Origin: Leucoraja erinacea
Lineage: Eukaryota
Direction: 5' to 3'
DNA length: 64,000 bases
Assembly (NCBI RefSeq): GCF_028641065.1
Contig: NC_073397.1
Span: 32,922,001 to 32,986,000, forward strand
The translations under genes were made by a program, and so were the position numbers. This document shows, piece after piece, positions 1 through 64,000 of this stretch. Positions within the stretch are counted from its first letter, which is position 1. Each line of letters starts with the position of its first letter. Under the pieces are notes generated by a model that saw nothing but the letters and a program-made list of their open reading frames with translations, searched no databases and had not been told where the DNA came from.

Positions 1-165
1 GTAATGGTTGGAGAATTCTCTGCAGAAGGAGAAGGGAAGAGTAAGAAAATATCCAAGAAAGCTGCTGCTGTAGCCGTTTTGGAAGAATTGAAGAAACTGC
101 CACAACTCCCTACAGTAGAGAAAGTGAAACCACGCATAAAAAAGAAAACTAAATCAATAGTAAAG
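1..165 (+). CDS. STAU1: Staufen homolog 1 exon (5' truncated by the window), end of dsRBD3
   Basis: Translates [55 protein letters not shown], matching vertebrate STAU1; donor AAG|GTGCGT at 166. Confidence 0.95.
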
Positions 166-1966
166 GTGCGTATGGAAAGTCATATTATTTGCTTGTTAAA
201 ATAATTTGTGTCGCTCAATTATTTTTAAGAATTGCAGGTTTTTATTGCTTTCATTAATGGAAGCATCAAAGTAGCCCTTATGTGAGTATTGCTCAGGTGT
301 GCTAGGCTGAAGCTTAGGTTCAGCAGGAACACAAATGTAGAGTTCTGCTGATTCCTCAACTGGAATATTTTGCAGAGCCCTTGCTTCCTTGCCCAAGAAA
401 ATATGTACACTGGTACCTTAGGGGGGCAATTCAATTTAACATTCTTGGCCTTGGAAACCAAGCATTTTCAGGTCTGTTTGGGGGCCCTGGCATCAGCTAC
501 TCAACATGCTGGCACTCTGTACAGATCTTGCAGTTTCCTGTTAAATGTCTCCCTGTCTCCTTGTGGCCTCAAAACACTCTTCCTAACCTGGAGATTTTTC
601 ATTAGCAACAGGTCAGCAGTCACCATCACAAAATTTGTTGACATGCCATCATATCTTATTACCTATCCTCACATGCCCAACAGCTTTGTTTAGTGACTCA
701 ATCACAGTGAACCCTGCAGAGATGAGGTCATGTGTACTGTTTCTATGCTGCACAAGTGGCTACCAACAGCTGAGGCCTTAACCAGTTTCCTGGGACAGCA
801 TTGGGAAGAGTAGGTTCACACCAGGTTACCATCACCCAACGTTGCATCTCTTTGCAATCAATGCTATTGTGAGCCCTTGAGCAACGAATCTTAGAATTCT
901 TGTTCCTGTGAATACATTCTGAGCACTAAAAGACATACCAATAAACTGACATTGCAATGTAAGCATTTTCACTTGCAATGAAAAATTACCAGGTGGATTC
1001 CTGAGGTGGTATTTGTAAAAAGTGAAATTAAGCAGATTATACTCTTGTTTAGAATAAAAACAGAAGTGATCTCACTGAAATGTGATAAGAGATATAGTGC
1101 TGAGAAACCGAATGGTTAATACCTATTATTTGTATTGTCTTAAGAATTGTGTACATATTTATATGGTTTTACATGAATGGGGTTTAAAATAGATCTCAAT
1201 TGCTGGAATTTGTTGGTGTTTCAGAAAAAGTATTTAAAGCAAAGGGTTCAATTTAATTTATTGTCACATCTACCAAGGTACAGAGAAAAGCTTTTTTTGT
1301 GTATGGTGTCCCATGTGTATTTTACCAGTCAGTCTCCACCTGATCCATAGTGATGATCCTGAGCCTGATCCACTGAGTTCTTCCAGCACTTTAGCTCAAG
1401 ATTCCAGCTTCTGCAGTTCCTAGTTTCTCTCAAAAATTACAGTTCAAGTTCCTGATGTTTGTACCCCGAATAGCATTTAACTTTCCGACAAATCTGTGCA
1501 CATGCCTTTTGAGCGTGCACTCAACATTAGAAAATCTTTCTGGCATTCATGCTGGCCGTGTTGACCCAACCTCAGTAAGATTGCAAACAATGTATTGGAC
1601 AGCATCATGAAGCCATGCAAAGGGGGAATAAATGACAACAGCATTTAAAAACAACTTGTTATTTGCCTGGGTTTGGGGGAGTGGGGGAGGAGAAAATGGC
1701 AAACCAACACTGCACATTATATATCAAGAAGGAGAGCAGCTGAGGGAACTTGGGCTGGTCATCATCTGTGGAGAGAAATGCACAGTCAATGTCTCTGGTG
1801 GCAATCCTTCATCTAAGAGTCTCAAACTGAAACTTTTCTCTTCAGAGATGCTGCATGAATTGCTGAGTTTCTTCAACTGCTCTTTTTTTGTTTTTACTTC
1901 ATATTCCTGCACCTGCAGTCTCGTACATACATTATGTTTATTTTGTTTTTTCAATAATATGTTTAT

Positions 1967-2807
1967 CAGGCATGATATTCTTCCGATTTAAATCAGGAAA
2001 CCGATTTATTTTATTTTCCTTACAATGCATCGATTTTTCGATTTTTTTTTTGTTCCCCGTTTTGACACAATTTAGTTGGCAAGATCATAAAATAAAAGGG
2101 TGAGGGAAGGAGAGTCAGTGGAGGTACCGGTCTGGAGGTCGGCAAGCTTGTGATTCATGATGGAAGTCAGAAAAGGGGGGGGGAGGGAGGGGAACGGCAT
2201 GGGCGGACAGAACACAAAGACGCTCCAAAGGCGATGATAGTGGGGGTTGGAGAGATGCGGGGCCCAACCTCCCGGGCAGCGGCTACCCCCTCCCCTTTCT
2301 GGTGAATTTCTGTTTATATTGAGAATTTTTCTTTTCATTGTTATTGGCAGAGGTTTTTAGTTTTCTACCTTCGTAGCGTTGTCGATGTGACATCAGTGTA
2401 TTGACAGTTAACTGTGCCTTGCAGTACTGTGCATAATTATGCCTTGAGACAGTACCTTTCCAAGGTGATATGTAGGTTTTACTTTTGTATTCTTTTGGCA
2501 TCTCTACAAATAGCTCATTTAGAAATTCAGGTAAAGATTTTTTTTAGCTGTATGAAGTCAATTAATTCATGAAATATTTATCTTTTGGTGGTTATTTTAC
2601 TGGTTGTGTGGTGGAAAATTTCTAAGCTTCTGTTATGTAAACTACCAGCAGAAAGCTTAGGAATTACTTTCAATTTATTGAAAAGGAGGAGCCCCCTGAA
2701 CCCCCACCGGGGGCGCTGCCCCTGGACCCCGCCAGGGACCTACCCGGCCTCTAGAACCCCCGGCCAATACTTCCTACTTTTTTTTCTGGAGGTGAATATC
2801 ATGCCTA
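1967..2807. mobile_element. Non-autonomous DNA transposon (hAT-like) in a STAU1 intron
   Basis: 14-bp TIRs CAGGCATGATATTC / GAATATCATGCCTA; GTTTAT directly flanks both ends (6-bp TSD); GC-rich subterminal GGGGCGCTGCCCCTGGACCCC. Confidence 0.65.
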
Positions 2808-5117
2808 GTTTATGGGCAAGAAATATGTAACAATGCAGGCAAGTTTAAATGCAGTTGGGCAATTTTGAAAAATGGTCTTGGTTTACCATGCTGGAACTGC
2901 ATCTCATGACAAACTGGCTGAAGTAAACTGGCTCTGTGGCATGAAGATGATAAGAAAAGGTTTGTTTGCATTCGTTGTCCATGGGCAATGGTAAAGTCAC
3001 TGAACATTTTTTGCTGATGAATTTTTTTAGCTGGATTTAAAAAAAAAATCTGACTATGCCATTCATTCAAGGAAGTGAAATAAGGGATGGTTTCTAAGCA
3101 GAATGGTGGGCTGATTTTTGATCGGCCGATCAAAAAATGCTGGTAACTTTATCAGGTTTCGTGAGTGATTCACAAATTCTTGGGTTAGGTACTTTGTATC
3201 GTATTATCTGCAGGATTACTGTTCCAGCAGCTTCAGGTTTTGAGTAAAACCCCAGATCTATTTTCTATGCATGCTCACTTACCAAGCTACTGTAACTTAA
3301 AAGCTAATGCAGATGTCTCCTGTACTTCATGCTCCTTGCACAGGAAGGATACATGTTACCTAATTTAATTGGAATTGTGAACAATTTTCAACAAAGGTGT
3401 AATTGTGCCTCCACATTCAAATTTGGCCATTGCTATCCAGAGATATTTTTGTGAAACAAGCGGTCATAGTTACATAGCACAGAAATGGTCTACCTTTGTG
3501 CCTATCTGCACAAATCCCATTTTCCTCACGTCAGATTTATATCCCTCAATGACTTAAGTGTTTGTCTAAATGTATCTTAAACATGGTGACTATATCTGAC
3601 AAGTGACAGGTATCAACCATTGTGTTTAAATAAAAAAAAAAGTAAAGTTATTCTGATCACCTTAAAACTTCATCCTTTAATCTTAAACCTGTGCCCTCTT
3701 ATTTTTTATGGGGAAAGGATTTTGATTATCTATCTTTTCAGTGCCTCATGATTCTTTGAACGATTTTCCTCTTTGTACTATGTATGGACTAATCTCCATG
3801 ACTTTATTTTGTTTATCGTATGTTAATCATTTTTAAAGAATTGATTCTTGCACTACTATTGCCTTTGAAATCTGTGTGGCTGTGTTTATTAAAAAATCTA
3901 AGTTGCTGTCTTGTGTGGGGGTGTGTTGTTCATAAGTGATATCTGCTTTTTTGTCGATCATTTAAGTTATGGAACCTGGTTGCGTTAATTACTTTATCTT
4001 TCAAAATATCTGATGATATGTCTATTCTCTTCAGTGAAAATCAATTGTTATGATTTCAAAGCTAATTCAATTCTTGAATCTTGCTTTTATTATTATCTTA
4101 TTGATCTTCCTGTCTGTTGAGGGTATTTTACTTTTTCCTTCAATGAAGGATGTAAATTCTGGAAAATGAAACCATTCCCCCATTTTAAACTCTTTTGGTG
4201 GCAATTACATAACTTAGATTGAAGAAGGGTCCCGACCAAAAATGTCATCTTTCTGTCTAAAGAAAGGTCCTAACTTGAAACGTCACCTATACATGTTATC
4301 CAGAGATGCTGCTGGACATGCTGAGTTACTCAGCATTTTGTCTTTTTTAATATCTTAGATTTGTCGTTTTTTTCCCCCTTTATCAACTCGTGCAGTGTTC
4401 ACAGAAATAAGGTCATATCAATGGTAGGTTATATGGATTCTTCAAAATTGAGATGAGTATGGATCTTTTTGTGTAATTCTGAACTAAGTTTGTATCAGAT
4501 TCCATTCTGTAGCCTTTTGATGAATATCCTGACTACTTAGAACAATCTGAATTAGTGTATATGTTTCGACTATTGGTTCACATACTGATTCTTGCTATTT
4601 TAGATTGGTATAATTAATAGAAGTAAAATCTTATTACATTTGATGCTGTGCGTTAGGGGGAACGATTGTGAGCTATTAATTTATCCTCTTTGGCAAAATG
4701 GCAGCATTAGCTCTCAATGTTAGCTGAACTAATTGGGACGTTTTATACATTTACGTAGTGATACATTTCTGGATAATTTACTGCAGGACATTTTGACTCG
4801 CTTTCCAGAAACTGTCAGGAAAATTGTATAGGATTAGAAGCAGGCCTTCTCTTCCTTGTGAAGAATACAAAAGTAAAAGGTGGGGAAAAAACGACAAAAC
4901 AACACCGCTTTTGGTGTCTCAAATCTGCAAGATTCAGCATTGCAAATTTTCAATTTTTCTTTAAAAAAAAAAAAAAAATTAGGTTACTTGTATACCCAAA
5001 ACAATCTGGCTTTACGGATTTGGCTGCACAAAAGTTAAACTTCATTCATCATTTTGCCCATTGATTTGATTTGATTCGCGCTGAAATGCTGAGCTTGCAT
5101 TTTTTTTTATTTTTAAG

Positions 5118-5261
5118 CTACAGACCAGTCCAGAGTATGGGCAAGGAATGAATCCAATCAGCCGTCTAGCTCAAATTCAGCAAGCAAAAAAAGAAAAGGA
5201 GCCTGAATATACATTAATGGTAGAACGAGGCCTTCCTCGCCTCAGAGAGTTTGTTATGCGG
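5118..5261 (+). CDS. STAU1: STAU1 exon (dsRBD4 N-terminal part)
   Basis: Poly-T/AAG acceptor; [48 protein letters not shown]; donor GTGAGA; 144 nt, phase 0. Confidence 0.95.
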
Positions 5262-5348
5262 GTGAGAAATGTTACATAATTTATTTGATTTTCTATGGAT
5301 TCTGAAAGATACAATCCCAAATAATTTGAACTGTACTCTGTTATTTAG

Positions 5349-5495
5349 GTAAAAGTCGGCGGTCAAGTATCAGAGGGAATGGGCCCAAATAAGAAGGTTG
5401 CTAAACGAAATGCAGCTGAGAAAATGCTGGAGCTTTTAGGTTTTAAAGTTCCTCAGACTCAGCCACCTAAACCAGCTCTGAAAACCGATGAAAAG
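5349..5495 (+). CDS. STAU1: STAU1 exon (dsRBD4 C-terminal part)
   Basis: TTAG acceptor; [49 protein letters not shown]; donor GTAATA; 147 nt. Confidence 0.95.
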
Positions 5496-5593
5496 GTAAT
5501 ACCTTTTCTGCAATGCAGATAATAACAAATTAATTTTAATGATCTTTGAGTGTTACAAGGTCTGTTCTGAAGAATTTCTCGTATCCTTTTCAG

Positions 5594-5672
5594 CCAACTT
5601 TGAAAGAACCTGTCAAAGGAAGAAAAGTAACCTTTTTTGAACCCAATTCCTCTATGGAAGATACAGCAGCAG
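5594..5672 (+). CDS. STAU1: STAU1 exon containing the RKVTF (PP1-binding type) motif
   Basis: TTTTCAG acceptor; PTLKEPVKGRKVTFFEPNSSMEDTAA; donor GTTGGT; 79 nt, phase 1. Confidence 0.93.
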
Positions 5673-5842
5673 GTTGGTTTCAGGCAACTGAGATATGCTA
5701 TGTTCTAATATTATGCTTCGTCTATTCTTCTGCACTATTTCAGCTGACTTTTCCTACATGAATCAATACATTTTTTCCTTTCACCTATCTTTTAAACTCT
5801 ACGATTTGGCACATGTTGAAGAAAGTTAAGCAAATTAAGTTC

Positions 5843-6086
5843 CAGAGATTCACACAGAGAGTGGTGAATCTCTGGAACTCTCTGCCACAGAGGGTAGTTG
5901 AGGCCAGTTCATTGGCTATATTTAAGAGGGAGTTAGATGTGGCCCTTGTGGCTAAGGGGATCAGGGGGTATGGAGAGAAGGCAGGTACGGGATACTGAGT
6001 TGGATGATCAGCCATGATCATATTGAATGGCGGTGCAGGCTCGAAGGGCCGAATGGCCTACTCCTGCACCTAATTTCTATGTTTCT
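5843..6086 (+). mobile_element. CR1 LINE 3' fragment
   Basis: FTQRVVNLWNSLP...GIRGYG C-terminus and CR1 3' tail GGGCCGAATGGCCTACTCCTGCACC. Confidence 0.85.
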
Positions 6087-7132
6087 AAAAAGTCAAGCAA
6101 CCAGAATGATATTGTGTGAAGGTGTAGAATGAAGCCAACTAAATGTTTTCATTGAGAAATTAACTGCGCTATAATAATACAGTTAACCAAAGGCCCACCA
6201 CACCAACCTTCTGGTTCACTTGTGCCTCCTTTTCTCAACGTGGAGAATGTTTGTCATTTACACACAGCTGGCTAATATTTCTTTAAGCAGCAATCTTGAT
6301 TAACATCTCTATTTCACACTCTGCATTTTTCCTTTCATTGGCGTCCTTGTTATTGAATTGTTTTTCCGTTTCACTTTAAGATGCAGCCAAACTTTCTGTT
6401 TCCAAAATAAATAACCCAGTCTGCAAAATTGGTATTAGCTTTTGTTCTGGGGATAAAGATTTGAACATGTTTAGGAACGGCATCACTTAAGAAGTGAACT
6501 GCAACATGACGCTCATCTAAAACAGTTGTCACAGTGTCATAGAGTGATACAATGTGAAAACGGGCCCAACTTGCCCACACCGGCTAACATGTCCCAGCTA
6601 TACTAGTCCCACTGCTCGCGTTTGGTCCATATCCCTCCGAACCTGTCCTATCCATGTACCTGTTGAACTGTTTCTTAAATGTTGGGAAAGTCCCTGCCCC
6701 AACTACCTCCTCTGGCAGCTTCTTCCATGCACCCACCACCCTTCTTTTGAAAAATGACAAGTATCATGCAAATGTAAAAATTCTAATTCTAAGGTGTAGT
6801 TCTATTTCTTTGTAAAGTGTGCTGGCCCAGGTCATCTTTACATAACAAGAAGCCATCAGTGTCACAATGGAAAATGGTGGGAGAAGTAAAAATGAGGATG
6901 GATTTTCTTTAAAATAAAAATGGTAGCAATCAAAGGGGAAATGTTTGTTCCATTCAGCATAGTATGTTGTTTGTATATGAATGAGGAAAATGGGCTTGAT
7001 CAGACTATTACATCATCAATAAGAGTGCAACATTGCTAGTAAAGTGTATGTCGAATGATTCTGCACAATCAGTTCATGTGCTAAGGCAATTATTTTGATT
7101 TATTAAACATTGTCACTTGTATAATATTTCAG

Positions 7133-7464
7133 GTAAAGATGGGAGTATGCGCCTGGAAGATGAGTTTCGAATGCCTTATCCCAGCCACCAGCAACTGCCT
7201 GCTGGAATCCTACCCATGGTTCCTGAAGTAGCACAGGCTGTTGGAGTCAATCAGGGGCATCATACCAAAGATTTCAACAGGCCTGCGGTGAATCCGGCAA
7301 TGGCCACAATTACTGCAATGATTGCAAGAGAACTGCTGTATGGTGGGACATCCTTAACTGCTGAAACTGTATTGAAAAATAACCCTGCAGCCCGCAAGCC
7401 ACAAAACACCCTAACCAGACCTTCAGAACAGTTGGACTTTCTAGCTAATGTTCAAGCATTGCAG
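7133..7464 (+). CDS. STAU1: STAU1 exon (TBD/Staufen-swapping motif region)
   Basis: TTTCAG acceptor; [30 protein letters not shown]...[13 protein letters not shown]...[16 protein letters not shown]; donor GTATAA; 79+332 nt restores frame. Confidence 0.95.
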
Positions 7465-9401
7465 GTATAACAAATCTATCTTGAGCGTATGTTTCTAAGA
7501 AGTTAATATTTTTTTGTGTCGCGGAAATGTTACGAAATGCACTATAAACTTCACATCTTTGCATATGACGACAAGTACATCCAGCCAGTTGATGAGCTGT
7601 TTTCTGTGTTACTGTACATGGTGATTTTACTTGTATTATTCAAAATTATGTGGTTCTATTCTGGTACTAAATCTTCTAGGAAACAAATCTTGAACTTGAT
7701 CCATGCAAAATGAATCGGTGAATTCTCTGATTGTATTGCTACATTAATCAGATTTTGCAGGTCACTTATACGCTAAATAGTATTTTTGATTGGTATTGTG
7801 ATATGGCTTACCCAATAAATTAACCGTTATATATTTAAGTTCAAAGGTAATTTAAATGTAGACTTAAAGGGAAGTGAATGACATCTCATTCAAATGGGAG
7901 AGTTGATAGATGTGTAAGATGAGTTGAGATCTCACAGAATACTGGAGCAGATCCAGAAAGCCTATGGCTCAATATTTTAACATAAGAAATGGGAGCCTGT
8001 GTTTTCATTCTGCCATTGTGAGCTTGTTCTGCCGTGCATCGTGATCATAGCTGAACTCTGGTTCCGTTGTCTGCTTATCCCAACATCCCTTGATTAATTT
8101 CATACCCTGAAACCTATAGATCACTGTTTGAATGGACGATGACAGAGCCCCTACGGTCGGGGAAGAGAATCCCAAAGATTCCGGAGCCAATATCTAGCTT
8201 GCAATAACTTTCACATTTCAGTGAGATATCCTTTCAATCTCAACTCAAGAACACAGGCTAAATCTATTGGATATCATCCAGCAAATCCAACCTCCCTGGA
8301 ACCAGTCTATTGAATCTTCTTTGCATTCCCCCTGTGGATACATTCACTTTTAGGTCATGGGATCAAAACTAGTTACTTCAGTTGCACAATCACCAAGGTC
8401 CTACGTATTGCAATAAGATATCTTCTATATTCAAATCCTTCTGTTATGTGCCAATATATCATATACGTTCCTAATTACATGGTGTTCCTTCATATTTATT
8501 TTCAATAAACTTGTGTGCAAAAAGATAAAGGTCCCTTTGAACATAAGCATTACCCATTCTCTTTTTAAACATTGGTATTCTGCCTTTTTGTTATGCACTT
8601 GTGGAGAAAGTCACATTTTATTGGCCATATTCTCGCTATCTCAACTTGTCTATATATTTTTGAAGCCGCCTTACATTCCCTACCCCAGTCTCAATCCCGT
8701 CAAAATTTTGTGTCTACGGCAAATTCTGAAATGTGATATTTGGTCCCCTCAGCCCTTTCACCGATCTCGGCACCCATCTCTGCAGTATTTATTGAGGCTC
8801 AACCTGCCAATTGAAGTATCCATTTATTCCCACTCTGCTTTCTACCTGGTGACCAATTCTTAATCCTGTCAGTATAATGCCCCAAAAGTCCTAATTTAAT
8901 TGCAACATGCCATGTGAGTGACCATTTTGAAAGCTTTATGAAAACCCAAACACGCAATTCATTTTTTTCCCCTCCGTCCTAGTCTGATCCTCAAAGAACT
9001 CTTGGTGATTAATCAAAAGCTATTTTCGTTTCTCGACTTCCAGTTTATTGTATCCAATCTTGGATTCCAGCACGTTCTGTACTACTGATATGAGCCTAAT
9101 AGATCTGTGGTTCTGTTTCTCTCCCGTTTGATATTGTGGTGTCACATTTGCTCTTCTCTAATCCACAGGAACAATTCTACAATTTTTTAGACAAATACTA
9201 TTCCTATAGGCACCTTTTTCAAAACACTGTACATTATCATCTTGCCAATTCTGAGTTTTTTTTTGTCCTTAAACTAATATTACCTTCAATTCGTCAATTC
9301 TACCAGACCTTTGGTGTTCGCTCTTTTTCTGGCATGTCCTTTTGTTCTATGTGAATGGCCGTTTAACAAAAAAGTTATTTATGTGATTTGTTTCTTTCTA
9401 G

Positions 9402-9524
9402 GTTGAATATAAAGACTTTCCAAAAAACAACAAAAATGAGTATGTGTCATTGATAAATTGTTCATCCCAACCTCCTCTGATCAGCCATGGAATTGGAAAA
9501 GATGTTGAGTCTTGTCATGACATG
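9402..9524 (+). CDS. STAU1: STAU1 exon (dsRBD5)
   Basis: [41 protein letters not shown]; AG/GT boundaries; 123 nt. Confidence 0.95.
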
Positions 9525-9660
9525 GTAAAACAAAACTTCATAATTTTAAAACTTGTTCATAAAGTCTTGATGAAACGATTTGAAATTGCCGGTAATTGGT
9601 GGATTGGGATTCTAGAATAGTCTTACTAAAGTAGTTAACATTTATTTTCTCCCTTTCCAG

Positions 9661-9746
9661 GCTGCTCTTAATATCTTAAAATTGTTGTCTGAGCTGGACC
9701 AACAAAATGTAGAAATATCAAGAACAGGAAATGGACCAATTGCTGT
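9661..9746 (+). CDS. STAU1: STAU1 penultimate exon
   Basis: [28 protein letters not shown](V); donor GTAAGT at 9747; phase 2. Confidence 0.93.
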
Positions 9747-10722
9747 GTAAGTGTAAAGTGTTTCTCTTTCATTTAATCCTCTAAATCTCTCAGGGTTAAG
9801 GGTGTCATACTTCCTACTTCCACTCCAGTTTTGAGGCGATTGAAGCCAATTTGGAGCCATGGACTACCACCAATTGTTTTGGCAGACATTTGTTGGGGCT
9901 GAATGGTTAGGCACTCCTACTGGACTCACGTGTGTTCCTGGCAAAATTCAGGTTATCAGTGTTATCCTCGATGCTCCACATTTTTGAGAGGTTATGGGCC
10001 AGGGTTTCCATAATTTGGTGAAGATGGCATTTTTGCTCACCCCCCAGGAAGTCTTTAATCCATTCTGAAATAATTTCCTCAAACCTGACGATCCAAGATC
10101 ATGGAACTTGGAAGGGAGTGCCTGTCTATTTTTGTTTTTGCATGGCATGCAAAGAAGATTTAAGGCTTTTGGAAAAGACTAGGAAAATAGAGTAAACAAC
10201 TGTGAAAACTAGATAATTTGGAGTTTGCAGAAGAAGAATCGACCTAATTGCCCATCAATTGATTAAATGGCCATCAAAGGGCCAAAGGGCATCATAGTGG
10301 CGCATTTGGTAAATCTGCTGTCTTGCAACAGCTGAGATCTGCATTTGATTCTGACCTTGGGTGCTGTCTATGGAGGTTGCATGTCCTTCCTGTAACCACG
10401 TGGGTTTCCATTGGGTGAACCGGTTTCCTCCCACATCCCAAAGACGTTCGGGTTTGCAGATGGATTGCCGTCTGTAAATCACCCCTATAGTGTCTAGAGA
10501 GTGGGTGAGGAAGTGGGATAATGGAACTAGTGTTAATTGGTGGTCAATGGTTGACATGGCATTTGTGGGGGAACAAAATGGTATTGTTTGTTCAGATTCT
10601 GTATCAACATAGATCGTAATTCCAGGCATCTTGAGCAATATGGATTGTTTAATTGAATCTACACTTATGACGAGATATTTTTTCCATAACATTTTATTGA
10701 AAAATCATCCTCTTATTTTCAG

Positions 10723-10810
10723 ATGCGTGAAACAAGAAATTGATGGAGACACTCTCATCAAACCGGCTAACTCAAACACTTTAGGACAAACACTGGATGT
10801 CACTGACTGA
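10723..10810 (+). CDS. STAU1: STAU1 last coding exon with stop codon
   Basis: TTTTCAG acceptor, phase-compatible with the previous exon; CVKQEIDGDTLIKPANSNTLGQTLDVTD* resembles the non-mammalian STAU1 C-terminus. Confidence 0.88.
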
Positions 10811-13630
10811 AAGCCCTTTCTTTGACCCAAAGCAAGCACCAGAGAAAATTGGATGCTTCCTGTCCTGTGACATTGTAACTTCCGGTTTAGACAACTACAG
10901 TTTAAATCTTGCTGTAGTATCTAAATCATTAAGTTGCTTAACTTTTTAAAAGTATACATTTCAACATTAATTCAATTTTTTTTGATGAAGGAAATTTATT
11001 CCTAATTTTTCATTGGAACTTTGAATTTCTGTTGATGCTTCTCCAAACGTACATTACATGACGATTGAAAGGTTGCTTAACAAAATTGGGGTCATATCCA
11101 ACTTATGTAGTTTATTATTTGGTATGTGTTTGAATTGGCCATTAGAAACAAACTGTTTTGGTGTAACAAAACCTGGTGCTAGTTTAAAAAAAAAAAAGAG
11201 GAGTGCCTCCGTTTTCTTTGTTATCCAAACGAGAGAAAATGAAACTCCAAATTTACTGAGTAGATTATGAGGACTGTTTCTTGTTATTTCATTTTTCATT
11301 CAGTGGAAAATGATATCAAGTTAAGTGTTCAGTCTTCTAGATTAAGTTTGTTTTTTCTTAATCTAAAAGATTTTTTTTTTATTTACTTTGATAACACTGA
11401 AGGAATTTTTGTTTTTATATTAAACTTTGTTCAACAAAAAATAATTTTCAATATTGAAAAAGAATTACATTGTTGGATATGATCTTTTACCTGGCTGATA
11501 CCAGGACTTGCAGATTACTGTACATCTTGGTGCAGGGTAAATTGTAAGATGTTGTGTTGTACTTTAATGCTTTGATGTTCCATGTGATGTACACAAAGTG
11601 TGTACAGTAAACATTTTGCTTATTGTCCAAGTAAAGCACGAAACCGTCAAAATTGTTACTTTACTTTTGGACTTATTTCCCTCCCCATGTACTGTACCTA
11701 TGGAATGGAGAAGTAAAAATTGGTGTTTGTGCAAAAGTACTGGTGGCTTTTATTAGCATAACACATTTTACTAATGTGAAGCTGAGTTAAAGGAGTTCAC
11801 AGTCAAATTTAAAACTTTTGTTTTGCAGTTTTAAGTATTTGAAGGAAAATGTATTTTCCATTTCACCCACTTGACATTTGTGTGAATCTTTTTCCAAAAT
11901 AAGCTATATGAGTTAATTCTGTATCATAATCACCTTCTTTGCAAGTGTAGAAGGAAAACTGCTAGCTAGTAAAGTTACTGGAAAATACTGTGAAATATCC
12001 CGATCTTTTAGTTACAAGAAATACGTGACTCCTTTAAATCATGCTGCACAGGCTTTTCTCCATTATGCGTGGTAGAATAGCTAACCTTATATAAGGGTAT
12101 TATTTTTAACATGACAGCATCAATCTGAAGAATAACACTTTTCTTCAAAGTTGAACCTGAATAACCTTTGAAATCAAACAACAGGTGATCAGACTTTTAA
12201 AGTGGGTTAGAAGCTCTAAAGATGACTCTGCAACTGTGGAGCGTTTACTATATTAAAGGTTCATTCAACTAAAACTTAATTGTTCAAAACCTGTTTTGAT
12301 TCATATGTTGGTATAGAGAGGTAAAGCATTTTTGAGTTTGACACCAAATAGAATTAGCTAATAAGCACTAATTAATTTTGGTTTTGACATTTGTGGTTAA
12401 AAGTTTGAAACAACTGCATGATTTTACCCCAGCATCCTCCAACAAACCACTTTTGCAAAACCACTATTTAAATATTTGGGGAATAAAAGAGATAAGATGG
12501 TAAGAGAAACAAGATGAAAAATTCATTTTGTGTATTTGTAATTTCTCCTCACCTACTGGACAGTGTTACTATGCTTTGGTTGGATCTTGTTTGATATTTT
12601 CAGCTGAAACTGCATATTTTGTTTCATATCTAAGATCTGTATAGCTGTGTTGTCCTAATTTGACTTCACTGCAATACAGTGTATGCTATATTTTAAAAAA
12701 ACTGACCTACGGTAATCAATTTGTATTTGTACTTAAGACAAATGCTGCTGCTCTGAATGCATAGTTGTGTGACGACAAGACTAAATGGACCCTTAAACAA
12801 AAGAAAAAGCAAAGCTCACTTAAATCCACCTTGGTGTATGTAGATGACAGGATATCAGCGAACATCAAATCAGAAGATTGAGATGTGCCTACAAAACTAA
12901 TGCAAAGATTGTAGGTTTGAATATGATTACAGTAAATTTATTGTCAAAACTGTTTGAGCAAAGTTTACAACACTTTGTGACAGACAATTAATGTATTTTC
13001 ATCTTCACAAAATAATTGCTTCTGATAGAGTGATTTTTAATGCAGGCAAACACACAGCAGATATTTATGCATAGGAATATCCCTTGGCCATGAGATTAAT
13101 GACCTGTTCATATAGTTTGGTAGAGACACCATGCTGACAATAACATATCCAAAGACTCTTGCCTCTGGCTCCAGCCAAAGTTCTGATGCAGTGGAAAATT
13201 CACTTTTATATTCCCTGTAGCCAGCACGCTGGGTGGTTTTCTTTTCTCAGAAACAACCCCTCAAAAGTACGATCAAAACTGAATCTTGGAACGTGGTGGC
13301 TACTTCCTGTGTTGTCATTAACGTTCCATGATATATTTAAGCTGCTTGGCAATAGGATATCGCTGAAAAAAAGCAAGTTGCATGAAGTAAGTTGACAAGC
13401 TGGAAAGTTGTATCCTCCTTTCCCCATAGTTTTAAATGCTCTTTGAAATTTATATACACAAACATGAATCTATCTTTTGCGGCCTTCGCTGAATGTGTTC
13501 TACAAATAGGGTTTGAATTTTTTCAGTTTGGGAGTGTATCTCTAGTTATTTCAATGTTGGTAAAGTCTGGTCATTAAATTTTGGGCAAATGCATCAACCT
13601 TTTAATAAATTGCAGCTAAATTGGTCATTG
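10811..13630 (+). other. STAU1: Putative long STAU1 3'UTR
   Basis: AT-rich and free of recognisable repeats after the stop codon; AATAAA at 12482 and 13604; exact end uncertain. Confidence 0.5.
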
Positions 13631-14818
13631 CGTTCTTGCACATTTAAAGTTGTCTGTCGCTGCCCATGTTTTTGACTAATAGGTGTTTATCCCTCTATCA
13701 GTCATGTCGCTGATTGTTACCACATTATTATCATTTATGATGACACCATTACAGATGATTGTCCAGCATGTAAATGTTAATAACTGCATTTTTCTAACAA
13801 GACTTTGTAAAATATATTACCCCCTGAGCAGTTTGAACAGTAACTGGATCTGTGGGTCTTTAGTTACTGGTTAAGGGGAAACAAATCACAACTCCCCTTT
13901 AACACAATAGAATCTTTCATTTGTATTCATCTTGATACTTTGCAGCGGAGGGTGATTTAGATCCTGATTTAATTTCCATACTTCATCCAATGCTCTCTAA
14001 CAATTCTGACTATAGTTGTTCAGTTTGTTGACTGCTGAAAGCTTTTACCTAACTTTCCTCGCATTTTATCAGAAGCCCCCTGAAAAGCTACTGATGCGCT
14101 CTAATTTTGCTTCCATGTGTAAATCCAAGACATTCAACGTGCTCTTTTGAGTCTGGTTCTGGAGTTCAGACGAGCCCTATGATCTGGTTTTCAACTCTGC
14201 TTGATTGGCCAAACTACGGGGTCCAGTGGGTTAATCCAGCACTGTTCATAACCACACAACATCCCAACTTGGTTTGCAATGAGTTGTTTTTTGTCGTGTA
14301 GTGTTCTGTTTAAAGTTCTGATTCAATGGTAAATCTTGCTCAACTTTGGAAAAACTACCTGTCCAAAATTTAAATATAAGAATCTGCATTTGTATAGATA
14401 AAGCTTTTGTTTAATAACTTGTCTTAAAAATTTCACTTGCACAATTTATGTGTTTGTGTGAAGTGGGGTTAAATGCACATTGTTGCTTAAGTGATAAAAA
14501 AAAAAAGCACAAACCTTTGAAATGAATATGGCAATCCGTAAGATGAGGCATGCCCAGTTTAGTTTATTGTCAGGTGTACCGAGGTACAGTGAAAAGCTTA
14601 TGTTGCGTGCAAACCAGTCACCAGAAAGTCAAAACATGATTACAATCGAGCAATTTACAGTGTATAGGTACATGATAAGGGAATAACATTTAGTGCAAGG
14701 TAAACAAAATGAAAACTTTGTAATGTTGTGACCAATGAAATCTTAATGCAATACGCTAAAGTCCCAAGAAGCTTAACCAAAATGGCTTAGTAACTTGAAG
14801 CATAATTATTTGCTAATA

Positions 14819-15126
14819 TTACGGCACAATGGCAGAGTTGCTGCCTTACAGCGCTTGCAGCGCCGGAGACCCGGGTTCGACCCTGATTACGGGTGCTGTC
14901 TACAGAGTTTGTACGTTCTCCCTGTGACCTGCGTGGGTTTTCTCAGAGTTCTTAGGTTTTCTCCCACACTCCAAAGACGTGCAGGTATGTAAGTTAATTA
15001 GCTTGGTGTATGTGTAAATTGTCCCTAGTGTGTGCAGAGTAGTGTTAGTGTGCAGGGATTGCTGGTCGATGTGGACTCGGTGGGCTGAAGGGCCTATTTC
15101 TGAGCTGTATCTCTAAACTAAACTAA
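14819..15126 (+). mobile_element. HE1-like tRNA-derived SINE
   Basis: B-box GGTTCGACCC, conserved body, CR1-like tail ending in (CTAAA)n. Confidence 0.75.
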
Positions 15127-16279
15127 AATAGGCTTAGATCAAAAATAGTTTAAGGAATTATATCAAATATTTCTGTTGACAAGCCAAGGAAATTTATTAG
15201 ATTATTTTGTCCTATCCTTGGATCTGGAAATGGAATGGGTTTATGGCTTAACAAGAAAACTTTCAGTTCAGCTTTAAACATTTTTCCTTTTGGACAAGTG
15301 TCAGAAGTAACGATTATTTCAGTGCCTTTTCTAATTCCTCCGCTGCTAAACCCATCCACTGTCATATGGCAGCAAGACCCGGACAACATCCAGGCCTGGA
15401 CAGATGGGTGGCAAGGTGGTCTGAAGAAGGGTCTTGACCTGAAATGTCACCCATTCCTTCTCCAGATGCTGCCTGATGAGATATGAACACATTTTGGATA
15501 TGGTGTTTCAAGTAGAACCATGATGCACAATAACAGGCCTTTTGGCCCACAATGTGCCAAGATAAACTAATCTCAAATTCCTGCATACGATCCATATCCT
15601 TCATTTATCTGGTGGGGAGTTGGAGGGAGGAAGGAATATCTCATCTTCCTTCACATGCCTATATGAACCTCTTAAAAGATGTAGGACTGGTGACTTTCAG
15701 AAGGCGTTCCATAATCGATGAAGTTGTAAGCTTTCAGTGAGATCAAAAGCCAAATGTATTTGCTGATGCTGTTGTCTGAGTTGAGTCGAGCTATCTACAG
15801 TTCTGTTGCTCTGGAACTTAAGGCAGTGGCCAGGACATATGATTGAAGTCTAGTTTCAACGGTGGGGGATTGAAGGGAGGAAGGAATATCTAATTTTCAG
15901 CACTAGAGAACAAACACTGGCCCATCCCTATTTAAAGTGGACGAGGGTTTGGCTTAGCATTGAGAATCGTTGATGCATTTCCCTGCCTGCCTATGGAACG
16001 AGGCATCTCCTACCTGAAGAAGGGTTCTGACCCGAAATGTCACCTCCTCCTATTCTCCAGAGATGCTGCCTTGCCTGCTTAGTTACTCCACAATTTTGTG
16101 TCTATCTTCGGTGCATTCCCGCAGCCAGACATCTTGCATTTTTTAATTGAGTGCAGGCTAGACAAGTATAATGCAAAAGTTGGACCACTTTTACAAAACA
16201 AAGTGCTGGAGCTACTCGGTGGGATAGGCAACATCTGTGGCGAACATGAATAAATGACGTTTCTGGTCAAGACAAATGA

Positions 16280-16705
16280 TGAGCATCTGACAGCACTGGC
16301 CTATATTTGCTGGTGTTTAGAAGAATGAGGGGGGACCTCATTGAAACGTACAGAATAGTGAAAGGCTTGGATAGAGTGGATGTGGGGAGGATGTTTCCAC
16401 TAGTGGGAGAGTCCAACACTAGAGGTCATAGACTCAGAATTAAAGGATGTTCTTTCAGGAAGGAGATGAGGAGGCATTTCTTTAGTCAGAGGGTATGAAT
16501 CTGTGGTATTATTTGCCACAGAAGCCTATGGAGGCAAAGACAGTGGATATATTTAAGGCAGAGATAGATACATTCGTGATCAGTAGGGGTCTTGAATGTT
16601 CTGTGGAGGAGGCAGGAGAATGGGGTTAGAAGGGAGCGATAGATCAGTCATAATTGAATGGTGGAGAAGACTTGATGGGCCAATTGGCCTAATTATACTC
16701 TTCTG
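16280..16705 (+). mobile_element. CR1 LINE 3' fragment
   Basis: RRMRGDLIETYRIVKGLDRVD...TRGHRLRI...FFSQRV. Confidence 0.85.
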
Positions 16706-16949
16706 GTCTTAAGAAGACACTTTTGCAGCATTGTTTATCAACGTCCTCCGATGATGCTGCCTGATCTGCTGAATTAGTCCAGCACATTTTTTGTTCCTTG
16801 CGTCTCAAGTTTTGGTCTTTGTTTCAGATTTCAACATCTATAGTCCATTGTGTTTATTCCATTGCAGATACTAAAAATTGGGGTTTTCTGGCGCATAGAC
16901 TGGAGAATGCAGATGCTGACATTTGGATCAAAACTCAGTCTCTTGAATC

Positions 16950-17655
16950 AATTAATTGCATTTGATTTTGCTCCAGATTCTAGCACCAGGTGTCTCTCAA
17001 GTCTATTGCATTAGATTTTACTCCAAAACTCCGAACTGCCTGGGTTGCACCAATAACTTTGTGCTTGCTTTGTATTTGTTTTTATTTATTGAACATTTTG
17101 TTTGTTGAAACGTGGAACAGTAGGTGCTGGTTTACACAAAAGGGCACAAAGTGCTGAAGTAATTCAGCAGGTCAGGCACTGGCAGCATGTCAAAACGTAG
17201 ATACACGGATCTCGAGTCTTTGCATTGGATATTGCTCCAGATTCCAGCTTGACTATTGCATTGGACCTTGCTCCAGATTATAGCATCTGTCATCTATTGT
17301 CTCCACAGTATTGCATCTTGCTCCAGATTCCATCTTGACACTACAGCAATGGACCTTGCTCCATATTCCAGCTTCACTCTACTGCATGGGACATTGCTCC
17401 AAATTCAAGTTTGACCATACTACACTGGCAGAGAGACACAAAGTGCTGGACTAACTCAGCGGGACAGGCAGCATATCGGGATGGAAGAAATGGGTGGCGT
17501 GACCCGCTGTGTTATTCCAGCACTTTGTGTCCAACTTTGGTTTAAACCAGCATTCCCACACACTGCATGCACCTTGCTGCAGATTCCAGCCTCACTCTCT
17601 ACTAATCTACTAACATGCACATTGTTGCAGATTCCAGCCTGACTCTACTACACTG
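16950..17655 (+). repeat. Degenerate ~38-40 bp minisatellite upstream of the host-gene promoter
   Basis: Recurring TTGCATTGGA..TTGCTCCAGATTCCAGC.T.ACT units, interrupted by a palindromic repeat. Confidence 0.6.
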
Positions 17656-17712
17656 CAGACCAACACAGAAAGCTGCAGAAACTTAGCATGAAAGATACTA
17701 GAGGAGCTCCTC

Positions 17713-17750
17713 TAGGTCTGAAGAAGGGTTTCGGCCCGAAACGTTGCCTA
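17713..17750 (+). ncRNA. Minimal type I hammerhead-ribozyme motif (Penelope-type)
   Basis: TAGGT-CTGAAGA-A-GGGT(TTCG)GCCC-GAAA-CG-TT-GCCTA: core CUGANGA/GAAA, stem II, stem I TAGGT/GCCTA, palindromic ACGU in place of stem III. Confidence 0.6.
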
Positions 17751-17924
17751 TTTCCTTCGCTCCATAGATGCTGCTGCACCCGCTGAGTTTCTCCAGCTTT
17801 TTTGTGTAACCTCCTCTATTATAATTTGGGCAGCATCTCTGGAGAGACCACGTCACTGAGGGACGTCTCCGTGTCTATCACAGATAAGCCACACCCCTCA
17901 TGAATGGTAATGAGATGAGGCGGC

Positions 17925-18120
17925 GATGTAAGGGGACGGCACATGCGCGAGGGGGCCATATAAGGGTACAGCGCATGCGTTAGCGGGGCATATGAGGGTA
18001 CGGCGCATGCGTGAGGGGGGGGGGGGGGGGGGGGGGGGCTTATAAGGGTATGGCGCATGCGTGAGGGGGGCATATAAGCCGTTGCGCGGCGGCCATCGGT
18101 CTCTGTTGGTGGCGAGTGAG
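17925..18120 (+). promoter_or_regulatory. CpG-rich promoter plus exon 1 of the snoRNA host gene (most diverged copy, P0)
   Basis: Four NRF1-like GCGCATGCG sites, CArG-like CCATATAAGG, TATAA at 18073, YY1-like GCGGCCAT, pyrimidine start CTCT at 18101 (28 nt after TATA), donor GAG|GTGAGT at 18121. Confidence 0.7.
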
Positions 18121-18312
18121 GTGAGTGGTGGTGCGGTCTCTCCCTCTCCCCCCTCCCTGTACACACACTACCCCCCCCCCCCCACACGCTCTTCCCCCCC
18201 TCACTGACTCTCTCCCCCACAAACTCTTCCCCCCCCCCACACACAACCTCCACACCCCCCCCCCCCCCCCCACACACACATTCTCCCGCTCTTCCCCCCC
18301 CCCCCTCTGTCT

Positions 18313-18620
18313 CCACGGTGGCGCAGCGCTAGAGTTGCCGCCTCACAGCGCCGGAGGAGACGCGGGTTCGATCCCGACCGACTCCGCCTGCTGGCTGCGT
18401 GGAGTTTGCACGCTCTCCCCGTGTCCCGCGTGGGTTTTCTCAGTTTCTTCCCACACACTCCACAAAGACGCGCGGGTTTCTAGATTGTCCTGGTATAAAT
18501 GTGAACATTGTCGCTAGTAATGTGTAGGATAAAGATTCATGTAAGTGTGTGGAGATCGCAGGTCGGCGCGGACACGGTGGGCCGAAGGGCCCCTTTAACC
18601 GCGCTGTGTCTAAACTAAAC
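18313..18620 (+). mobile_element. HE1-like SINE in host intron 1
   Basis: GGTGGCGCAGCG A-box, GGTTCGATCCC B-box, CTAAACTAAAC tail. Confidence 0.75.
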
Positions 18621-19324
18621 TCTCTTCCCCGCCAATACTTCTGTTGCTTCATGCTGTTTGTGTTTTCTATGTTGATTTGTATTTAATAATTTTAAATGTA
18701 CGCTTTCATATTGTTTAGTTAACTTTGATCCGCGTAGTTACTGGTTGCCCAATGCGAGATATCGAAGCGTAATGTTTAGCTTTAGTGATAAAGTTAAACA
18801 TATGATATTTTTTAATATGCTATTATGCATTTTTATGTAATGTTGCACCTTGTCTGGACCTTGTGTCCGAAATAAAGTTAATTAAATTAAAGCGCGGAAT
18901 CAGACCCTTCGGCCCACGCCGACCCGCACACAAATACTAGGCCGCGACTGTCCATTTTTTTACCAAAGCCAATTAACCTACAAACCTGCACGCCTTTGGA
19001 GTGTGGGACGAAACCGAAGCACCCGGGGAAAAACCCACGCGTTCACGGGGAGAATGTACAAATTCCGTACAGACAGCAGCCGAGGACAGGATCAATTAAT
19101 GTCTTGCTGGACTTTGTGAATGGGCACATTTAGCTACTCGTGTTAGGTTACACTGTTAATGCTGGCTTTCTGCAGTGATTTCAATGAGGATTTTAAAAGT
19201 CAGTATTTGTCAATTCGCAGATAAACCACACCCCTCATGAATGGTAATGAGATGCGCATGTGGAGCAGTGGGTGCAGCCAGCTCAGGTACATTGCTAATT
19301 AATCCTTCAGCTAATCTTCTCAGT

Positions 19325-19408
19325 CTAGTAAATGATGTTGAAACTTTTTTCCCCGTCTTATCGATCATGCTGATTATGAGCAAATAAGCCAAATGTATCT
19401 GATGCTAG
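19325..19408 (+). ncRNA. SNORD12: Box C/D snoRNA, SNORD12/SNORD106 family, copy A
   Basis: Terminal stem CTAGTA/TGCTAG, C box ATGATGT, guide CTTTTTTCCCCGT before D' CTTA, C' ATGCTGA, D box CTGA; resembles remembered human SNORD12B/C. Confidence 0.85.
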
Positions 19409-19549
19409 CAAAAACGTTGGTTAAATCTGGCACTTTTTTGAGTACAAACTGACCCGAGTTTACTTTTCCAGGTGTGAAGAGCTCCGAGAAACAGCTGCAG
19501 ATCCAGGTAGGTGTTGGTACTTTTTTTGGGGGTGGGAATAGGTTAGTTA

Positions 19550-20343
19550 CAGTGCCCTCTATAATGTTTGGGACAAAGACCCATCATTTATTTATTTGCC
19601 TCTACTCCACAATTTTGGATTTGTAATAGAAAAAAAATCACATGTGGTTAAATTGCACATTGTCAGATATTAACCATATATAACCATATAACAATTACAG
19701 CACGGAAACAGGCCATCTCGGCCCTACAAGTCCATCCCCTAGTCCCATCTACCTACACTCAGACCATAACCCTCCATTCCTTTCCCATCCATATCTATCC
19801 AATTTATTTTTGAAGGATAAAATCGAACCTCCACCATTTCCACTTGGAAGCTCATTCCACACAGCTACCACTCTGAGTAAAGAAGTTCCCCCTCATGTTG
19901 CCCCTAAGCATAAGATAAAGATGGCTGCAACATAGGCCTGGCACAGCATCACCTAGCCAGGCCTGTATTGCAGCCATCTTTATCTTATGCTTTTTTTGAA
20001 TTTTTGGGACTTTTTATTTGCTGTGGAGGTCTTTCCTTGGCCTGCCAGTCCCTTTGCGATTAGTAAACTCGCCAGTGCTCTCTTTCTTCTTAATGATGTT
20101 CCAAACAGTTGATTTTGGTAAGACGAAGGTAGGGCTGATGTCTCTTTAACAGTTTTATTCTTCTTTCTCAGCCTTTCATTGGCACAACTTTGGCCCTCAC
20201 TTTGATGCATAATTTTCTGCATAAATGTGCATTTTAACCACATGGTGATTTTTTTTCTCTTTCCTATTACAAATCTCAAATTGTGGAGCAGAGGCAAGTA
20301 AACAAATCATGGGCCTTTGTCCCAAACATTATGGAGGGCACTG
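19550..20343 (-). mobile_element. Non-autonomous Tc1 element (type A interior) with nested CR1 fragment
   Basis: TA|CAGTGCCCTC.ATAATGTTTGGGACAAAG TIR and its inverse; frameshifted transposase N-terminus (RLRKKNKTV...GKTSTA) on the minus strand. Confidence 0.85.
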
Positions 20344-20520
20344 TGTATCGATTGAGCTCTACCACACTGCAGAACAGCACAAAAAGCTGCAGTAACTCAG
20401 CGGTACAGGCAGCATCTCTAGAGAGACGTTGCTCTGTCTGTGACTAGCACAGAAGCCACACCACTCATGAATGAGTAGTAATGAGGCGGATATATAAGAT
20501 TGCAGTGCATGTTTGATGGC

Positions 20521-20748
20521 CATATATGGTTATGGTGCATGCGTGTGGACTATATAAGGTCACGGCGCATGCGTGCGAACTATATAAGGTCACGGCGCAT
20601 GCGTGGGGGCTATATAAGGTCACGGCGCATGCGTGCGAACTATATAAGGTCACGGCGCATGCACAAGGGCCATATAAAGGTTCCTGTGCAGGCGTGAGGG
20701 CTATATAAGCCGCAGCGCAGCGGCCATTGGTAGATTGGTGATGAGGAG
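20521..20748 (+). promoter_or_regulatory. Duplicated promoter P1: 30-bp NRF1/TATA minisatellite plus mini exon 1
   Basis: Units of TATATAAGGTCACGGCGCATGCGTG, final TATATAAG, GCGGCCAT, donor GAG|GTGTGT; further copies at 23438-23753, 26596-26789, 29516-29769 and 32823-33106. Confidence 0.65.
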
Positions 20749-20779
20749 GTGTGTTGGTGCGGTCTCTCATCTTCTCTCT

Positions 20780-21070
20780 ATCCCTGCACTATCACCCTGC
20801 CTGCTCTCACTCTCTCCCTGCCTGCACTCACTCTCTCCCTGCCTGCACTCGCTTTCTCTCCCTGCCTGCTCTCTGTTTCTCCCACTCTTCACTCTCTCTC
20901 TCCCTGCCTGCACTCTCTCTCTCCCTGCCTGCTCTCTCTTTCTCCCTGCCTGCACTCTCTTTCTCCCACTCTTCACTCTCTCTCTCCCTGCCTGCACTCT
21001 CTCTCTCCCTGCCTGCACTCTCTCTCTCTCTCTCTCTCTCTCCCCCCTTCACACTCCCCGCACTCTCTCA
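20780..21070 (+). repeat. Pyrimidine-rich ~20-22 bp minisatellite (CTCTCCCTGCCTGCA) and (CT)n in intron 1 of each unit
   Basis: Directly visible; length varies between units; produces low-complexity spurious ORFs. Confidence 0.9.
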
Positions 21071-21309
21071 CTGCACTTCCACCACCGTAGTCTCTCACCA
21101 TCTCCCCCGGGCCCCGAGATCTGCCTCCCCTGGCACTGCCTGGCCCGCTGTAGCTTCATGCTGTTTATGGAGCAGAGGCAATCATCCACGATGATTTTGT
21201 TGATTGTATTTAATAAAAGACTATATTTGACTTTGAAATTGTTTATTTTTATTAATCCATGTCGTATTGCTTGCTCAAGTGAGATCAGTGGAATAATGTT
21301 TAGCTTTAA

Positions 21310-21940
21310 GGCCCTGTCCCACTTGCGTGTCCTTGGCACGCAAATCACGAGCCTTCCTCGTCGCGTTGACGAGCACGGGCATCATGTGGCCGCACGGGGC
21401 AGGTCCACTGAGAAGCGCGGAGGGGTATGGAGTCGTGCGCGGTATCGCGGCGCTCCAAAATTTTGTAGTGAACAAAATCTTTGCGCGCCACCGGCCTGTC
21501 GCATAACTGACGGCCAAAGTGGGGCAGGCCCAAGACCCTGGCACGACGCAACGTCTCGCCTCCAAAAGCAGCTGAATCAAGCAAACGATCGCCGTTGCGG
21601 TCGGTATCCGCCCCCACTTCTACTCCCAGAGCGGGGCCAAGAAAATTGAAGATAGACACAAAATGCTGGAGTAACTCAGCGGGACCGGCAGCATCTCTGG
21701 AGAGAAGAAGGAATAGATGACGTTCGGGTCAAGATCCTTCTTTCAAATTGAAGAAGTCTCGACCCGAAACATCACCCATTGCTTCTCTCCAGATATGCTG
21801 CCGGTCCCGCTGAGTTAGTCCTGCATTTTGTGTCTATCGTCAAATGACGTCACGCGCACCAGAAGGCTGTGCGGGTGCATGAAGTCGCGCGTGACCGTCG
21901 AGTAATTGGCGTGCCAAGGACACGCAAGTGGGACAGGGGC
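21310..21940. mobile_element. PIF/Harbinger-like MITE containing a nested palindromic repeat (21650-21838)
   Basis: ~32-bp TIRs GGCCCTGTCCCACTTGCGTGTCCTTGGCACGC / GCGTGCCAAGGACACGCAAGTGGGACAGGGGC, TAA at the left; copies at 24356-24986, 27386-28009, 30418-31048 and partial at ~33620-33865. Confidence 0.65.
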
Positions 21941-22347
21941 TCAAGAGACAAAGCGCGGAAACGGGCCCTTGGCCCACCGAGTCCATGCCGACCCGCACAT
22001 AAGTACTAGGTCGGGACAGTCACAATTTATTACCGAAGCCAATTGATCTACAAACCTAGACGTCTTTGTGTTATTTTGGTTTAGAAACGCAGTGCGGAAA
22101 CGGAGTTACCCAGCATTTTGTGCGTATCTTTTTATAAACATCAATGCTGGCTTTCTGCAGTGAGTGTTTTTCTGAACAGCAGTGGTTTAAAATTGTACAT
22201 CGTGATAGATTTAAAAATTGTGGTGAATTAAGTATGAATGTTGTCTTCCTGCATAGGGTGGATGCAGAAATGGATGTCACATGTGGAGCAGTGGGTGCAG
22301 CCAGCTCAGGTACATTGCTAATTAATCCTTCAGCTAATCTTCTCAGT

Positions 22348-22431
22348 GTAGTAAATGATGTTGAAACTTTTTTCCCCGTCTTATCGATAATGCTGATTAT
22401 GAGCAAATAAGGCAAATGTATCTGATGCTAG
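22348..22431 (+). ncRNA. SNORD12: SNORD12-family snoRNA, copy B (3 substitutions)
   Basis: Same boxes and guide; changes in the 5' stem, ATCGATA and TAAGGCA. Confidence 0.8.
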
Positions 22432-22569
22432 CAAAGACATTGGTTAAATGTGGCACCTTTTTGAGTACGAACTGACTCGAGTTTACTTTTCCAGGTGTGA
22501 AGAGCGAGGAATAGCTGCAGATCCAGGTAGGTGTTGGTACTTTTATGGGGGGTGGGAATAGGTTAGTTA

Positions 22570-23260
22570 CAGTGCCCTCTATAATGTTTGGGACAAAGAC
22601 CCATCATTTATTTATTTGCGTCTCTACTCCACAATTTTGGATTTGTAATAGAAAAAAAATCACATGTGGTTAAATTGCACGTTGTCAGATATTAACCATA
22701 TAACAATTACAGCACGGAAACAGGCCATCTCGGCCCTACAAGTCCATGCCGAACAATTATTTTCCCCTAGTCCCATCTACCTACACTCAGACCATAACCC
22801 TCCATTCCTTTCCCATCCATATACCTATCCAATTTATGTTTGAATGATAAAATCGAACCTGCCTCCACCACTTCCACTGGAAGCTCATTCCACACAGCTA
22901 CCACTCTCTGAGTAAAGAAGTTCCCCCTCATGTCACCCCTAAACTTCTGTTCCTTAATTCTGAAGTCGTGTCCTCTTGTTTGAATCTTCCCTACTCTCAA
23001 TGGGGAAAAGCTTGTCCACGTCAACTCTGTCTATCCCTCTCATCATTTTAAAGACCTCTATCAAAGTTTTATTCTTCTTTCTCAGTCTCATAATGGCTTC
23101 TTTGACTTTAAATTGGCACAACTTTGGCCCTCACTTTGATGCATCATTTTAATCACATGGTGATTTCTTTTTTCTCTTTCCTATTACAAGTCTCAAATTG
23201 TGGAGCAGAGGCAAGTAAACAAATCATGAGCCTTTGTCCCAAACATTATGGAGGGCACTG
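22570..23260 (-). mobile_element. Non-autonomous Tc1 element (type B interior) with nested CR1 fragment
   Basis: TIRs flanked by TA at both ends; CR1 TRGH...FFTQRVV remnant inside. Confidence 0.85.
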
Positions 23261-25393
23261 TATCGATCGAGCAGTACCACACTGCAGAACAGCACAAAAA
23301 GCTGCAGTAACTCAGCGGTACAGGCAGCAACTCTGGAGAGCCGTTGCTGTGTCTGTCTAGCACAGAAGCCACACCACTCATGAATGAGTAGTAATGAGGC
23401 GGATATATAAGATTGCAGTGCATGTTTGATGGCCATATATGGTTATGGCGCATGCGTGTGGATTATATAAGGTCACGGCGCATGCGTGTGAACTGTATAA
23501 GGTCACGGTGCATGCGTGGGGACTATATAAGGTCACGGCGCATGCGTGTGAACTGTATAAGGTCACGGTGCATGCGTGGGGACTATATAAGGTCACGGCG
23601 CATGCGTGGCGGCTATATAAGGTCACGGCGCATGCACAAGGGCCATATAAGGGGGCGGCGCATGCACAAGGGCCATATACGGGTTCCTGTGCAGGCGTGA
23701 GGCGGCTATATAAGCCGCAGCGCAGCGGCCATTGGTAGATTGGTGATGAGGAGGTGTGTTGGTGCGGTCTCTCATCTTCTCTCTATCCCTGCACTATTGC
23801 CATGCCTGCTCTCACTCTCTCCCTGCCTGCTCTCACTCTCTCCCTGCCTGCTCTCACTCTCTCCCTGCCTGCTCTCACTCTCTCCCTGCCTGCTCTCACT
23901 CTCTCCCTGCCTGCACTCACTCTCTCTCCCTGCCTGCTCTCTCTCTTCTCCCTGCCTGCACTCTCTTTCTCCCTGCCTGCACTCTCTCTCTCCCTGCCTG
24001 CACTCTCTTTCTCCCACTCTTCACTCTCTTTCTCCCTGCCTGCACTCTCTCTCTCCCTGCCTGCACTCTCTCTCTCTCTCTCTCTCTCCCCCCTTCACAC
24101 TCCCCGCACTCTCTCACTGCACTTCCACCACCCTAGTCTCTCACCATCTCCCCCGGGCCCCGAGATCTGCCTCCCCCGGCACTGCCTGGCCCGCTGTAGC
24201 TTCATGCTGTTTATGGAGCAGAGGCAATCATCCACGATGATTTTGTTGATTGTATTTAATAAAAGACTATATTTGACTTTGAAATTGTTTATTTTTATTA
24301 ATCCATGTGGTATTGCTTGCTCAAGTGAGATCAGTGGAATAATGTTTAGCTTTAAGGCCCTGTCCCACTTGCGTGTCCTTGGCACGCAAATCACGAGCCT
24401 TCCTCATCGCGTTGACGAGCACGGGCATCATGTGGCCGCACGAGGCAGGTCCACTGAGAAGCGCGGAGGGGTATGGAGTCGTGCGCGGTATCGCGGCGCT
24501 GCAAAATTTTGTAGTGAACAAAATCTTTGAGCGCCACCGGCCTGTCGCATAACTGACGGCCAAAGTGGGGCAGGCCCAAGACCCTGGCACGACGCAACGT
24601 CTCGCCTCCAAAAGCAGCTGAATCAAGCAAACGATCGCCGTTGCGGTCGGTATCCGCCCCCACTTCTACTCCCAGAGCGGGGCCAAGAAAATTGAAGATA
24701 GACACAAAATGCTGGAGTAACTCAGCGGGACCGGCAGCATCTCTGGAGAGAAGAAGGAATAGATGACGTTCGGGTCAAGATCCTTCTTTCAAATTGAAGA
24801 AGTCTCGACCCGAAACGTCACCCATTGCTTCTCTCCAGATATGCTGCCGGTCCCGCTGAGTTAGTCCTGCATTTTGTGTCTATCGTCAAATGACGTCACG
24901 CGCACCAGAAGGCTGTGCGGGTGCATGAAGTCGCGCGTGACCGTCGAGTAATTGGCGTGCCAAGGACACGCAAGTGGGACAGGGGCACAAGAGACAAAGC
25001 GCGGAAACGGGCCCTTGGCCCACCGAGTCCACGCCGACCCGCACATAAGTACTAGGTCAGGACAGTCACAATTTATTACCGAAGCCAATTGATCTACAAA
25101 CCTAGACGTCTTTGTGTTATTTTGGTTTAGAAACGCAGTGCGGAAACGGAGTTACCCAGCATTTTGTGCGTATCTTTTTATAAACATCAATGCTGGCTTT
25201 CTGCAGTGAGTGTTTTTCTGAACAGCAGTGGTTTAAAATTGTACATCGTGATAGATTTAAAAATTGTGGTGAATTAAGTATGAATGTTGTCTTCCTGCAT
25301 AGGGTGGATGCAGAAATGGATGTCACATGTGGAGCAGTGGGGGCAGGCAGCTCAGGTACATTGCTAATTAATCCTTCAGCTAATCTTCTCAGT

Positions 25394-25477
25394 CTAGTAA
25401 ATGATGTTGAAACTTTTTTCCCCGTCTTATCGATCATGCTGATTATGAGCAAATAAGCCAAATGTATCTGATGCTAG
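25394..25477 (+). ncRNA. SNORD12: SNORD12-family snoRNA, copy C
   Basis: Identical to copy A. Confidence 0.85.
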
Positions 25478-25618
25478 CAAAGACATTGGTTAAATGTGGC
25501 ACCTTTTTGAGAACGAACTGACTCGAGTTTACTTTTCCAGGTGTGAAGAGCTCCGAGAAACAGCTGCAGATCCAGGTAGGTGTTGGTACTTTTTTTGGGG
25601 GTGGGAATAAGTTAGTTA

Positions 25619-26416
25619 CAGTGCCCTCTATAATGTTTGGGACAAAGACCCATCATTTATTTATTTGCCTCTACTCCACAATTTTGGATTTGTAATAGAA
25701 AAATAATCACATGTGGTTAAATTGCGCATTGTCAGATATTAACCATATATAACCATATAACAATTACAGCACGGAAACAGGCCATCTCGGCCCTACAAGT
25801 CCATCCCCTAGTCCCATCTACCTACACTCAGACCATAACCCTCCATTCCTTTCCCATCCATATACCTATCCAATTTATTTTTGAATGATAAAATCGAACC
25901 TCCACCACTTCCACTTGGAAGCTCATTCCACACAGCTACCACTCTCTGAGTAAAGAAGTTCCCCCTCATGTTGCCCCAAAGCATAAGATAAAGATGGCTG
26001 CCACATAGGCCTGGCACAGCATCACCTAGCCAGGCCTGTATTGCAGCCATCTTTATCTTATGCTTTTTTTGAGTGTTTGGGAATTTTTATTTGCTGTGGA
26101 GGTCTTTCCTTGGCCTGCCAGTCCCTTTGCGATTAGTAAACTCGCCAGTGCTCTCTTTCTTCTTAATGATGTTCCAAACAGTTGATTTTGGTTAGACGAA
26201 GGTAGGGCTGATGTCTCTTTAACAGTTTTATTCTTCTTTCTCAGCCTTTCATTGGCACAACTTTGGCCCTCACTTTGATGCATAATTTTCTGCATAAATG
26301 TGCATTTTAACCACATGGTGATTTTTTTTCTCTTTCCTATTACAAATCTCAAATTGTGGAGCAGAGGCAAGTAAACAAATCATGGGCCTTTGTCCCAAAC
26401 ATTATGGAGGGCACTG
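25619..26416 (-). mobile_element. Tc1 element, type A
   Basis: As 19550-20343. Confidence 0.85.
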
Positions 26417-28416
26417 TGTATCGATTGAGCTCTACCACACTGCAGAACAGCACAAAAAGCTGCAGTAACTCAGCGGTACAGGCAGCATCTCTAGAGACGT
26501 TGCTCTGTCTGTGACTAGCACAGAAGCCACACCACTCATGAATGAGTAGTAATGAGGCGGATATATAAGATTGCAGTGCATGTTTGATGTCCATATATGG
26601 TTATGGCGCATGTGTGTGGACTATATAAGGTCACGGCGCATGCGTGCGAACTATATAAGGTCACGGCGCTTGCGTGGGGGCTATATAAGGTCACGGCGCA
26701 TGCACAAGGGCCATATACGGGTTCCTGTGCAGGCGTGAGGGCTATATAAGCCGCAGCGCAGCGGCCATTGGTAGATTGGTGATGAGGAGGTGTGTTGGTG
26801 CGGTCTCTCATCTTCTCTCTATCCCTGCACTATCGCCCTGCCTGCACTCACTCTCTCCCTGCCTGCACTCACTCTCTCCCTGCCTGCATTCGCTCTCTCT
26901 CTCTCCCAGCCTGCACTCTCTTTCTCCCTGCCTGCACTCTCTTTCTCCCACTCTTCACTCTCTTTCTCCCTGCCTGCACTCTCTCTCCCTGCCTGCACTC
27001 TCTCTCTCCCTGCCTGCACTCTCTCTCTCCCAGCCTGCACTCTCTTTCTCTCACTCTCTTTCTCCCACTCTTCACTCTCTCTCTCCCTGCCTGCACTCTC
27101 TCTCTCTCTCTCTCTCTCCCCCCTTCACACTCCCCGCACTCTCTCACTGCACTTCCACCACCGTAGTCTCTCACCATCTCCCCCGGGCCCCGAGATCTGC
27201 CTCCCCCGGCACTGCCTGGCCCGCTGTAGCTTCATGCTGTTTATGGAGCAGAGGCAATCATCCGCGGTGATTTTGTTGATTGTATTTAATAAAAGACTAT
27301 ATTTGACTTTGAAATTGTTTATTTTTATTAATCCATGTGGTGTTGCTTGCTCAAGTGAGATCAGTGGAATAATGTTTAGCTTTAAGGCCCTGTCCCACTT
27401 GCGTGTCCTTGGCACGCAAATCACGAGCCTTCCTCATCGCGTTGACGAGCACGGGCATCATGTGGCCGCACGGGGCAGGTCCACTGAGAAGCGCGGAGGG
27501 GTATGGAGTCGTGCGCGGTATCGCGGCGCTCCAAAATTTTGTGGTGAACAAAATCTTTGCGCGCCACCGGCCTGTCGCATAACTGACGTCCAAAGTGGGG
27601 CAGGCCCAAGACCCTGGCACGACGCAACGTCTCGCCTCCAAAAGCAGCTGAATCAAGCAAACGATCGCCGTTGCGGTCGGTATCCGCCCCCACTTCTACT
27701 CCCAGAGCGGGGCCAAGAAAATTGAAGATAGACACAAAATGCTGGAGTAACTCAGCGGGACCGGCAGCATCTCTGGAGAGAAGAAGGAATAGATGACGTT
27801 CGGGTCAAGATCCTTCTTTCACATTGAAGAAGTCTCGACCCGAAACGTCACCCAGTGATCCAGATATGCTGCCGGTCCCGCTGAGTTAGTCCTGCATTTT
27901 GTGTCTATCGTCAAATGACGTCACGCGCACCAGAAGGCTGTGCGGGTGCATGAAGTCGCGCGTGACCGTCGAGTAATTGGCGTGCCAAGGACACGCAAGT
28001 GGGACGGGCACAAGAGACAAAGCGCGGAAACGGGCCCTTGGCCCACCGAGTCCACGCCGACCCGCACATAAGTACTAGGTCGGGATAGTCACAATTTATT
28101 ACCGAAGCCAATTGATCTACAAACCTAGACGTCTTTGTGTTATTTTGGTTTAGAAACACAGTGCAGAAACGGAGTTACCCAGCATTTTGTGCGTATCTTT
28201 TTATAAACATCAATGCTGGCTTTCTGCAGTGAGTGTTTTTCTGAACAGCAGTGGTTTAAAATTGTACATCGTGATAGATTTAAAAATTGTGGTGAATTAA
28301 GTATGAATGTTGTCTTCCTGCATAGGGTGGATGCAGAAATGGATGTCACCTGTGGAGCAGTGGGGGCAGGCAGCTCAGGTACATTGCTAATTAATCCTTC
28401 AGCTAATCTTCTCAGT

Positions 28417-28500
28417 CTAGTAAATGATGTTGAAACTTTTTTCCCCGTCTTATCGATCATGCTGATTATGAGCAAATAAGCCAAATGTATCTGATGCTAG
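28417..28500 (+). ncRNA. SNORD12: SNORD12-family snoRNA, copy D
   Basis: Identical to copy A. Confidence 0.85.
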
Positions 28501-28637
28501 CAAAGACATTGGTTAAATCTGGCACCTTTTTGAGTACGAACTGACTCGAGTTTACTTTTCCAGGTGTGAAGAGCGAGGAATAGCTGCAGAGCCAGGTAGG
28601 TGTTGGTACTTTTATGGGGGTGGGAATAGGTTAGTTA

Positions 28638-29338
28638 CAGTGCCCTCTATAATGTTTGGGACAAAGACCCATCATTTATTTATTTCCCTCTCTACTCCAC
28701 AATTTTGGATTTGTAATAGAAAGAAAATCACACGTGGTTAAATTGCACATTGTCAGATATTAACCATATATAACCATATAACAATTACAGCACGGAAACA
28801 GGCCATCTCGGCCCTACAAGTCCATGCCGAACAATTATTTTCCCCTAGTCCCATCTACCTACACTCAGACTATAACCCTCCATTCCTTTCCCATCCATAT
28901 ACCTATCCAATTTATTTTTGAATGATAAATTCGAACCTTCCTCCACCACGTCCACTGGAAGCTCATTCCACACAGCTACCACTCTCTGAGTAAAGAAGTT
29001 CCCCCTCATGTCACCCCTAAACTTCTGTTCCTTAATTCTGAAGTCGTGTCCTCTTGTTTGAATCTTCCCTACTCTCAATGGGGAAAAGCTTGTCCACGTC
29101 AACTCTGTCTATCCCTCTCATCATTTTAAAGACCTCTATCAAAGTTTTATTCTTCTTTCTCAGTCTCATAATGGCTTCTTTGACTTTAAATTGGCACAAC
29201 TTTGGCCCTCACTTTGATGCATCATTTTAATCACATGGTGATTTCTTTTTTCTCTTTCCTATTACAAATCTCAAATTGTGGAGCAGAGGCAAGTAAACAA
29301 ATCATGAGCCTTTGTCCCAAACATTATGGAGGGCACTG
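28638..29338 (-). mobile_element. Tc1 element, type B
   Basis: As 22570-23260. Confidence 0.85.
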
Positions 29339-30099
29339 TATCGATCGAGCAGTACCACACTGCAGAACAGCACAAAAAGCTGCAGTAACTCAGCGGTACA
29401 GGCAGCAACTCTGGAGAGACGTTGCTGTGTCTGTCTAGCACAGAAGCCACACCACTCATGAATGAGTAGTAATGAGGCGGATATATAAGATTGCAGTGCA
29501 TGTTTGATGGCCATATATGGTTATGGCGCATGCGTGTGGACTATATAAGGTCACGGCGCATGCGTGGGGACTATATAAGGTCACGGCGCATGCGTGGGGA
29601 CTATATAAGGTCACGGCGCATGCATGGGGACTATAAGGTCACGGCGCATGCACAAGGGCCATATAAGGGGGCGGCGCATGCACAAGGGCCATATAAAGGT
29701 TCCTGCGCGGGCGTGAGACGGCTATATAAGCCGCAGCGCAGCGGCCATTGGTAGATTGGTGATGAGGAGGTGTGTTGGTGCGGTCTCATCTTCTCTCTTT
29801 CCCTGCACTATCGCCCTGCCTGCTCTCACTCTCTCTCCCTGCCTGCACTCGCTCTCTCCCTGCCTGCACTTGCTCTCTCTCCCTGCCTGTACTCACTCTC
29901 TCTCCCTGCCTGCTCTCTCTTTCTCCCTGCCTGCACTCTCTTTCTCCCACTCTTCACTCTCTTTCTCCCTGCCTGCTCTCTCTTTCTCCCTGCCTGCACT
30001 CTCTTTCTCCCACTCTTCACTCTCTTTCTCCCTGCCTGCTCTCTTTCTCCCTGCCTGCACTCTCTTTCTCCCACTCTTCACTCTCTCTCTCCCTGCCTG

Positions 30100-30144
<45 letters not shown>

Positions 30145-31731
30145 TCTCTCCCCCCTTCACACTCCCCGCACTCTCTCACTGCACTTCCACCACCGTAGTC
30201 TCTCACCATCTTCCCCGGGCCCCGAGATCTGCCTCCCCCGGCACTGCCTGGCCCGCTGTAGCTTCATGCTGTTTATGGAGCAGAGGCAATCATCCACGAT
30301 GATTTTGTTGATTGTATTTAATAAAAGGCTATATTTGACTTTGAAATTGTTTATTTTTATTAATCCATGTGGTATTGCTTGCTCAAGTGAGATCAGTGGA
30401 ATAATGTTTAGCTTTAAGGCCCTGTCCCACTTGCGTGTCCTTGGCACGCAAATCACGGGCCTTCCTCATCGCGTTGACGAGCACGGGCATCATGTGGCCG
30501 CACGGGGCAGGTCCACTGAGAAGCGCGGAGGGGTATGGAGTCGTGCGCGGTATCGCGGCGCTCCAAAATTTTGTAGTGAACAAAATCTTTGCGCGCCACC
30601 GGCCTGTCGCATAACTGACGGCCAAAGTGGGGCAGGCCCAAGACCCTGGCACGACGCAACGTCTCGCCTCCAAAAGCAGCTGAATCAAGCAAACGATCGC
30701 CGTTGCGGTCGGTATCCGCCCCCACTTCTACTCCCAGAGCGGGGCCAAGAAAATTGAAGATAGACACAAAATGCTGGAGTAACTCAGCGGGACCGGCAGC
30801 ATCTCTGGAGAGAAGAAGGAATAGATGACGTTCGGGTCAAGATCCTTCTTTCACATTGAAGAAGTCTCGACCCGAAACGTCACCCATTGCTTCTCTCCAG
30901 ATATGCTGCCGGTCCCGCTGAGTTAGTCCTGCATTTTGTGTCTATCGTCAAATGACGTCACGCGCACCAGAAGGCTGTGCGGGTGCATGAAGTCGCGCGT
31001 GACCGTCGAGTAATTGGCGTGCCAAGGACACGCAAGTGGGACAGGGGCACAAGAGACAAAGCGCGGAAACGGGCCCTTGGCCCACCGTGTCCACGCCGAC
31101 CCGCACATAAGTACTAGGTCGGGACAGTCACAATTTATTACCGAAGCCAATTGATCTACAAACCTAGACGTCTTTGTGTTATTTTGGTTTAGAAACACAG
31201 TGCGGAAACGGAGTTACCCAGCATTTTGTGCGTATCTTTTTATAAACATCAATGTGCTTAACTACAAAATTCATCTTTGCCACATAACGGCTAGAGTGAA
31301 ACTTTGGTGAGATTTAAATAGTAGATTGCGAAGCTCATGTCAAATGGTTGAGAGTTGTCATTTGGTTTCATCTTCAATCAACTGTGGCAGATGTTTGGAT
31401 TATTTGGTTACTGATTCTAGAGACTTTGGAGATTGATGAACAATGGAGCAGATTGATGTCTTGCTGGACTTTGGGAATGGGCACATTTAGCCACTCGTGT
31501 TAGGCTACACTGTTAATGCTGGCTTTCTGCAGTGAGTGTTTTCAATGAGTTTTTTCTGAACAGCAGTGGTTTAAAATTGTACATCGTGATAGATTTAAAA
31601 ATTGTGGTGAATTAAGTATGAATGTTGTCTTCCTGCACAGGGTGGATGCAGAAATGGATGTCACATGTGGAGCAGTGGGTGCAGCCAGCTCAGGTACATT
31701 GCTAATTAATCCTTCAGCTAATCTTCTCAGT

Positions 31732-31815
31732 CTAGTAAATGATGTTGAAACTTTTTTCCCCGTCTTATCGATCATGCTGATTATGAGCAAATAAGCCAAA
31801 TGTATCTGATGCTAG
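31732..31815 (+). ncRNA. SNORD12: SNORD12-family snoRNA, copy E
   Basis: Identical to copy A. Confidence 0.85.
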
Positions 31816-31953
31816 CAAAGACATTGGTTAAATCTGGCACCTTTTTGAGTACGAACTGACTCAAGTTTATTTTTTCAGGCGTGAAGAGCGAGGAATAGCT
31901 GCAGATCCAGGTAGGTGTTGGTACTTTTATGGGGGGTGGGAATAGGTTAGTTA

Positions 31954-32645
31954 CAGTGCCCTCTATAATGTTTGGGTCAAAGACCCATCATTTATTTATT
32001 TGCCTCTCTACTCCACAATTTTGGATTTGTAATGGAAAAAAAATCACATGTGGTTAAATTGCACATTGTCAGATATTAACCATATATAACCATATAACAA
32101 TTACAGCACGGAAACAGGCCATCTCGGCCCTACAAGTCCATGCCGAACAATTATTTTCCCCTAGTCCCATCTACTTACACTCAGACCACAACCCTCCATT
32201 CCTTTCCCATCCATATACCTATCCAATTTATTTTTGAATGATAAAATCGAACCTGCCTCCACCACTTCCACTCATTCCGCACAGCTACCACTCTCTGAGT
32301 AAAGAAGTTCCCCCTCATGTTACCCCTAAACTTCTGTTCCTTAATTCTGAAGTCATGTCCTCTTGTTTGAATCTTCCCTACTCTCAATGGGAAAAGCTTG
32401 TCCACGTCAAGTCTGTCTATCCCTCTCGTCATTTTAAAGACCTCTATCAAAGTTTTATTCTTCTTTCTCAGTCTCATAATGGCTTCTTTGACTTTCATTG
32501 GCACAACTTTGGCCCTCACTTTGATGCATCATTTTAACCACATGGTGATTTCTTTTTTCTCTTTCCTATTACAAATCTCAAATTGTGGAGCAGAGGCAAG
32601 TAAACAAATCACGGGCCTTTGTCCCAAACATTATGGAGGGCACTG
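31954..32645 (-). mobile_element. Tc1 element, type B
   Basis: TIRs; MRAKVVPMKVKEAIMRLRKKNKT transposase start fused to CR1 sequence. Confidence 0.85.
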
Positions 32646-34200
32646 TATCGATCGAGCAGTACCACACTGCAGAACAGCACAAAAAGCTGCAGTAACTCAG
32701 CGGTACAGGCAGCAACTCTGGAGAGACGTTGCTGTGTCTGTCTAGCACAGAAGCCACACCACTCATGAATGAGTAGTAATGAGGCGGATATATGATTGCA
32801 GTGCATGTTTGATGGCCATATATAGTTATGGCGCATGCGTGTGGACTATATAAGGTCACGGCGCATGCGTGTGAACTATATAAGGTCACGGCGCATGCGT
32901 GGGGACTATATAAGGTCACGGCGCATGCGTGGGGACTATATAAGGTCACGGCGCATGCACAAGGGCCATATAAGGGGGCGGCGCATGCACAAGGGCCATA
33001 TAAGGGGGCGGCGCATGCACAAGGGCCATATACGGGTTCCTGTGCAGGCGTGAGGCGGCTATATAAGCCGCAGCGCAGCGGCCATTGGTAGATTGGTGAT
33101 GAGGAGGTGTGTTGGTGCGGTCTCTCATCTTCTCTCTATTTCTCTCTCCCTGCACTATCACCCTGCCTGCTCTCACTCTCTCGCCCTGCCTGCACTCACT
33201 CTCTTTCTCCCTGCCTGCACTCTCTTTCTCCCTGCCTGCACTCTTTCTCCCTGCCTGCACTCTCTTTCTCCCTGCCTGCACTCTTTCTCCCTGCCTGCAC
33301 TCTCTCTCTCCCCCTGCCTGCACTCTCTCTCTCTCCCCCCTTCACACTCCCCGCACTCTCTCACTGCACTTCCACCACCGTAGTTTCTCACCATCTCCCC
33401 CGGGCCCAGAGATCTGCCTCCCCTGGCACTGCCTGGCCCGCTGTAGCTTCATGCTGTTTATGGAGCAGAGGCAATCATCCACGATGATTTTGTAAAAAGC
33501 CATTTTGTTGATTGTATTTAATAAAAGACTATTTTGACTTTGAAATTGTTTTTTTTTTTTTAATCCACATGGTATTGCTTGCTCAAGTGAGATCAGTGGA
33601 ATAATGTTTAGCTTTAAGTCCAACTTGCTGTCCTTGGCACACGCAAATTACGAGATAGCGTTGACGAGCACGGGCATCATGTGGCCGCGCGGGGCCGGTC
33701 CCACTGAGAAGCGCGGAGGGGTATGGAGTCGTGTGCGGTATCGCGGTGCTCTGAAATTTTGTAGTGAACAAAATCTTTGTGCGCCACCGGCCTCTCGTGT
33801 AACTGACGGTCAAAGTGGGACAGGCCCAAGACCCTGGCGCGACGCAACGTCTCACCTCCAAAAGCATTCCCAAAGTCCACCAAGACATCAATCTGTTCCA
33901 TTGTGAGTGAAACTTTGGTGAAATTTAAATAGTTGATTGCGAAGTTCATGTCAAATGGTTGGGGGTTGTCATTTGGTTTCCTGCTGGCTTCCTGCAGTGA
34001 TTTCAATCAGTGTTTTTTCTGAACAGCAGTGGTTTAAAATTGTACATTGTGGCGGATTTAAAAAAAAATCAAGTAGTCAATTAAGTATGAATGTTGTCTT
34101 CCTGCACAGGGTGGATGCAGAAATGGATGGCACATGTGGAGCAGTGGGTGCAGGCAGCTCAGGTACGTTGATAACTAATCCGTCGGCTAATTTTCTTATT

Positions 34201-34284
34201 CTAGTAAATGATGTTGAAACTTTTTTCCCCGTCTTATCGATCATGCTGATGTTGAGCAAATAAGCCAAATGTATCTGATGCTAG
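34201..34284 (+). ncRNA. SNORD12: SNORD12-family snoRNA, copy F
   Basis: Boxes and guide intact; GCTGATGTTGAG variant after the C' box. Confidence 0.85.
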
Positions 34285-34418
34285 CAAAGACATTGGTTAA
34301 ATCTGGCACCTTTTTGTGTACGAACTGACCCGAGTTTACTTTTCCAGGAGTGAAGAGCTGCGAGGAACAGCTGCAGATCCAGGTAGGTTCTTTTTTGGGG
34401 ATGGGAATAGGTTCCTTA

Positions 34419-34820
34419 CAGCGCCCTCCATGATGTTTGGGACAAAGGCCCATCATTTATTTATTTGCCTCTACTTCACAATTTGAGATTTGTTATAGAA
34501 AAAAAATCACATGTGGTTTCAGTGCACATTGTCCGATTTTAATAAAGGCCATTTTTATACATTTTGGTTTCACCATGTAGAAATTACAGCAATGTTTATA
34601 CGTAGTCCCGTCATTTCAGGGCACCATAATATTTGGGAAACAGCAATGTCATGTAAATTAAAGTAGTCATGTTCAGTATTATGTCCCATATCCTTTGTTT
34701 GCAATGAAGAGTGTTTCTGATCTGTCGGACAGGTGTTTGGGGATTTTTCTTTATAAATAGAGAGAATTCTTCTGTCATCAGATGTGGAGGTCTTCCTTGG
34801 CCTGCACTGAAGTCCGTTTG
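34419..34820 (-). mobile_element. Truncated Tc1 element (one TIR, no CR1 insert)
   Basis: Left TIR with inner direct repeat CAGGGCACCATAATATTTGGG (IR/DR type); RPRKTSTSDDRRIL transposase remnant. Confidence 0.8.
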
Positions 34821-34976
34821 CGTACATTGTGAAGGATTTAAAATTCAAGTTGTAAATTAAGTAAGAATGTTGTCTTCCTGCACAGGGTGGATGCAGAAAT
34901 GGATGGCACATGTGGAGCAGTGGGTGCAGGCAGCTCAGGTACGTTGATAATTAATCCGTCAGCTAATCTTCTTATT

Positions 34977-35060
34977 CTAGTAAATGATGTTGAAACTTTT
35001 TTCCCCGTCTTATCGATCATGCTGATTATGAGCAAATAAGCCAAATGTATCTGATGCTAG
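34977..35060 (+). ncRNA. SNORD12: SNORD12-family snoRNA, copy G
   Basis: Identical to copy A; 63 nt upstream of the 3' splice site. Confidence 0.85.
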
Positions 35061-36329
35061 CAAAGACATTGGTTAAATCTGGCACCTTTTTGTGTACAAA
35101 CTGACCCGAGTTTACTTTTCCAGGTGTGAAGAGCGAGGAATAGCTGCAGATCCAGGTAGGTGTTGGTACTTTTTTGGGGGTGGGGAGATGGGTTCCTTAT
35201 TTCGAGCTCTCATCACTTATTCCAACCAGGCAATTATCTCCACTTTACTAGTAGTTCACAATTTTGTTGTTTTATTGTCCAATTATAAATATTATTTTGA
35301 AATTCTAGTGATAAATAAATTGTGTATTTCCTTCCACTACCGTATGGCCTGCTCTACTTCTCCAGTAATTCATTTTTTGAGCATGTCACGAGTAGACACC
35401 ATTTTAGTGATTACATGATACTTCTTTCCCAAGTCCAAAGTTTAAGAGGAGATCGACAGAATTGTAATACAGACAACATGTTGATAGCTATTTGAGATAG
35501 TCACCAATTATCTGAAGGTGGGTCCTGACCTGAAGCGTCGCCTCTCCATATTCTCCAAGGATCCTGCCTGTCTCGCTGAGTTACTCCAGCTCCTTGTGTC
35601 CTGGAAATGCCTCAAATGGTTTAAAGGCCATGGTTTGAGTTGCTGCATGATTTTGATATATTGGTCTGAGATTCAGGAATGTTTGCGGGGTGCATGATGG
35701 GGTACCAGACACATCCAAGGTGAATGAGAGAACAGTGGTCCCCTTCTGTTGTTTTTGAATGATGACCATCAAATTGAATGACTATTCTAATTATCTGTGT
35801 ATTTTTGTTCTGAACCTTTTTCTTTTGTTTACAGAGTTGAAGCTTTCAAGAGACAATGAATTTGCGTTTGATCTCGCAAGATGTACATTTCAAATAAATG
35901 TTTTGCTTTCCTAAATTCTTTGAATATGACTTCAAATTATTGCTGGAGTGTCAAATGTCTGCATTTCAATTTACGTACTTGGTCATGCTTGCAAGTATGG
36001 CGAGGTACAGGCACCATGAACGTTTTACTTGCAGCAGTGTCACAGGCAGCCTTGGGCAATACATCCCACCCACTGTCTTGGATAATTTTTGTAAGCACAA
36101 CTGGAAAAGTAGTACAAAGTGGTGCACAGATGTCTGATGCTGAAATGGGGGATTGAGCAGGTCATAAGTGATGGGAGCAGAATTCAATTATGGCTGATCT
36201 ATCTCTCCCTCCTAACCCCATTCTCCTGCCTTCTCCCCATAACCCCTGACCAATAGCGTGTTCAAGAACCTGATGTAGGAATGTAGATATTCATGGTGTG
36301 TGACTATGGGATTCTGCCACCTTGGTGAC

Positions 36330-36625
36330 AATTTAGAGATACAGTGCGGAAACCGGCCCACCGGGTCTGCGCCGACCAGCGATCCCCGCACATTAACACC
36401 ATCCTACACCCACTCGGGACAATTTTTACATTTACCAAGCCAATTAATCTACAAACCTGTACGAATCTAGAATGTAGGAGGAAACCAAAGATCTCGGAGA
36501 TAACCCACGTTATCCACAGGGAGAACGTACAAACTCCGTACAGACAGCACCCGTAGCCTGGATCGAACCCGGTTCTCTGGCGCTGCATTCACTGTGAGGC
36601 AGCAACTCTACCGCTGCGCCACCAT
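36330..36625 (-). mobile_element. HE1-like SINE
   Basis: Reverse complement of the SINE consensus seen elsewhere in the window. Confidence 0.75.
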
Positions 36626-36629
36626 AACC

Positions 36630-36965
36630 ACCCGGTTGGTGTGGCCTGGATGGGTAGAGCTCCTTTGATACATGTCACTGCTTTGAGACAGTGCTTCATG
36701 TAATGCTTTGCCCCTCATGCCATGGACTGAGGCCACTACTTTCTGGAGCCTCTTGCGTTCCTGTCATTGGAATTGCTGCAACAAGCTGTGATGCAAACGT
36801 CAGGTTGCTTCCCTCTGCATCCGTAGAAGTTTGTAGAGTATTCGATGAATTCCAAGACAGTAGCAGTGCAGTCACTGTCTTTGAATACATCGATGTACTG
36901 GACCCAGGAACGGTCATCTGTGATGTTAATACCCAGGCACTTGAGATTGCAAACTACTGCTGGCC
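36630..36965 (-). mobile_element. Rex1/Babar-like LINE RT remnant
   Basis: KCLGINITDDRSW and TLQTSTDAEGSNLT (degenerate NFYRCTIESILT motif). Confidence 0.55.
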
Positions 36966-39900
36966 CACAAATGAGAATGGGCAGGTAAGACACAAAAAGC
37001 TGGAGTGACTCAGCAGGACAGGCAGCATCTGGAGAGAAGGAATGGGTGTCGTTTTGGGTCGAGGCCCTTCAACCTGAAAATGGGCAGGTGGTCTATCGGC
37101 TTCCGTTTCCCCATTCCTGTATTCCAGGCATTTTAAAAATTGACGACAACTCTAATATAACTGACTAGGTTAGGTGAAGACTGATTGTCGTGTAAGGAGG
37201 GTTCACACCACTGAAGGAAAGGGTTAGAGGGGAGTGAAAAGCTACTGGGGATAATTGTCGATTGGGTAAAGTTCATGTATGTAGACAAAAGTGAAAAATA
37301 CATGTTTTGACACAACTTCAGCTTGTTTTATTTCCTCCCTGTGATAAATTCCAGCCGGAATATAGCCAGCAAGTGTATGGTGGAAGTCACGGACAGATGA
37401 GCAACGATGCACCCGCCTCCTGTGTTCCTCCCTCCTGTTGCAAGGTGCCGTAGAAAGCCCTGAGACGGTTTCATTCGAATACTTCACTTTCTTCCTGCCC
37501 CATCTTCCCAACCTTGCTTCCCCCTTCAAGCTTTCATGCATATTTGAAGGCAATAGCACTACTTTTTACTTTGTGATAGGCTAAAGTTTCCACACAGCTT
37601 TCAGGTTTAAGAATTATTGGCTTTCTTTTACTTGTGCCAATAGCACCACCCTGTGGTTATCTGATCGAACACGGTGTGCAGTGGTGCCCTGGTGGTGCAT
37701 CGTCTTCACTTAATGGAACAACCCCTCGCTGTCAAGTCTGATAGTTGCTCACGATAGCTGCCCCTGGTTAAAATTTCACACGCATACATCATCCTCTCTG
37801 AATGAGTGGATGTCATTTATCCTCTATCTCAGGACTGCTAGTAAAAAATAATACCTAGCTGAGGGATTGTATTGTGTATTTGGATCTGCAAGCCTTTAAG
37901 AAGGTGCCAGCTGAGGTTAATTTAGGTTACTGGGGTAGATGGGGATTGGGTACATTAAATAACTCGACAGCCATAAGGCGGCCAGAATCAATAGAAGGCC
38001 GTGATCACTGAAGGACCGCAGATGCCGGTTTAAACTGATGATAGACACAAAAAGCTACAGTGACTCGGTGAGGCAGGCAGCATCTGGAGAGAAGGAAAGG
38101 GTGATGTTTCGGGTCGAGACCCTTCTTCAGACGTGATCACTAGTATCCTGCTGTGTTAGCATGTTGGATGAAAGCATTGAGCTTGCTGATGGATTTATGG
38201 GGCTATGAAGAGGATGCAGAAGATTGCAAGATTTGAAAACAAGAACGAAGATGAAACTATCGGGATCGGGTTGGATTCCATCTGGAATATCGCCCAGTTC
38301 TGGCCTTCCTACCCAAGGAGAGAGACGCGGTGGGGAGTGCAGAGAAGCACTTTGGGTTAGTCAAGGGAGATGGTCAAGATGGTCATTGAAGTAAGAACAC
38401 TTATTTTGACATGATAGACATTGAGTTGCTGTAGATGTCTGAGGTAACTCAGCGGGTCAGGCAGCATCTCTGGTGAAAAGGGACCCCTGAAAACATCGCC
38501 TATCCTTTTTCTCCACAGATGCTGCCGTACCCGATTTGTTACTCTAGCACTTTGTCTATCTTTGGTATGAACCAGCATCTGCAGTTCCTTTCTACACATT
38601 GAGTTAATGTGTCCCATCTTGGGTTCCCCCCAATAAGTATTTTATGCTGGTTAGATAAGATTTTTTTCCCCTAAATACTGTAAATCTCGAGTTCATTGCT
38701 CGTTAAGACTGGAAGTTCATTGACCAATAGTAACTGTTTAAGAAGGAACTGCAGATACTGGAAAATCAAAGGTAGACAAAAATGCTGGAGAAACTCAGCG
38801 GGTGCAGCAGCATCTATGGAGCGAAGGAGATAGGCAACGTTTCGGCCCGAAACCCAAGCTTGCAGATCCAAATACACAATACAATCCCTCCTTCGCTCCA
38901 TAGATGCTGCTGCACCCGTTGAGTTTCTCCGACATTTTTGTGTACATCCAATAGTACCATTTTGGCTTATTATGGGAATCGGGGGACTTATGCTGGTGCA
39001 TAAATGTAACACAAGGCAAAAGGCCATTCATGAGAGGATAAATGACTTGTATTGTGTCAATGAATAATTAGATGAGATCATAAAAAAAATGACTTGAATG
39101 CAAGCATGTGTTTGAAGAAATGGAGAATAGTTTACGGGAAATGTGCGCCCAAATATTATCGAGGTATTAAAGGACAAACATCTGGCTGACGTTACGTGCG
39201 ACTTTGTATTTTTATAGATCACTGAAAATACCTCGAAATTGCATTGGTGGGTTGGCACGGAAATTAGTGATGTAATCCTCTCTCACCATACTCAAAAATA
39301 ACTGAAGAGATCTTTAGCTTCCAGAGAGACTGGAATAGGAATATTTGCTTATTGTTGCAAACCTATAGCTGCAGTGTAGAGCTGAATTAGCAAGCTCCCA
39401 GCATTAAGTAGCCACTCATTGTCTAACCCCCCCCCCCTCCCCTTATTTGCAACAGAAACATCTACATGGATTAAACCAAAAGACATACAAATCTTCATTC
39501 TTGGTATTAACAACTGAAAATAAAGACCAACATTTTATTTGGTGATGGAAGTGCATAGATTTTTTTAAACCATTTCATGCACATCTCATTGTGAGTTTAA
39601 TAATGCATTGAATGCAAAGTAACCCTATGGGATGTAGGAGACCGATCTTAACGTAAATGTTGAAGTGAGAGTACAAATGTGGCAGAAAGCTCTTAGAATA
39701 CGATTAAAGTCGGTCAAATTTCTGCAAATTTGGCTTGTATTTAAAAGTTTAGAATAATGGATAATCTGATGACTAAAATGAAAAGGGATTCAGTACGGTT
39801 CTGAGAATTCCTCACTTTTGGAAAATCAAGAATAGCATCTTAAATTCAGCAAATGCCATTTTAGATGAAATCGCAATAGCACTTTCGAATAGATGTCTAG

Positions 39901-42304
39901 AGCTGCTTCACTATCCCAAAAGGCTTTGGACTTTGGTTGTTATATTTCTGCAGTCAAGGCTTATGGATTATTTTTGGACATAGATATAAAGGATGATGTC
40001 CAATATTGGTAAATGGGTGACCACCAGGAGGCAGTATAGCAGCTCTAATGCAAAGGCATTGAAAGAGAATGAAAAAGCTTTTCCACATTTGCTTCTGGTA
40101 TATTTGCTACCTTAACTGTCAATTTATTTTAATTTACCACATCCAAGCTATTCATGGAGATGTAGAAACAAGGAACTGAAGATGCTGGTTTATACCAAAG
40201 TGCTGGAGTAACCTAGTGGGTCAGGCACCATCTCTGGGGGGAAAAAGGATGGATGACTTTTCTGAAGACTGAAGAACATCATATTTCTCCACAGATGCTG
40301 CCTGACCCGTTAAATTACTCCAGTGTTTTTGTCTTATCTGTTCAGGGAGATGGATGAATCTCAAAATCTCTGCTGAATTGGAATAGTTACTGCTGTCCAT
40401 GTAATTGAATCTGCTCATTCCATGTCTCATTCTCAAGTCATAAGGGTCCTGACGGTCATAAGGTAATTATCCACTGCCCACTCCCTCCACGGATGCTGCC
40501 TGACCCACGGAGTTACTTCAGCATTTAGTGTTTTGCTCAAGATACCAGCATCTGCAGCTTTGTGTTCTATCAACCACGTGTGCCAACTCCAATGCTTTTA
40601 CCCCACACATGAAAAACCTAACATTAACAAGTTATTATTCATAGGCGTGCCACGACAATGTTACTTTCTACAAATGGGAAGGTTTGGTCAAAACTGCTAG
40701 TATAAATTCCACATTCCCATGTTTGACAATAGGTGCAGGAGTAGGCCATTTGGCCCTTCGAGCCAGCATCACCATGCAATGTGATCATGGCTAATCATCC
40801 CCAATCCTGCCTTCCCCCCATATCCCCAGACTCCGCTATCTTTAAGAGCCCTATCTAGCTCTCTCTGGAAAGTATTCCAGAGAACCGGCCTCCACTGGTA
40901 GAGAATTCCACACTCGCAGGGAGACAGCATGAAAACAGGCCCTTCGGCCCACAGAGTCCACAGCAACCATTGATCACCCATTCACATTACTCTGTCATCC
41001 CACTTTTGCGTCCACTCCCTACACGCTAGGGGCAAATTAACCTACAAACCCGCACGTCTTTGGGTGTTGCAGGAAAAGGGGAGAACATGCAAACTCCACA
41101 CTGGCAGCTCCTGAGGTCGGGATGGAAACTGGCTCTCTGATGCTGTGAGGCAGCAGCTGTGCCAATGTACTGCTTTTAATTCATTCTTAAAAATACATTT
41201 CAACGATAACATCTATTCAGAATAAATGTTTTTAAAAAACTGCTAGAAACTGCATTTAATAGTGTGGTACTCAGTAATGTTTATACTTAAAGGTCTATCA
41301 GAATAATAAAAATCTTAAACACCCTTGCTACTGTGGTGATATCCTTTCCCTTGTTTGATGGTAGTCTACACTGGACCCTGCCCCCCCCCAATGTCCAGCA
41401 ACAGAAGGACCCTGGACTGTGGTCCAGCCCCACGGAGCCTTGGTGTTGGCTGCCCCGAGCTTCAGTGCGTCCCTCAGCACGTACTCCCGCAGTCTGGAGC
41501 GGGCCAGTTCTTTTACATTTGCTTATTGGCTTTCCACAGCGATGCTTGAAAGGGCTTTCAAAGGCAGTGTACTTGTGTCAAAGGGGATCACTGTAAATTT
41601 AAGGTGACATTTATAGTTCTCACAATGAGCTTTGCTGCGCGGAATTCCAGTCTTTTTAAATATTTATCAATGGCGGAGGACAAACAAGTGTTGTCTCGTG
41701 TGCTTAACTTTCTGATCAGATGAGAAATACTCGGGTCAGTCTGTTTGCCAAGTGCCAGACTTCAGAGCAAAATGACTGAGCACCTTTCTGGGCTGATGGT
41801 GTTTCACTGTGTTTAGTTTGAGCCAATTCCTTTCAAGCTGTGGGAAAGATTCTGTTGTTAACTAAAGAGAATTGGGTCTGTTCACCCCGGGTATTGTTGT
41901 GTAGCAATTAAGCTCATTTTCGACATAACTGATCGCTATTTTTCCGCCCACAAAAATCAGTAGTGAGTTGGCAGATAAGTTTGTCCATCGTAAATTGCCC
42001 CTTGTGTGCAGGGGATTGGGTGGAACATGGGTGAGGGCCAGGGGGGGAGTTGATGGGAATGTAATATAATGTGGAAACAAGAAAAAGGCAGGTGCTGGTT
42101 TACAAAAACACTGATACAAAGTGCTGGAGTAACTCAGCAAGTCAGGCAGCATCTCTGGAGAGCATGGATAGAGTCGTATGTCCCAGATAGAACAATGAAA
42201 TTCTTACTTGCAGCAGCTCAACCGAATATGTAAACGTAATTCACTGCAAACAATATAATATATGAGAAAATAAAACGGGTTAGTGTGAGGATTGTACTTA
42301 TATT

Positions 42305-42726
42305 CGGCTTGTACTCGCTAGAATTTAGAAGATTGAGGGGGGATCTTATAGAAACTTACAAAATTCTTAAGGGGTTGGACAGGCTAGATGCGGGAAGATT
42401 GTTCCCGATGTTGGGGAAGTCCAGAACAAGGGGTCATAGTTTAAGGATAAGGGGGAAATCTTTTAGGACAGAGATAAAAAAAACATTTTTCACACACAGA
42501 GTGGTGAATCTGTGGAATTCTCTGCCACAGAAGGTAGTTGAGGCCAGTTCATTGGCTATATTTAAGAGGGAGTTAGATGTGGCCCTTGTGGCTAAAGGGA
42601 TCAGGGGGTATGGAGCGAAGGCAGGGATGGGATACTGAGTTGGATGATCAGCCATGATTATATTGAATGGCGGTGCAGGCTCGAAGGGCCGAATGGCCTA
42701 CTCCTGCACCTATTTTCTATGTTTCT
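42305..42726 (+). mobile_element. CR1 LINE 3' fragment (young subfamily)
   Basis: GLYSLEFRRLRGDLIETYKILKGLDRLDAGRLFPMLGKSRTRGHSL...; near-identical to 5843-6086 and 45233-45580. Confidence 0.9.
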
Positions 42727-45232
42727 AATAGGGAAAATGGACGTTTGATAGTCTGTTGGACTGTGGGTTGATGTACCTATTTCTGCGTTTTGTGTAGTTT
42801 AGAAATACAGTTTGGATACCGGCCCTACGGTTTACCGAGTCTGCGCTGGCCATTGATCCACCGCACACTAGATCTGTTATCCTGGTTTCACACCTCACAC
42901 CCAGGAGCAATTTGCAGAAGCCAATTAACTTCCCAACCTGCATGCCTTTTGAAATGTGGGAATAAGTTGGAGCACCCGGAGAAAACCCGTGCAGTCACGG
43001 GGAGAACGTGCAAACTCCGTACAGACAGCACCCGTGGTCAGGATCGAACCCGGGTCTCTGGCGCTGTAAGGCAGCAACTCTGTGCCATCCTTCCCCGAGC
43101 GTCTACAACATGCCATGGTGCAGAAGACTTTGGGTGCCTGAGATACCCGGAGTTACACCGCTAAACTCTACCGCTGTGCCAGCCAACACCAAAGGAGAAT
43201 ATTGCTGCTGTGGTATTAATGCAAAATTAGTTTATCTCACTGTCGGTGTTTGGGAAAAATGTAATAGCAGGCCAATTAATCAGAGTGGGGCTGGAACAGG
43301 GTGTTCCATCCACTGCTTTGAAACAATGGTCTATTTTCCACCATGGAATAGCTGCTTCCCTTCCGACGGGAAGGGAGGAGTTTTCAAAATAAATTATTTT
43401 TCTGCATAGCAATTTCTGGAATTTGGCAGCAAATTTTATGCACTGTTTTCTCCCAATAGGCAGAGGAATTAAAACAAAATACTAACGGGCAGAGCGTTGT
43501 GGTGAGAGGGGCACAGTTTAAAGGAGGTATATATGGGGCAAGTATTTTTAGATGGAGATGGTGGGTACTTGGAACGTATTGCTGGGGATGATGGTGGGGG
43601 TGGTTTAGATTTAAGGGGGGTGGGGTGGGGGGGGCGAGAAGGTGGTGGCTGGCAGTGGATAAGACTGTTCAGTACATTTCCGCAGGGCTCTGCTGGGGCC
43701 GCTACTCTTCACGTTTGCATTTTAATGATTTGGACGAGGGGATTGAAGGCTTTTGCAGATGGTTATATGAAAATGGGTGGTAGTGTAGAAGCAGGGACTC
43801 TGCAGAAGGACTTGGACAGAGTGGGCAGAGAAGTGGCAGACGGAATATAGTGTAGCAAAGTGTGGAGTCATGCATTTTGGTAGTAGGAATAAGGGCGCAG
43901 ACTATTTTCTAAATGGAGAGAGAATCCAGACTTCAGAAGTGCAGAGATATTTGGGAGTGCTGATGCAGGATTCCCAAAGAGTTAATTTGCAAGTTGAATC
44001 GGTAGTAAGGAAGGCAAACACAAGGGTAGCAAGAGGGCTAGAATCCCAAAACAGGGATGTAATGCTGCATTTGTATTGTGAGTAATTTTGGGCACCATAT
44101 CTGTCTTGGACCGGAGACCATTGCCGCTGAATTAAAGGATGCTCCTTTAGGAAGGAGATGAGGAGGAATTTCTTTAGTCAGGGGGTGGTGAATCTGTGGT
44201 ATTATTTGCCACAGGAGGCTGTAGAGGCCAAGTCAGTGGATATTTTTAAGGACAAGATAGATTCTTGATTAGTATGGGTGTAAGGGGTTATGGGGAGAAT
44301 GGAGTTAGGAGGGAGAGATAGATCAGCCGTGATTGAATGGTGGAGTAGACTTGATGGGCCGAATGGTCTAATTCTACTCCTATCTCATGACTTTATTTGT
44401 AACTTTGCCAGTGTCAACTCTTGTGTACTGCCTAGATCGTTTGCGAAACAAAGTGTTTCACTGTACCTCGGTACATGTGACTATAAAGTATCATTCATTC
44501 ACATGGATATGCAGGGAATGGAAGGGTATAGATTAAGTGTAGGCAGATTGTCCATGTCCTGGTCCCAAGTCTCCATGTAACATAGACACAAAATGCTGAA
44601 CTAACTCAGCCCATGTGCTGGCAGAAGATTCTAGAATAAGATTGAAGGTTAGATACCTACAAAAGAACCAAAGCACGAGAATATCTTTAAATATAGAACA
44701 AAAAATTGCCGTGGGAAGAGGAGGAGGCAGATACACTGGTGACGGAAACTGGATAAAATTGCCCTTAATGTGTAATGAATGGAAGTTGGAATAACATACA
44801 ACTAGTGTGAGTGTGTGATGGATGGTCGGCATGGACCTGGTGGGCCGAAGGGCCTGTTTCCGTGCTGTATCTCTAAATAACTAAACTAAACTTCTATATT
44901 CCTTCTCCTAACAAACATCACTGAAATATTTGGCTGCTGCTGTTTTAAAGAGATTGTTAGTGCAGATTGGAAAGATGCCACAAATGCTTTCGCAATAATA
45001 GCCACTGAACTTTGGAAAGTAATTGATGGTGAATAGTTCTTTGAGGTTTTTTTTTTGGTTGCATGAAGTAAATTGTCGTTCTATTACTTTAGCACATGAT
45101 TGGATACAGACATTACTGCCCTCAACTGTCCTTCATTGTTCCAGCCATCAGTGACATAGTTTTGTTGACCATGGGGCAACAACACCAGCAAGTCAAGTCA
45201 AGAGAGTTTAAAAATACATAGAAACATAGAAA

Positions 45233-45580
45233 CATAGAAATTAGGTGCAGGAGTAGGCCATTCGGCCCTTTGAGCCTGCACCGCCATTCAATATGATCAT
45301 GGCTGATCATCCAACTCAGTATCCCGTACCTGCCTTCTCTCCATACCCCCTGATCCCCTTAGCCACAAGGGCCACATCTAACTCCCTCTTAAATATAGCC
45401 AATGAACTGGCCTCAACTACCCTCTGTGGCAGAGAGTTCCAGAGATTCACCACTCTCTGTGTGAAACAAGTTCTTCTCATCTCGGTTTTAAAGGATTTCC
45501 CCTTTATCCTTAAGCTGTGACCCCTTGTCCTGGACTTCCCTAACATCGGGAACAATCTTCCTGCATCTAGCCTGTCCAAC
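45233..45580 (-). mobile_element. CR1 LINE 3' fragment
   Basis: DRLDAGRLFPMLGKSRTRGHSL...; (TTTCTATG)n tail. Confidence 0.9.
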
Positions 45581-46444
45581 CCCTACAGAACAGTTCAGTG
45601 TGTCCATATAGCATAGTTGGCCCCTCTCGGTCATGACTGACCATGGGTGATGCCTCCTGGTCGGATGCAAGCCTGGGCGATTTATCTCTGAACTAAACTA
45701 AACACTGATGCTGGAAATCCTTACAATAACCCTTTGGTCATAGATTAAAACAGCATGGAAGCAGGCCCTTCAGCCCAACTTGCTTATGCTGACCACGCAT
45801 TGTGGTCCCACCTGCTCGGGAGCTCCCCGACCAGCGACCATCACCTACACTAGATGCATCTAACACACTAGGGACAATTATACCAAAGGCAATTAACATA
45901 CAAACGTGTAGATCTTTGGGATGTGGAGGAAACCAAAGCACCCGAAGAAAACCCACAAGGTCACGGAGAGAATGTACAGGCAGCACCCGTAGTCGGGATC
46001 GAACCCGGGTCTCTGGAGCTGTAAGGCAACAACTCTACTGCTGCTCTGTGGTATGCATGAGTTGGGCTGAAGGTCCTGTTTCCTTGCTGTAAAGCTCTGT
46101 AGCTGCAAACACACATTGGCATGGAACACTCAATATGTTTCGACAGATTACTACCATTCCCTGCACAAAAAGGCAAATATGATTTTATGGCTTTCTGTGC
46201 AATGCAGGCGTTAGATTTGAAGCTGATTTTACAACATCCATTAAAGTGCAGTCTCTTTGATGTTAGGAATCATCGACATTAATTAAAACTTACTCCACCC
46301 CAAGTCGGCAAAAATGAAACATTATTATAGGCTGGCGCTCAGCTGCTCTCAGATCTATATTCATGGCTCAGTCGATAAAACTTCCATAAGTCTATAAAAC
46401 TTCCCAGCAGAGCTTTGGCCATGAAACACATCAACAGACTGGCG

Positions 46445-46730
46445 ACACGGTAGAGTTGCTGCCTTACAGCGCCAGAGACCCGGGTTCGATCCCGACTTCG
46501 GGTGCTGTCTGTACGGAGTTTGCACGTTCCCCACGTGACCTGCGCGGGTTTTCGCCGAGATCTTCAGTTTCCTCCCACACTCCAAAGACGTGCAGGTTTG
46601 TAGGTCAATTGGGTTGGTGTAGGTGTAAAATTATCCCTAGTGTGTGTGGGATAGTATTAGTTAGTGCGGGGATCTTGGGTCGGCGTGGGCCGAAGGGCCT
46701 GTTTCCGCGCTTCATCTCTAAACTAAACTA
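46445..46730 (+). mobile_element. HE1-like SINE
   Basis: GGTTCGATCCC B-box and CTAAACTAAAC tail. Confidence 0.75.
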
Positions 46731-47443
46731 CACACTGATGCTGGATATCCTTACAATAACCTTTTGGTTGTAGATTTATACAGCATGAAAACAGGCTCTT
46801 CAGCCCAACTTGCCCATGCTGACCATGTATGATGGCCCCACCTACCCAGGTTTGGCCCATATCCCTGTGGACGTTGCCTATCCATGTATCTGTGCTAGTG
46901 TTTTATTGCCAGGTGTATTTTTTGTTCCTCCAGGGTTGTTGCCTCATTGACAGATTATGATTCTGCTGGATTATGATTGTGATACCGTTAAAGTCTAAAG
47001 GGCCTGTGAGCTCTATACCAGGGTCCATAATGTAACTTGTGATACAAGGCCATAGGAATGATTATTCTTGTAGAACCAAGCTGCTGGTGTCCATTTGGAG
47101 GGGGGAGGGGGGGGGGTGAGTTTCTATCTGTTATGATGTCTTAAATTGGCGATCTTATCATTTATTTATTTTATTTCCTGATTTGATTCTCAAGGGTCAC
47201 ATTGTGTGGACAATCTCAGGAAGCCCAGCGGCCTTGCTCAGCGCTCAGCGATGCACACACACTCCTGGCTGGAGAAAGCCAAGTGCAAACAAAAAAATAT
47301 TATTGGGAATTGTGCAAAGGTGTTGAAAAACATAATATCATAGGAGCCGATTCAGGCCATTCGGCCCATCAAGTCTGCACCGCTGTTCGATCATGGTTTA
47401 TCGATCATTCCCTCTCTCCCTGTAACCTTTGATGTTCTGACTA

Positions 47444-47940
47444 ATTGAAGGAGTGCAGCGTAGGTTTACAAGGTTAATTCCCAGGATGGCGTGACTGTCA
47501 TATGCTGAGAGAATGGAGCGGCTGGGATTGTACACTCTGGAGTTTAGAAGGATGAGAGGGCATCTCATTGAAACATATAAGACTGTTAAGGGCTTGGACA
47601 CGCTAGAGGCAGGAAACATGATCCCGATGTCGGGGGAGTCCAGAACCAGGGGCCACAGTTTAAGAATAAGGGGTAAGTCATTTAGAACGGAGACGAGGAA
47701 ACACTTTTTCTCACAGAAAGTGGTGAGTCTGTGGAATTCTCTGCCTCAAAGGGCGGTGGAGGCCGGTTCTCTGGATACTTTCACGAGAGAGCTAGATAGG
47801 GCTCTTAAAGATAGTGGAGTCAGGGGATATGGGGAGAAGGCAGGAACGGGGTACTGATTGGGGATGATCAGCTATGATCACATTGAATGGCGGTGCTGGC
47901 TCGAAGGGCCAAATGGCCTACTCCTACACCTATTGTCTAT
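47444..47940 (+). mobile_element. CR1 LINE 3' fragment
   Basis: ERMERLGLYTLEFRRMRGHLIETYK...GVRGYGEKAGTGY. Confidence 0.9.
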
Positions 47941-48164
47941 AATCAAGAGCATATTGGGCCAGCAGCAGTAGAGCTGCTGCCTCACAGCGCCTGACACCCA
48001 GGTTCGATCCTGACTACGGGTGCTGTCTGTACATTCTCCCCGTGACCGTGTGGGTTTTGTCCGGGAGCTCTGGTTTCCTCTCACAATCAAAGGACAGTCA
48101 GGTTTGTAGGTTAATTAGCTTCTGTAAATTGGCCTTAGTGTGTAGGAAAGAACTAATGCGGACA

Positions 48165-48800
48165 CGGTGGGTGGAGAAGGCTGACCCGGTGGTGGTCAAG
48201 AAGGCTCACCAGCGTCTCTTCTTCCTGAGGAGACTGAAGAAGGTCCACCTGTCTCCTCAGATTCTGGTGAACTTCTACCGCTGCACCATCGAGAGCATCC
48301 TTACCAACTGTATCACAGGATGGTGTGGCAACTGCTCTGTCTCCGACCGGAAACCACTCCAGAGGGTGGTGAAAACTGCCCAACGTATCCTCACTCCCCT
48401 GCATTGAGTCTGTCCAGAGCAAGCGATGTCTGTGAAGGGCGCGCAGCATCGGCAAGGGCTGCTCTCACCCCAACCACAGACTGTTTACCCTCCTCCCATC
48501 TGGGAGGCGCTACAGGTCTCTCTGTTGCCGGACCAGCAGTTTCAGGAACAGCTTCTTCCTCGAAGTTGTTACCCTACTTAACTCTGCACCTTGGTAATTG
48601 CCAGTTCTCCCCCCCCCCCGAAATTTACACTACTGCTACTGTATATACATATATATATTTTACTGTCCCATTATTCACTGTTCTGGGTGAGTTGCCAACG
48701 CACTTCTGGGTGAAATGCCAACTGCATTTTGTTGTCTCTGTACTTGTACACTGCACAATGGCAATAGAGTTTGAATCTGAATCAGAATCTGAATCTGAAG
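48165..48800 (+). mobile_element. Rex1/Babar (L2-group) LINE 3' fragment inserted into a SINE
   Basis: VVKKAHQRLFFLRRLKK...NFYRCTIESILTNCITGW; (GAATCT)n tail; SINE halves on both sides. Confidence 0.8.
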
Positions 48801-51800
48801 GTTTGTAGGTCAATTGGCTTCAGTAAAGATTGTAAATTGTCTCTAGTGTGTAGGATAGTGTTAGTGTGCAGGGTGATCGCTGGGCCGCTCGGACTCAGTG
48901 GGCCAAAGGGCTTATTTCCCTAATCCATACTAAAATTGCTCGTTATACCAATGAACGTTCCTGCCATGGTAATGCACATTGAGTTCACATTTGAATGGAA
49001 TAATTTGACATTTTACAGGGTATGTTCTGCTCCTCACAAAACAGCTAAATAGTCAATGATTTTGCCCATTCAATTGGATTAAAAAAATCTCCATTCTTGA
49101 AATATTTCCACTTAATTTCATACGGCTAAATTTTCGATAAATATTTCCTGCTCTGGATCTTATGTTGTGATGTTAAATTTTGACTTTATTAATTTTCATA
49201 AGCTGCAAATACTGAGAATATTCAAAATAATCACTGGAGTGTTACAGAATAGAAACATTTTACACATTCCTTTCTTTTTGGTCTCGGACAATATTTTTAG
49301 ATTATTTCCCAGTTCTAACCCCATTTCTTTGTGTTCGCTTTCCTCTTTTCAGCTAAGCAATCTTTTATTAAATCTGCTTCAATAATGGTTGGAGTCTGTA
49401 AATGTCACAAGGAAACATATTGGGTGGCAACTCCTTGCCATCTCCACATCATCGAAATATAAATACACTTTATCCGATCCAACATTCTGAGGCAGCCTCC
49501 AAATGAAGGCTGTTTGTGGAGTTTAAGAGGGCTAATTTAAGATGAATCATAGTGGCTGAAATGATATTTGGCCATGTAAAACCATTCTAGTTGATGAGTT
49601 CTGTAAGGGACGCATTTGATCCGAATAAAGGACTTGCTCATGTTTGATATCACACTTTTGACTTTAGACATTAGAGATACAGCACGGAAACAGTCCCTTC
49701 GGCCCAGCAAGTCCGCGGTGACCAGCCATCACCCCGTACACAAACACTATCCTACACACTAGGGACAATTGACTATTTTACAGCAAAGATGCTAAATAAC
49801 TATATTCCATCTGTGTGTATTCATGTAGATAAGAGGCAACACAAAATGGCATTATTAAAGTATTTGGTAAAATCAACTTGGATAGATTAAGAAGATTGGA
49901 TCTAGGATATTATCCATCCAAAGGCAATCAAAAAGATGGATCTAATGCTCCAGTGAGTCTGAATACTTGTGTGTTTAACAGTTACATAAAGTCTGGGTCG
50001 TACCTCTGATTTGGAAGCTCCCTCGTGCCTCCTGGGTTTCAAGAAAAATAAGAAATGAAAGGCGGGGAACCACAGTCTCATTGACTGGAAAGGATCCTGA
50101 GAGAGAGGTCGGGCCGGAGGTCGGACCGGCAGTCAAGGGTGGCAGCGCCAGTCATGAACGAGCCGCGTGGATGCTGGAGGACGGACGAGTCGCTGAGAAC
50201 AAAGGAGGACCCGTCGTGGGGGGAACCACCATGAGAGGGGGCCTTTTTCGTGGCCCACCATGAGGGGGAGCAGTGGATACAATGAAACATAGAAACATAG
50301 AAAATAGGTGCAGGAGTAGGCCATTCGGCCCTTCGAGCCTGCACTGCCATTCAATATGATCATGGCTGATCATCCAACTCAATATCCCATCCCTGCCTTC
50401 TCTCCATACCCCCTGATCCCTTTAGCCGCAAGGGCCACATCTAACTCCCTCCTAAATATATCCAATGAACTGGCCTCAACTACCTTCCGTAGCAGAGAAT
50501 TCCACAGTATCATTCATTCAATTCAAGTCCATGATGACCATTGGGAGAGGGGAATGTAGACCATGTTACTGTAAAAGCGGCTCAGCGGATGTTATGTTAT
50601 TGTCGGTGGAATAATGTGTGCAGTTTTGGTCACCCCAGCTTGTGGGCGAGATGTCATTAAGCTGGAAAGAGCGCAGAGAAGATTCACGAAGATGTTGCCA
50701 GGACTCTAAGGCATAAGCTGTAGAGAGAGGTTGACCAGGCTCGGACTTAATTCCTTGGACCTCAAGAGGCTGAGGGGTGATCTTACAGAGGTGTATAAAA
50801 GCACAAAGGGAATAGACAGGGTGAATGGACAGAATATTTAACTCCATGTAGTGGAACCAAAATCCCGAGGACATACAATAGGTGAGGGGGGGGGGGGGGG
50901 GGGGTGTGGGGAGGGAGGAGATGAGAGGCAACTTTTTCACATACTAAGGGTGATGACAATAGACACTAGGTGCAGGAGTAGGACATTCGGCCCTTGGAGC
51001 CAGCACCGCTATATATGGTATGAACTGGCAGAGGAAGTAGAAAGGTTTCCCTCTAAACCTATCCTATCCATGTACCTGTCTAAATGTTTCTTAAACGGTA
51101 CAATAGTCCCAGCCTCAACTACCTCCTCCAGCATCTCGTTCCATGTTACCCACTCGGGTTCCTATTAAATCTTCCCCCACCCCCTTCACCTTAAACCTAT
51201 GTCCTCACAGGATCTTGATTCTCTTGCCCAGAGTAGGGGAATCTTTTCCTAGATTGGAATACGAGTCCATTCCTGGATTAATTGGAATCGAAGCACAAAG
51301 TTTGCTTTTAAAGGAGTGGTATTCAATGTAACCTTTGAACTGGCAAACTGAGAAACAAGGCCATTGAACTTGCTCTGTCTCCTGTGAAATACTCCTGTGG
51401 AGTCTATACTGCATGATATATGTGTTTGTGCTTCTGATAAGAGTTGATCTTTAAACCCAAATTTCCGCTATCCTCAATTCTATCTGCAACACTCCCACAT
51501 ATTATCCTTGGAGGAAAATTTAGATTTGCTCTGCCCTTGAATTGTCTTATTTCTCCGTAATTATATATTTAGGACGATGATTGATGCTTTTCCTTGAAAA
51601 TGCGCATGTGCTGACAGAAATAATATTTTACGCCATTTGCCAACTATATTTAATGGTTTAATAACTCCGCAAGGTAATGTGTACATAAAACTGATGTCAT
51701 GGATGATTAACAATGTCAATACCTTGCGGGTGCTAATGGAAGAAATTACGCATCTCCAAGTTATTGAACAATTTTCAATTCCCAAATCTAATTACCGAGA

Positions 51801-54800
51801 GTAAAACGATTGTGGAACTGAGCTAACATTATTTATGTAGTATTGTCTTTCAGGTGTGTATATCCAAGAATTTCAATGTAATAAACGTGTCAAATTAATC
51901 GTTACGTGTGCGGATAAATTCGACTGTGTGTTGGTTATGACTGTAATGAATTAAAATAATGTTACCAATTACCCAGGCTGTTCAGTCAACTATTGATGGA
52001 ATGTTTATTAACAGTCCAATTTTTTTTAAGGTTAACAATATTCTGGTGAATCCTTTCGGAAGTTTTATTGAGCTAACATCACATTGATCCTACAGAGGTG
52101 TGTGAAATCATGAGAGGAATAGATTGGGTAGACATGCAATGTCTCTTGCCCAGAGTTGGGGAATCGAGGACCAGAGGACATAGGTTTAAGATTAAGGGGA
52201 AAAGATTTAAAAGGAATCCTTGGGGTAAGTTTTTGGCACAAAGGGTGGTGGGTGTCTGGAACGAGCTTCCAGTGGAGGTGGTTGAGGCAGGGACTATTGC
52301 AATGGTACATGGATATGGATCAAATGTGGGACTAATGTAGCTGGGTCATGTTGGCCGGTGTGGGCAAGTTGGGCTGAAGGGCCTGTTTCCACGCTGTATC
52401 AACTGTTGAGAATTTTTACCAATGCAGAATATTCATTGTTTGTCTTTCTCTGTAAGATAGTGAAGGCAGATATGTTGATGTATATTGTAGCGCAGAGCAG
52501 TTCATATAATAGATTTTTTTTAAATCATTGACACATCCACCCTAGTGTGTGAGTGGTTGGGTAAACAGGTAATATAGTTCGGGGTGGCACGGCCGTGGAG
52601 TTGCTGCCTTACAGCACCAGGGACCCGGGCTCCATCCCACACTCCAAAGATGTGCAGGTTTGTAGGTTAATTGGCTTCGGTAAATTGTAAATTGTCCCTC
52701 ATGTAGAGCTAGTGTACAGGTTGATCACAGGTCAGAGCAACATCGGCAGGCCGAAGGGCCTGTTTCCGTGCTGTATCTCCAAAGTCTAAAGTAAAATCTA
52801 ACAGTGATTTGGCTATAATTTCCCTCATATTAGTATGGAGGAAAGAATGACAAAGAGAATGTTTCCTTTAACAGTTGAAAATCGTTGAATTATCTGAATG
52901 GGGGCCATGTATGCAAGAGCTGAACCTGACAGTTTTGGTATGACCCTTGTTACTATTTAGTTGTTGCCTGATACTAAAGCCTATGTCTACATTCAACATA
53001 AAAGCAACGGTACCCTTGTAAGTTCTGAGCTTTTGAATTGTTTTTGAGTCCAGGAACAGCCCTGTGCTGCAGGCCAAGAGCAAATGAAAAAAGTATAAGG
53101 GCAGTCACCAAAATATTATCTGATAGGTCAACAAATTACATAATTAAATCAACAAGGTATCGTGCTATTGGCTTTTATTTCCGTTACAGATTCATATTTA
53201 AATGAAAAGTTTTTTGACTAAAAAAAATTTACCCTTTACCTTCTATACTATTGGGATCATAAATGTCTGTTATAATAGATTAAAGTCTAGCCACCTGTGG
53301 GGAAATGGCTACATACGTCTGGGTTGGGTTCCAGCATCTACAGTTCCTTGTGCCTGTAGTTTAATTTTTAATCGATGTGCGTACTGGCACGTTATTGTCT
53401 ACAAAAATAAATTGATGCTTAGGGTATTGATTTGAAGGTTAACTCAGCTTCAGGACGGAGAGCGATATTGAGCAGAGGAGTAGATGGAGATTGCGTCTTG
53501 GTTTCAACATTGGTTTTGGTTTAGTGCTGTGTCAGGTGGTGGGAACTCCCCTGTGGAATGGCCAAGGGACAAAAAAAGCTCAATCTCTCCCTTCCCTTGT
53601 TCTCCCGGGGTCGGGGGCCTCGAGCCTTCCTTGACGGGGTGATCTTGGCTCCCGCAGCCGGCGGTTGGGCCCTCAGCGTCGGGGCGATCAAGCTCCTGCA
53701 TCGGGGGGGGGATTCTCAGCTCCCCTGCGCCGGGCGATTTACCCTGGGTCGGGGCTGGTCGAAACCTTCTGCGTCGATTCGACCTTCCCTACATCGGTCT
53801 CTACCCGAGATTGGGAGCTCCTTGATAGTGAAGTCTGCAGGCTGAGGTTGGAGCATCGATCCCAGGCTCCAATTGTAAGTCCACGTCCCCGCGGTGGGGC
53901 TCATAGTCAGTCCCGAGCAAGGCCGCCAGCTCCATGATGTTAGGCCGCAGAGCAACCGGATATACGATCTGGAAAACAATCGCATCTCCAGCAAGGTAAG
54001 AGATACACCCGACCTCGCCCACCCCCCACATCAATCAATCAATCATTAAAGTATCTGTCAACTCTGCCCCTCTTTCACACAGTTAGTTGAATTTGTATGA
54101 ATTTCCAGCGTGTGTTTCCCATTCAGATTATTAGTCAAACTTTGTCCCCCCTCCAACTCTCTTTTCCAGCTTTCTCCCCACTCTGCTACAAGAAGGGCCC
54201 TGACCCGAAACATCGCCAGTCCATTCTCTCCACAGATGCTGCATGACTTGCTGAGTAACTTCAGCACTTTGTGTTTTACTCCAGATTCCAGCATCTGCAG
54301 TTCTTTGCATCACCTTATCACATGGATACAGGTCACGGAAGATTTATGAAAAGAACAAATTAACAAAATGTAGACACTGGAGTAACTCAGCGGGTCAGGC
54401 AGCATCTGTGGAGAACATGGATAGGTGGCGTTTCACAGAGTGCTGGAGTAACTCAGCGGGTCAGGCAGCACCTCTGGAGAACATGGATAGATGACGTTTC
54501 ACAGAGTGCTGGAGTAACTCAGCGGGCAGGCAGCATCTGTGGAGACGTTTCGGGTCGAGACCCTCCTACGGGCAGTTCATTTCTAACTTCTACACGCTTT
54601 AGATCTTTCCATTTCTAACTCCAGAGATGCTGCCTGGCCCGCTGAGTACCTCAAGCATGTTGTGTCTCTCTTCGGTATAGACCAGCATCTGCAGTTCCTT
54701 TCTACACAGATTAACGAAAGCCCAGACCAGTTGCAAATAAAAAAAACATTCAAAAACAGTAACAATATTTCTCGACTTTCAACTGATTCACTGACTTCAT

Positions 54801-57424
54801 GTTCATTCCAGGACGTGAGTTGGGGGGGAATTTCCAAGTTTTAAATGTGGTAACAACTAATGAGGAAATGTTGATGGCTAGTAAATTTCTTGGAAGCTTC
54901 TGACTTTATGAAACAATCACATTTAATACACAGGAAAGGCTGAACAGAACGCAAGCGTTAATTGAATGGATTTTTGGCGTGACATTTTATTTGTGTACTT
55001 TGTGATTTCCTGCAAGTTAATTTAGTTTGAACATGTCCGACTGGAAGTTGGAGTTTCAGCCATCGTGCCAATCTCCTGGGGGCTTGAGCTAGCGTTGATA
55101 CATTTCAAATATGTTTCAGGTTTGTAATCTATTTTGCGTAAGTAATTGCCATTAGATTCTGGGTTTTGTGTGAGAAAAACCAATGATGAATTACTCATCG
55201 AATTACCTGTGTGTTCTGCAGAGCAGACTCCCCACCATTCACTCCATCTACACCTCTCCATGCCTTGGAAAAGCAGCCAACATAATTTTAGGTAGACAAA
55301 AATGCTGGAGAAACTCAGCAGGTGAGGCAGCATCTATGGAGCGAAGGAATAGGTGGCGTTTCGGGCCGAAACCCTTCATCAGACTGATGAATCTGTCATA
55401 GAGTCTTACAGCATGGAAACAGGCCCTTCGGCCCAACTTGCCCACATGTCCCACCTATACTAATCCCACCTGCCTGTATTTGCCACATATCTCTCTAAAC
55501 CTGCCCGACCCATACACGTGTCTATATGTTTCGTTAAAAAAAAAATTTCACCACAGATGCAGCCTGTCCCGCTGAGTTACTCCAGCATTTTGTGTCTATC
55601 TTCAGTGTAAACCAGCATCTGCAGTTCCCTCCCACAAGTAGAAATAGAATTATATTGAGTAGGGCTGGGTGGTTTTCGGGATAGTTGGAAGTAAAGGTTC
55701 AGTTCTCGAGCTATTTTCATTCATGGTCTTGGATCAATACCTAGAAATTAACAGTTGCTATCAAAAACCATCCTTTAGGTGATCTAAGGAGAATGAGAGG
55801 GACTGTCATATGAGGAAAGATTGAAAAGACTAGGCTTGTATTCACTGGAATTTAGAAGGATGAGGGGGTATCTTATAGAACCATATACAATGAGAAAAGG
55901 ACTGGACAAGCTGGATGTAGGAAATATCAGTTAAACTTGGCATCGAGTGCTGGATTGTTCTATGTTCTTAATATTCAGGTTTATGAAAAATATGAGCCTT
56001 TGTTGACACAAGGATGTTTATTTCCAGATATTAAGCAGGCAATGACAAGGCAGCATAAATATAAGCATGAATATACTAAAATTAGAACAGAGAGCAGCAG
56101 CAATAATGTCAATATTGTTATGTAAAGACGGCCACTCGGCCAAAGGCAGAAATTATATAACGTTCAAGATTAGATTGGACAGACGATGAAGCAATATTTG
56201 ACACGAAGGTCGTAAATATAGAGTCATAGAGTCATACAGCGGGGAAACAGGCCCTTCGGCCCAACTTGCCCATACCGACCAACATGTCCCATCTCATCGA
56301 TCACATGATCACATTGAATGGCGGAGCTGGCTCGAAGGGCCGAATGGCCTACTTCTGCATCTATTGTCTTTTGTCTATTGTCTGTTAAATCAACATTCAT
56401 ACCACTGGGTTGTAAGCAGCCCAATTTATCTTCTTCCTCCCCATTTTAGTTTGTGATCGATTTCCAAGTTAGCTTTATGTTACACTTGTTCAAAAAGCGG
56501 TTTGTGAGAACTGGCAAAATCGAACACCACCTATCACTGGACCGTGTGGGAGAGGGTAAAGAATTGTCTCGCATGGAAATATCTTTCCAAGTTAGTTAAC
56601 ACTCGGTAAACGACCAACGTGGTTTCTTTAATGAGGTATGTCTCTATGTACGTGCTGTCAGGATTCCGTACAAAGATGTTTGCGTTCGTCGAGTTCTTTA
56701 TCCTCTCCTACACCATACAATAATTCCTCAGCACTTCACAGTGTTGGGCTCAGTGGCTGTTGGAACACTTGCCCTTCATATAACTGTTGACAGAGTGTTC
56801 TGAGCAAACAGGGTTTGGTGGGCTGGTAGACGACTCCTTTAGTTGCAATCAATGGTTTGGGGGGGGGGGGGCAGAGAGGAGGGGTGGCAGATGACAGGAA
56901 TTCTCCACCCCCTCTCTCTGCAGAGTAAATATCAAGGACATGAAGGATACACACATTTCTCTAAGAACGACTTTATGAAGCCCCCCCCCCACCACATGTA
57001 AAGTGGCCACATACAAATTTCACGTCCACTCTTGGACACGACAACTAGGCACTTCTGTAACAGGGACCTGCTGGTGTCAGTACCAGCATCTCCTGGTTAT
57101 AGCCCTGTCCCACGGTACGAGTTCATTCCAAGAGCTCTCCCTAGTTTAAAAAAAATATCAAACTTGTGGTACCTGCCTCAACCATCTCCTCCGGCAGCTC
57201 ATTCCATACTCCCACCAAAAAAGTTATCCCTCAGGTTCCTATTAAATCTTCCCTCCTCATCTTAAACCTATGTCCTCTGGTCCTCGGTTCCCCTACTCTG
57301 GGCAAGACTGAGTGTGGGAGTCTTAGTGTACCCACAAACAGAAACAAACCATGATGCAAAATTGATCCGTGCATCTAGCCCGGATTAAAACGGGAAATGT
57401 GTAGGAAGGAACTGCAGATGCTGG

Positions 57425-57629
57425 TTTAAATCGAAAATAGACACAAAAAGCTGGAGTAACTCAGCGGGACAGGCAGCATCTCTGGAGAGAATGGAATGGG
57501 TGACGTTTCGGGTCGAGATAGTGTCTGAAGAAGGGTCTCGACCCGAAACGTCACCCATTCCATTCTCTCCAGAGATGCTGCCTGTCCCACTGAGTTACTC
57601 CAGCTTCTTGTGTCTATCTTCGGTTAAAA
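57425..57629. repeat. Palindromic Penelope-derived repeat with hammerhead motif at 57521-57556
   Basis: Near-perfect inverted arms AGACACAA.AAGCTGGAGTAACTCAG.GGGACAGGCAGCATCTCTGGAGAG...; CTGAAGAAGGGTCTCGACCCGAAACGTC. Confidence 0.75.
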
Positions 57630-58310
57630 CGTGAAGCCTTGCCCCCATCCACACCGGTTGTTTGTTTGTTTGTTTGTCTTTTTGCACAAAGTCCGCGAGC
57701 ATTGCCACTTTTCATTTCACTGCACTTCTCGTATGTGGATGTGACGAATAAACTTGACTTGACTTGACTTGTTCATCCCAAACCCAAGCCCATGGTCCAG
57801 ACTGTGTGGAGGGAGGAAGGAACTGCAGATGCAGGTTTAAACCGAAGACAGCCACACACACAAAAAGCTGGAGTAACTCGGATGCTGCCCTGTCCCGCTG
57901 AGTTACTCCAGCTTCTTGTGTCTGTCTATCCATTGACTTGGCCTCCACAGCCTTCTGTGGCAAATAATTCCACAGATTCACCACCCTCTGACTAAAGAAA
58001 TCCCTCCACATCTCCTTGCTGTGTCGGTTTCAGTCTGAGTGTTGGGGGGTGAAGGGTGGTTGAGACTGAATGTGACGAGCCTGGCGCTGTCTGGGTGGAA
58101 GAGGCGGTGTGTGTATGTGTGTGTGTGTGTGTTGGCCGCGGCGCTGCTGCTGCTACTGAATGTATTTGATGCAGACGGAGCTGTGGGCGGCTGCTGGCGA
58201 GAGACGAGCCCGGTTTCTCTCGTGTTTCATCACAGAAGGGGAGGAGAGGGGAGGAGAGGAGTGGAGGGGAGGGGAGGGGGGTGCTTTGGAAGAGGCACCG
58301 GCGCCTGGGG

Positions 58311-58533
58311 ATGGGGCTGAGAGCCGCACTCTCGGTGCTGGGGTTGGGGCTGGTGTTGTTGGGGGTCGGGGTTGAAGGGGGTTGTGTGGATTTGGGAAAC
58401 TGTTGCAAGGGAAGAGAATCACGATGTCACACCACTGGCTGGCGGCCCGACCGCTCCTACGGTACCTGCTACTGTGACCAGGCTTGTCGACATACCCTGG
58501 ACTGCTGCCACGACTATCCGCTCGCCTGCCCAG
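58311..58533 (+). CDS. Somatomedin-B and thrombospondin type-1 domain protein (SBSPON-like), coding exon 1
   Basis: Signal peptide MGLRAALSVLGLGLVLLGVGVEG and SMB domain GC...CCKGRESRC...TGWRPDRSYGTCYCDQACRHTLDCCHDYPLACP; donor CAG|GTAATA, phase 1. Confidence 0.88.
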
Positions 58534-59289
58534 GTAATACACGCTCTACTCCCCTCCTTTGTAAATAATCCTTTAAAACCTTACCCCGGATTGTTAATCC
58601 GATGTTTAAAGTGGACAAAAATGCTGGAGAATCTCAGCGGGTAAGGTTCCAGTTTGAATTCTGTTTGGAATATTTTGGAGGACAAGAAACTAAACCAAGA
58701 GGCAGCATCGATGTGGAGCGAAGGAAATAGGCGACGTTTCGGGTCTCGACCTTTCTTCAGATTTGTTCATCCGTATGGATTAAAAAAATAGTAATTTTGC
58801 GTTGAAGTCTCCTCCAGACCAATCTAGCCACAAATCCCAAATGTTGACAAACTTTTTTTGGGGGGAAGTTAACTTTGCTGATAAGTTTCATTTAGTTTGT
58901 CACTCACAAAATTGTACATCGAGGTAGAGTTCAAAACTGTTTCTGTTGCTTGCTATAATCCAGTCAGCGGAAAGTCTATAAAGCGATGGTGGAGAGAGAT
59001 TTCCTTTAATCTTGGCGGTGGGACGAATATATCGCGGAGTTTAGACTGGACTTTGAAATATACATCGAGTTTTATACCTCCAGCGTTGCTGGCTGTTGGA
59101 GAGGATATTGGATTATATGTGGGTTACATGTTCCCAAGACCCAGAGCGCAGCATGGTGAAGAAATCCCAAACGTGTTTCACCCCTGGAAGAAAAAAGTCG
59201 TCTGGAAACCACCTGTCAAACTCTGGACCAATTGATGTTAGTTGTTTGAGAGCCGAGATCGAGAGGGGTAGACCTTGGAAATGTACAAT

Positions 59290-59970
59290 TCATCAGGGGA
59301 TAGGAATGCAACGCTGGAGTAACTCAGCGGGACAGGCAGCATCTCTGGAGAGAAGGAATAGGTGACGTTTCGGGTCGAGAGCCTTCTTCAGACTGAGAGT
59401 GGGGGGGTGAGAAAAGAATCAGAACAAATCAGAGCATGCACGAATGGCCAACGAGCCCACAATGGTCTATTGTTGGCTGTGGAAGAGGTGGTGACAGAGG
59501 GATGTGAAGAATGGAACTGGCAGGATGTCTGGGGTGAGGGAGGGATGGAGAGAGAGGGGGCGCAAGGATAACTTGAAATGAGAGAAATCAATATTCATAC
59601 CGCTGGGGTGTAAGGTGCCCAACAAAATATGAGGTGCTGTTCCTCCAATTTGCACGTGGCCTCACTCTGACAATGGAGGAGGCCCAGGTCAGAAAGATCA
59701 GTGTGGATAGACACAAAAATGCTGGAGTAACTCAGCGGGACAGGCAGCATCTCTGGAGAGAAGGAATGGGCGATGTCTCGGGTCGAGACCCTTCTTCTGC
59801 GTGGGAATGGGAGGGGGGTTAAAGCCTTTGGCAACCGGGAGATCGTGTAAGCCAAGGCGGTCTGAGCGGAGGTGTTCAGCGAAACGATCGCCCAGCCTGT
59901 GCCTGGTCTCGTCTATACACAGGAGTCCACACCTGGTCCAGTGGATACAGTAGATGAGGTTGGAGGAGGT
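59290..59970 (-). mobile_element. Penelope-like element 3' remnant (GIY-YIG endonuclease and hammerhead-bearing end)
   Basis: TSSNLIYCIHWTRCGLLCIDETRHRLGDRFAEHLRS...DLPVAKGFN and KLEEQHLIF / LGTLHPSGMNIDF; hammerhead motif downstream at 59360-59394 (-). Confidence 0.8.
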
Positions 59971-59984
59971 CATCATCATCAGCA

Positions 59985-60465
59985 GCGATCACTCAAAATG
60001 AGAATGACTGTCCTCTCCTCTCCATACGGTCGTCTACCTGTGGGTCTGCAGATGTCTGTAGAGGCCGATCCGCGATCCACGCACCTTGGTGCAACGTGGG
60101 CAGTGGAGACTGGTGGTGGTCGTTAGTTGTCGAGCCCCCTTCGCTCTCTATTTACGGTGCTGTCGTTTTGTCTCTGCGACACGGCGTAGTTCCATATCGT
60201 GACGTGCAGCTCCTTCCTGCACGGATTTCCTCCAGGAGCGCCCGTCCAGTGCAATGTGCTCCCAGTTGCTCGATGTGACGTGGAATTTCTTCAGACTGTT
60301 CTTGATGTTGTCCTTGAAGCGTTTCTTTGGCCCGCCGGGGGGCTCGCCGACCTTCCTTCAGTTGAGAGTACAGGATATGTTGAGGGAGACGTGTGTTGGA
60401 CATGCGGATGACATGGCCAGTCCATCGAAGTTGGTGCTGCATTATTGTGGTGGTGATGCTTCCTT
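59985..60465 (-). mobile_element. RTE-clade LINE 3' fragment
   Basis: QHQLRWTGHVIRMSNTRLPQHILYSQLKEGRR. Confidence 0.75.
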
Positions 60466-61441
60466 TCCACCACCCAGAGGAGGTTGATTGAGTTGCGGAG
60501 CAAGGCAACAGGCCGTTCGGCCCAACTTGTTCATGCCGATTAGAACAACATAGAACAGCGCAGCACAGAAACAGGCCCTTCGGCCCACAATGTTTGTGCC
60601 AAGCATGATGCCAAGTTAAACTCATCTCATCTGTCTGCATATGGCCCATATCCCTCTATTCCCTGCACTTCCATGTGCCTGTCTAAAACCCTCTTAAATG
60701 CCACTGACCAATCTGCCTCCCCCACCACCTCTGGCAATGCGTTCCAGTCTCGCACCACCCTCTGTGTAAAATAAAAACACCAGGTTTTTCACCTGTTCCA
60801 CCCATAACCCTCATCCTGGCTTTTAATGTTACTCCTCCTCTTCTCTTTTAACCTTGCACCCTTTAGTAGCATTTGCACCACCAGTTTGTTGTCTATTACT
60901 CCACCCCGTCTGCTAAGGGACTCTGTGCATCCACTTGATCTATTTCTCGCATGCTCTTGTACACCTCTATAATACAGGTATCACCCCCTCATCCTCCTGC
61001 GCTCTAAGAAATGGAGTACCAGCCTGCTCAACTTCTCCCAATAGCTCAGGCCCTCGAGTACTGGCAGCATCCTCGTAAATCTTCTCTGCACCCTTTCCAG
61101 CTTGACAACACCTCTCCTGTAACACGGTGCCCAAAACTGAACCTCCAGCAGTTTGGGTTTTTTTCCCCATGTTTCCAGCTCCTGCATTTCCTTGTGTAAC
61201 CAATACAGCATTTGTCTTTCATATGTTGATAAGTACATAGGATCAGCCATCATTGAATGGCAGGGTACACTTGAAGGGCCGAATGGCCTAATTCTGCGAA
61301 TTAGGCCATTCGGCCCATCAAGCGTACCCTTGCCATTCAATCTTGGCTGATCCGACCCCATCCTCCTGCCTTCTCCCCAAAACCCCTGACAACTATGCTA
61401 AATCAACCTAATCAAATCAAGTCTTTCCTTTCATTTATTAG

Positions 61442-61636
61442 CTCAGTCTTGCAAAGTGGCGGAGTGGAGTTACTGGAGCGGCTGTGCGGAGCCGTGCAAA
61501 AACACGTATCGTGTTCGCCGACGGTACACTGTCCAAGAGCCAAAGAATGGGGGTGAGCCTTGCCCTCCCTTAGAGGAGAGAGCGGGCTGTGTGGAATATC
61601 GCAACGGCAAGGACAAAATGTGCAGGCAGTCCCTTG
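61442..61636 (+). CDS. SBSPON-like coding exon 2 (TSP1 domain)
   Basis: TTATTAG acceptor, phase 1; QSCKVAEWSYWSGCAEPCKNTYRVRRRYTVQEPKNGGEPCPPLEERAGCVEY; donor GTAGGT; gene continues beyond the window. Confidence 0.88.
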
Positions 61637-61744
61637 GTAGGTTGTAAGTCACTTTTATTGCTGTATAAGAATTGTTTTACCATCTCACCAAATGTTAGTT
61701 TAGCTTTGTTTTGAGTTTAGAGATACAGCGCGGAAACATGCCCC

Positions 61745-63581
61745 TATATGAAGAGGAAAAAATTAGTTCAGAGCAATGTTGGACCCTTGAAGACCGAAAA
61801 AGGTGAATTTCTTATGGGGAACAAGGAAATGGCAGATGAGTTGAACAGGTACCTTGGATCCGTCTTCACTAAGGAGGACACAAACAATCTTCCTGATATA
61901 GTAGTGGCCAGAGGATCTGGGGAGACAGAGGAGCTGAAGGAAATCCATGTTAGGCAGGAAATGGTGTTGGGTAGACTGATGGGACTGAAGGCTGATAAAC
62001 CCCCAGGCCCTGATGGTCTGCATCCCAGGGTACTTAAGGAAGTGGCTTTGGAAATCGTGGACGCATTAGTGATCATTTTCCAATGTTATATAGATTCAGG
62101 ATCAGTTCCTGTGGATTGGAGGGTAGCTAGTGTATATCCCACATTTTAAGAAAGGAGGGAGAGAAAAAACTGGGAATTATAGACCAGTTAGCCTGACATC
62201 GGTGGTGGGAAAGATGCTGGAGTCAATTATGAAAGATGAAATAGCGGCACATTTGCCGACACAGGATCGGTCCAAGTCAGCATGGATTTACGAAGGGGAA
62301 ATCATGCTTGACTTCTGGAATTTTTTGAGGATGTAACTATGGAAATGGACAAGGGAGAGCCAGTGGATGTAGTGTACCTGGACTTTCAGAAAGCTTTTGA
62401 TAATGTCCCACATAGGAGATTAGTGGGCAAAATTAGAGCACATGGTATTGGGGGTAGAGTGCTGACATGGATAGAAAATTGGTTGGCAGACAGGAAACAA
62501 AGAGTAGGGATCAACGGGTCCCTTTCAGAATGGCAGGCAGTGACTAGTGGGGTACCGCAAGGCTCTGTGCTGGGACCAGCAGTGACTAGTGGCGTACCGC
62601 AAGGCTAAGTGCTGGGACCACAGCTATAAATTCATGATTTAGATGAAGGGTTTAAAAGTAACATAAACAAATTTGCAGATGACACAAAGCTGGGTGGCAG
62701 TGTGAACTGTGAGGAGGATGCTATGAGGATGCAGGGTGACTTAGAATAGTTGGGTGAGTGGGCAGATGCAGTTTAATGTGGATAAATGGGAGGTTATCCA
62801 CTTTGGTGGCAAGAACAGGAAGGCAGATTGGTATCTGAATGGTGTCAAGTTAGGAAAGGGGGAAGTACAACGAGATCTGGGGGTCCTTGTTCATCAGTCA
62901 ATGAAAGTAAGCATGTAGGTACAGCAGGTAGTGAAGATAGCTAATAGCATGTTGGCCTTCATAACAAGAGGAGTTGAGTATAGGAGCAAAGATGTCTTTC
63001 TGCAGTTGTACAGGGCCCTAGTGAGACCACACCTGGAGAATTGTGTGCAGTTTTGGACTCCAAATTTGAGGGAGGACATTCTTGCTATTGAGGGAGTGCA
63101 GCGTAGGTTCATGAGGTTAATTCCTGGGATGGCTGGACTGTCATATGTTGAAAGAATGGAGCGGCTGGGCTTGTATACACTGGAGTTTAGAAGGATGAGA
63201 GGGAATCTTATTGAAACATTTAAGATTATTAAGGGATTGGACACACTAGAGGCAGGAACCATGTTCCCGATGTTGGGGGAGTCAGAACAAGGGGCCACAG
63301 TTTAAGAATAAGGGGTAGGCCATTTAGAACAGAGATGAGGAAAAACTTTTTCACACAGAGAATTGTGAATCTGTGGAATTCTCTACCTCAGAAGGCTGTG
63401 GAGGCTAATTCACTGGATGCTTTCAAGAGGGGGCTGGATAGAGCTCTTAAAGGTAGCGGAGTCAATGGATATGGGGAGGAGGCAGGAACGGGGTACTGAT
63501 TGTGGATGATCAGCCACGATCACAGTGAATGGCGGTGCTGGCTCGAAGGGCCTAATGTTCTATTCCTGCACCTATTGTCTA
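61745..63581 (+). mobile_element. CR1 LINE, 5'-truncated ORF2 (RT) pseudogene
   Basis: PGPDGLHPRVLKE, NYRPVSLTS, YLDFQKAFD, SGVPQGSVLGP, FADD; frameshifts and an internal ~42-bp tandem duplication; CR1 3' tail. Confidence 0.92.
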
Positions 63582-64000
63582 TTAAGTCCACACCGACCGG
63601 CGATCCCCGCGCATTAACACTATCCTACACACACTAAGGGACATTTTACATTTGTACCAAGCTACTTATCTTACAAACCCACGCAGATCACGGGGAGAAA
63701 GTACAAACTCATTACAGACAGAACCCGTGGTCAGGATCGAACCTGGGTCTCTGGCGCTGTGAGGCAGTAACTCTACCGCTGTGCCCCTATGTTGCAGTAA
63801 TATTTTAAATGTATAATGAGCGTTTGTCAGCACTGGGCCTGTACTCGCTGGAGCTTAGATGGGTGGGCAGGCGGTGGGGGACTCATTGATACATACTGAC
63901 TAATGAAAGTCGTGGATAGATTGGATGTGGAGAAGATGTTTCCACTAGTGGGAGAGTCTACGGCCAGAGACCATAGCCTCAGATTATGAAGAGTTCCTGT

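Follow-up and report, generated by a model that had tools for sequence, protein, structure and literature searches.

Did a transposon build the tandem array in which it is now found, or was it carried along as a passenger? The question is raised by a 64,000-nt stretch of the Leucoraja erinacea genome (hereafter the window), in which seven tandem copies of SNORD12, a ribosome-modifying RNA within a small, putatively non-coding host gene, lie 3′ of STAU1. A decayed Tc1 element occupies the same intronic TA in units A to F of the array, and the last unit, G, is empty. An initial annotation had placed the Tc1 exactly at the duplication junctions and ascribed the duplication to Tc1-mediated events. 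In our analysis, a passenger insertion beside a pre-existing microhomology junction emerges as the best explanation of the seam, a preference that we hold with somewhat better than even confidence.

The upstream neighbour of the array is STAU1 (Staufen), which lies on the same strand and is represented by a coding exon in an open frame (7135–7464, plus strand; Pfam Staufen_C, E 2.6e-14). Rfam model RF00581 yields seven matches above its gathering score of 43, each preceded by a GT donor and followed by an AG acceptor. Copies A (19322–19411), C (25391–25480), D (28414–28503) and E (31729–31818) score 53.3 bits each, copies F (34198–34287) and G (34974–35063) reach 58.1 and 57.2 bits, and copy B (22346–22434) has the lowest score of the seven, 47.8 bits; all are on the plus strand, as are the gene parts described below. 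A repeat unit of about 3 kb comprises a promoter, exons 1–3 and one SNORD12, and the seven units are accompanied by one last exon. The putative original promoter, P0, with its short exon 1 (17829–18122) was delimited by a 32-bp repeat found with TRF and by alignment to the internal promoters. Its presumed promoter role is suggested by its motifs, GCGCATGCG and TATAAG repeats, and exon 1 ends at a GT donor at 18121. Upstream lies a degenerate 38-bp minisatellite (TRF core 17317–17406), whose looser units, as read from the sequence, reach about 17660, where the P0 side of the junction lies. A copy of promoter, exon 1 and intron 1 of the internal (P′) type (20357–22281) contains a long inverted-repeat MITE (21310–21940) that P0 lacks; this MITE of the internal promoters, likewise missing from a terminal copy, offers a parallel to the passenger model. 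Putative exons 2 (34886–34938) and 3 (35124–35155) of unit G were assigned from AG and GT signals, and the single putative last exon (35835–35898) from an acceptor and an AATAAA at 35893. Exon 2 has homologues in units B–F; in unit A its acceptor is lost, and a recent copy of about 36 bp of P0 promoter sequence (19220–19255, from 17880–17917 according to sequence comparison) stands in its place.

Human ZFAS1 lies head-to-head with ZNFX1. It is also, according to a passage of PMC7243338, a host gene with three SNORD12 family members, and our locus resembles it in its short exons and its several copies of intronic box C/D snoRNAs of the SNORD12 family, a likeness that rests on gene structure and snoRNA family and not on synteny with ZNFX1. 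In contrast to ZFAS1, promoter, exons 1–3 and one snoRNA are repeated here seven times as a whole ~3-kb unit, with one last exon. The array probably serves to supply extra promoter-plus-SNORD12 units that would feed this one last exon.

The seven-copy array is genuine. An assembly artefact was ruled out because the units are 1–10% apart and carry distinct deletions, and because the collapsed snoRNA contig reaches a depth of 147.2 against 19.2 for a unique contig of the same run, a ratio of about 7.7 that serves as a rough guide only. Read-based contigs, for which four of the 24 listed runs were used, contain a multi-copy snoRNA region here and likewise in related organisms. Since every organism reached by reads appears to have several array copies, there is no single-copy outgroup among them. 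Exact-pattern scans with the snoRNA core or the TIR gave no match in metagenome, viral or genome contigs, and the listings and abstract openings retrieved in a literature search held no report of a SNORD12 array or of its Tc1 TIR.

In agreement with the initial annotation, the exon 3′ of the snoRNA is followed by an intron that contains the left TIR. All six left TIRs (starting at 19550, 22570, 25619, 28638, 31954 and 34419) stand directly 3′ of a TA, and the left Tc1 end is exact in 6/6 units. Right TIRs end at 20343, 23260, 26416, 29338 and 32645 in units A–E; the next bases are TA in B, D and E, whereas A and C have an additional TG before the TA. The 11 TIR-end matches in the window all fall within the array (19550–34443), with none expected from 100 shuffles; no TIR was detected elsewhere in the 64 kb, neither upstream of P0 nor at G. 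The terminal inverted repeats form an inverted match of about 110–120 nt in all five complete remnants.

The remnants, all on the minus strand, have been broken in different ways. Remnant A (19550–20343), with its 3′ TIR on the left and its 5′ TIR on the right, harbours the 3′ end of a LINE, which we take from its translation to be CR1-like, together with an inverted duplication of a transposase piece (19906–19992) and a transposase N-terminal piece (20032–20145); remnant C (25619–26416) is 98.2% identical to it. In remnant B (22570–23260) the start of the transposase is fused to the LINE piece, remnant D (28638–29338) is 97.0% identical to B, and remnant E (31954–32645) is of the B/D type. 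Unit F had been described as having the left TIR only. Indeed, no right TIR was found in this unit, but remnant F (34419–34822) retains a full 3′ end of about 225 nt with an inner direct repeat (about 34618–34643) as well as transposase fragments. It has an internal deletion of its own at about 34705 and is cut at about 34822, where the intron of G begins; read contigs have loose ends at 34705 and 34805. Outer and inner direct repeats about 200 nt apart are preserved in the F left end only and have been deleted in A–E.

The transposase HTH N-terminus is 82–89% identical to skate, eel and other relatives with HTH_Tnp_Tc3_2 or related HTH domains, and 34 of 38 residues of the fragment agree with those of P0001, in which HTH_Tnp_Tc3_2 is recognised at E 4e-21. 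Alone, the fragment scores a Pfam HTH domain only at E 0.18; a PDB sequence search with it gave no matches, and an Atlas search returned leads of at most 0.90, including Sleeping Beauty HTH clusters at 0.87 and 0.84. All four read runs are very rich in this Tc1 family. A passage of PMC4120734 names Sleeping Beauty, Frog Prince, Minos and Bari as IR-DR Tc1 elements, whose extended ends of ~250 nt contain two or three direct repeats. The remnants resemble these elements in the TA insertion site, the HTH N-terminus and, in F, the ~225-nt end with two direct repeats. Unlike them, the six copies are dead, and the catalytic domain (DD34E region) is deleted in each; the sequences of the retrieved relatives end before this region is complete.

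The initial annotation had stated that the right TIR is followed by sequence homologous to the region upstream of P0. The homology itself holds, as the P0 upstream segment (17643–17687, plus strand) has a homologue 3′ of each right TIR, 39 of 45 bases are identical at 20357–20401, and promoter homology then continues colinearly; it begins, however, at a distance. In A the BLAST match begins at 20357, leaving 13 nt between it and the end of the TIR (20343); in B it begins at 23275 and leaves 14 nt, and in the alignment the first P0-like bases appear about 11 nt beyond the right TIR. The intervening stretch of A (20344–20356, plus strand) consists of TG, TA and then bases resembling the downstream flank of G, and a corresponding segment is also present 3′ of the TIR in B–E. 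The right flanks read TA-TCGATCGAGCAGTACC in B, D and E and TG-TA-TCGATTGAGCTCTACC in A and C; G reads TA-TTTCGAGCTCTCATCAC. Upstream of P0 there is no TA where the TIR would abut (TAs occur at 17600, 17603, 17608, 17611, 17646 and 17649), with the proviso that 18% divergence and the minisatellite could have erased such a TA. Breakpoints outside the Tc1 had been named beforehand as evidence against a Tc1 origin, and breakpoint alignment places the right junction 11–14 nt beyond the TIR and the F/G junction (~34822, from sequence comparison) inside transposase sequence, away from any TIR. With the P0 match displaced, no P0 TA and such an F/G junction, a position exactly at the duplication junctions is not borne out. 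Other junctions of the array, namely F/G, the P0 piece in A, an intron deletion at AATG and the Tc1-LINE fusion, ignore the TIR ends.

How closely the intervening bases resemble the G flank depends on the comparison. In an anchored profile test allowing A or B, 23 of 5,639 control TA sites match as well as G after correction for five lengths; this is the only significant version, and the profile was built after the single-copy flank results were known. The single-copy tests are weak, with G ranking 49–913 of 5,652 sites for flank A and 198–341 for flank B. By length, the resemblance is not significant for the first 9 nt (p 0.17) and has p 0.02 for the first 11 nt. A pair-HMM favoured G origin of the segment over P0 origin 4- to 104-fold across six settings, and did not separate G origin from random filler (ratio 0–2). 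Because the P0 homology lies 11–14 nt out, P0 has no TA and the flank resembles that of G, the Tc1 has the look of a common insertion flanked by TA that adjoins a microhomology junction. Since it lies about 13 nt off the seam rather than on it, it is more likely a passenger than the maker of the duplication.

The recognition of G as an uninserted site is borne out. The TA at 35198–35199 has neither element nor footprint, and single read contigs bridge the site in organism A and organism B; with its downstream flank (35198–35216, plus strand) it resembles the Tc1 right flanks and has a short microhomology with the sequence upstream of P0. A second contig that crosses the empty site, from run X3, seems to stop near 35249. 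Absence without footprint at one breakpoint is not diagnostic in an array. An empty last copy does not discriminate between the readings, because an insertion next to an internal junction has no way of reaching the last unit; in an array, every passenger insertion should leave the terminal copy free of the element.

Divergence provides a relative chronology. P0 and the internal promoter differ at 81 of 454 sites (17.8%), and left and right TIRs at 9/106 in A, 10/106 in C and 13/104 in B, D and E (8.5–12.5%). The difference is marginal (Fisher p 0.018–0.245; without CpG sites 0.06–0.54). Since the promoter duplicates have diverged more than the TIR pairs, this hints that the duplication is older than the Tc1 insertion. 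Unit G differs from A–E by 5.6–6.9% from exon 2 to intron 3, and, over the 43 sites immediately left of the TA, at about 3 (p 0.039 for an age corresponding to 17.8%); the passenger model must therefore assume homogenisation right up to the TA. The left TIRs of F and A and the right TIR of A all lie at about the same distance from one another (8.0–10.5%), from which it follows that F and A–E would have diverged at around the time when the element inserted, which is what a Tc1-linked event predicts. The units are mosaics, with A/C set against B/D/E across Tc1 and promoter and A–D only about 1% apart in intron 1; unit F groups with G from exon 2 to the snoRNA, and F (filled) and G (empty) agree at 8 sites. 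Array growth by unequal crossing-over, as initially proposed, is supported by this mosaicism.

Among the rival explanations, alternative transposition is the most probable, even if we consider it doubtful. Here, insertion of a hybrid element would have created the seam by means of the transposase, joining the right end of the intron 3 Tc1 to a TA upstream of the promoter on a Tc1-free homolog. It predicts a tandem with one seam Tc1 and an empty distal copy, and would explain together the closeness of element and seam, the TA on both sides and the footprint-free G; the exact left ends fit as well, and F, A–E and G appear to have split at 5–10%, near the age of the TIR pairs. Reportedly, P-element hybrid element insertion with flanking duplications (work ascribed to Gray 1996 and Preston 1996) leaves one seam element and an empty homolog-derived copy; it needs an exact join of element end to target, which is not seen here. 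Maize Ac duplications likewise lack the element at one breakpoint, as stated in a passage of PMC3744419. Our locus shares with alternative-transposition duplications the seam element and its absence without footprint at one outer breakpoint. In the known cases, however, the endpoints are precisely the element ends and a target duplication is present, whereas here only the left endpoint is exact, the right one is 11–14 nt off, and no target TA was found in the original distal copy upstream of P0. Moreover, for the first 11–13 nt P0 origin is the less likely one by the pair-HMM factors given above, and the likeness to the G flank (23/5,639) would have to be chance. A secondary duplication that targeted an already diverged internal promoter seems unlikely, and more unlikely still is the version in which P0 itself was the target and the event was the founding duplication, with which the 17.8% versus 8.5–12.5% divergence conflicts, if weakly. 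Given the G-like right flank, the missing P0 target TA and promoters more diverged than TIRs, a founding duplication made by Tc1 appears less likely than passenger insertion.

The remaining scenarios are all improbable. A first unit that was longer, including last exon and spacer, could have received a normal Tc1 insertion and later lost, by microhomology deletion, a stretch that began some 13 nt beyond the right end of the Tc1 and reached as far as the upstream region of the next promoter. Such a moved junction yields the same G-like flank as the passenger model, and microhomology deletions are frequent in the array; yet no remnant of last exon or spacer was seen inside the array among the self-comparison matches listed, and the deletion would still end near the TIR by chance; we rate this scenario as very unlikely. 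Even less probable is an ectopic recombination event whose partners were a Tc1 in intron 3 and a second Tc1 upstream of the promoter. For the cis form, three copies would be expected (thus a passage of PMC3744419), and this part of the proposed Tc1-mediated origin is refuted because neither outer boundary, upstream of P0 or at G, carries an element. The trans form, between two homologs with one insertion each, would leave a single chimeric element with both outer sites empty, which is the observed layout, and the 8.5–12.5% difference between left and right TIRs could reflect a chimera (by a logic found in a passage of PMC2775673); against this, a TA upstream of P0 is required and is absent, and one individual would have had to carry two polymorphic insertions separated by 2 kb. 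This trans form is weakened, as is alternative transposition. Least probable of all is that the Tc1 entered the single-copy gene before any duplication and was later cleanly excised from G. This would account for the G-like right flank and for the grouping of F with G at 8 sites, but G has no footprint and is empty in organism B too, and the promoter duplicates seem to predate the Tc1.

Under the favoured passenger model, an ordinary microhomology-mediated event would first have made the SNORD12 host gene tandem, joining a point about 11–15 nt 3′ of the intron 3 TA to one about 450 nt upstream of exon 1. Later, a Tc1 copy of the abundant family would have entered the intron 3 TA of an internal unit. 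As this would have been a normal insertion, the TA is kept on both sides, and a short, probably native, right flank remained. Unequal crossing-over would then have multiplied and homogenised the now mosaic units. Because only about 13 nt separate Tc1 and internal junction, the element would have spread with the junction to every internal unit, and entry into G would need a crossover inside these 13 nt. A LINE insertion and several microhomology deletions broke the Tc1 differently in A/C, B/D/E and F. The closeness of Tc1 and seam is a coincidence under this model and counts against it; each unit has about 103–116 TA sites, of which about 2–3, counted by eye, lie within 15 nt of the junction.

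It is a tentative proposition that, in the germline of a cartilaginous fish, the Tc1 transposase built the seam through hybrid-element insertion, thereby duplicating a host promoter with its snoRNA and founding a persistent array that evolves in concert. If true, the locus would show, in nature and in a vertebrate, a mechanism that experiments have established for P and Ac elements, and would record a change of host gene dosage through Tc1 alternative transposition. If instead the passenger reading is true, it would caution that a seam-side transposon and an empty terminal copy alone are no proof of a transposon-made duplication, and the array would represent an amplification of a snoRNA host gene that is specific to this lineage and retained in three or more of the related organisms examined.

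The 3′ exons of STAU1 lie in the left part of the window (Pfam Staufen_C, E 2.6e-14), and comparison of the window with itself revealed a tandem array of ~3-kb units downstream of them. Seven SNORD12 copies exceed the Rfam gathering score (19322, 22346, 25391, 28414, 31729, 34198 and 34974), one in each unit, A to G, and each is flanked by two short putative exons, modelled solely from splice signals. Units A to F are each preceded by a promoter-like block in which GCGCATGCG and TATAAG motifs recur, the one before A (P0) being the putative original promoter. Unit G has lost its own block and is followed by a single putative last exon with AATAAA. In unit A the exon 2 acceptor has given way to ~36 bp copied almost unchanged from the P0 promoter (19220-19255), so that the usual acceptor is closed to P0 transcripts there. 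In human, ZFAS1 carries three members of the SNORD12 family (PMC7243338), compared with seven SNORD12 copies in the array. Because of this shared cargo we call the array gene a ZFAS1-like host gene, by analogy.

Box C reads UGAUGU in all seven snoRNA copies (19322-35063) versus UGAUGA in the Rfam consensus; copy B has additional changes and the lowest score of the seven. STAU1 (4785-10810) is directly upstream of the snoRNA host on the same strand, and gene order seems to differ from the human one, in which DDX27 and ZNFX1 separate STAU1 from ZFAS1. A promoter repeat of 30-32 bp, which comprises a TATA-like word and the GCGCATGCG motif, presumably NRF1-like, occurs three times in P0 (17916-18019) and about 4-8 times in the internal promoters between units (e.g. 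23435-23683). Intron 1 of internal units harbours a ~630-bp inverted-repeat MITE (21310-21940, 24356-24986, 27386-28009 and 30418-31048), truncated after E, with ends that we take to be Harbinger-like. Farther downstream, an open frame (58170-58565) just reaches the Pfam cut-off for a Somatomedin B domain (E 9.5e-5) and may represent an exon belonging to a downstream gene, and frames at 47943 and 62312, matching ALKBH8_N and RVT_1, are probably LINE remnants.

As the initial annotation had recorded, there are six left Tc1 TIRs, each preceded by a TA at one shared intron position, as well as five right TIRs and an uninserted TA in G (35198-35199). The window contains 11 TIR ends, all of them inside the array, against 0 expected by chance. 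The empty G site is crossed by single contigs from two sequencing runs, X1 (35146-36180, 5 differences) and X3 of organism B (35147-35538). In X3, two contigs cover the empty TA, with a summed depth of 95.4 at 35185 and 35225, and one covers 35270 (44.4); bin depth suggests that the second ends near 35249, and it may represent either an allele or a further unit, free of Tc1. Run X17 (organism D) has two haplotypes over 35342-35532, with 3 and 8 differences relative to the window; the farther one has several alleles in common with organism C.

Following the right TIR, units B, D and E read TA-TCGATCGAGCAGTACC and A and C TG-TA-TCGATTGAGCTCTACC; the empty G site reads TA-TTTCGAGCTCTCATCAC and the sequence upstream of P0 CCAGCCTGACTCTACTAC. 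The P0 match starts 11-14 nt past the right TIR, and inspection of the P0 upstream sequence found no TA at the place of the required TIR join. The idea that Tc1 sits exactly at the duplication junctions thus fails on the right side. The intervening bases can be aligned with the flank of G itself, and a short stretch common to G and P0, GA.CTCT, lies exactly at the switch point. In a profile test that accepts the A or B base, designed after single-flank tests, the share of control TA sites that G merely equals is 0.3-0.8% for lengths of 13-20 nt, 2.2% for 11 nt and 16.7% for 9 nt; with correction for five lengths, 23 of 5,639 control sites score as well as G. The A or B flank alone performs more weakly than the combined profile. 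As source of the in-between bases, a pair-HMM prefers G over P0 by 4- to 104-fold and rates G and random filler about equal. Given the late design of the profile test and this tie, we regard as moderate the evidence that Tc1 is flanked as in a normal insertion, with the seam, where the intron-3 side meets P0-like sequence, just outside it.

We lean towards an ordinary Tc1 insertion into a TA beside the seam, after tandem duplication through microhomology. That transposase made the duplication, by alternative transposition or hybrid element insertion, fits the precise element end on the left side and the empty site at G, since hybrid element insertion, as known from P-element work, yields an empty distal copy. 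However, the precise-end pattern fails on the right. This origin would need the 11-13 nt to be filler or to derive from an earlier state of a diverged promoter copy, and we consider it rather unlikely. According to PMC3744419, the breakpoints of Ac duplications arising through alternative transposition fall precisely on the termini of the element and bear the target duplication, whereas the skate Tc1 is precise on the left only. Hybrid element insertion, which involves sister chromatids or homologs, is defined in PMC2775673, with background in PMC7023781. After recombination between elements in cis, three copies remain (PMC3744419); the TIR ends searched across the window lack this pattern, and the cis route was rejected. 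Of the Tc1-mediated duplication proposed initially, the precise left end thus stands, but neither the right end nor the cis route does. That a later deletion shifted the seam appears improbable, recombination in trans slightly more so, and Tc1 excision from G, leaving its bare TA, is the least credible. Other array seams lie away from TIR ends, as judged from F/G, unit A and an intron deletion: the F/G seam is inside transposase sequence, and the deletion joins two AATG words.

The proposed expansion by unequal crossing-over is supported by the unit mosaic, which has the composition expected of this process: at informative sites A groups with C across Tc1 and promoter, intron 1 differs by about 1% among A-D, and filled F and empty G have 8 alleles in common against A-E. 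Being 13 nt from an internal seam, Tc1 would move with it and be barred from the terminal unit, so that the empty terminal site loses force as evidence. The MITE (21310-21940), present in internal promoters and missing from P0, is the mirror case.

Of 454 sites aligned between P0 and an internal promoter copy, 81 differ (17.8%; 62 of 392 without CpG); the segments were picked for alignability, which ought to make this distance an underestimate. Between left and right TIR, 9/106 sites differ in A, 10/106 in C and 13/104 in B, D and E. The comparison (Fisher p 0.018-0.245; 0.06-0.54 without CpG) leans towards a duplication older than the Tc1 insertion. On the other hand, G is 5.6-6.9% from A-E between exon 2 and intron 3, and the TIRs F-left, A-left and A-right lie at almost equal distances from one another (8.0-10.5%), so that the data can also be read as a split that coincided with the insertion. 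The young distance of G can be accounted for by exchange between units, as supported by the distal intron of P0, 6% from the array type, versus its promoter, 18% away.

The element, a Tc1 remnant, encodes its transposase on the minus strand; a 43-residue stretch of that protein gave 6 protein matches among 8 candidates, the best relative being identical at 34 of 38 residues (HTH_Tnp_Tc3_2, E 4e-21). F retains a ~225-nt end that includes an inner direct repeat, the same layout as the IR-DR Tc1 ends described in PMC4120734. The six copies fall into three breakage types: A/C keep more transposase and an inverted piece, in B/D/E a LINE fragment is fused to the transposase start, and F, free of LINE sequence, bears a deletion of its own. 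In the sequencing runs, contigs of the family continue at the two points where F breaks away from them, 34705 and 34805. A piece from near the transposase 3′ end is present as an inverted duplication in A (19906-19992) and C (25978-26066), forming a ~87-nt hairpin. The TIR end and next bases of B/D/E form a near-perfect palindrome (23257-23275 in B), and their CAGT for CTCT may reflect template-switch correction of a quasi-palindrome. The skate gene model TMCO6 isoform X2 (P0005) ends in the N-terminal part of the same transposase, either by exonisation or as a prediction artefact. An eel protein with 82% identity over the transposase query hints at horizontal spread of the family.

A literature search, covering few subscription papers, found no account of this array. 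It combines known kinds, an amplified snoRNA host gene and a dead Tc1. Joints from the exon 3 intron to the Tc1 end occur in X14 (organism C) and X3, the X14 joint at a depth of 336 versus about 29-38 for unique contigs, a ratio that is a rough guide and not a copy number. The Tc1-bearing array therefore predates the splits of the species behind these two runs.

Follow-up and report, generated by a model that had tools for sequence, protein, structure and literature searches.

Six minisatellite arrays in the window, by which we mean the whole 64,000-nucleotide stretch of DNA analysed here, most likely act as promoters for a SNORD12 host gene that resembles ZFAS1 and lies next to STAU1. The anatomy of the arrays, the identity of the snoRNAs, the expression of the gene and its multi-copy state were all directly observed. 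We lean, with somewhat better than even confidence, towards a reading in which the arrays (P0–P5) are alternative host-gene promoters with additive weak NRF1 sites, in which NRF1 would bind, transcription would start at the predicted sites, P1–P5 would fire and unit number would tune output.

Results

All six arrays lie on the + strand at the positions given in the original prediction. Our recount, with a unit defined as a match to a 22-base core with at most four substitutions, agrees with its numbers: P0 (17924..18070) has four units, P1 (A type, 20490..20709) five with two decayed end units, P2 (B type, 23403..23714) eight, P3 (A type, 26561..26750) four, P4 (B type, 29481..29730) six and P5 (32786..33067) seven; one decayed unit at either end is an additional feature of every array of P1–P5. 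The interval first assigned to the feature, 20521-33106, contains arrays as claimed but leaves P0 (17.9-18.1 kb) outside. The units run head to tail, fall in the 10–60-bp class and differ in number between copies, as promoter repeats do. Their period is 30 in P1–P5 (one is 28) and 32, 32 and 50 in P0, GCGCATGCG occurs exactly in 18 of the 34 units, and ATATAAGG and GCGCATGC are the only cores common to P0 and P1–P5. Since 30 bp makes 2.86 turns at 10.5 bp per turn, or about −51 degrees per unit, the proposed helical phasing of the sites does not hold. Duplications are found inside the arrays, with strong single-strand folding (z −6.1). Short-read contigs break within the array.

The terminal TATA, GCGGCCAT and the donor are retained in every promoter copy. 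As predicted, the arrays end in TATATAAG (CATATAAG in P0; the terminal TATA is at 20702, 23707, 26743, 29723 and 33060 in P1 to P5), followed by GCGGCCAT and a GT donor that lies 47 nt past the TATA start (50 nt in P0), close to the ~45 nt proposed. In P0, the core promoter together with the predicted first exon (18071..18120, +) carries CATATAAG and GCGGCCAT and is followed by a canonical donor, GTGAGT, at 18121, with the probable start, C18101, placed by TATA spacing. In P1, a YR start 30 nt past the TATA would give a 17-nt exon 1 (20732..20748, +) with a donor, GTGTGT, at 20749; this weaker donor is that of all P1–P5, and the first exons of the other copies (+) are predicted on the same grounds at 23737, 26773, 29753 and 33090. 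Apart from its TATA box, the core promoter does not qualify as a decayed unit, since equal scores arise in 3795 and 3436 of 5000 shuffles; the flanking decayed units do score as units (35–105 of 5000 shuffles).

An NRF1 motif had been read in the unit, and NRF1-like sites are indeed plausible, but the full consensus GCGCNTGCGC is present in none of the 34 units, 29 of which have one mismatch (all four P0 units among them) and five of which have two. At no more than one mismatch, GCGCNTGCGC gives 59 strand matches where 3.4 are expected, a number reached by 0 of 100 shuffles. Both site types found in the arrays are variants measured in Table 2 of PMC10810270, with Kd values of 1.27 and 1.81 uM versus 0.31 uM, and in vitro binding of the one-mismatch type is 2-6-fold weaker (PMC10810270). 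The predicted sites in the units are plausibly weak or sub-optimal NRF1 sites. Single NRF1-site changes cut reporter activity about 3-fold (PMC10810270), which counts against the reading that we prefer.

The commoner form of what had been taken for an SRF CArG box is a TBP-type site. CTATATAAGG, present in 17 of the 30 P1–P5 units, fits the TBP-selected consensus STATATAAGS (PMC5580651), and this consensus is matched in 17 of those 30 units, in all five terminal boxes, in no part of P0 and nowhere else in the window. The count of TBP-consensus sites is almost constant across P1–P5 (5, 4, 4, 4, 5) while unit number varies, another observation against the preferred reading. The CArG consensus is CC(A/T)6GG, and the YY1 core is GCCATNTT. 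CArG boxes number nine in total, at least one in each promoter, so as an element of the unit the assignment fails for most of the 34; the nuclear-receptor half-site AGGTCA is likewise confined to 21 of the 30 P1–P5 units and 0 of 4 in P0, and no YY1 core match exists at any of the six copies of GCGGCCAT, of which GCCAT alone fits the consensus. An inducible promoter driven by SRF or a nuclear receptor, as that motif list would suggest, is scarcely credible in spite of the nine true CArG boxes and the frequency of AGGTCA in P1–P5, for CArG is missing from 25 of 34 units, AGGTCA is missing from P0, only ATATAAGG and GCGCATGC are common to both promoter types, and snoRNA host genes share their class of promoter with the translation machinery (PMC6954239).

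P0 looks like a TATA-poor promoter with a TCT-like start and P1–P5 look like the TATA/YR type. At the TATA-predicted P0 start the TCT-like pattern (YC+1TYTYY) is matched in 6 of 7 positions, and at that place in P1–P5 it is not found; perfect matches also occur in all six promoters, farther along their pyrimidine tracts. A long first exon starting in this downstream TCT tract is disfavoured, depth being 0-0.2 over 33110-33270, where low-complexity reads may have been filtered. CpG observed/expected is 1.06-1.13 in all six promoters versus 0.34-0.50 in the background, which is not proof of an open state because a young MITE likewise has 1.06. The comparison of CpG decay, meant to reveal methylation, used 12-30 CpG positions per non-MITE segment, and its site definition inflates the rate.

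SNORD12 is a guide RNA for rRNA modification; the original prediction named neither this snoRNA nor its host gene. Seven copies of this C/D snoRNA lie on the + strand, all above the gathering score of Rfam RF00581 (43 bits): 19322..19411 (53.3 bits), 22346..22434 (47.8 bits, with three substitutions relative to the fifth copy within and beside it), 25391..25480, 28414..28503, 31729..31818, 34198..34287 (58.1 bits) and 34974..35063 (57.2 bits). All seven are intronic with fixed spacing: the 5' splice site is 44 nt away and the 3' splice site 69 nt. The non-terminal exons (1-4) are tiny, at 17-53 nt. Exon 2 (53 nt, 22257..22309, +) has AG/GT ends and + read depth on three mapped copies, with further copies (+) at 25303, 28326, 31641, 34110 and 34886; exon 3 (32 or 35 nt, 22495..22526, +) recurs at 19472, 25541, 28564, 31879, 34348 and 35124; exon 4 (43 nt, 35677..35719, +) has AG/GT ends and is weakly covered (depth 8-16 in X22). 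A single terminal exon (35835..35910, +; AATAAA at 35893, 3' end approximate) is common to all promoters. A C/D-like motif in the last intron has no Rfam match at E up to 5.

Upstream on the same strand are the 3' exons of STAU1 (1..9617, +). Four of 122 + frames in 1-17900 contain Pfam dsrm and Staufen_C, and their best PDB matches are to human Staufen 1 (E 1e-17 to 1e-25), with no STAU2 chain among the matches. In human, ZFAS1 adjoins STAU1 as well. A head-to-head ZNFX1 is absent, as 0 of 117 minus-strand frames of at least 38 aa in 1-17900 match Pfam. Long open frames across the CT repeat were judged by eye to be low-complexity, and in the 36–64 kb region the frame at 58170 was the one scanned against Pfam. 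The array sits where the promoter of an expressed SNORD12 host gene should be, in keeping with the promoter role first proposed.

The host gene is expressed on the + strand, with reads on exons 2 and 3 and the terminal exon. In X22 the terminal exon at 35839 has 133 reads on + versus 3 on −, with 57 starts, and unique intron bins stay at 0-0.1; a spliced, polyadenylated host transcript is made, as judged from exon versus intron depth and not from the splice joints themselves. For array-type exon 2 the bin means in X22 imply a depth of about 20-30, versus 37 for the two distal copies, so transcription begins upstream of P5. Transcripts from P0, which lies outside the stretch used for read mapping, could also include array-type exon 2. 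Reads joining exon 1 of P1–P5 to exon 2 were absent among the joints listed, which mobile-element reads dominated, a blank expected either way, since an exon of 17 nt would probably escape mapping. At position 33075, X22 has one read on + and six on −, and X24 has zero depth over 32788-33109.

These data bear on the alternative that only P0, or one copy, fires, and that P1–P5 are silent intronic duplicates whose unit number reflects neutral minisatellite drift, extra SNORD12 coming from read-through splicing alone. We find this doubtful but give it real weight. The missing exon-1 reads and the zero X24 depth over P5 agree with it, as do the canonical donor and TCT-like start of P0 and the CpG transitions, at several CpG positions, among unit-level changes. 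However, the shortness of exon 1 would hide such reads in any case, P0 itself lay outside the mapped stretch, P1–P5 have consensus TBP sites that P0 lacks and a core intact in all five, and the first module after P0 is without a normal acceptor. Nested core promoters, with every internal TATA usable and unit number setting the number of starts and not of activator sites, are distinctly improbable. The 30-bp period would put the +31/+32 start of each box on the TA of the next, giving a ladder of mutually exclusive starts; the start/TATA register is exact, 17 internal boxes have the TBP-selected consensus, and + depth in X22 is 3.05 in the P5 array bin versus 0.1 in the following intron bins. 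Yet that depth amounts to only ~490 letters, misses 32793 and 32910, drops to 0.7 on the way to the donor and is not seen in X24, P0 units have a 32-bp period and no consensus TATA, and no unit can be detected in what follows the terminal TATA (3795 of 5000 shuffles equal its score).

The locus repeats a ~3 kb tandem unit of promoter, three tiny exons and snoRNA in the order A-B-A-B and then P5, with U1 resembling U3 and U2 resembling U4 in sequence. Repeat number varies faster than the flanks, in line with the original prediction of a variable-number repeat: P1 and P3 have 5 and 4 units at 2.1% unit divergence, and P2 and P4 have 8 and 6 at 2.3%. Pairwise alignments identify an older promoter-copy remnant (19208..19287, +), in which ~47 nt like the P0 upstream flank run directly into the 3' half of exon 2, and the first module after P0 has lost its normal acceptor. 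Intron 1 contains a 21-bp CT-rich minisatellite found by TRF (20795..21028, +; again on + at 23803, 26836, 29814 and 33134, with 9.5-14 copies each) and an unstranded MITE-like insert (21309..21940) with ~30-bp terminal inverted repeats, present in units 1-4 and partially after P5.

The depths of DNA contigs agree with an array that is specific to this locus and present in several copies. In DNA run X1, the snoRNA contig has 6.5-7.7 and exon 2 has 4.1-4.8 times the single-copy depth, values that fit 7 and 4-5 copies. Promoter-flank contigs are at 2.5-3.4 times single-copy depth in X1 and about 1.5-fold in run X12, which has another organism label and holds an 89%-alike P5 piece; the copy number of the 3-kb unit seems to differ between the two organisms. 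A dispersed mobile or viral repeat was rejected: the array has 15-18 times single-copy depth in X1 and 0.8 in X12, mobile-element bins by contrast reach summed depths of 1e5-1e6, and exact-pattern scans gave 0 matches for the repeat unit in viral contigs and 0 for the snoRNA core and two-unit patterns in metagenome contigs. It is very improbable that A-B-A-B is an assembly artefact, with two haplotypes laid end to end and three, not five, true P1-type promoters. The U1/U3 and U2/U4 pairing and the merely 2.5-3.4-fold promoter-flank depth in X1 would suit it, but the pairs differ by 2.1-2.3%, whereas in unique sequence X1 and the window differ at 5/1063, and the snoRNA and exon 2 depths of 6.5-7.7 and 4.1-4.8 times single copy fit 7 and 4-5 copies; an artefact would still leave the array and no fewer than three copies.

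Discussion

On the reading that we prefer, alternative promoters with additive weak sites, the array would be the proximal promoter, each unit combining a sub-optimal NRF1 site and an element of the TATA type. The weak NRF1 sites that precede the last TATA would have additive effects and hold this CpG-rich promoter open, while the start would be set by that last TATA, ~30 nt downstream of it, giving a first exon of ~17-21 nt. Palindromic units would be won or lost through slippage or unequal exchange, and unequal crossing-over would have amplified promoter, exons 1-3 and SNORD12 as a 3-kb unit that excluded the last exon, making P0–P5 tandem alternative promoters of one gene. Transcripts would splice through the downstream modules, free SNORD12 from each intron and share one terminal exon. 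A larger number of SNORD12 templates is the likely outcome, with unit number altering the output per copy only modestly. The weaker donor and the lack of a TCT-like start as in P0 speak against active P1–P5; in zebrafish, snoRNA output follows YC initiation better than YR (PMC6954239).

It is unlikely that the promoters are active and class-switched, P0 being TATA-poor/TCT and P1–P5 TATA/YR with self-contained TBP plus weak-NRF1 units and possibly a start on the next unit. If so, SNORD12 dose and one rRNA methylation would be adjusted at two fast-evolving levels, the number of units and the number of 3-kb copies, the locus would parallel rDNA spacer promoters in the Pol II system, and it would offer a natural test of snoRNA release from YR initiation. 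In any case, six paralogous promoters precede the same downstream exons, with activator sites varying from 3 to 7 and the core from TCT-like to TATA/YR. This is a natural setting in which to ask whether the effects of weak homotypic NRF1 sites are additive, and whether the type of initiation determines snoRNA release, a question raised in PMC6954239. If P1–P5 are silent, a housekeeping gene has simply undergone an ordinary local duplication.

The open-access literature searched offered no account of this promoter or of its array. SNORD115 and SNORD116 are tandem arrays read from a distant upstream promoter; they likewise repeat exon-snoRNA modules in one host transcript, whereas here every module carries its own promoter. 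Promoter repeats are known from MAOA (30-bp) and TYMS (28-bp). MSY2 in DDX3Y is a promoter minisatellite whose tandem amplification made a new start site (PMC3039753). All three share with our arrays tandem units in the proximal promoter, but here the unit joins a consensus TBP site to an activator site, and the copies seen to vary in length are paralogues in cis and not alleles. The DXZ4 macrosatellite has a promoter inside a GC-rich tandem unit of ~3 kb (PMC3218863), as here; our locus differs in having about five units, within one gene, with a snoRNA intron in each. Human ZFAS1 is a non-coding host with SNORD12-family snoRNAs in consecutive introns and short exons (PMC13238724). It is like our gene in having several such snoRNAs between short exons, and unlike it in that seven near-identical SNORD12 copies replace three, six promoters and a minisatellite promoter are present, and no head-to-head ZNFX1 lies within 17.9 kb upstream. 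The rDNA spacer promoters, with their variable-number enhancer repeats, serve Pol I and have demonstrated enhancer function (PMC5765358). They too have two levels, duplicated promoters each with variable short repeats, in the service of ribosome synthesis, but ours is a Pol II host gene, and in it no homology between repeat and core promoter was detected beyond the TATA box.

Tandem amplification within a SNORD12 host gene

Rfam matches seven SNORD12 copies at this locus, all on the + strand, each 44 nt from its donor and 69 nt from its acceptor, in introns bordered by exons of 53 nt and 32-35 nt; the terminal exon is single, at 35835. The last exons of STAU1 lie upstream, and downstream (58170-58565, +) is a somatomedin-B exon with a signal-peptide-like stretch, presumably from an SBSPON-like gene. 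According to PMC13238724, ZFAS1 of human houses three snoRNAs of the SNORD12 family in successive introns and stands head-to-head with ZNFX1, which was not found upstream here (0/117 minus-strand frames). The locus is therefore a SNORD12 host gene, probably orthologous to ZFAS1 and lying next to a different neighbour than in human. The genome is that of a vertebrate, and its mobile elements appear similar to skate and ray elements. SNORD12 copy 2 (22346-22434) has the lowest score, 47.8 bits, with substitutions close to the internal box and within its second guide region, and the 115-nt last intron holds C-box- and D-box-like motifs (35759-35813, ~21 nt from the acceptor) without an Rfam match.

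Each ~3-kb tandem unit contains a promoter, exons 1-3 and one snoRNA intron. Units 1 and 3 (type A) diverge by 2.1% and units 2 and 4 (type B) by 2.3%, while A and B differ by 4.6-4.9%, so an A-B dimer was duplicated; the last unit differs from the others by 6.4-9.3%. The upstream promoter P0 (array at 17924-18070, +), ~70% alike to P1-P5, is older than these. At 19208-19287 sequence resembling the upstream flank of P0 runs into the 3' half of exon 2 across a short stretch common to both that includes CATG, with a possible new acceptor directly before this junction; an older promoter copy was probably deleted here. Every P1-type unit also has a second variable minisatellite, CT-rich, of 21 bp and 9.5-14 copies, directly past the exon-1 donor (20795-21028, 23803-24076, 26836-27106, 29814-30112, 33134-33333), and an intron-1 AATAAA (21212, 24258, 27288, 30320, 33520), absent from the corresponding place after P0, that could permit short intronic polyadenylation. 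A CpG-rich MITE-like element (21309-21940 and copies) is bounded by terminal inverted repeats of ~30 bp and encloses a SINE-like piece; the four copies compared show transitions at 2/110 CpG positions.

The DNA run X1 differs from the window at 5/1063 positions in unique sequence. Its contig depths relative to single copy, read as rough ratios within one run and not as copy numbers, are 6.5-7.7 (snoRNA), 4.1-4.8 (exon 2), 2.5-3.4 (promoter flanks) and 15-18 (array). These agree with a real, locus-specific multi-copy array rather than a haplotype mis-join in the assembly, which we consider very improbable; the promoter-flank depths taken alone would equally suit three copies. A second DNA run, X12, with a different organism label, differs at 13/392 and 15/642 positions and contains a 173-nt array piece, 89% alike, with relative depths of 1.4-1.7 (flanks) and 5.1-5.4 (snoRNA). 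The minisatellite is common to both, and the amplification of the locus looks smaller in X12.

Promoter arrays

The arrays are real and identified: a 22-base core with <=4 substitutions recovers the originally predicted 4 units in P0 and 5, 8, 4, 6 and 7 in P1-P5, and is absent from the rest of the 64 kb. Units recur every 30 bp in P1-P5 and at steps of 32, 32 and 50 bp in P0. The 3' end is as described: a TATA-type box is followed by GCGGCCAT, and the GT donor lies 47-50 nt past the box. Array length differs by 1-2 short units between ~3-kb units only ~2% apart, and internal duplications are visible among unit types. Single-strand folding is strong (z -6.1), which fits slippage yet is a consequence of the palindromic units. 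A CTCATGAAT element is conserved directly 5' of every array (17897-17916; 20464-20490 and copies); at P0 a TAATGARAT motif is matched as well. A 6-bp inverted repeat flanks the terminal TATA box in P2 (23701-23718) and P5 (33054-33071), closing a hairpin in the computed fold.

The reading of the repeat as an NRF1 minisatellite holds for NRF1-like matches (59 against 3.4 expected) but not for the full consensus GCGCNTGCGC, found in 0/34 units; one-mismatch sites occur in 29/34 (4, 4, 6, 3, 5 and 7 in P0-P5). The proposed CArG box fits only 9/34 units, P0 lacks the half-site AGGTCA, and the YY1 core is not matched; control by SRF or a nuclear receptor, despite the nine fitting units, is hardly credible. 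Nor would a 30-bp step keep sites in phase, since it rotates them by -51 degrees at 10.5 bp per turn and places sites 3-4 units apart on opposite helix faces. By site type, with flanks that differ from the oligos measured, the array sites correspond to variants with Kd values of 1.27, 1.81 and 0.66 uM against 0.31 uM in PMC10810270, where single NRF1-site changes lower a reporter ~3-fold. The array sites would thus be weak, a regime in which site number could matter.

CTATATAAGG is identical to the TBP-selected STATATAAGS (PMC5580651), which matches 17/30 P1-P5 units and 5/5 terminal boxes of P1-P5, and none in P0. Internal boxes giving a ladder of starts would draw on those 17 units, a reading that we think unlikely. 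Thirty bases past the terminal box lies a C within a 6/7 TCT motif in P0, and TA in P1-P5; in zebrafish, according to PMC6954239, snoRNA levels follow YC initiation better than YR.

Transcription

Two RNA and two DNA runs were compared over 31500-36300, from the exon module of P4 to the terminal exon, a stretch in which P5 is the sole promoter. The gene is expressed: in RNA run X22 the terminal exon has 133 plus-strand reads against 3 minus, from 57 starts, and plus coverage lies on exon bins, with unique intron bins at 0-0.1. Implied depth, rough because derived from bin means with 54 nt assumed where the exon is 53, is ~20-30 on array-type exon 2 against 37 on the two distal copies together, so part of the transcripts start upstream of P5. 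X22 depth also suggests partial retention of the last intron. At 35839 every read, in X22 as in the second RNA run, disagrees with the window, so the haplotypes are not the same.

That the copied promoters are silent passengers we regard as a serious but clearly less likely alternative. Transcripts starting upstream of P5 can be set beside three observations that speak against P1-P5 activity, or at least lend it no support: no exon-1 joint of P1-P5 among the joints listed for the RNA runs, which mobile-element reads dominate; 1 plus- against 6 minus-strand reads of X22 at 33075, in the P5 core, from either divergent transcription or a library artefact; and zero depth across P5 in the other RNA run, X24.

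Discussion

On balance we lean towards the arrays serving a single host gene as alternative promoters in tandem, in which weak NRF1 sites would add up in effect, the last TATA would set the start, and every downstream intron would yield SNORD12; unit number may then tune output. The literature searched, mostly outside subscription papers, held no account of this architecture. In their working the arrays may resemble the promoter VNTR of MSY2/DDX3Y; a regulatory VNTR is defined by allelic polymorphism and functional effect. Here a promoter minisatellite sits inside a small tandem array whose units carry promoters, comparable to DXZ4, and the locus resembles the rDNA spacer promoters with variable repeats described in PMC5765358.
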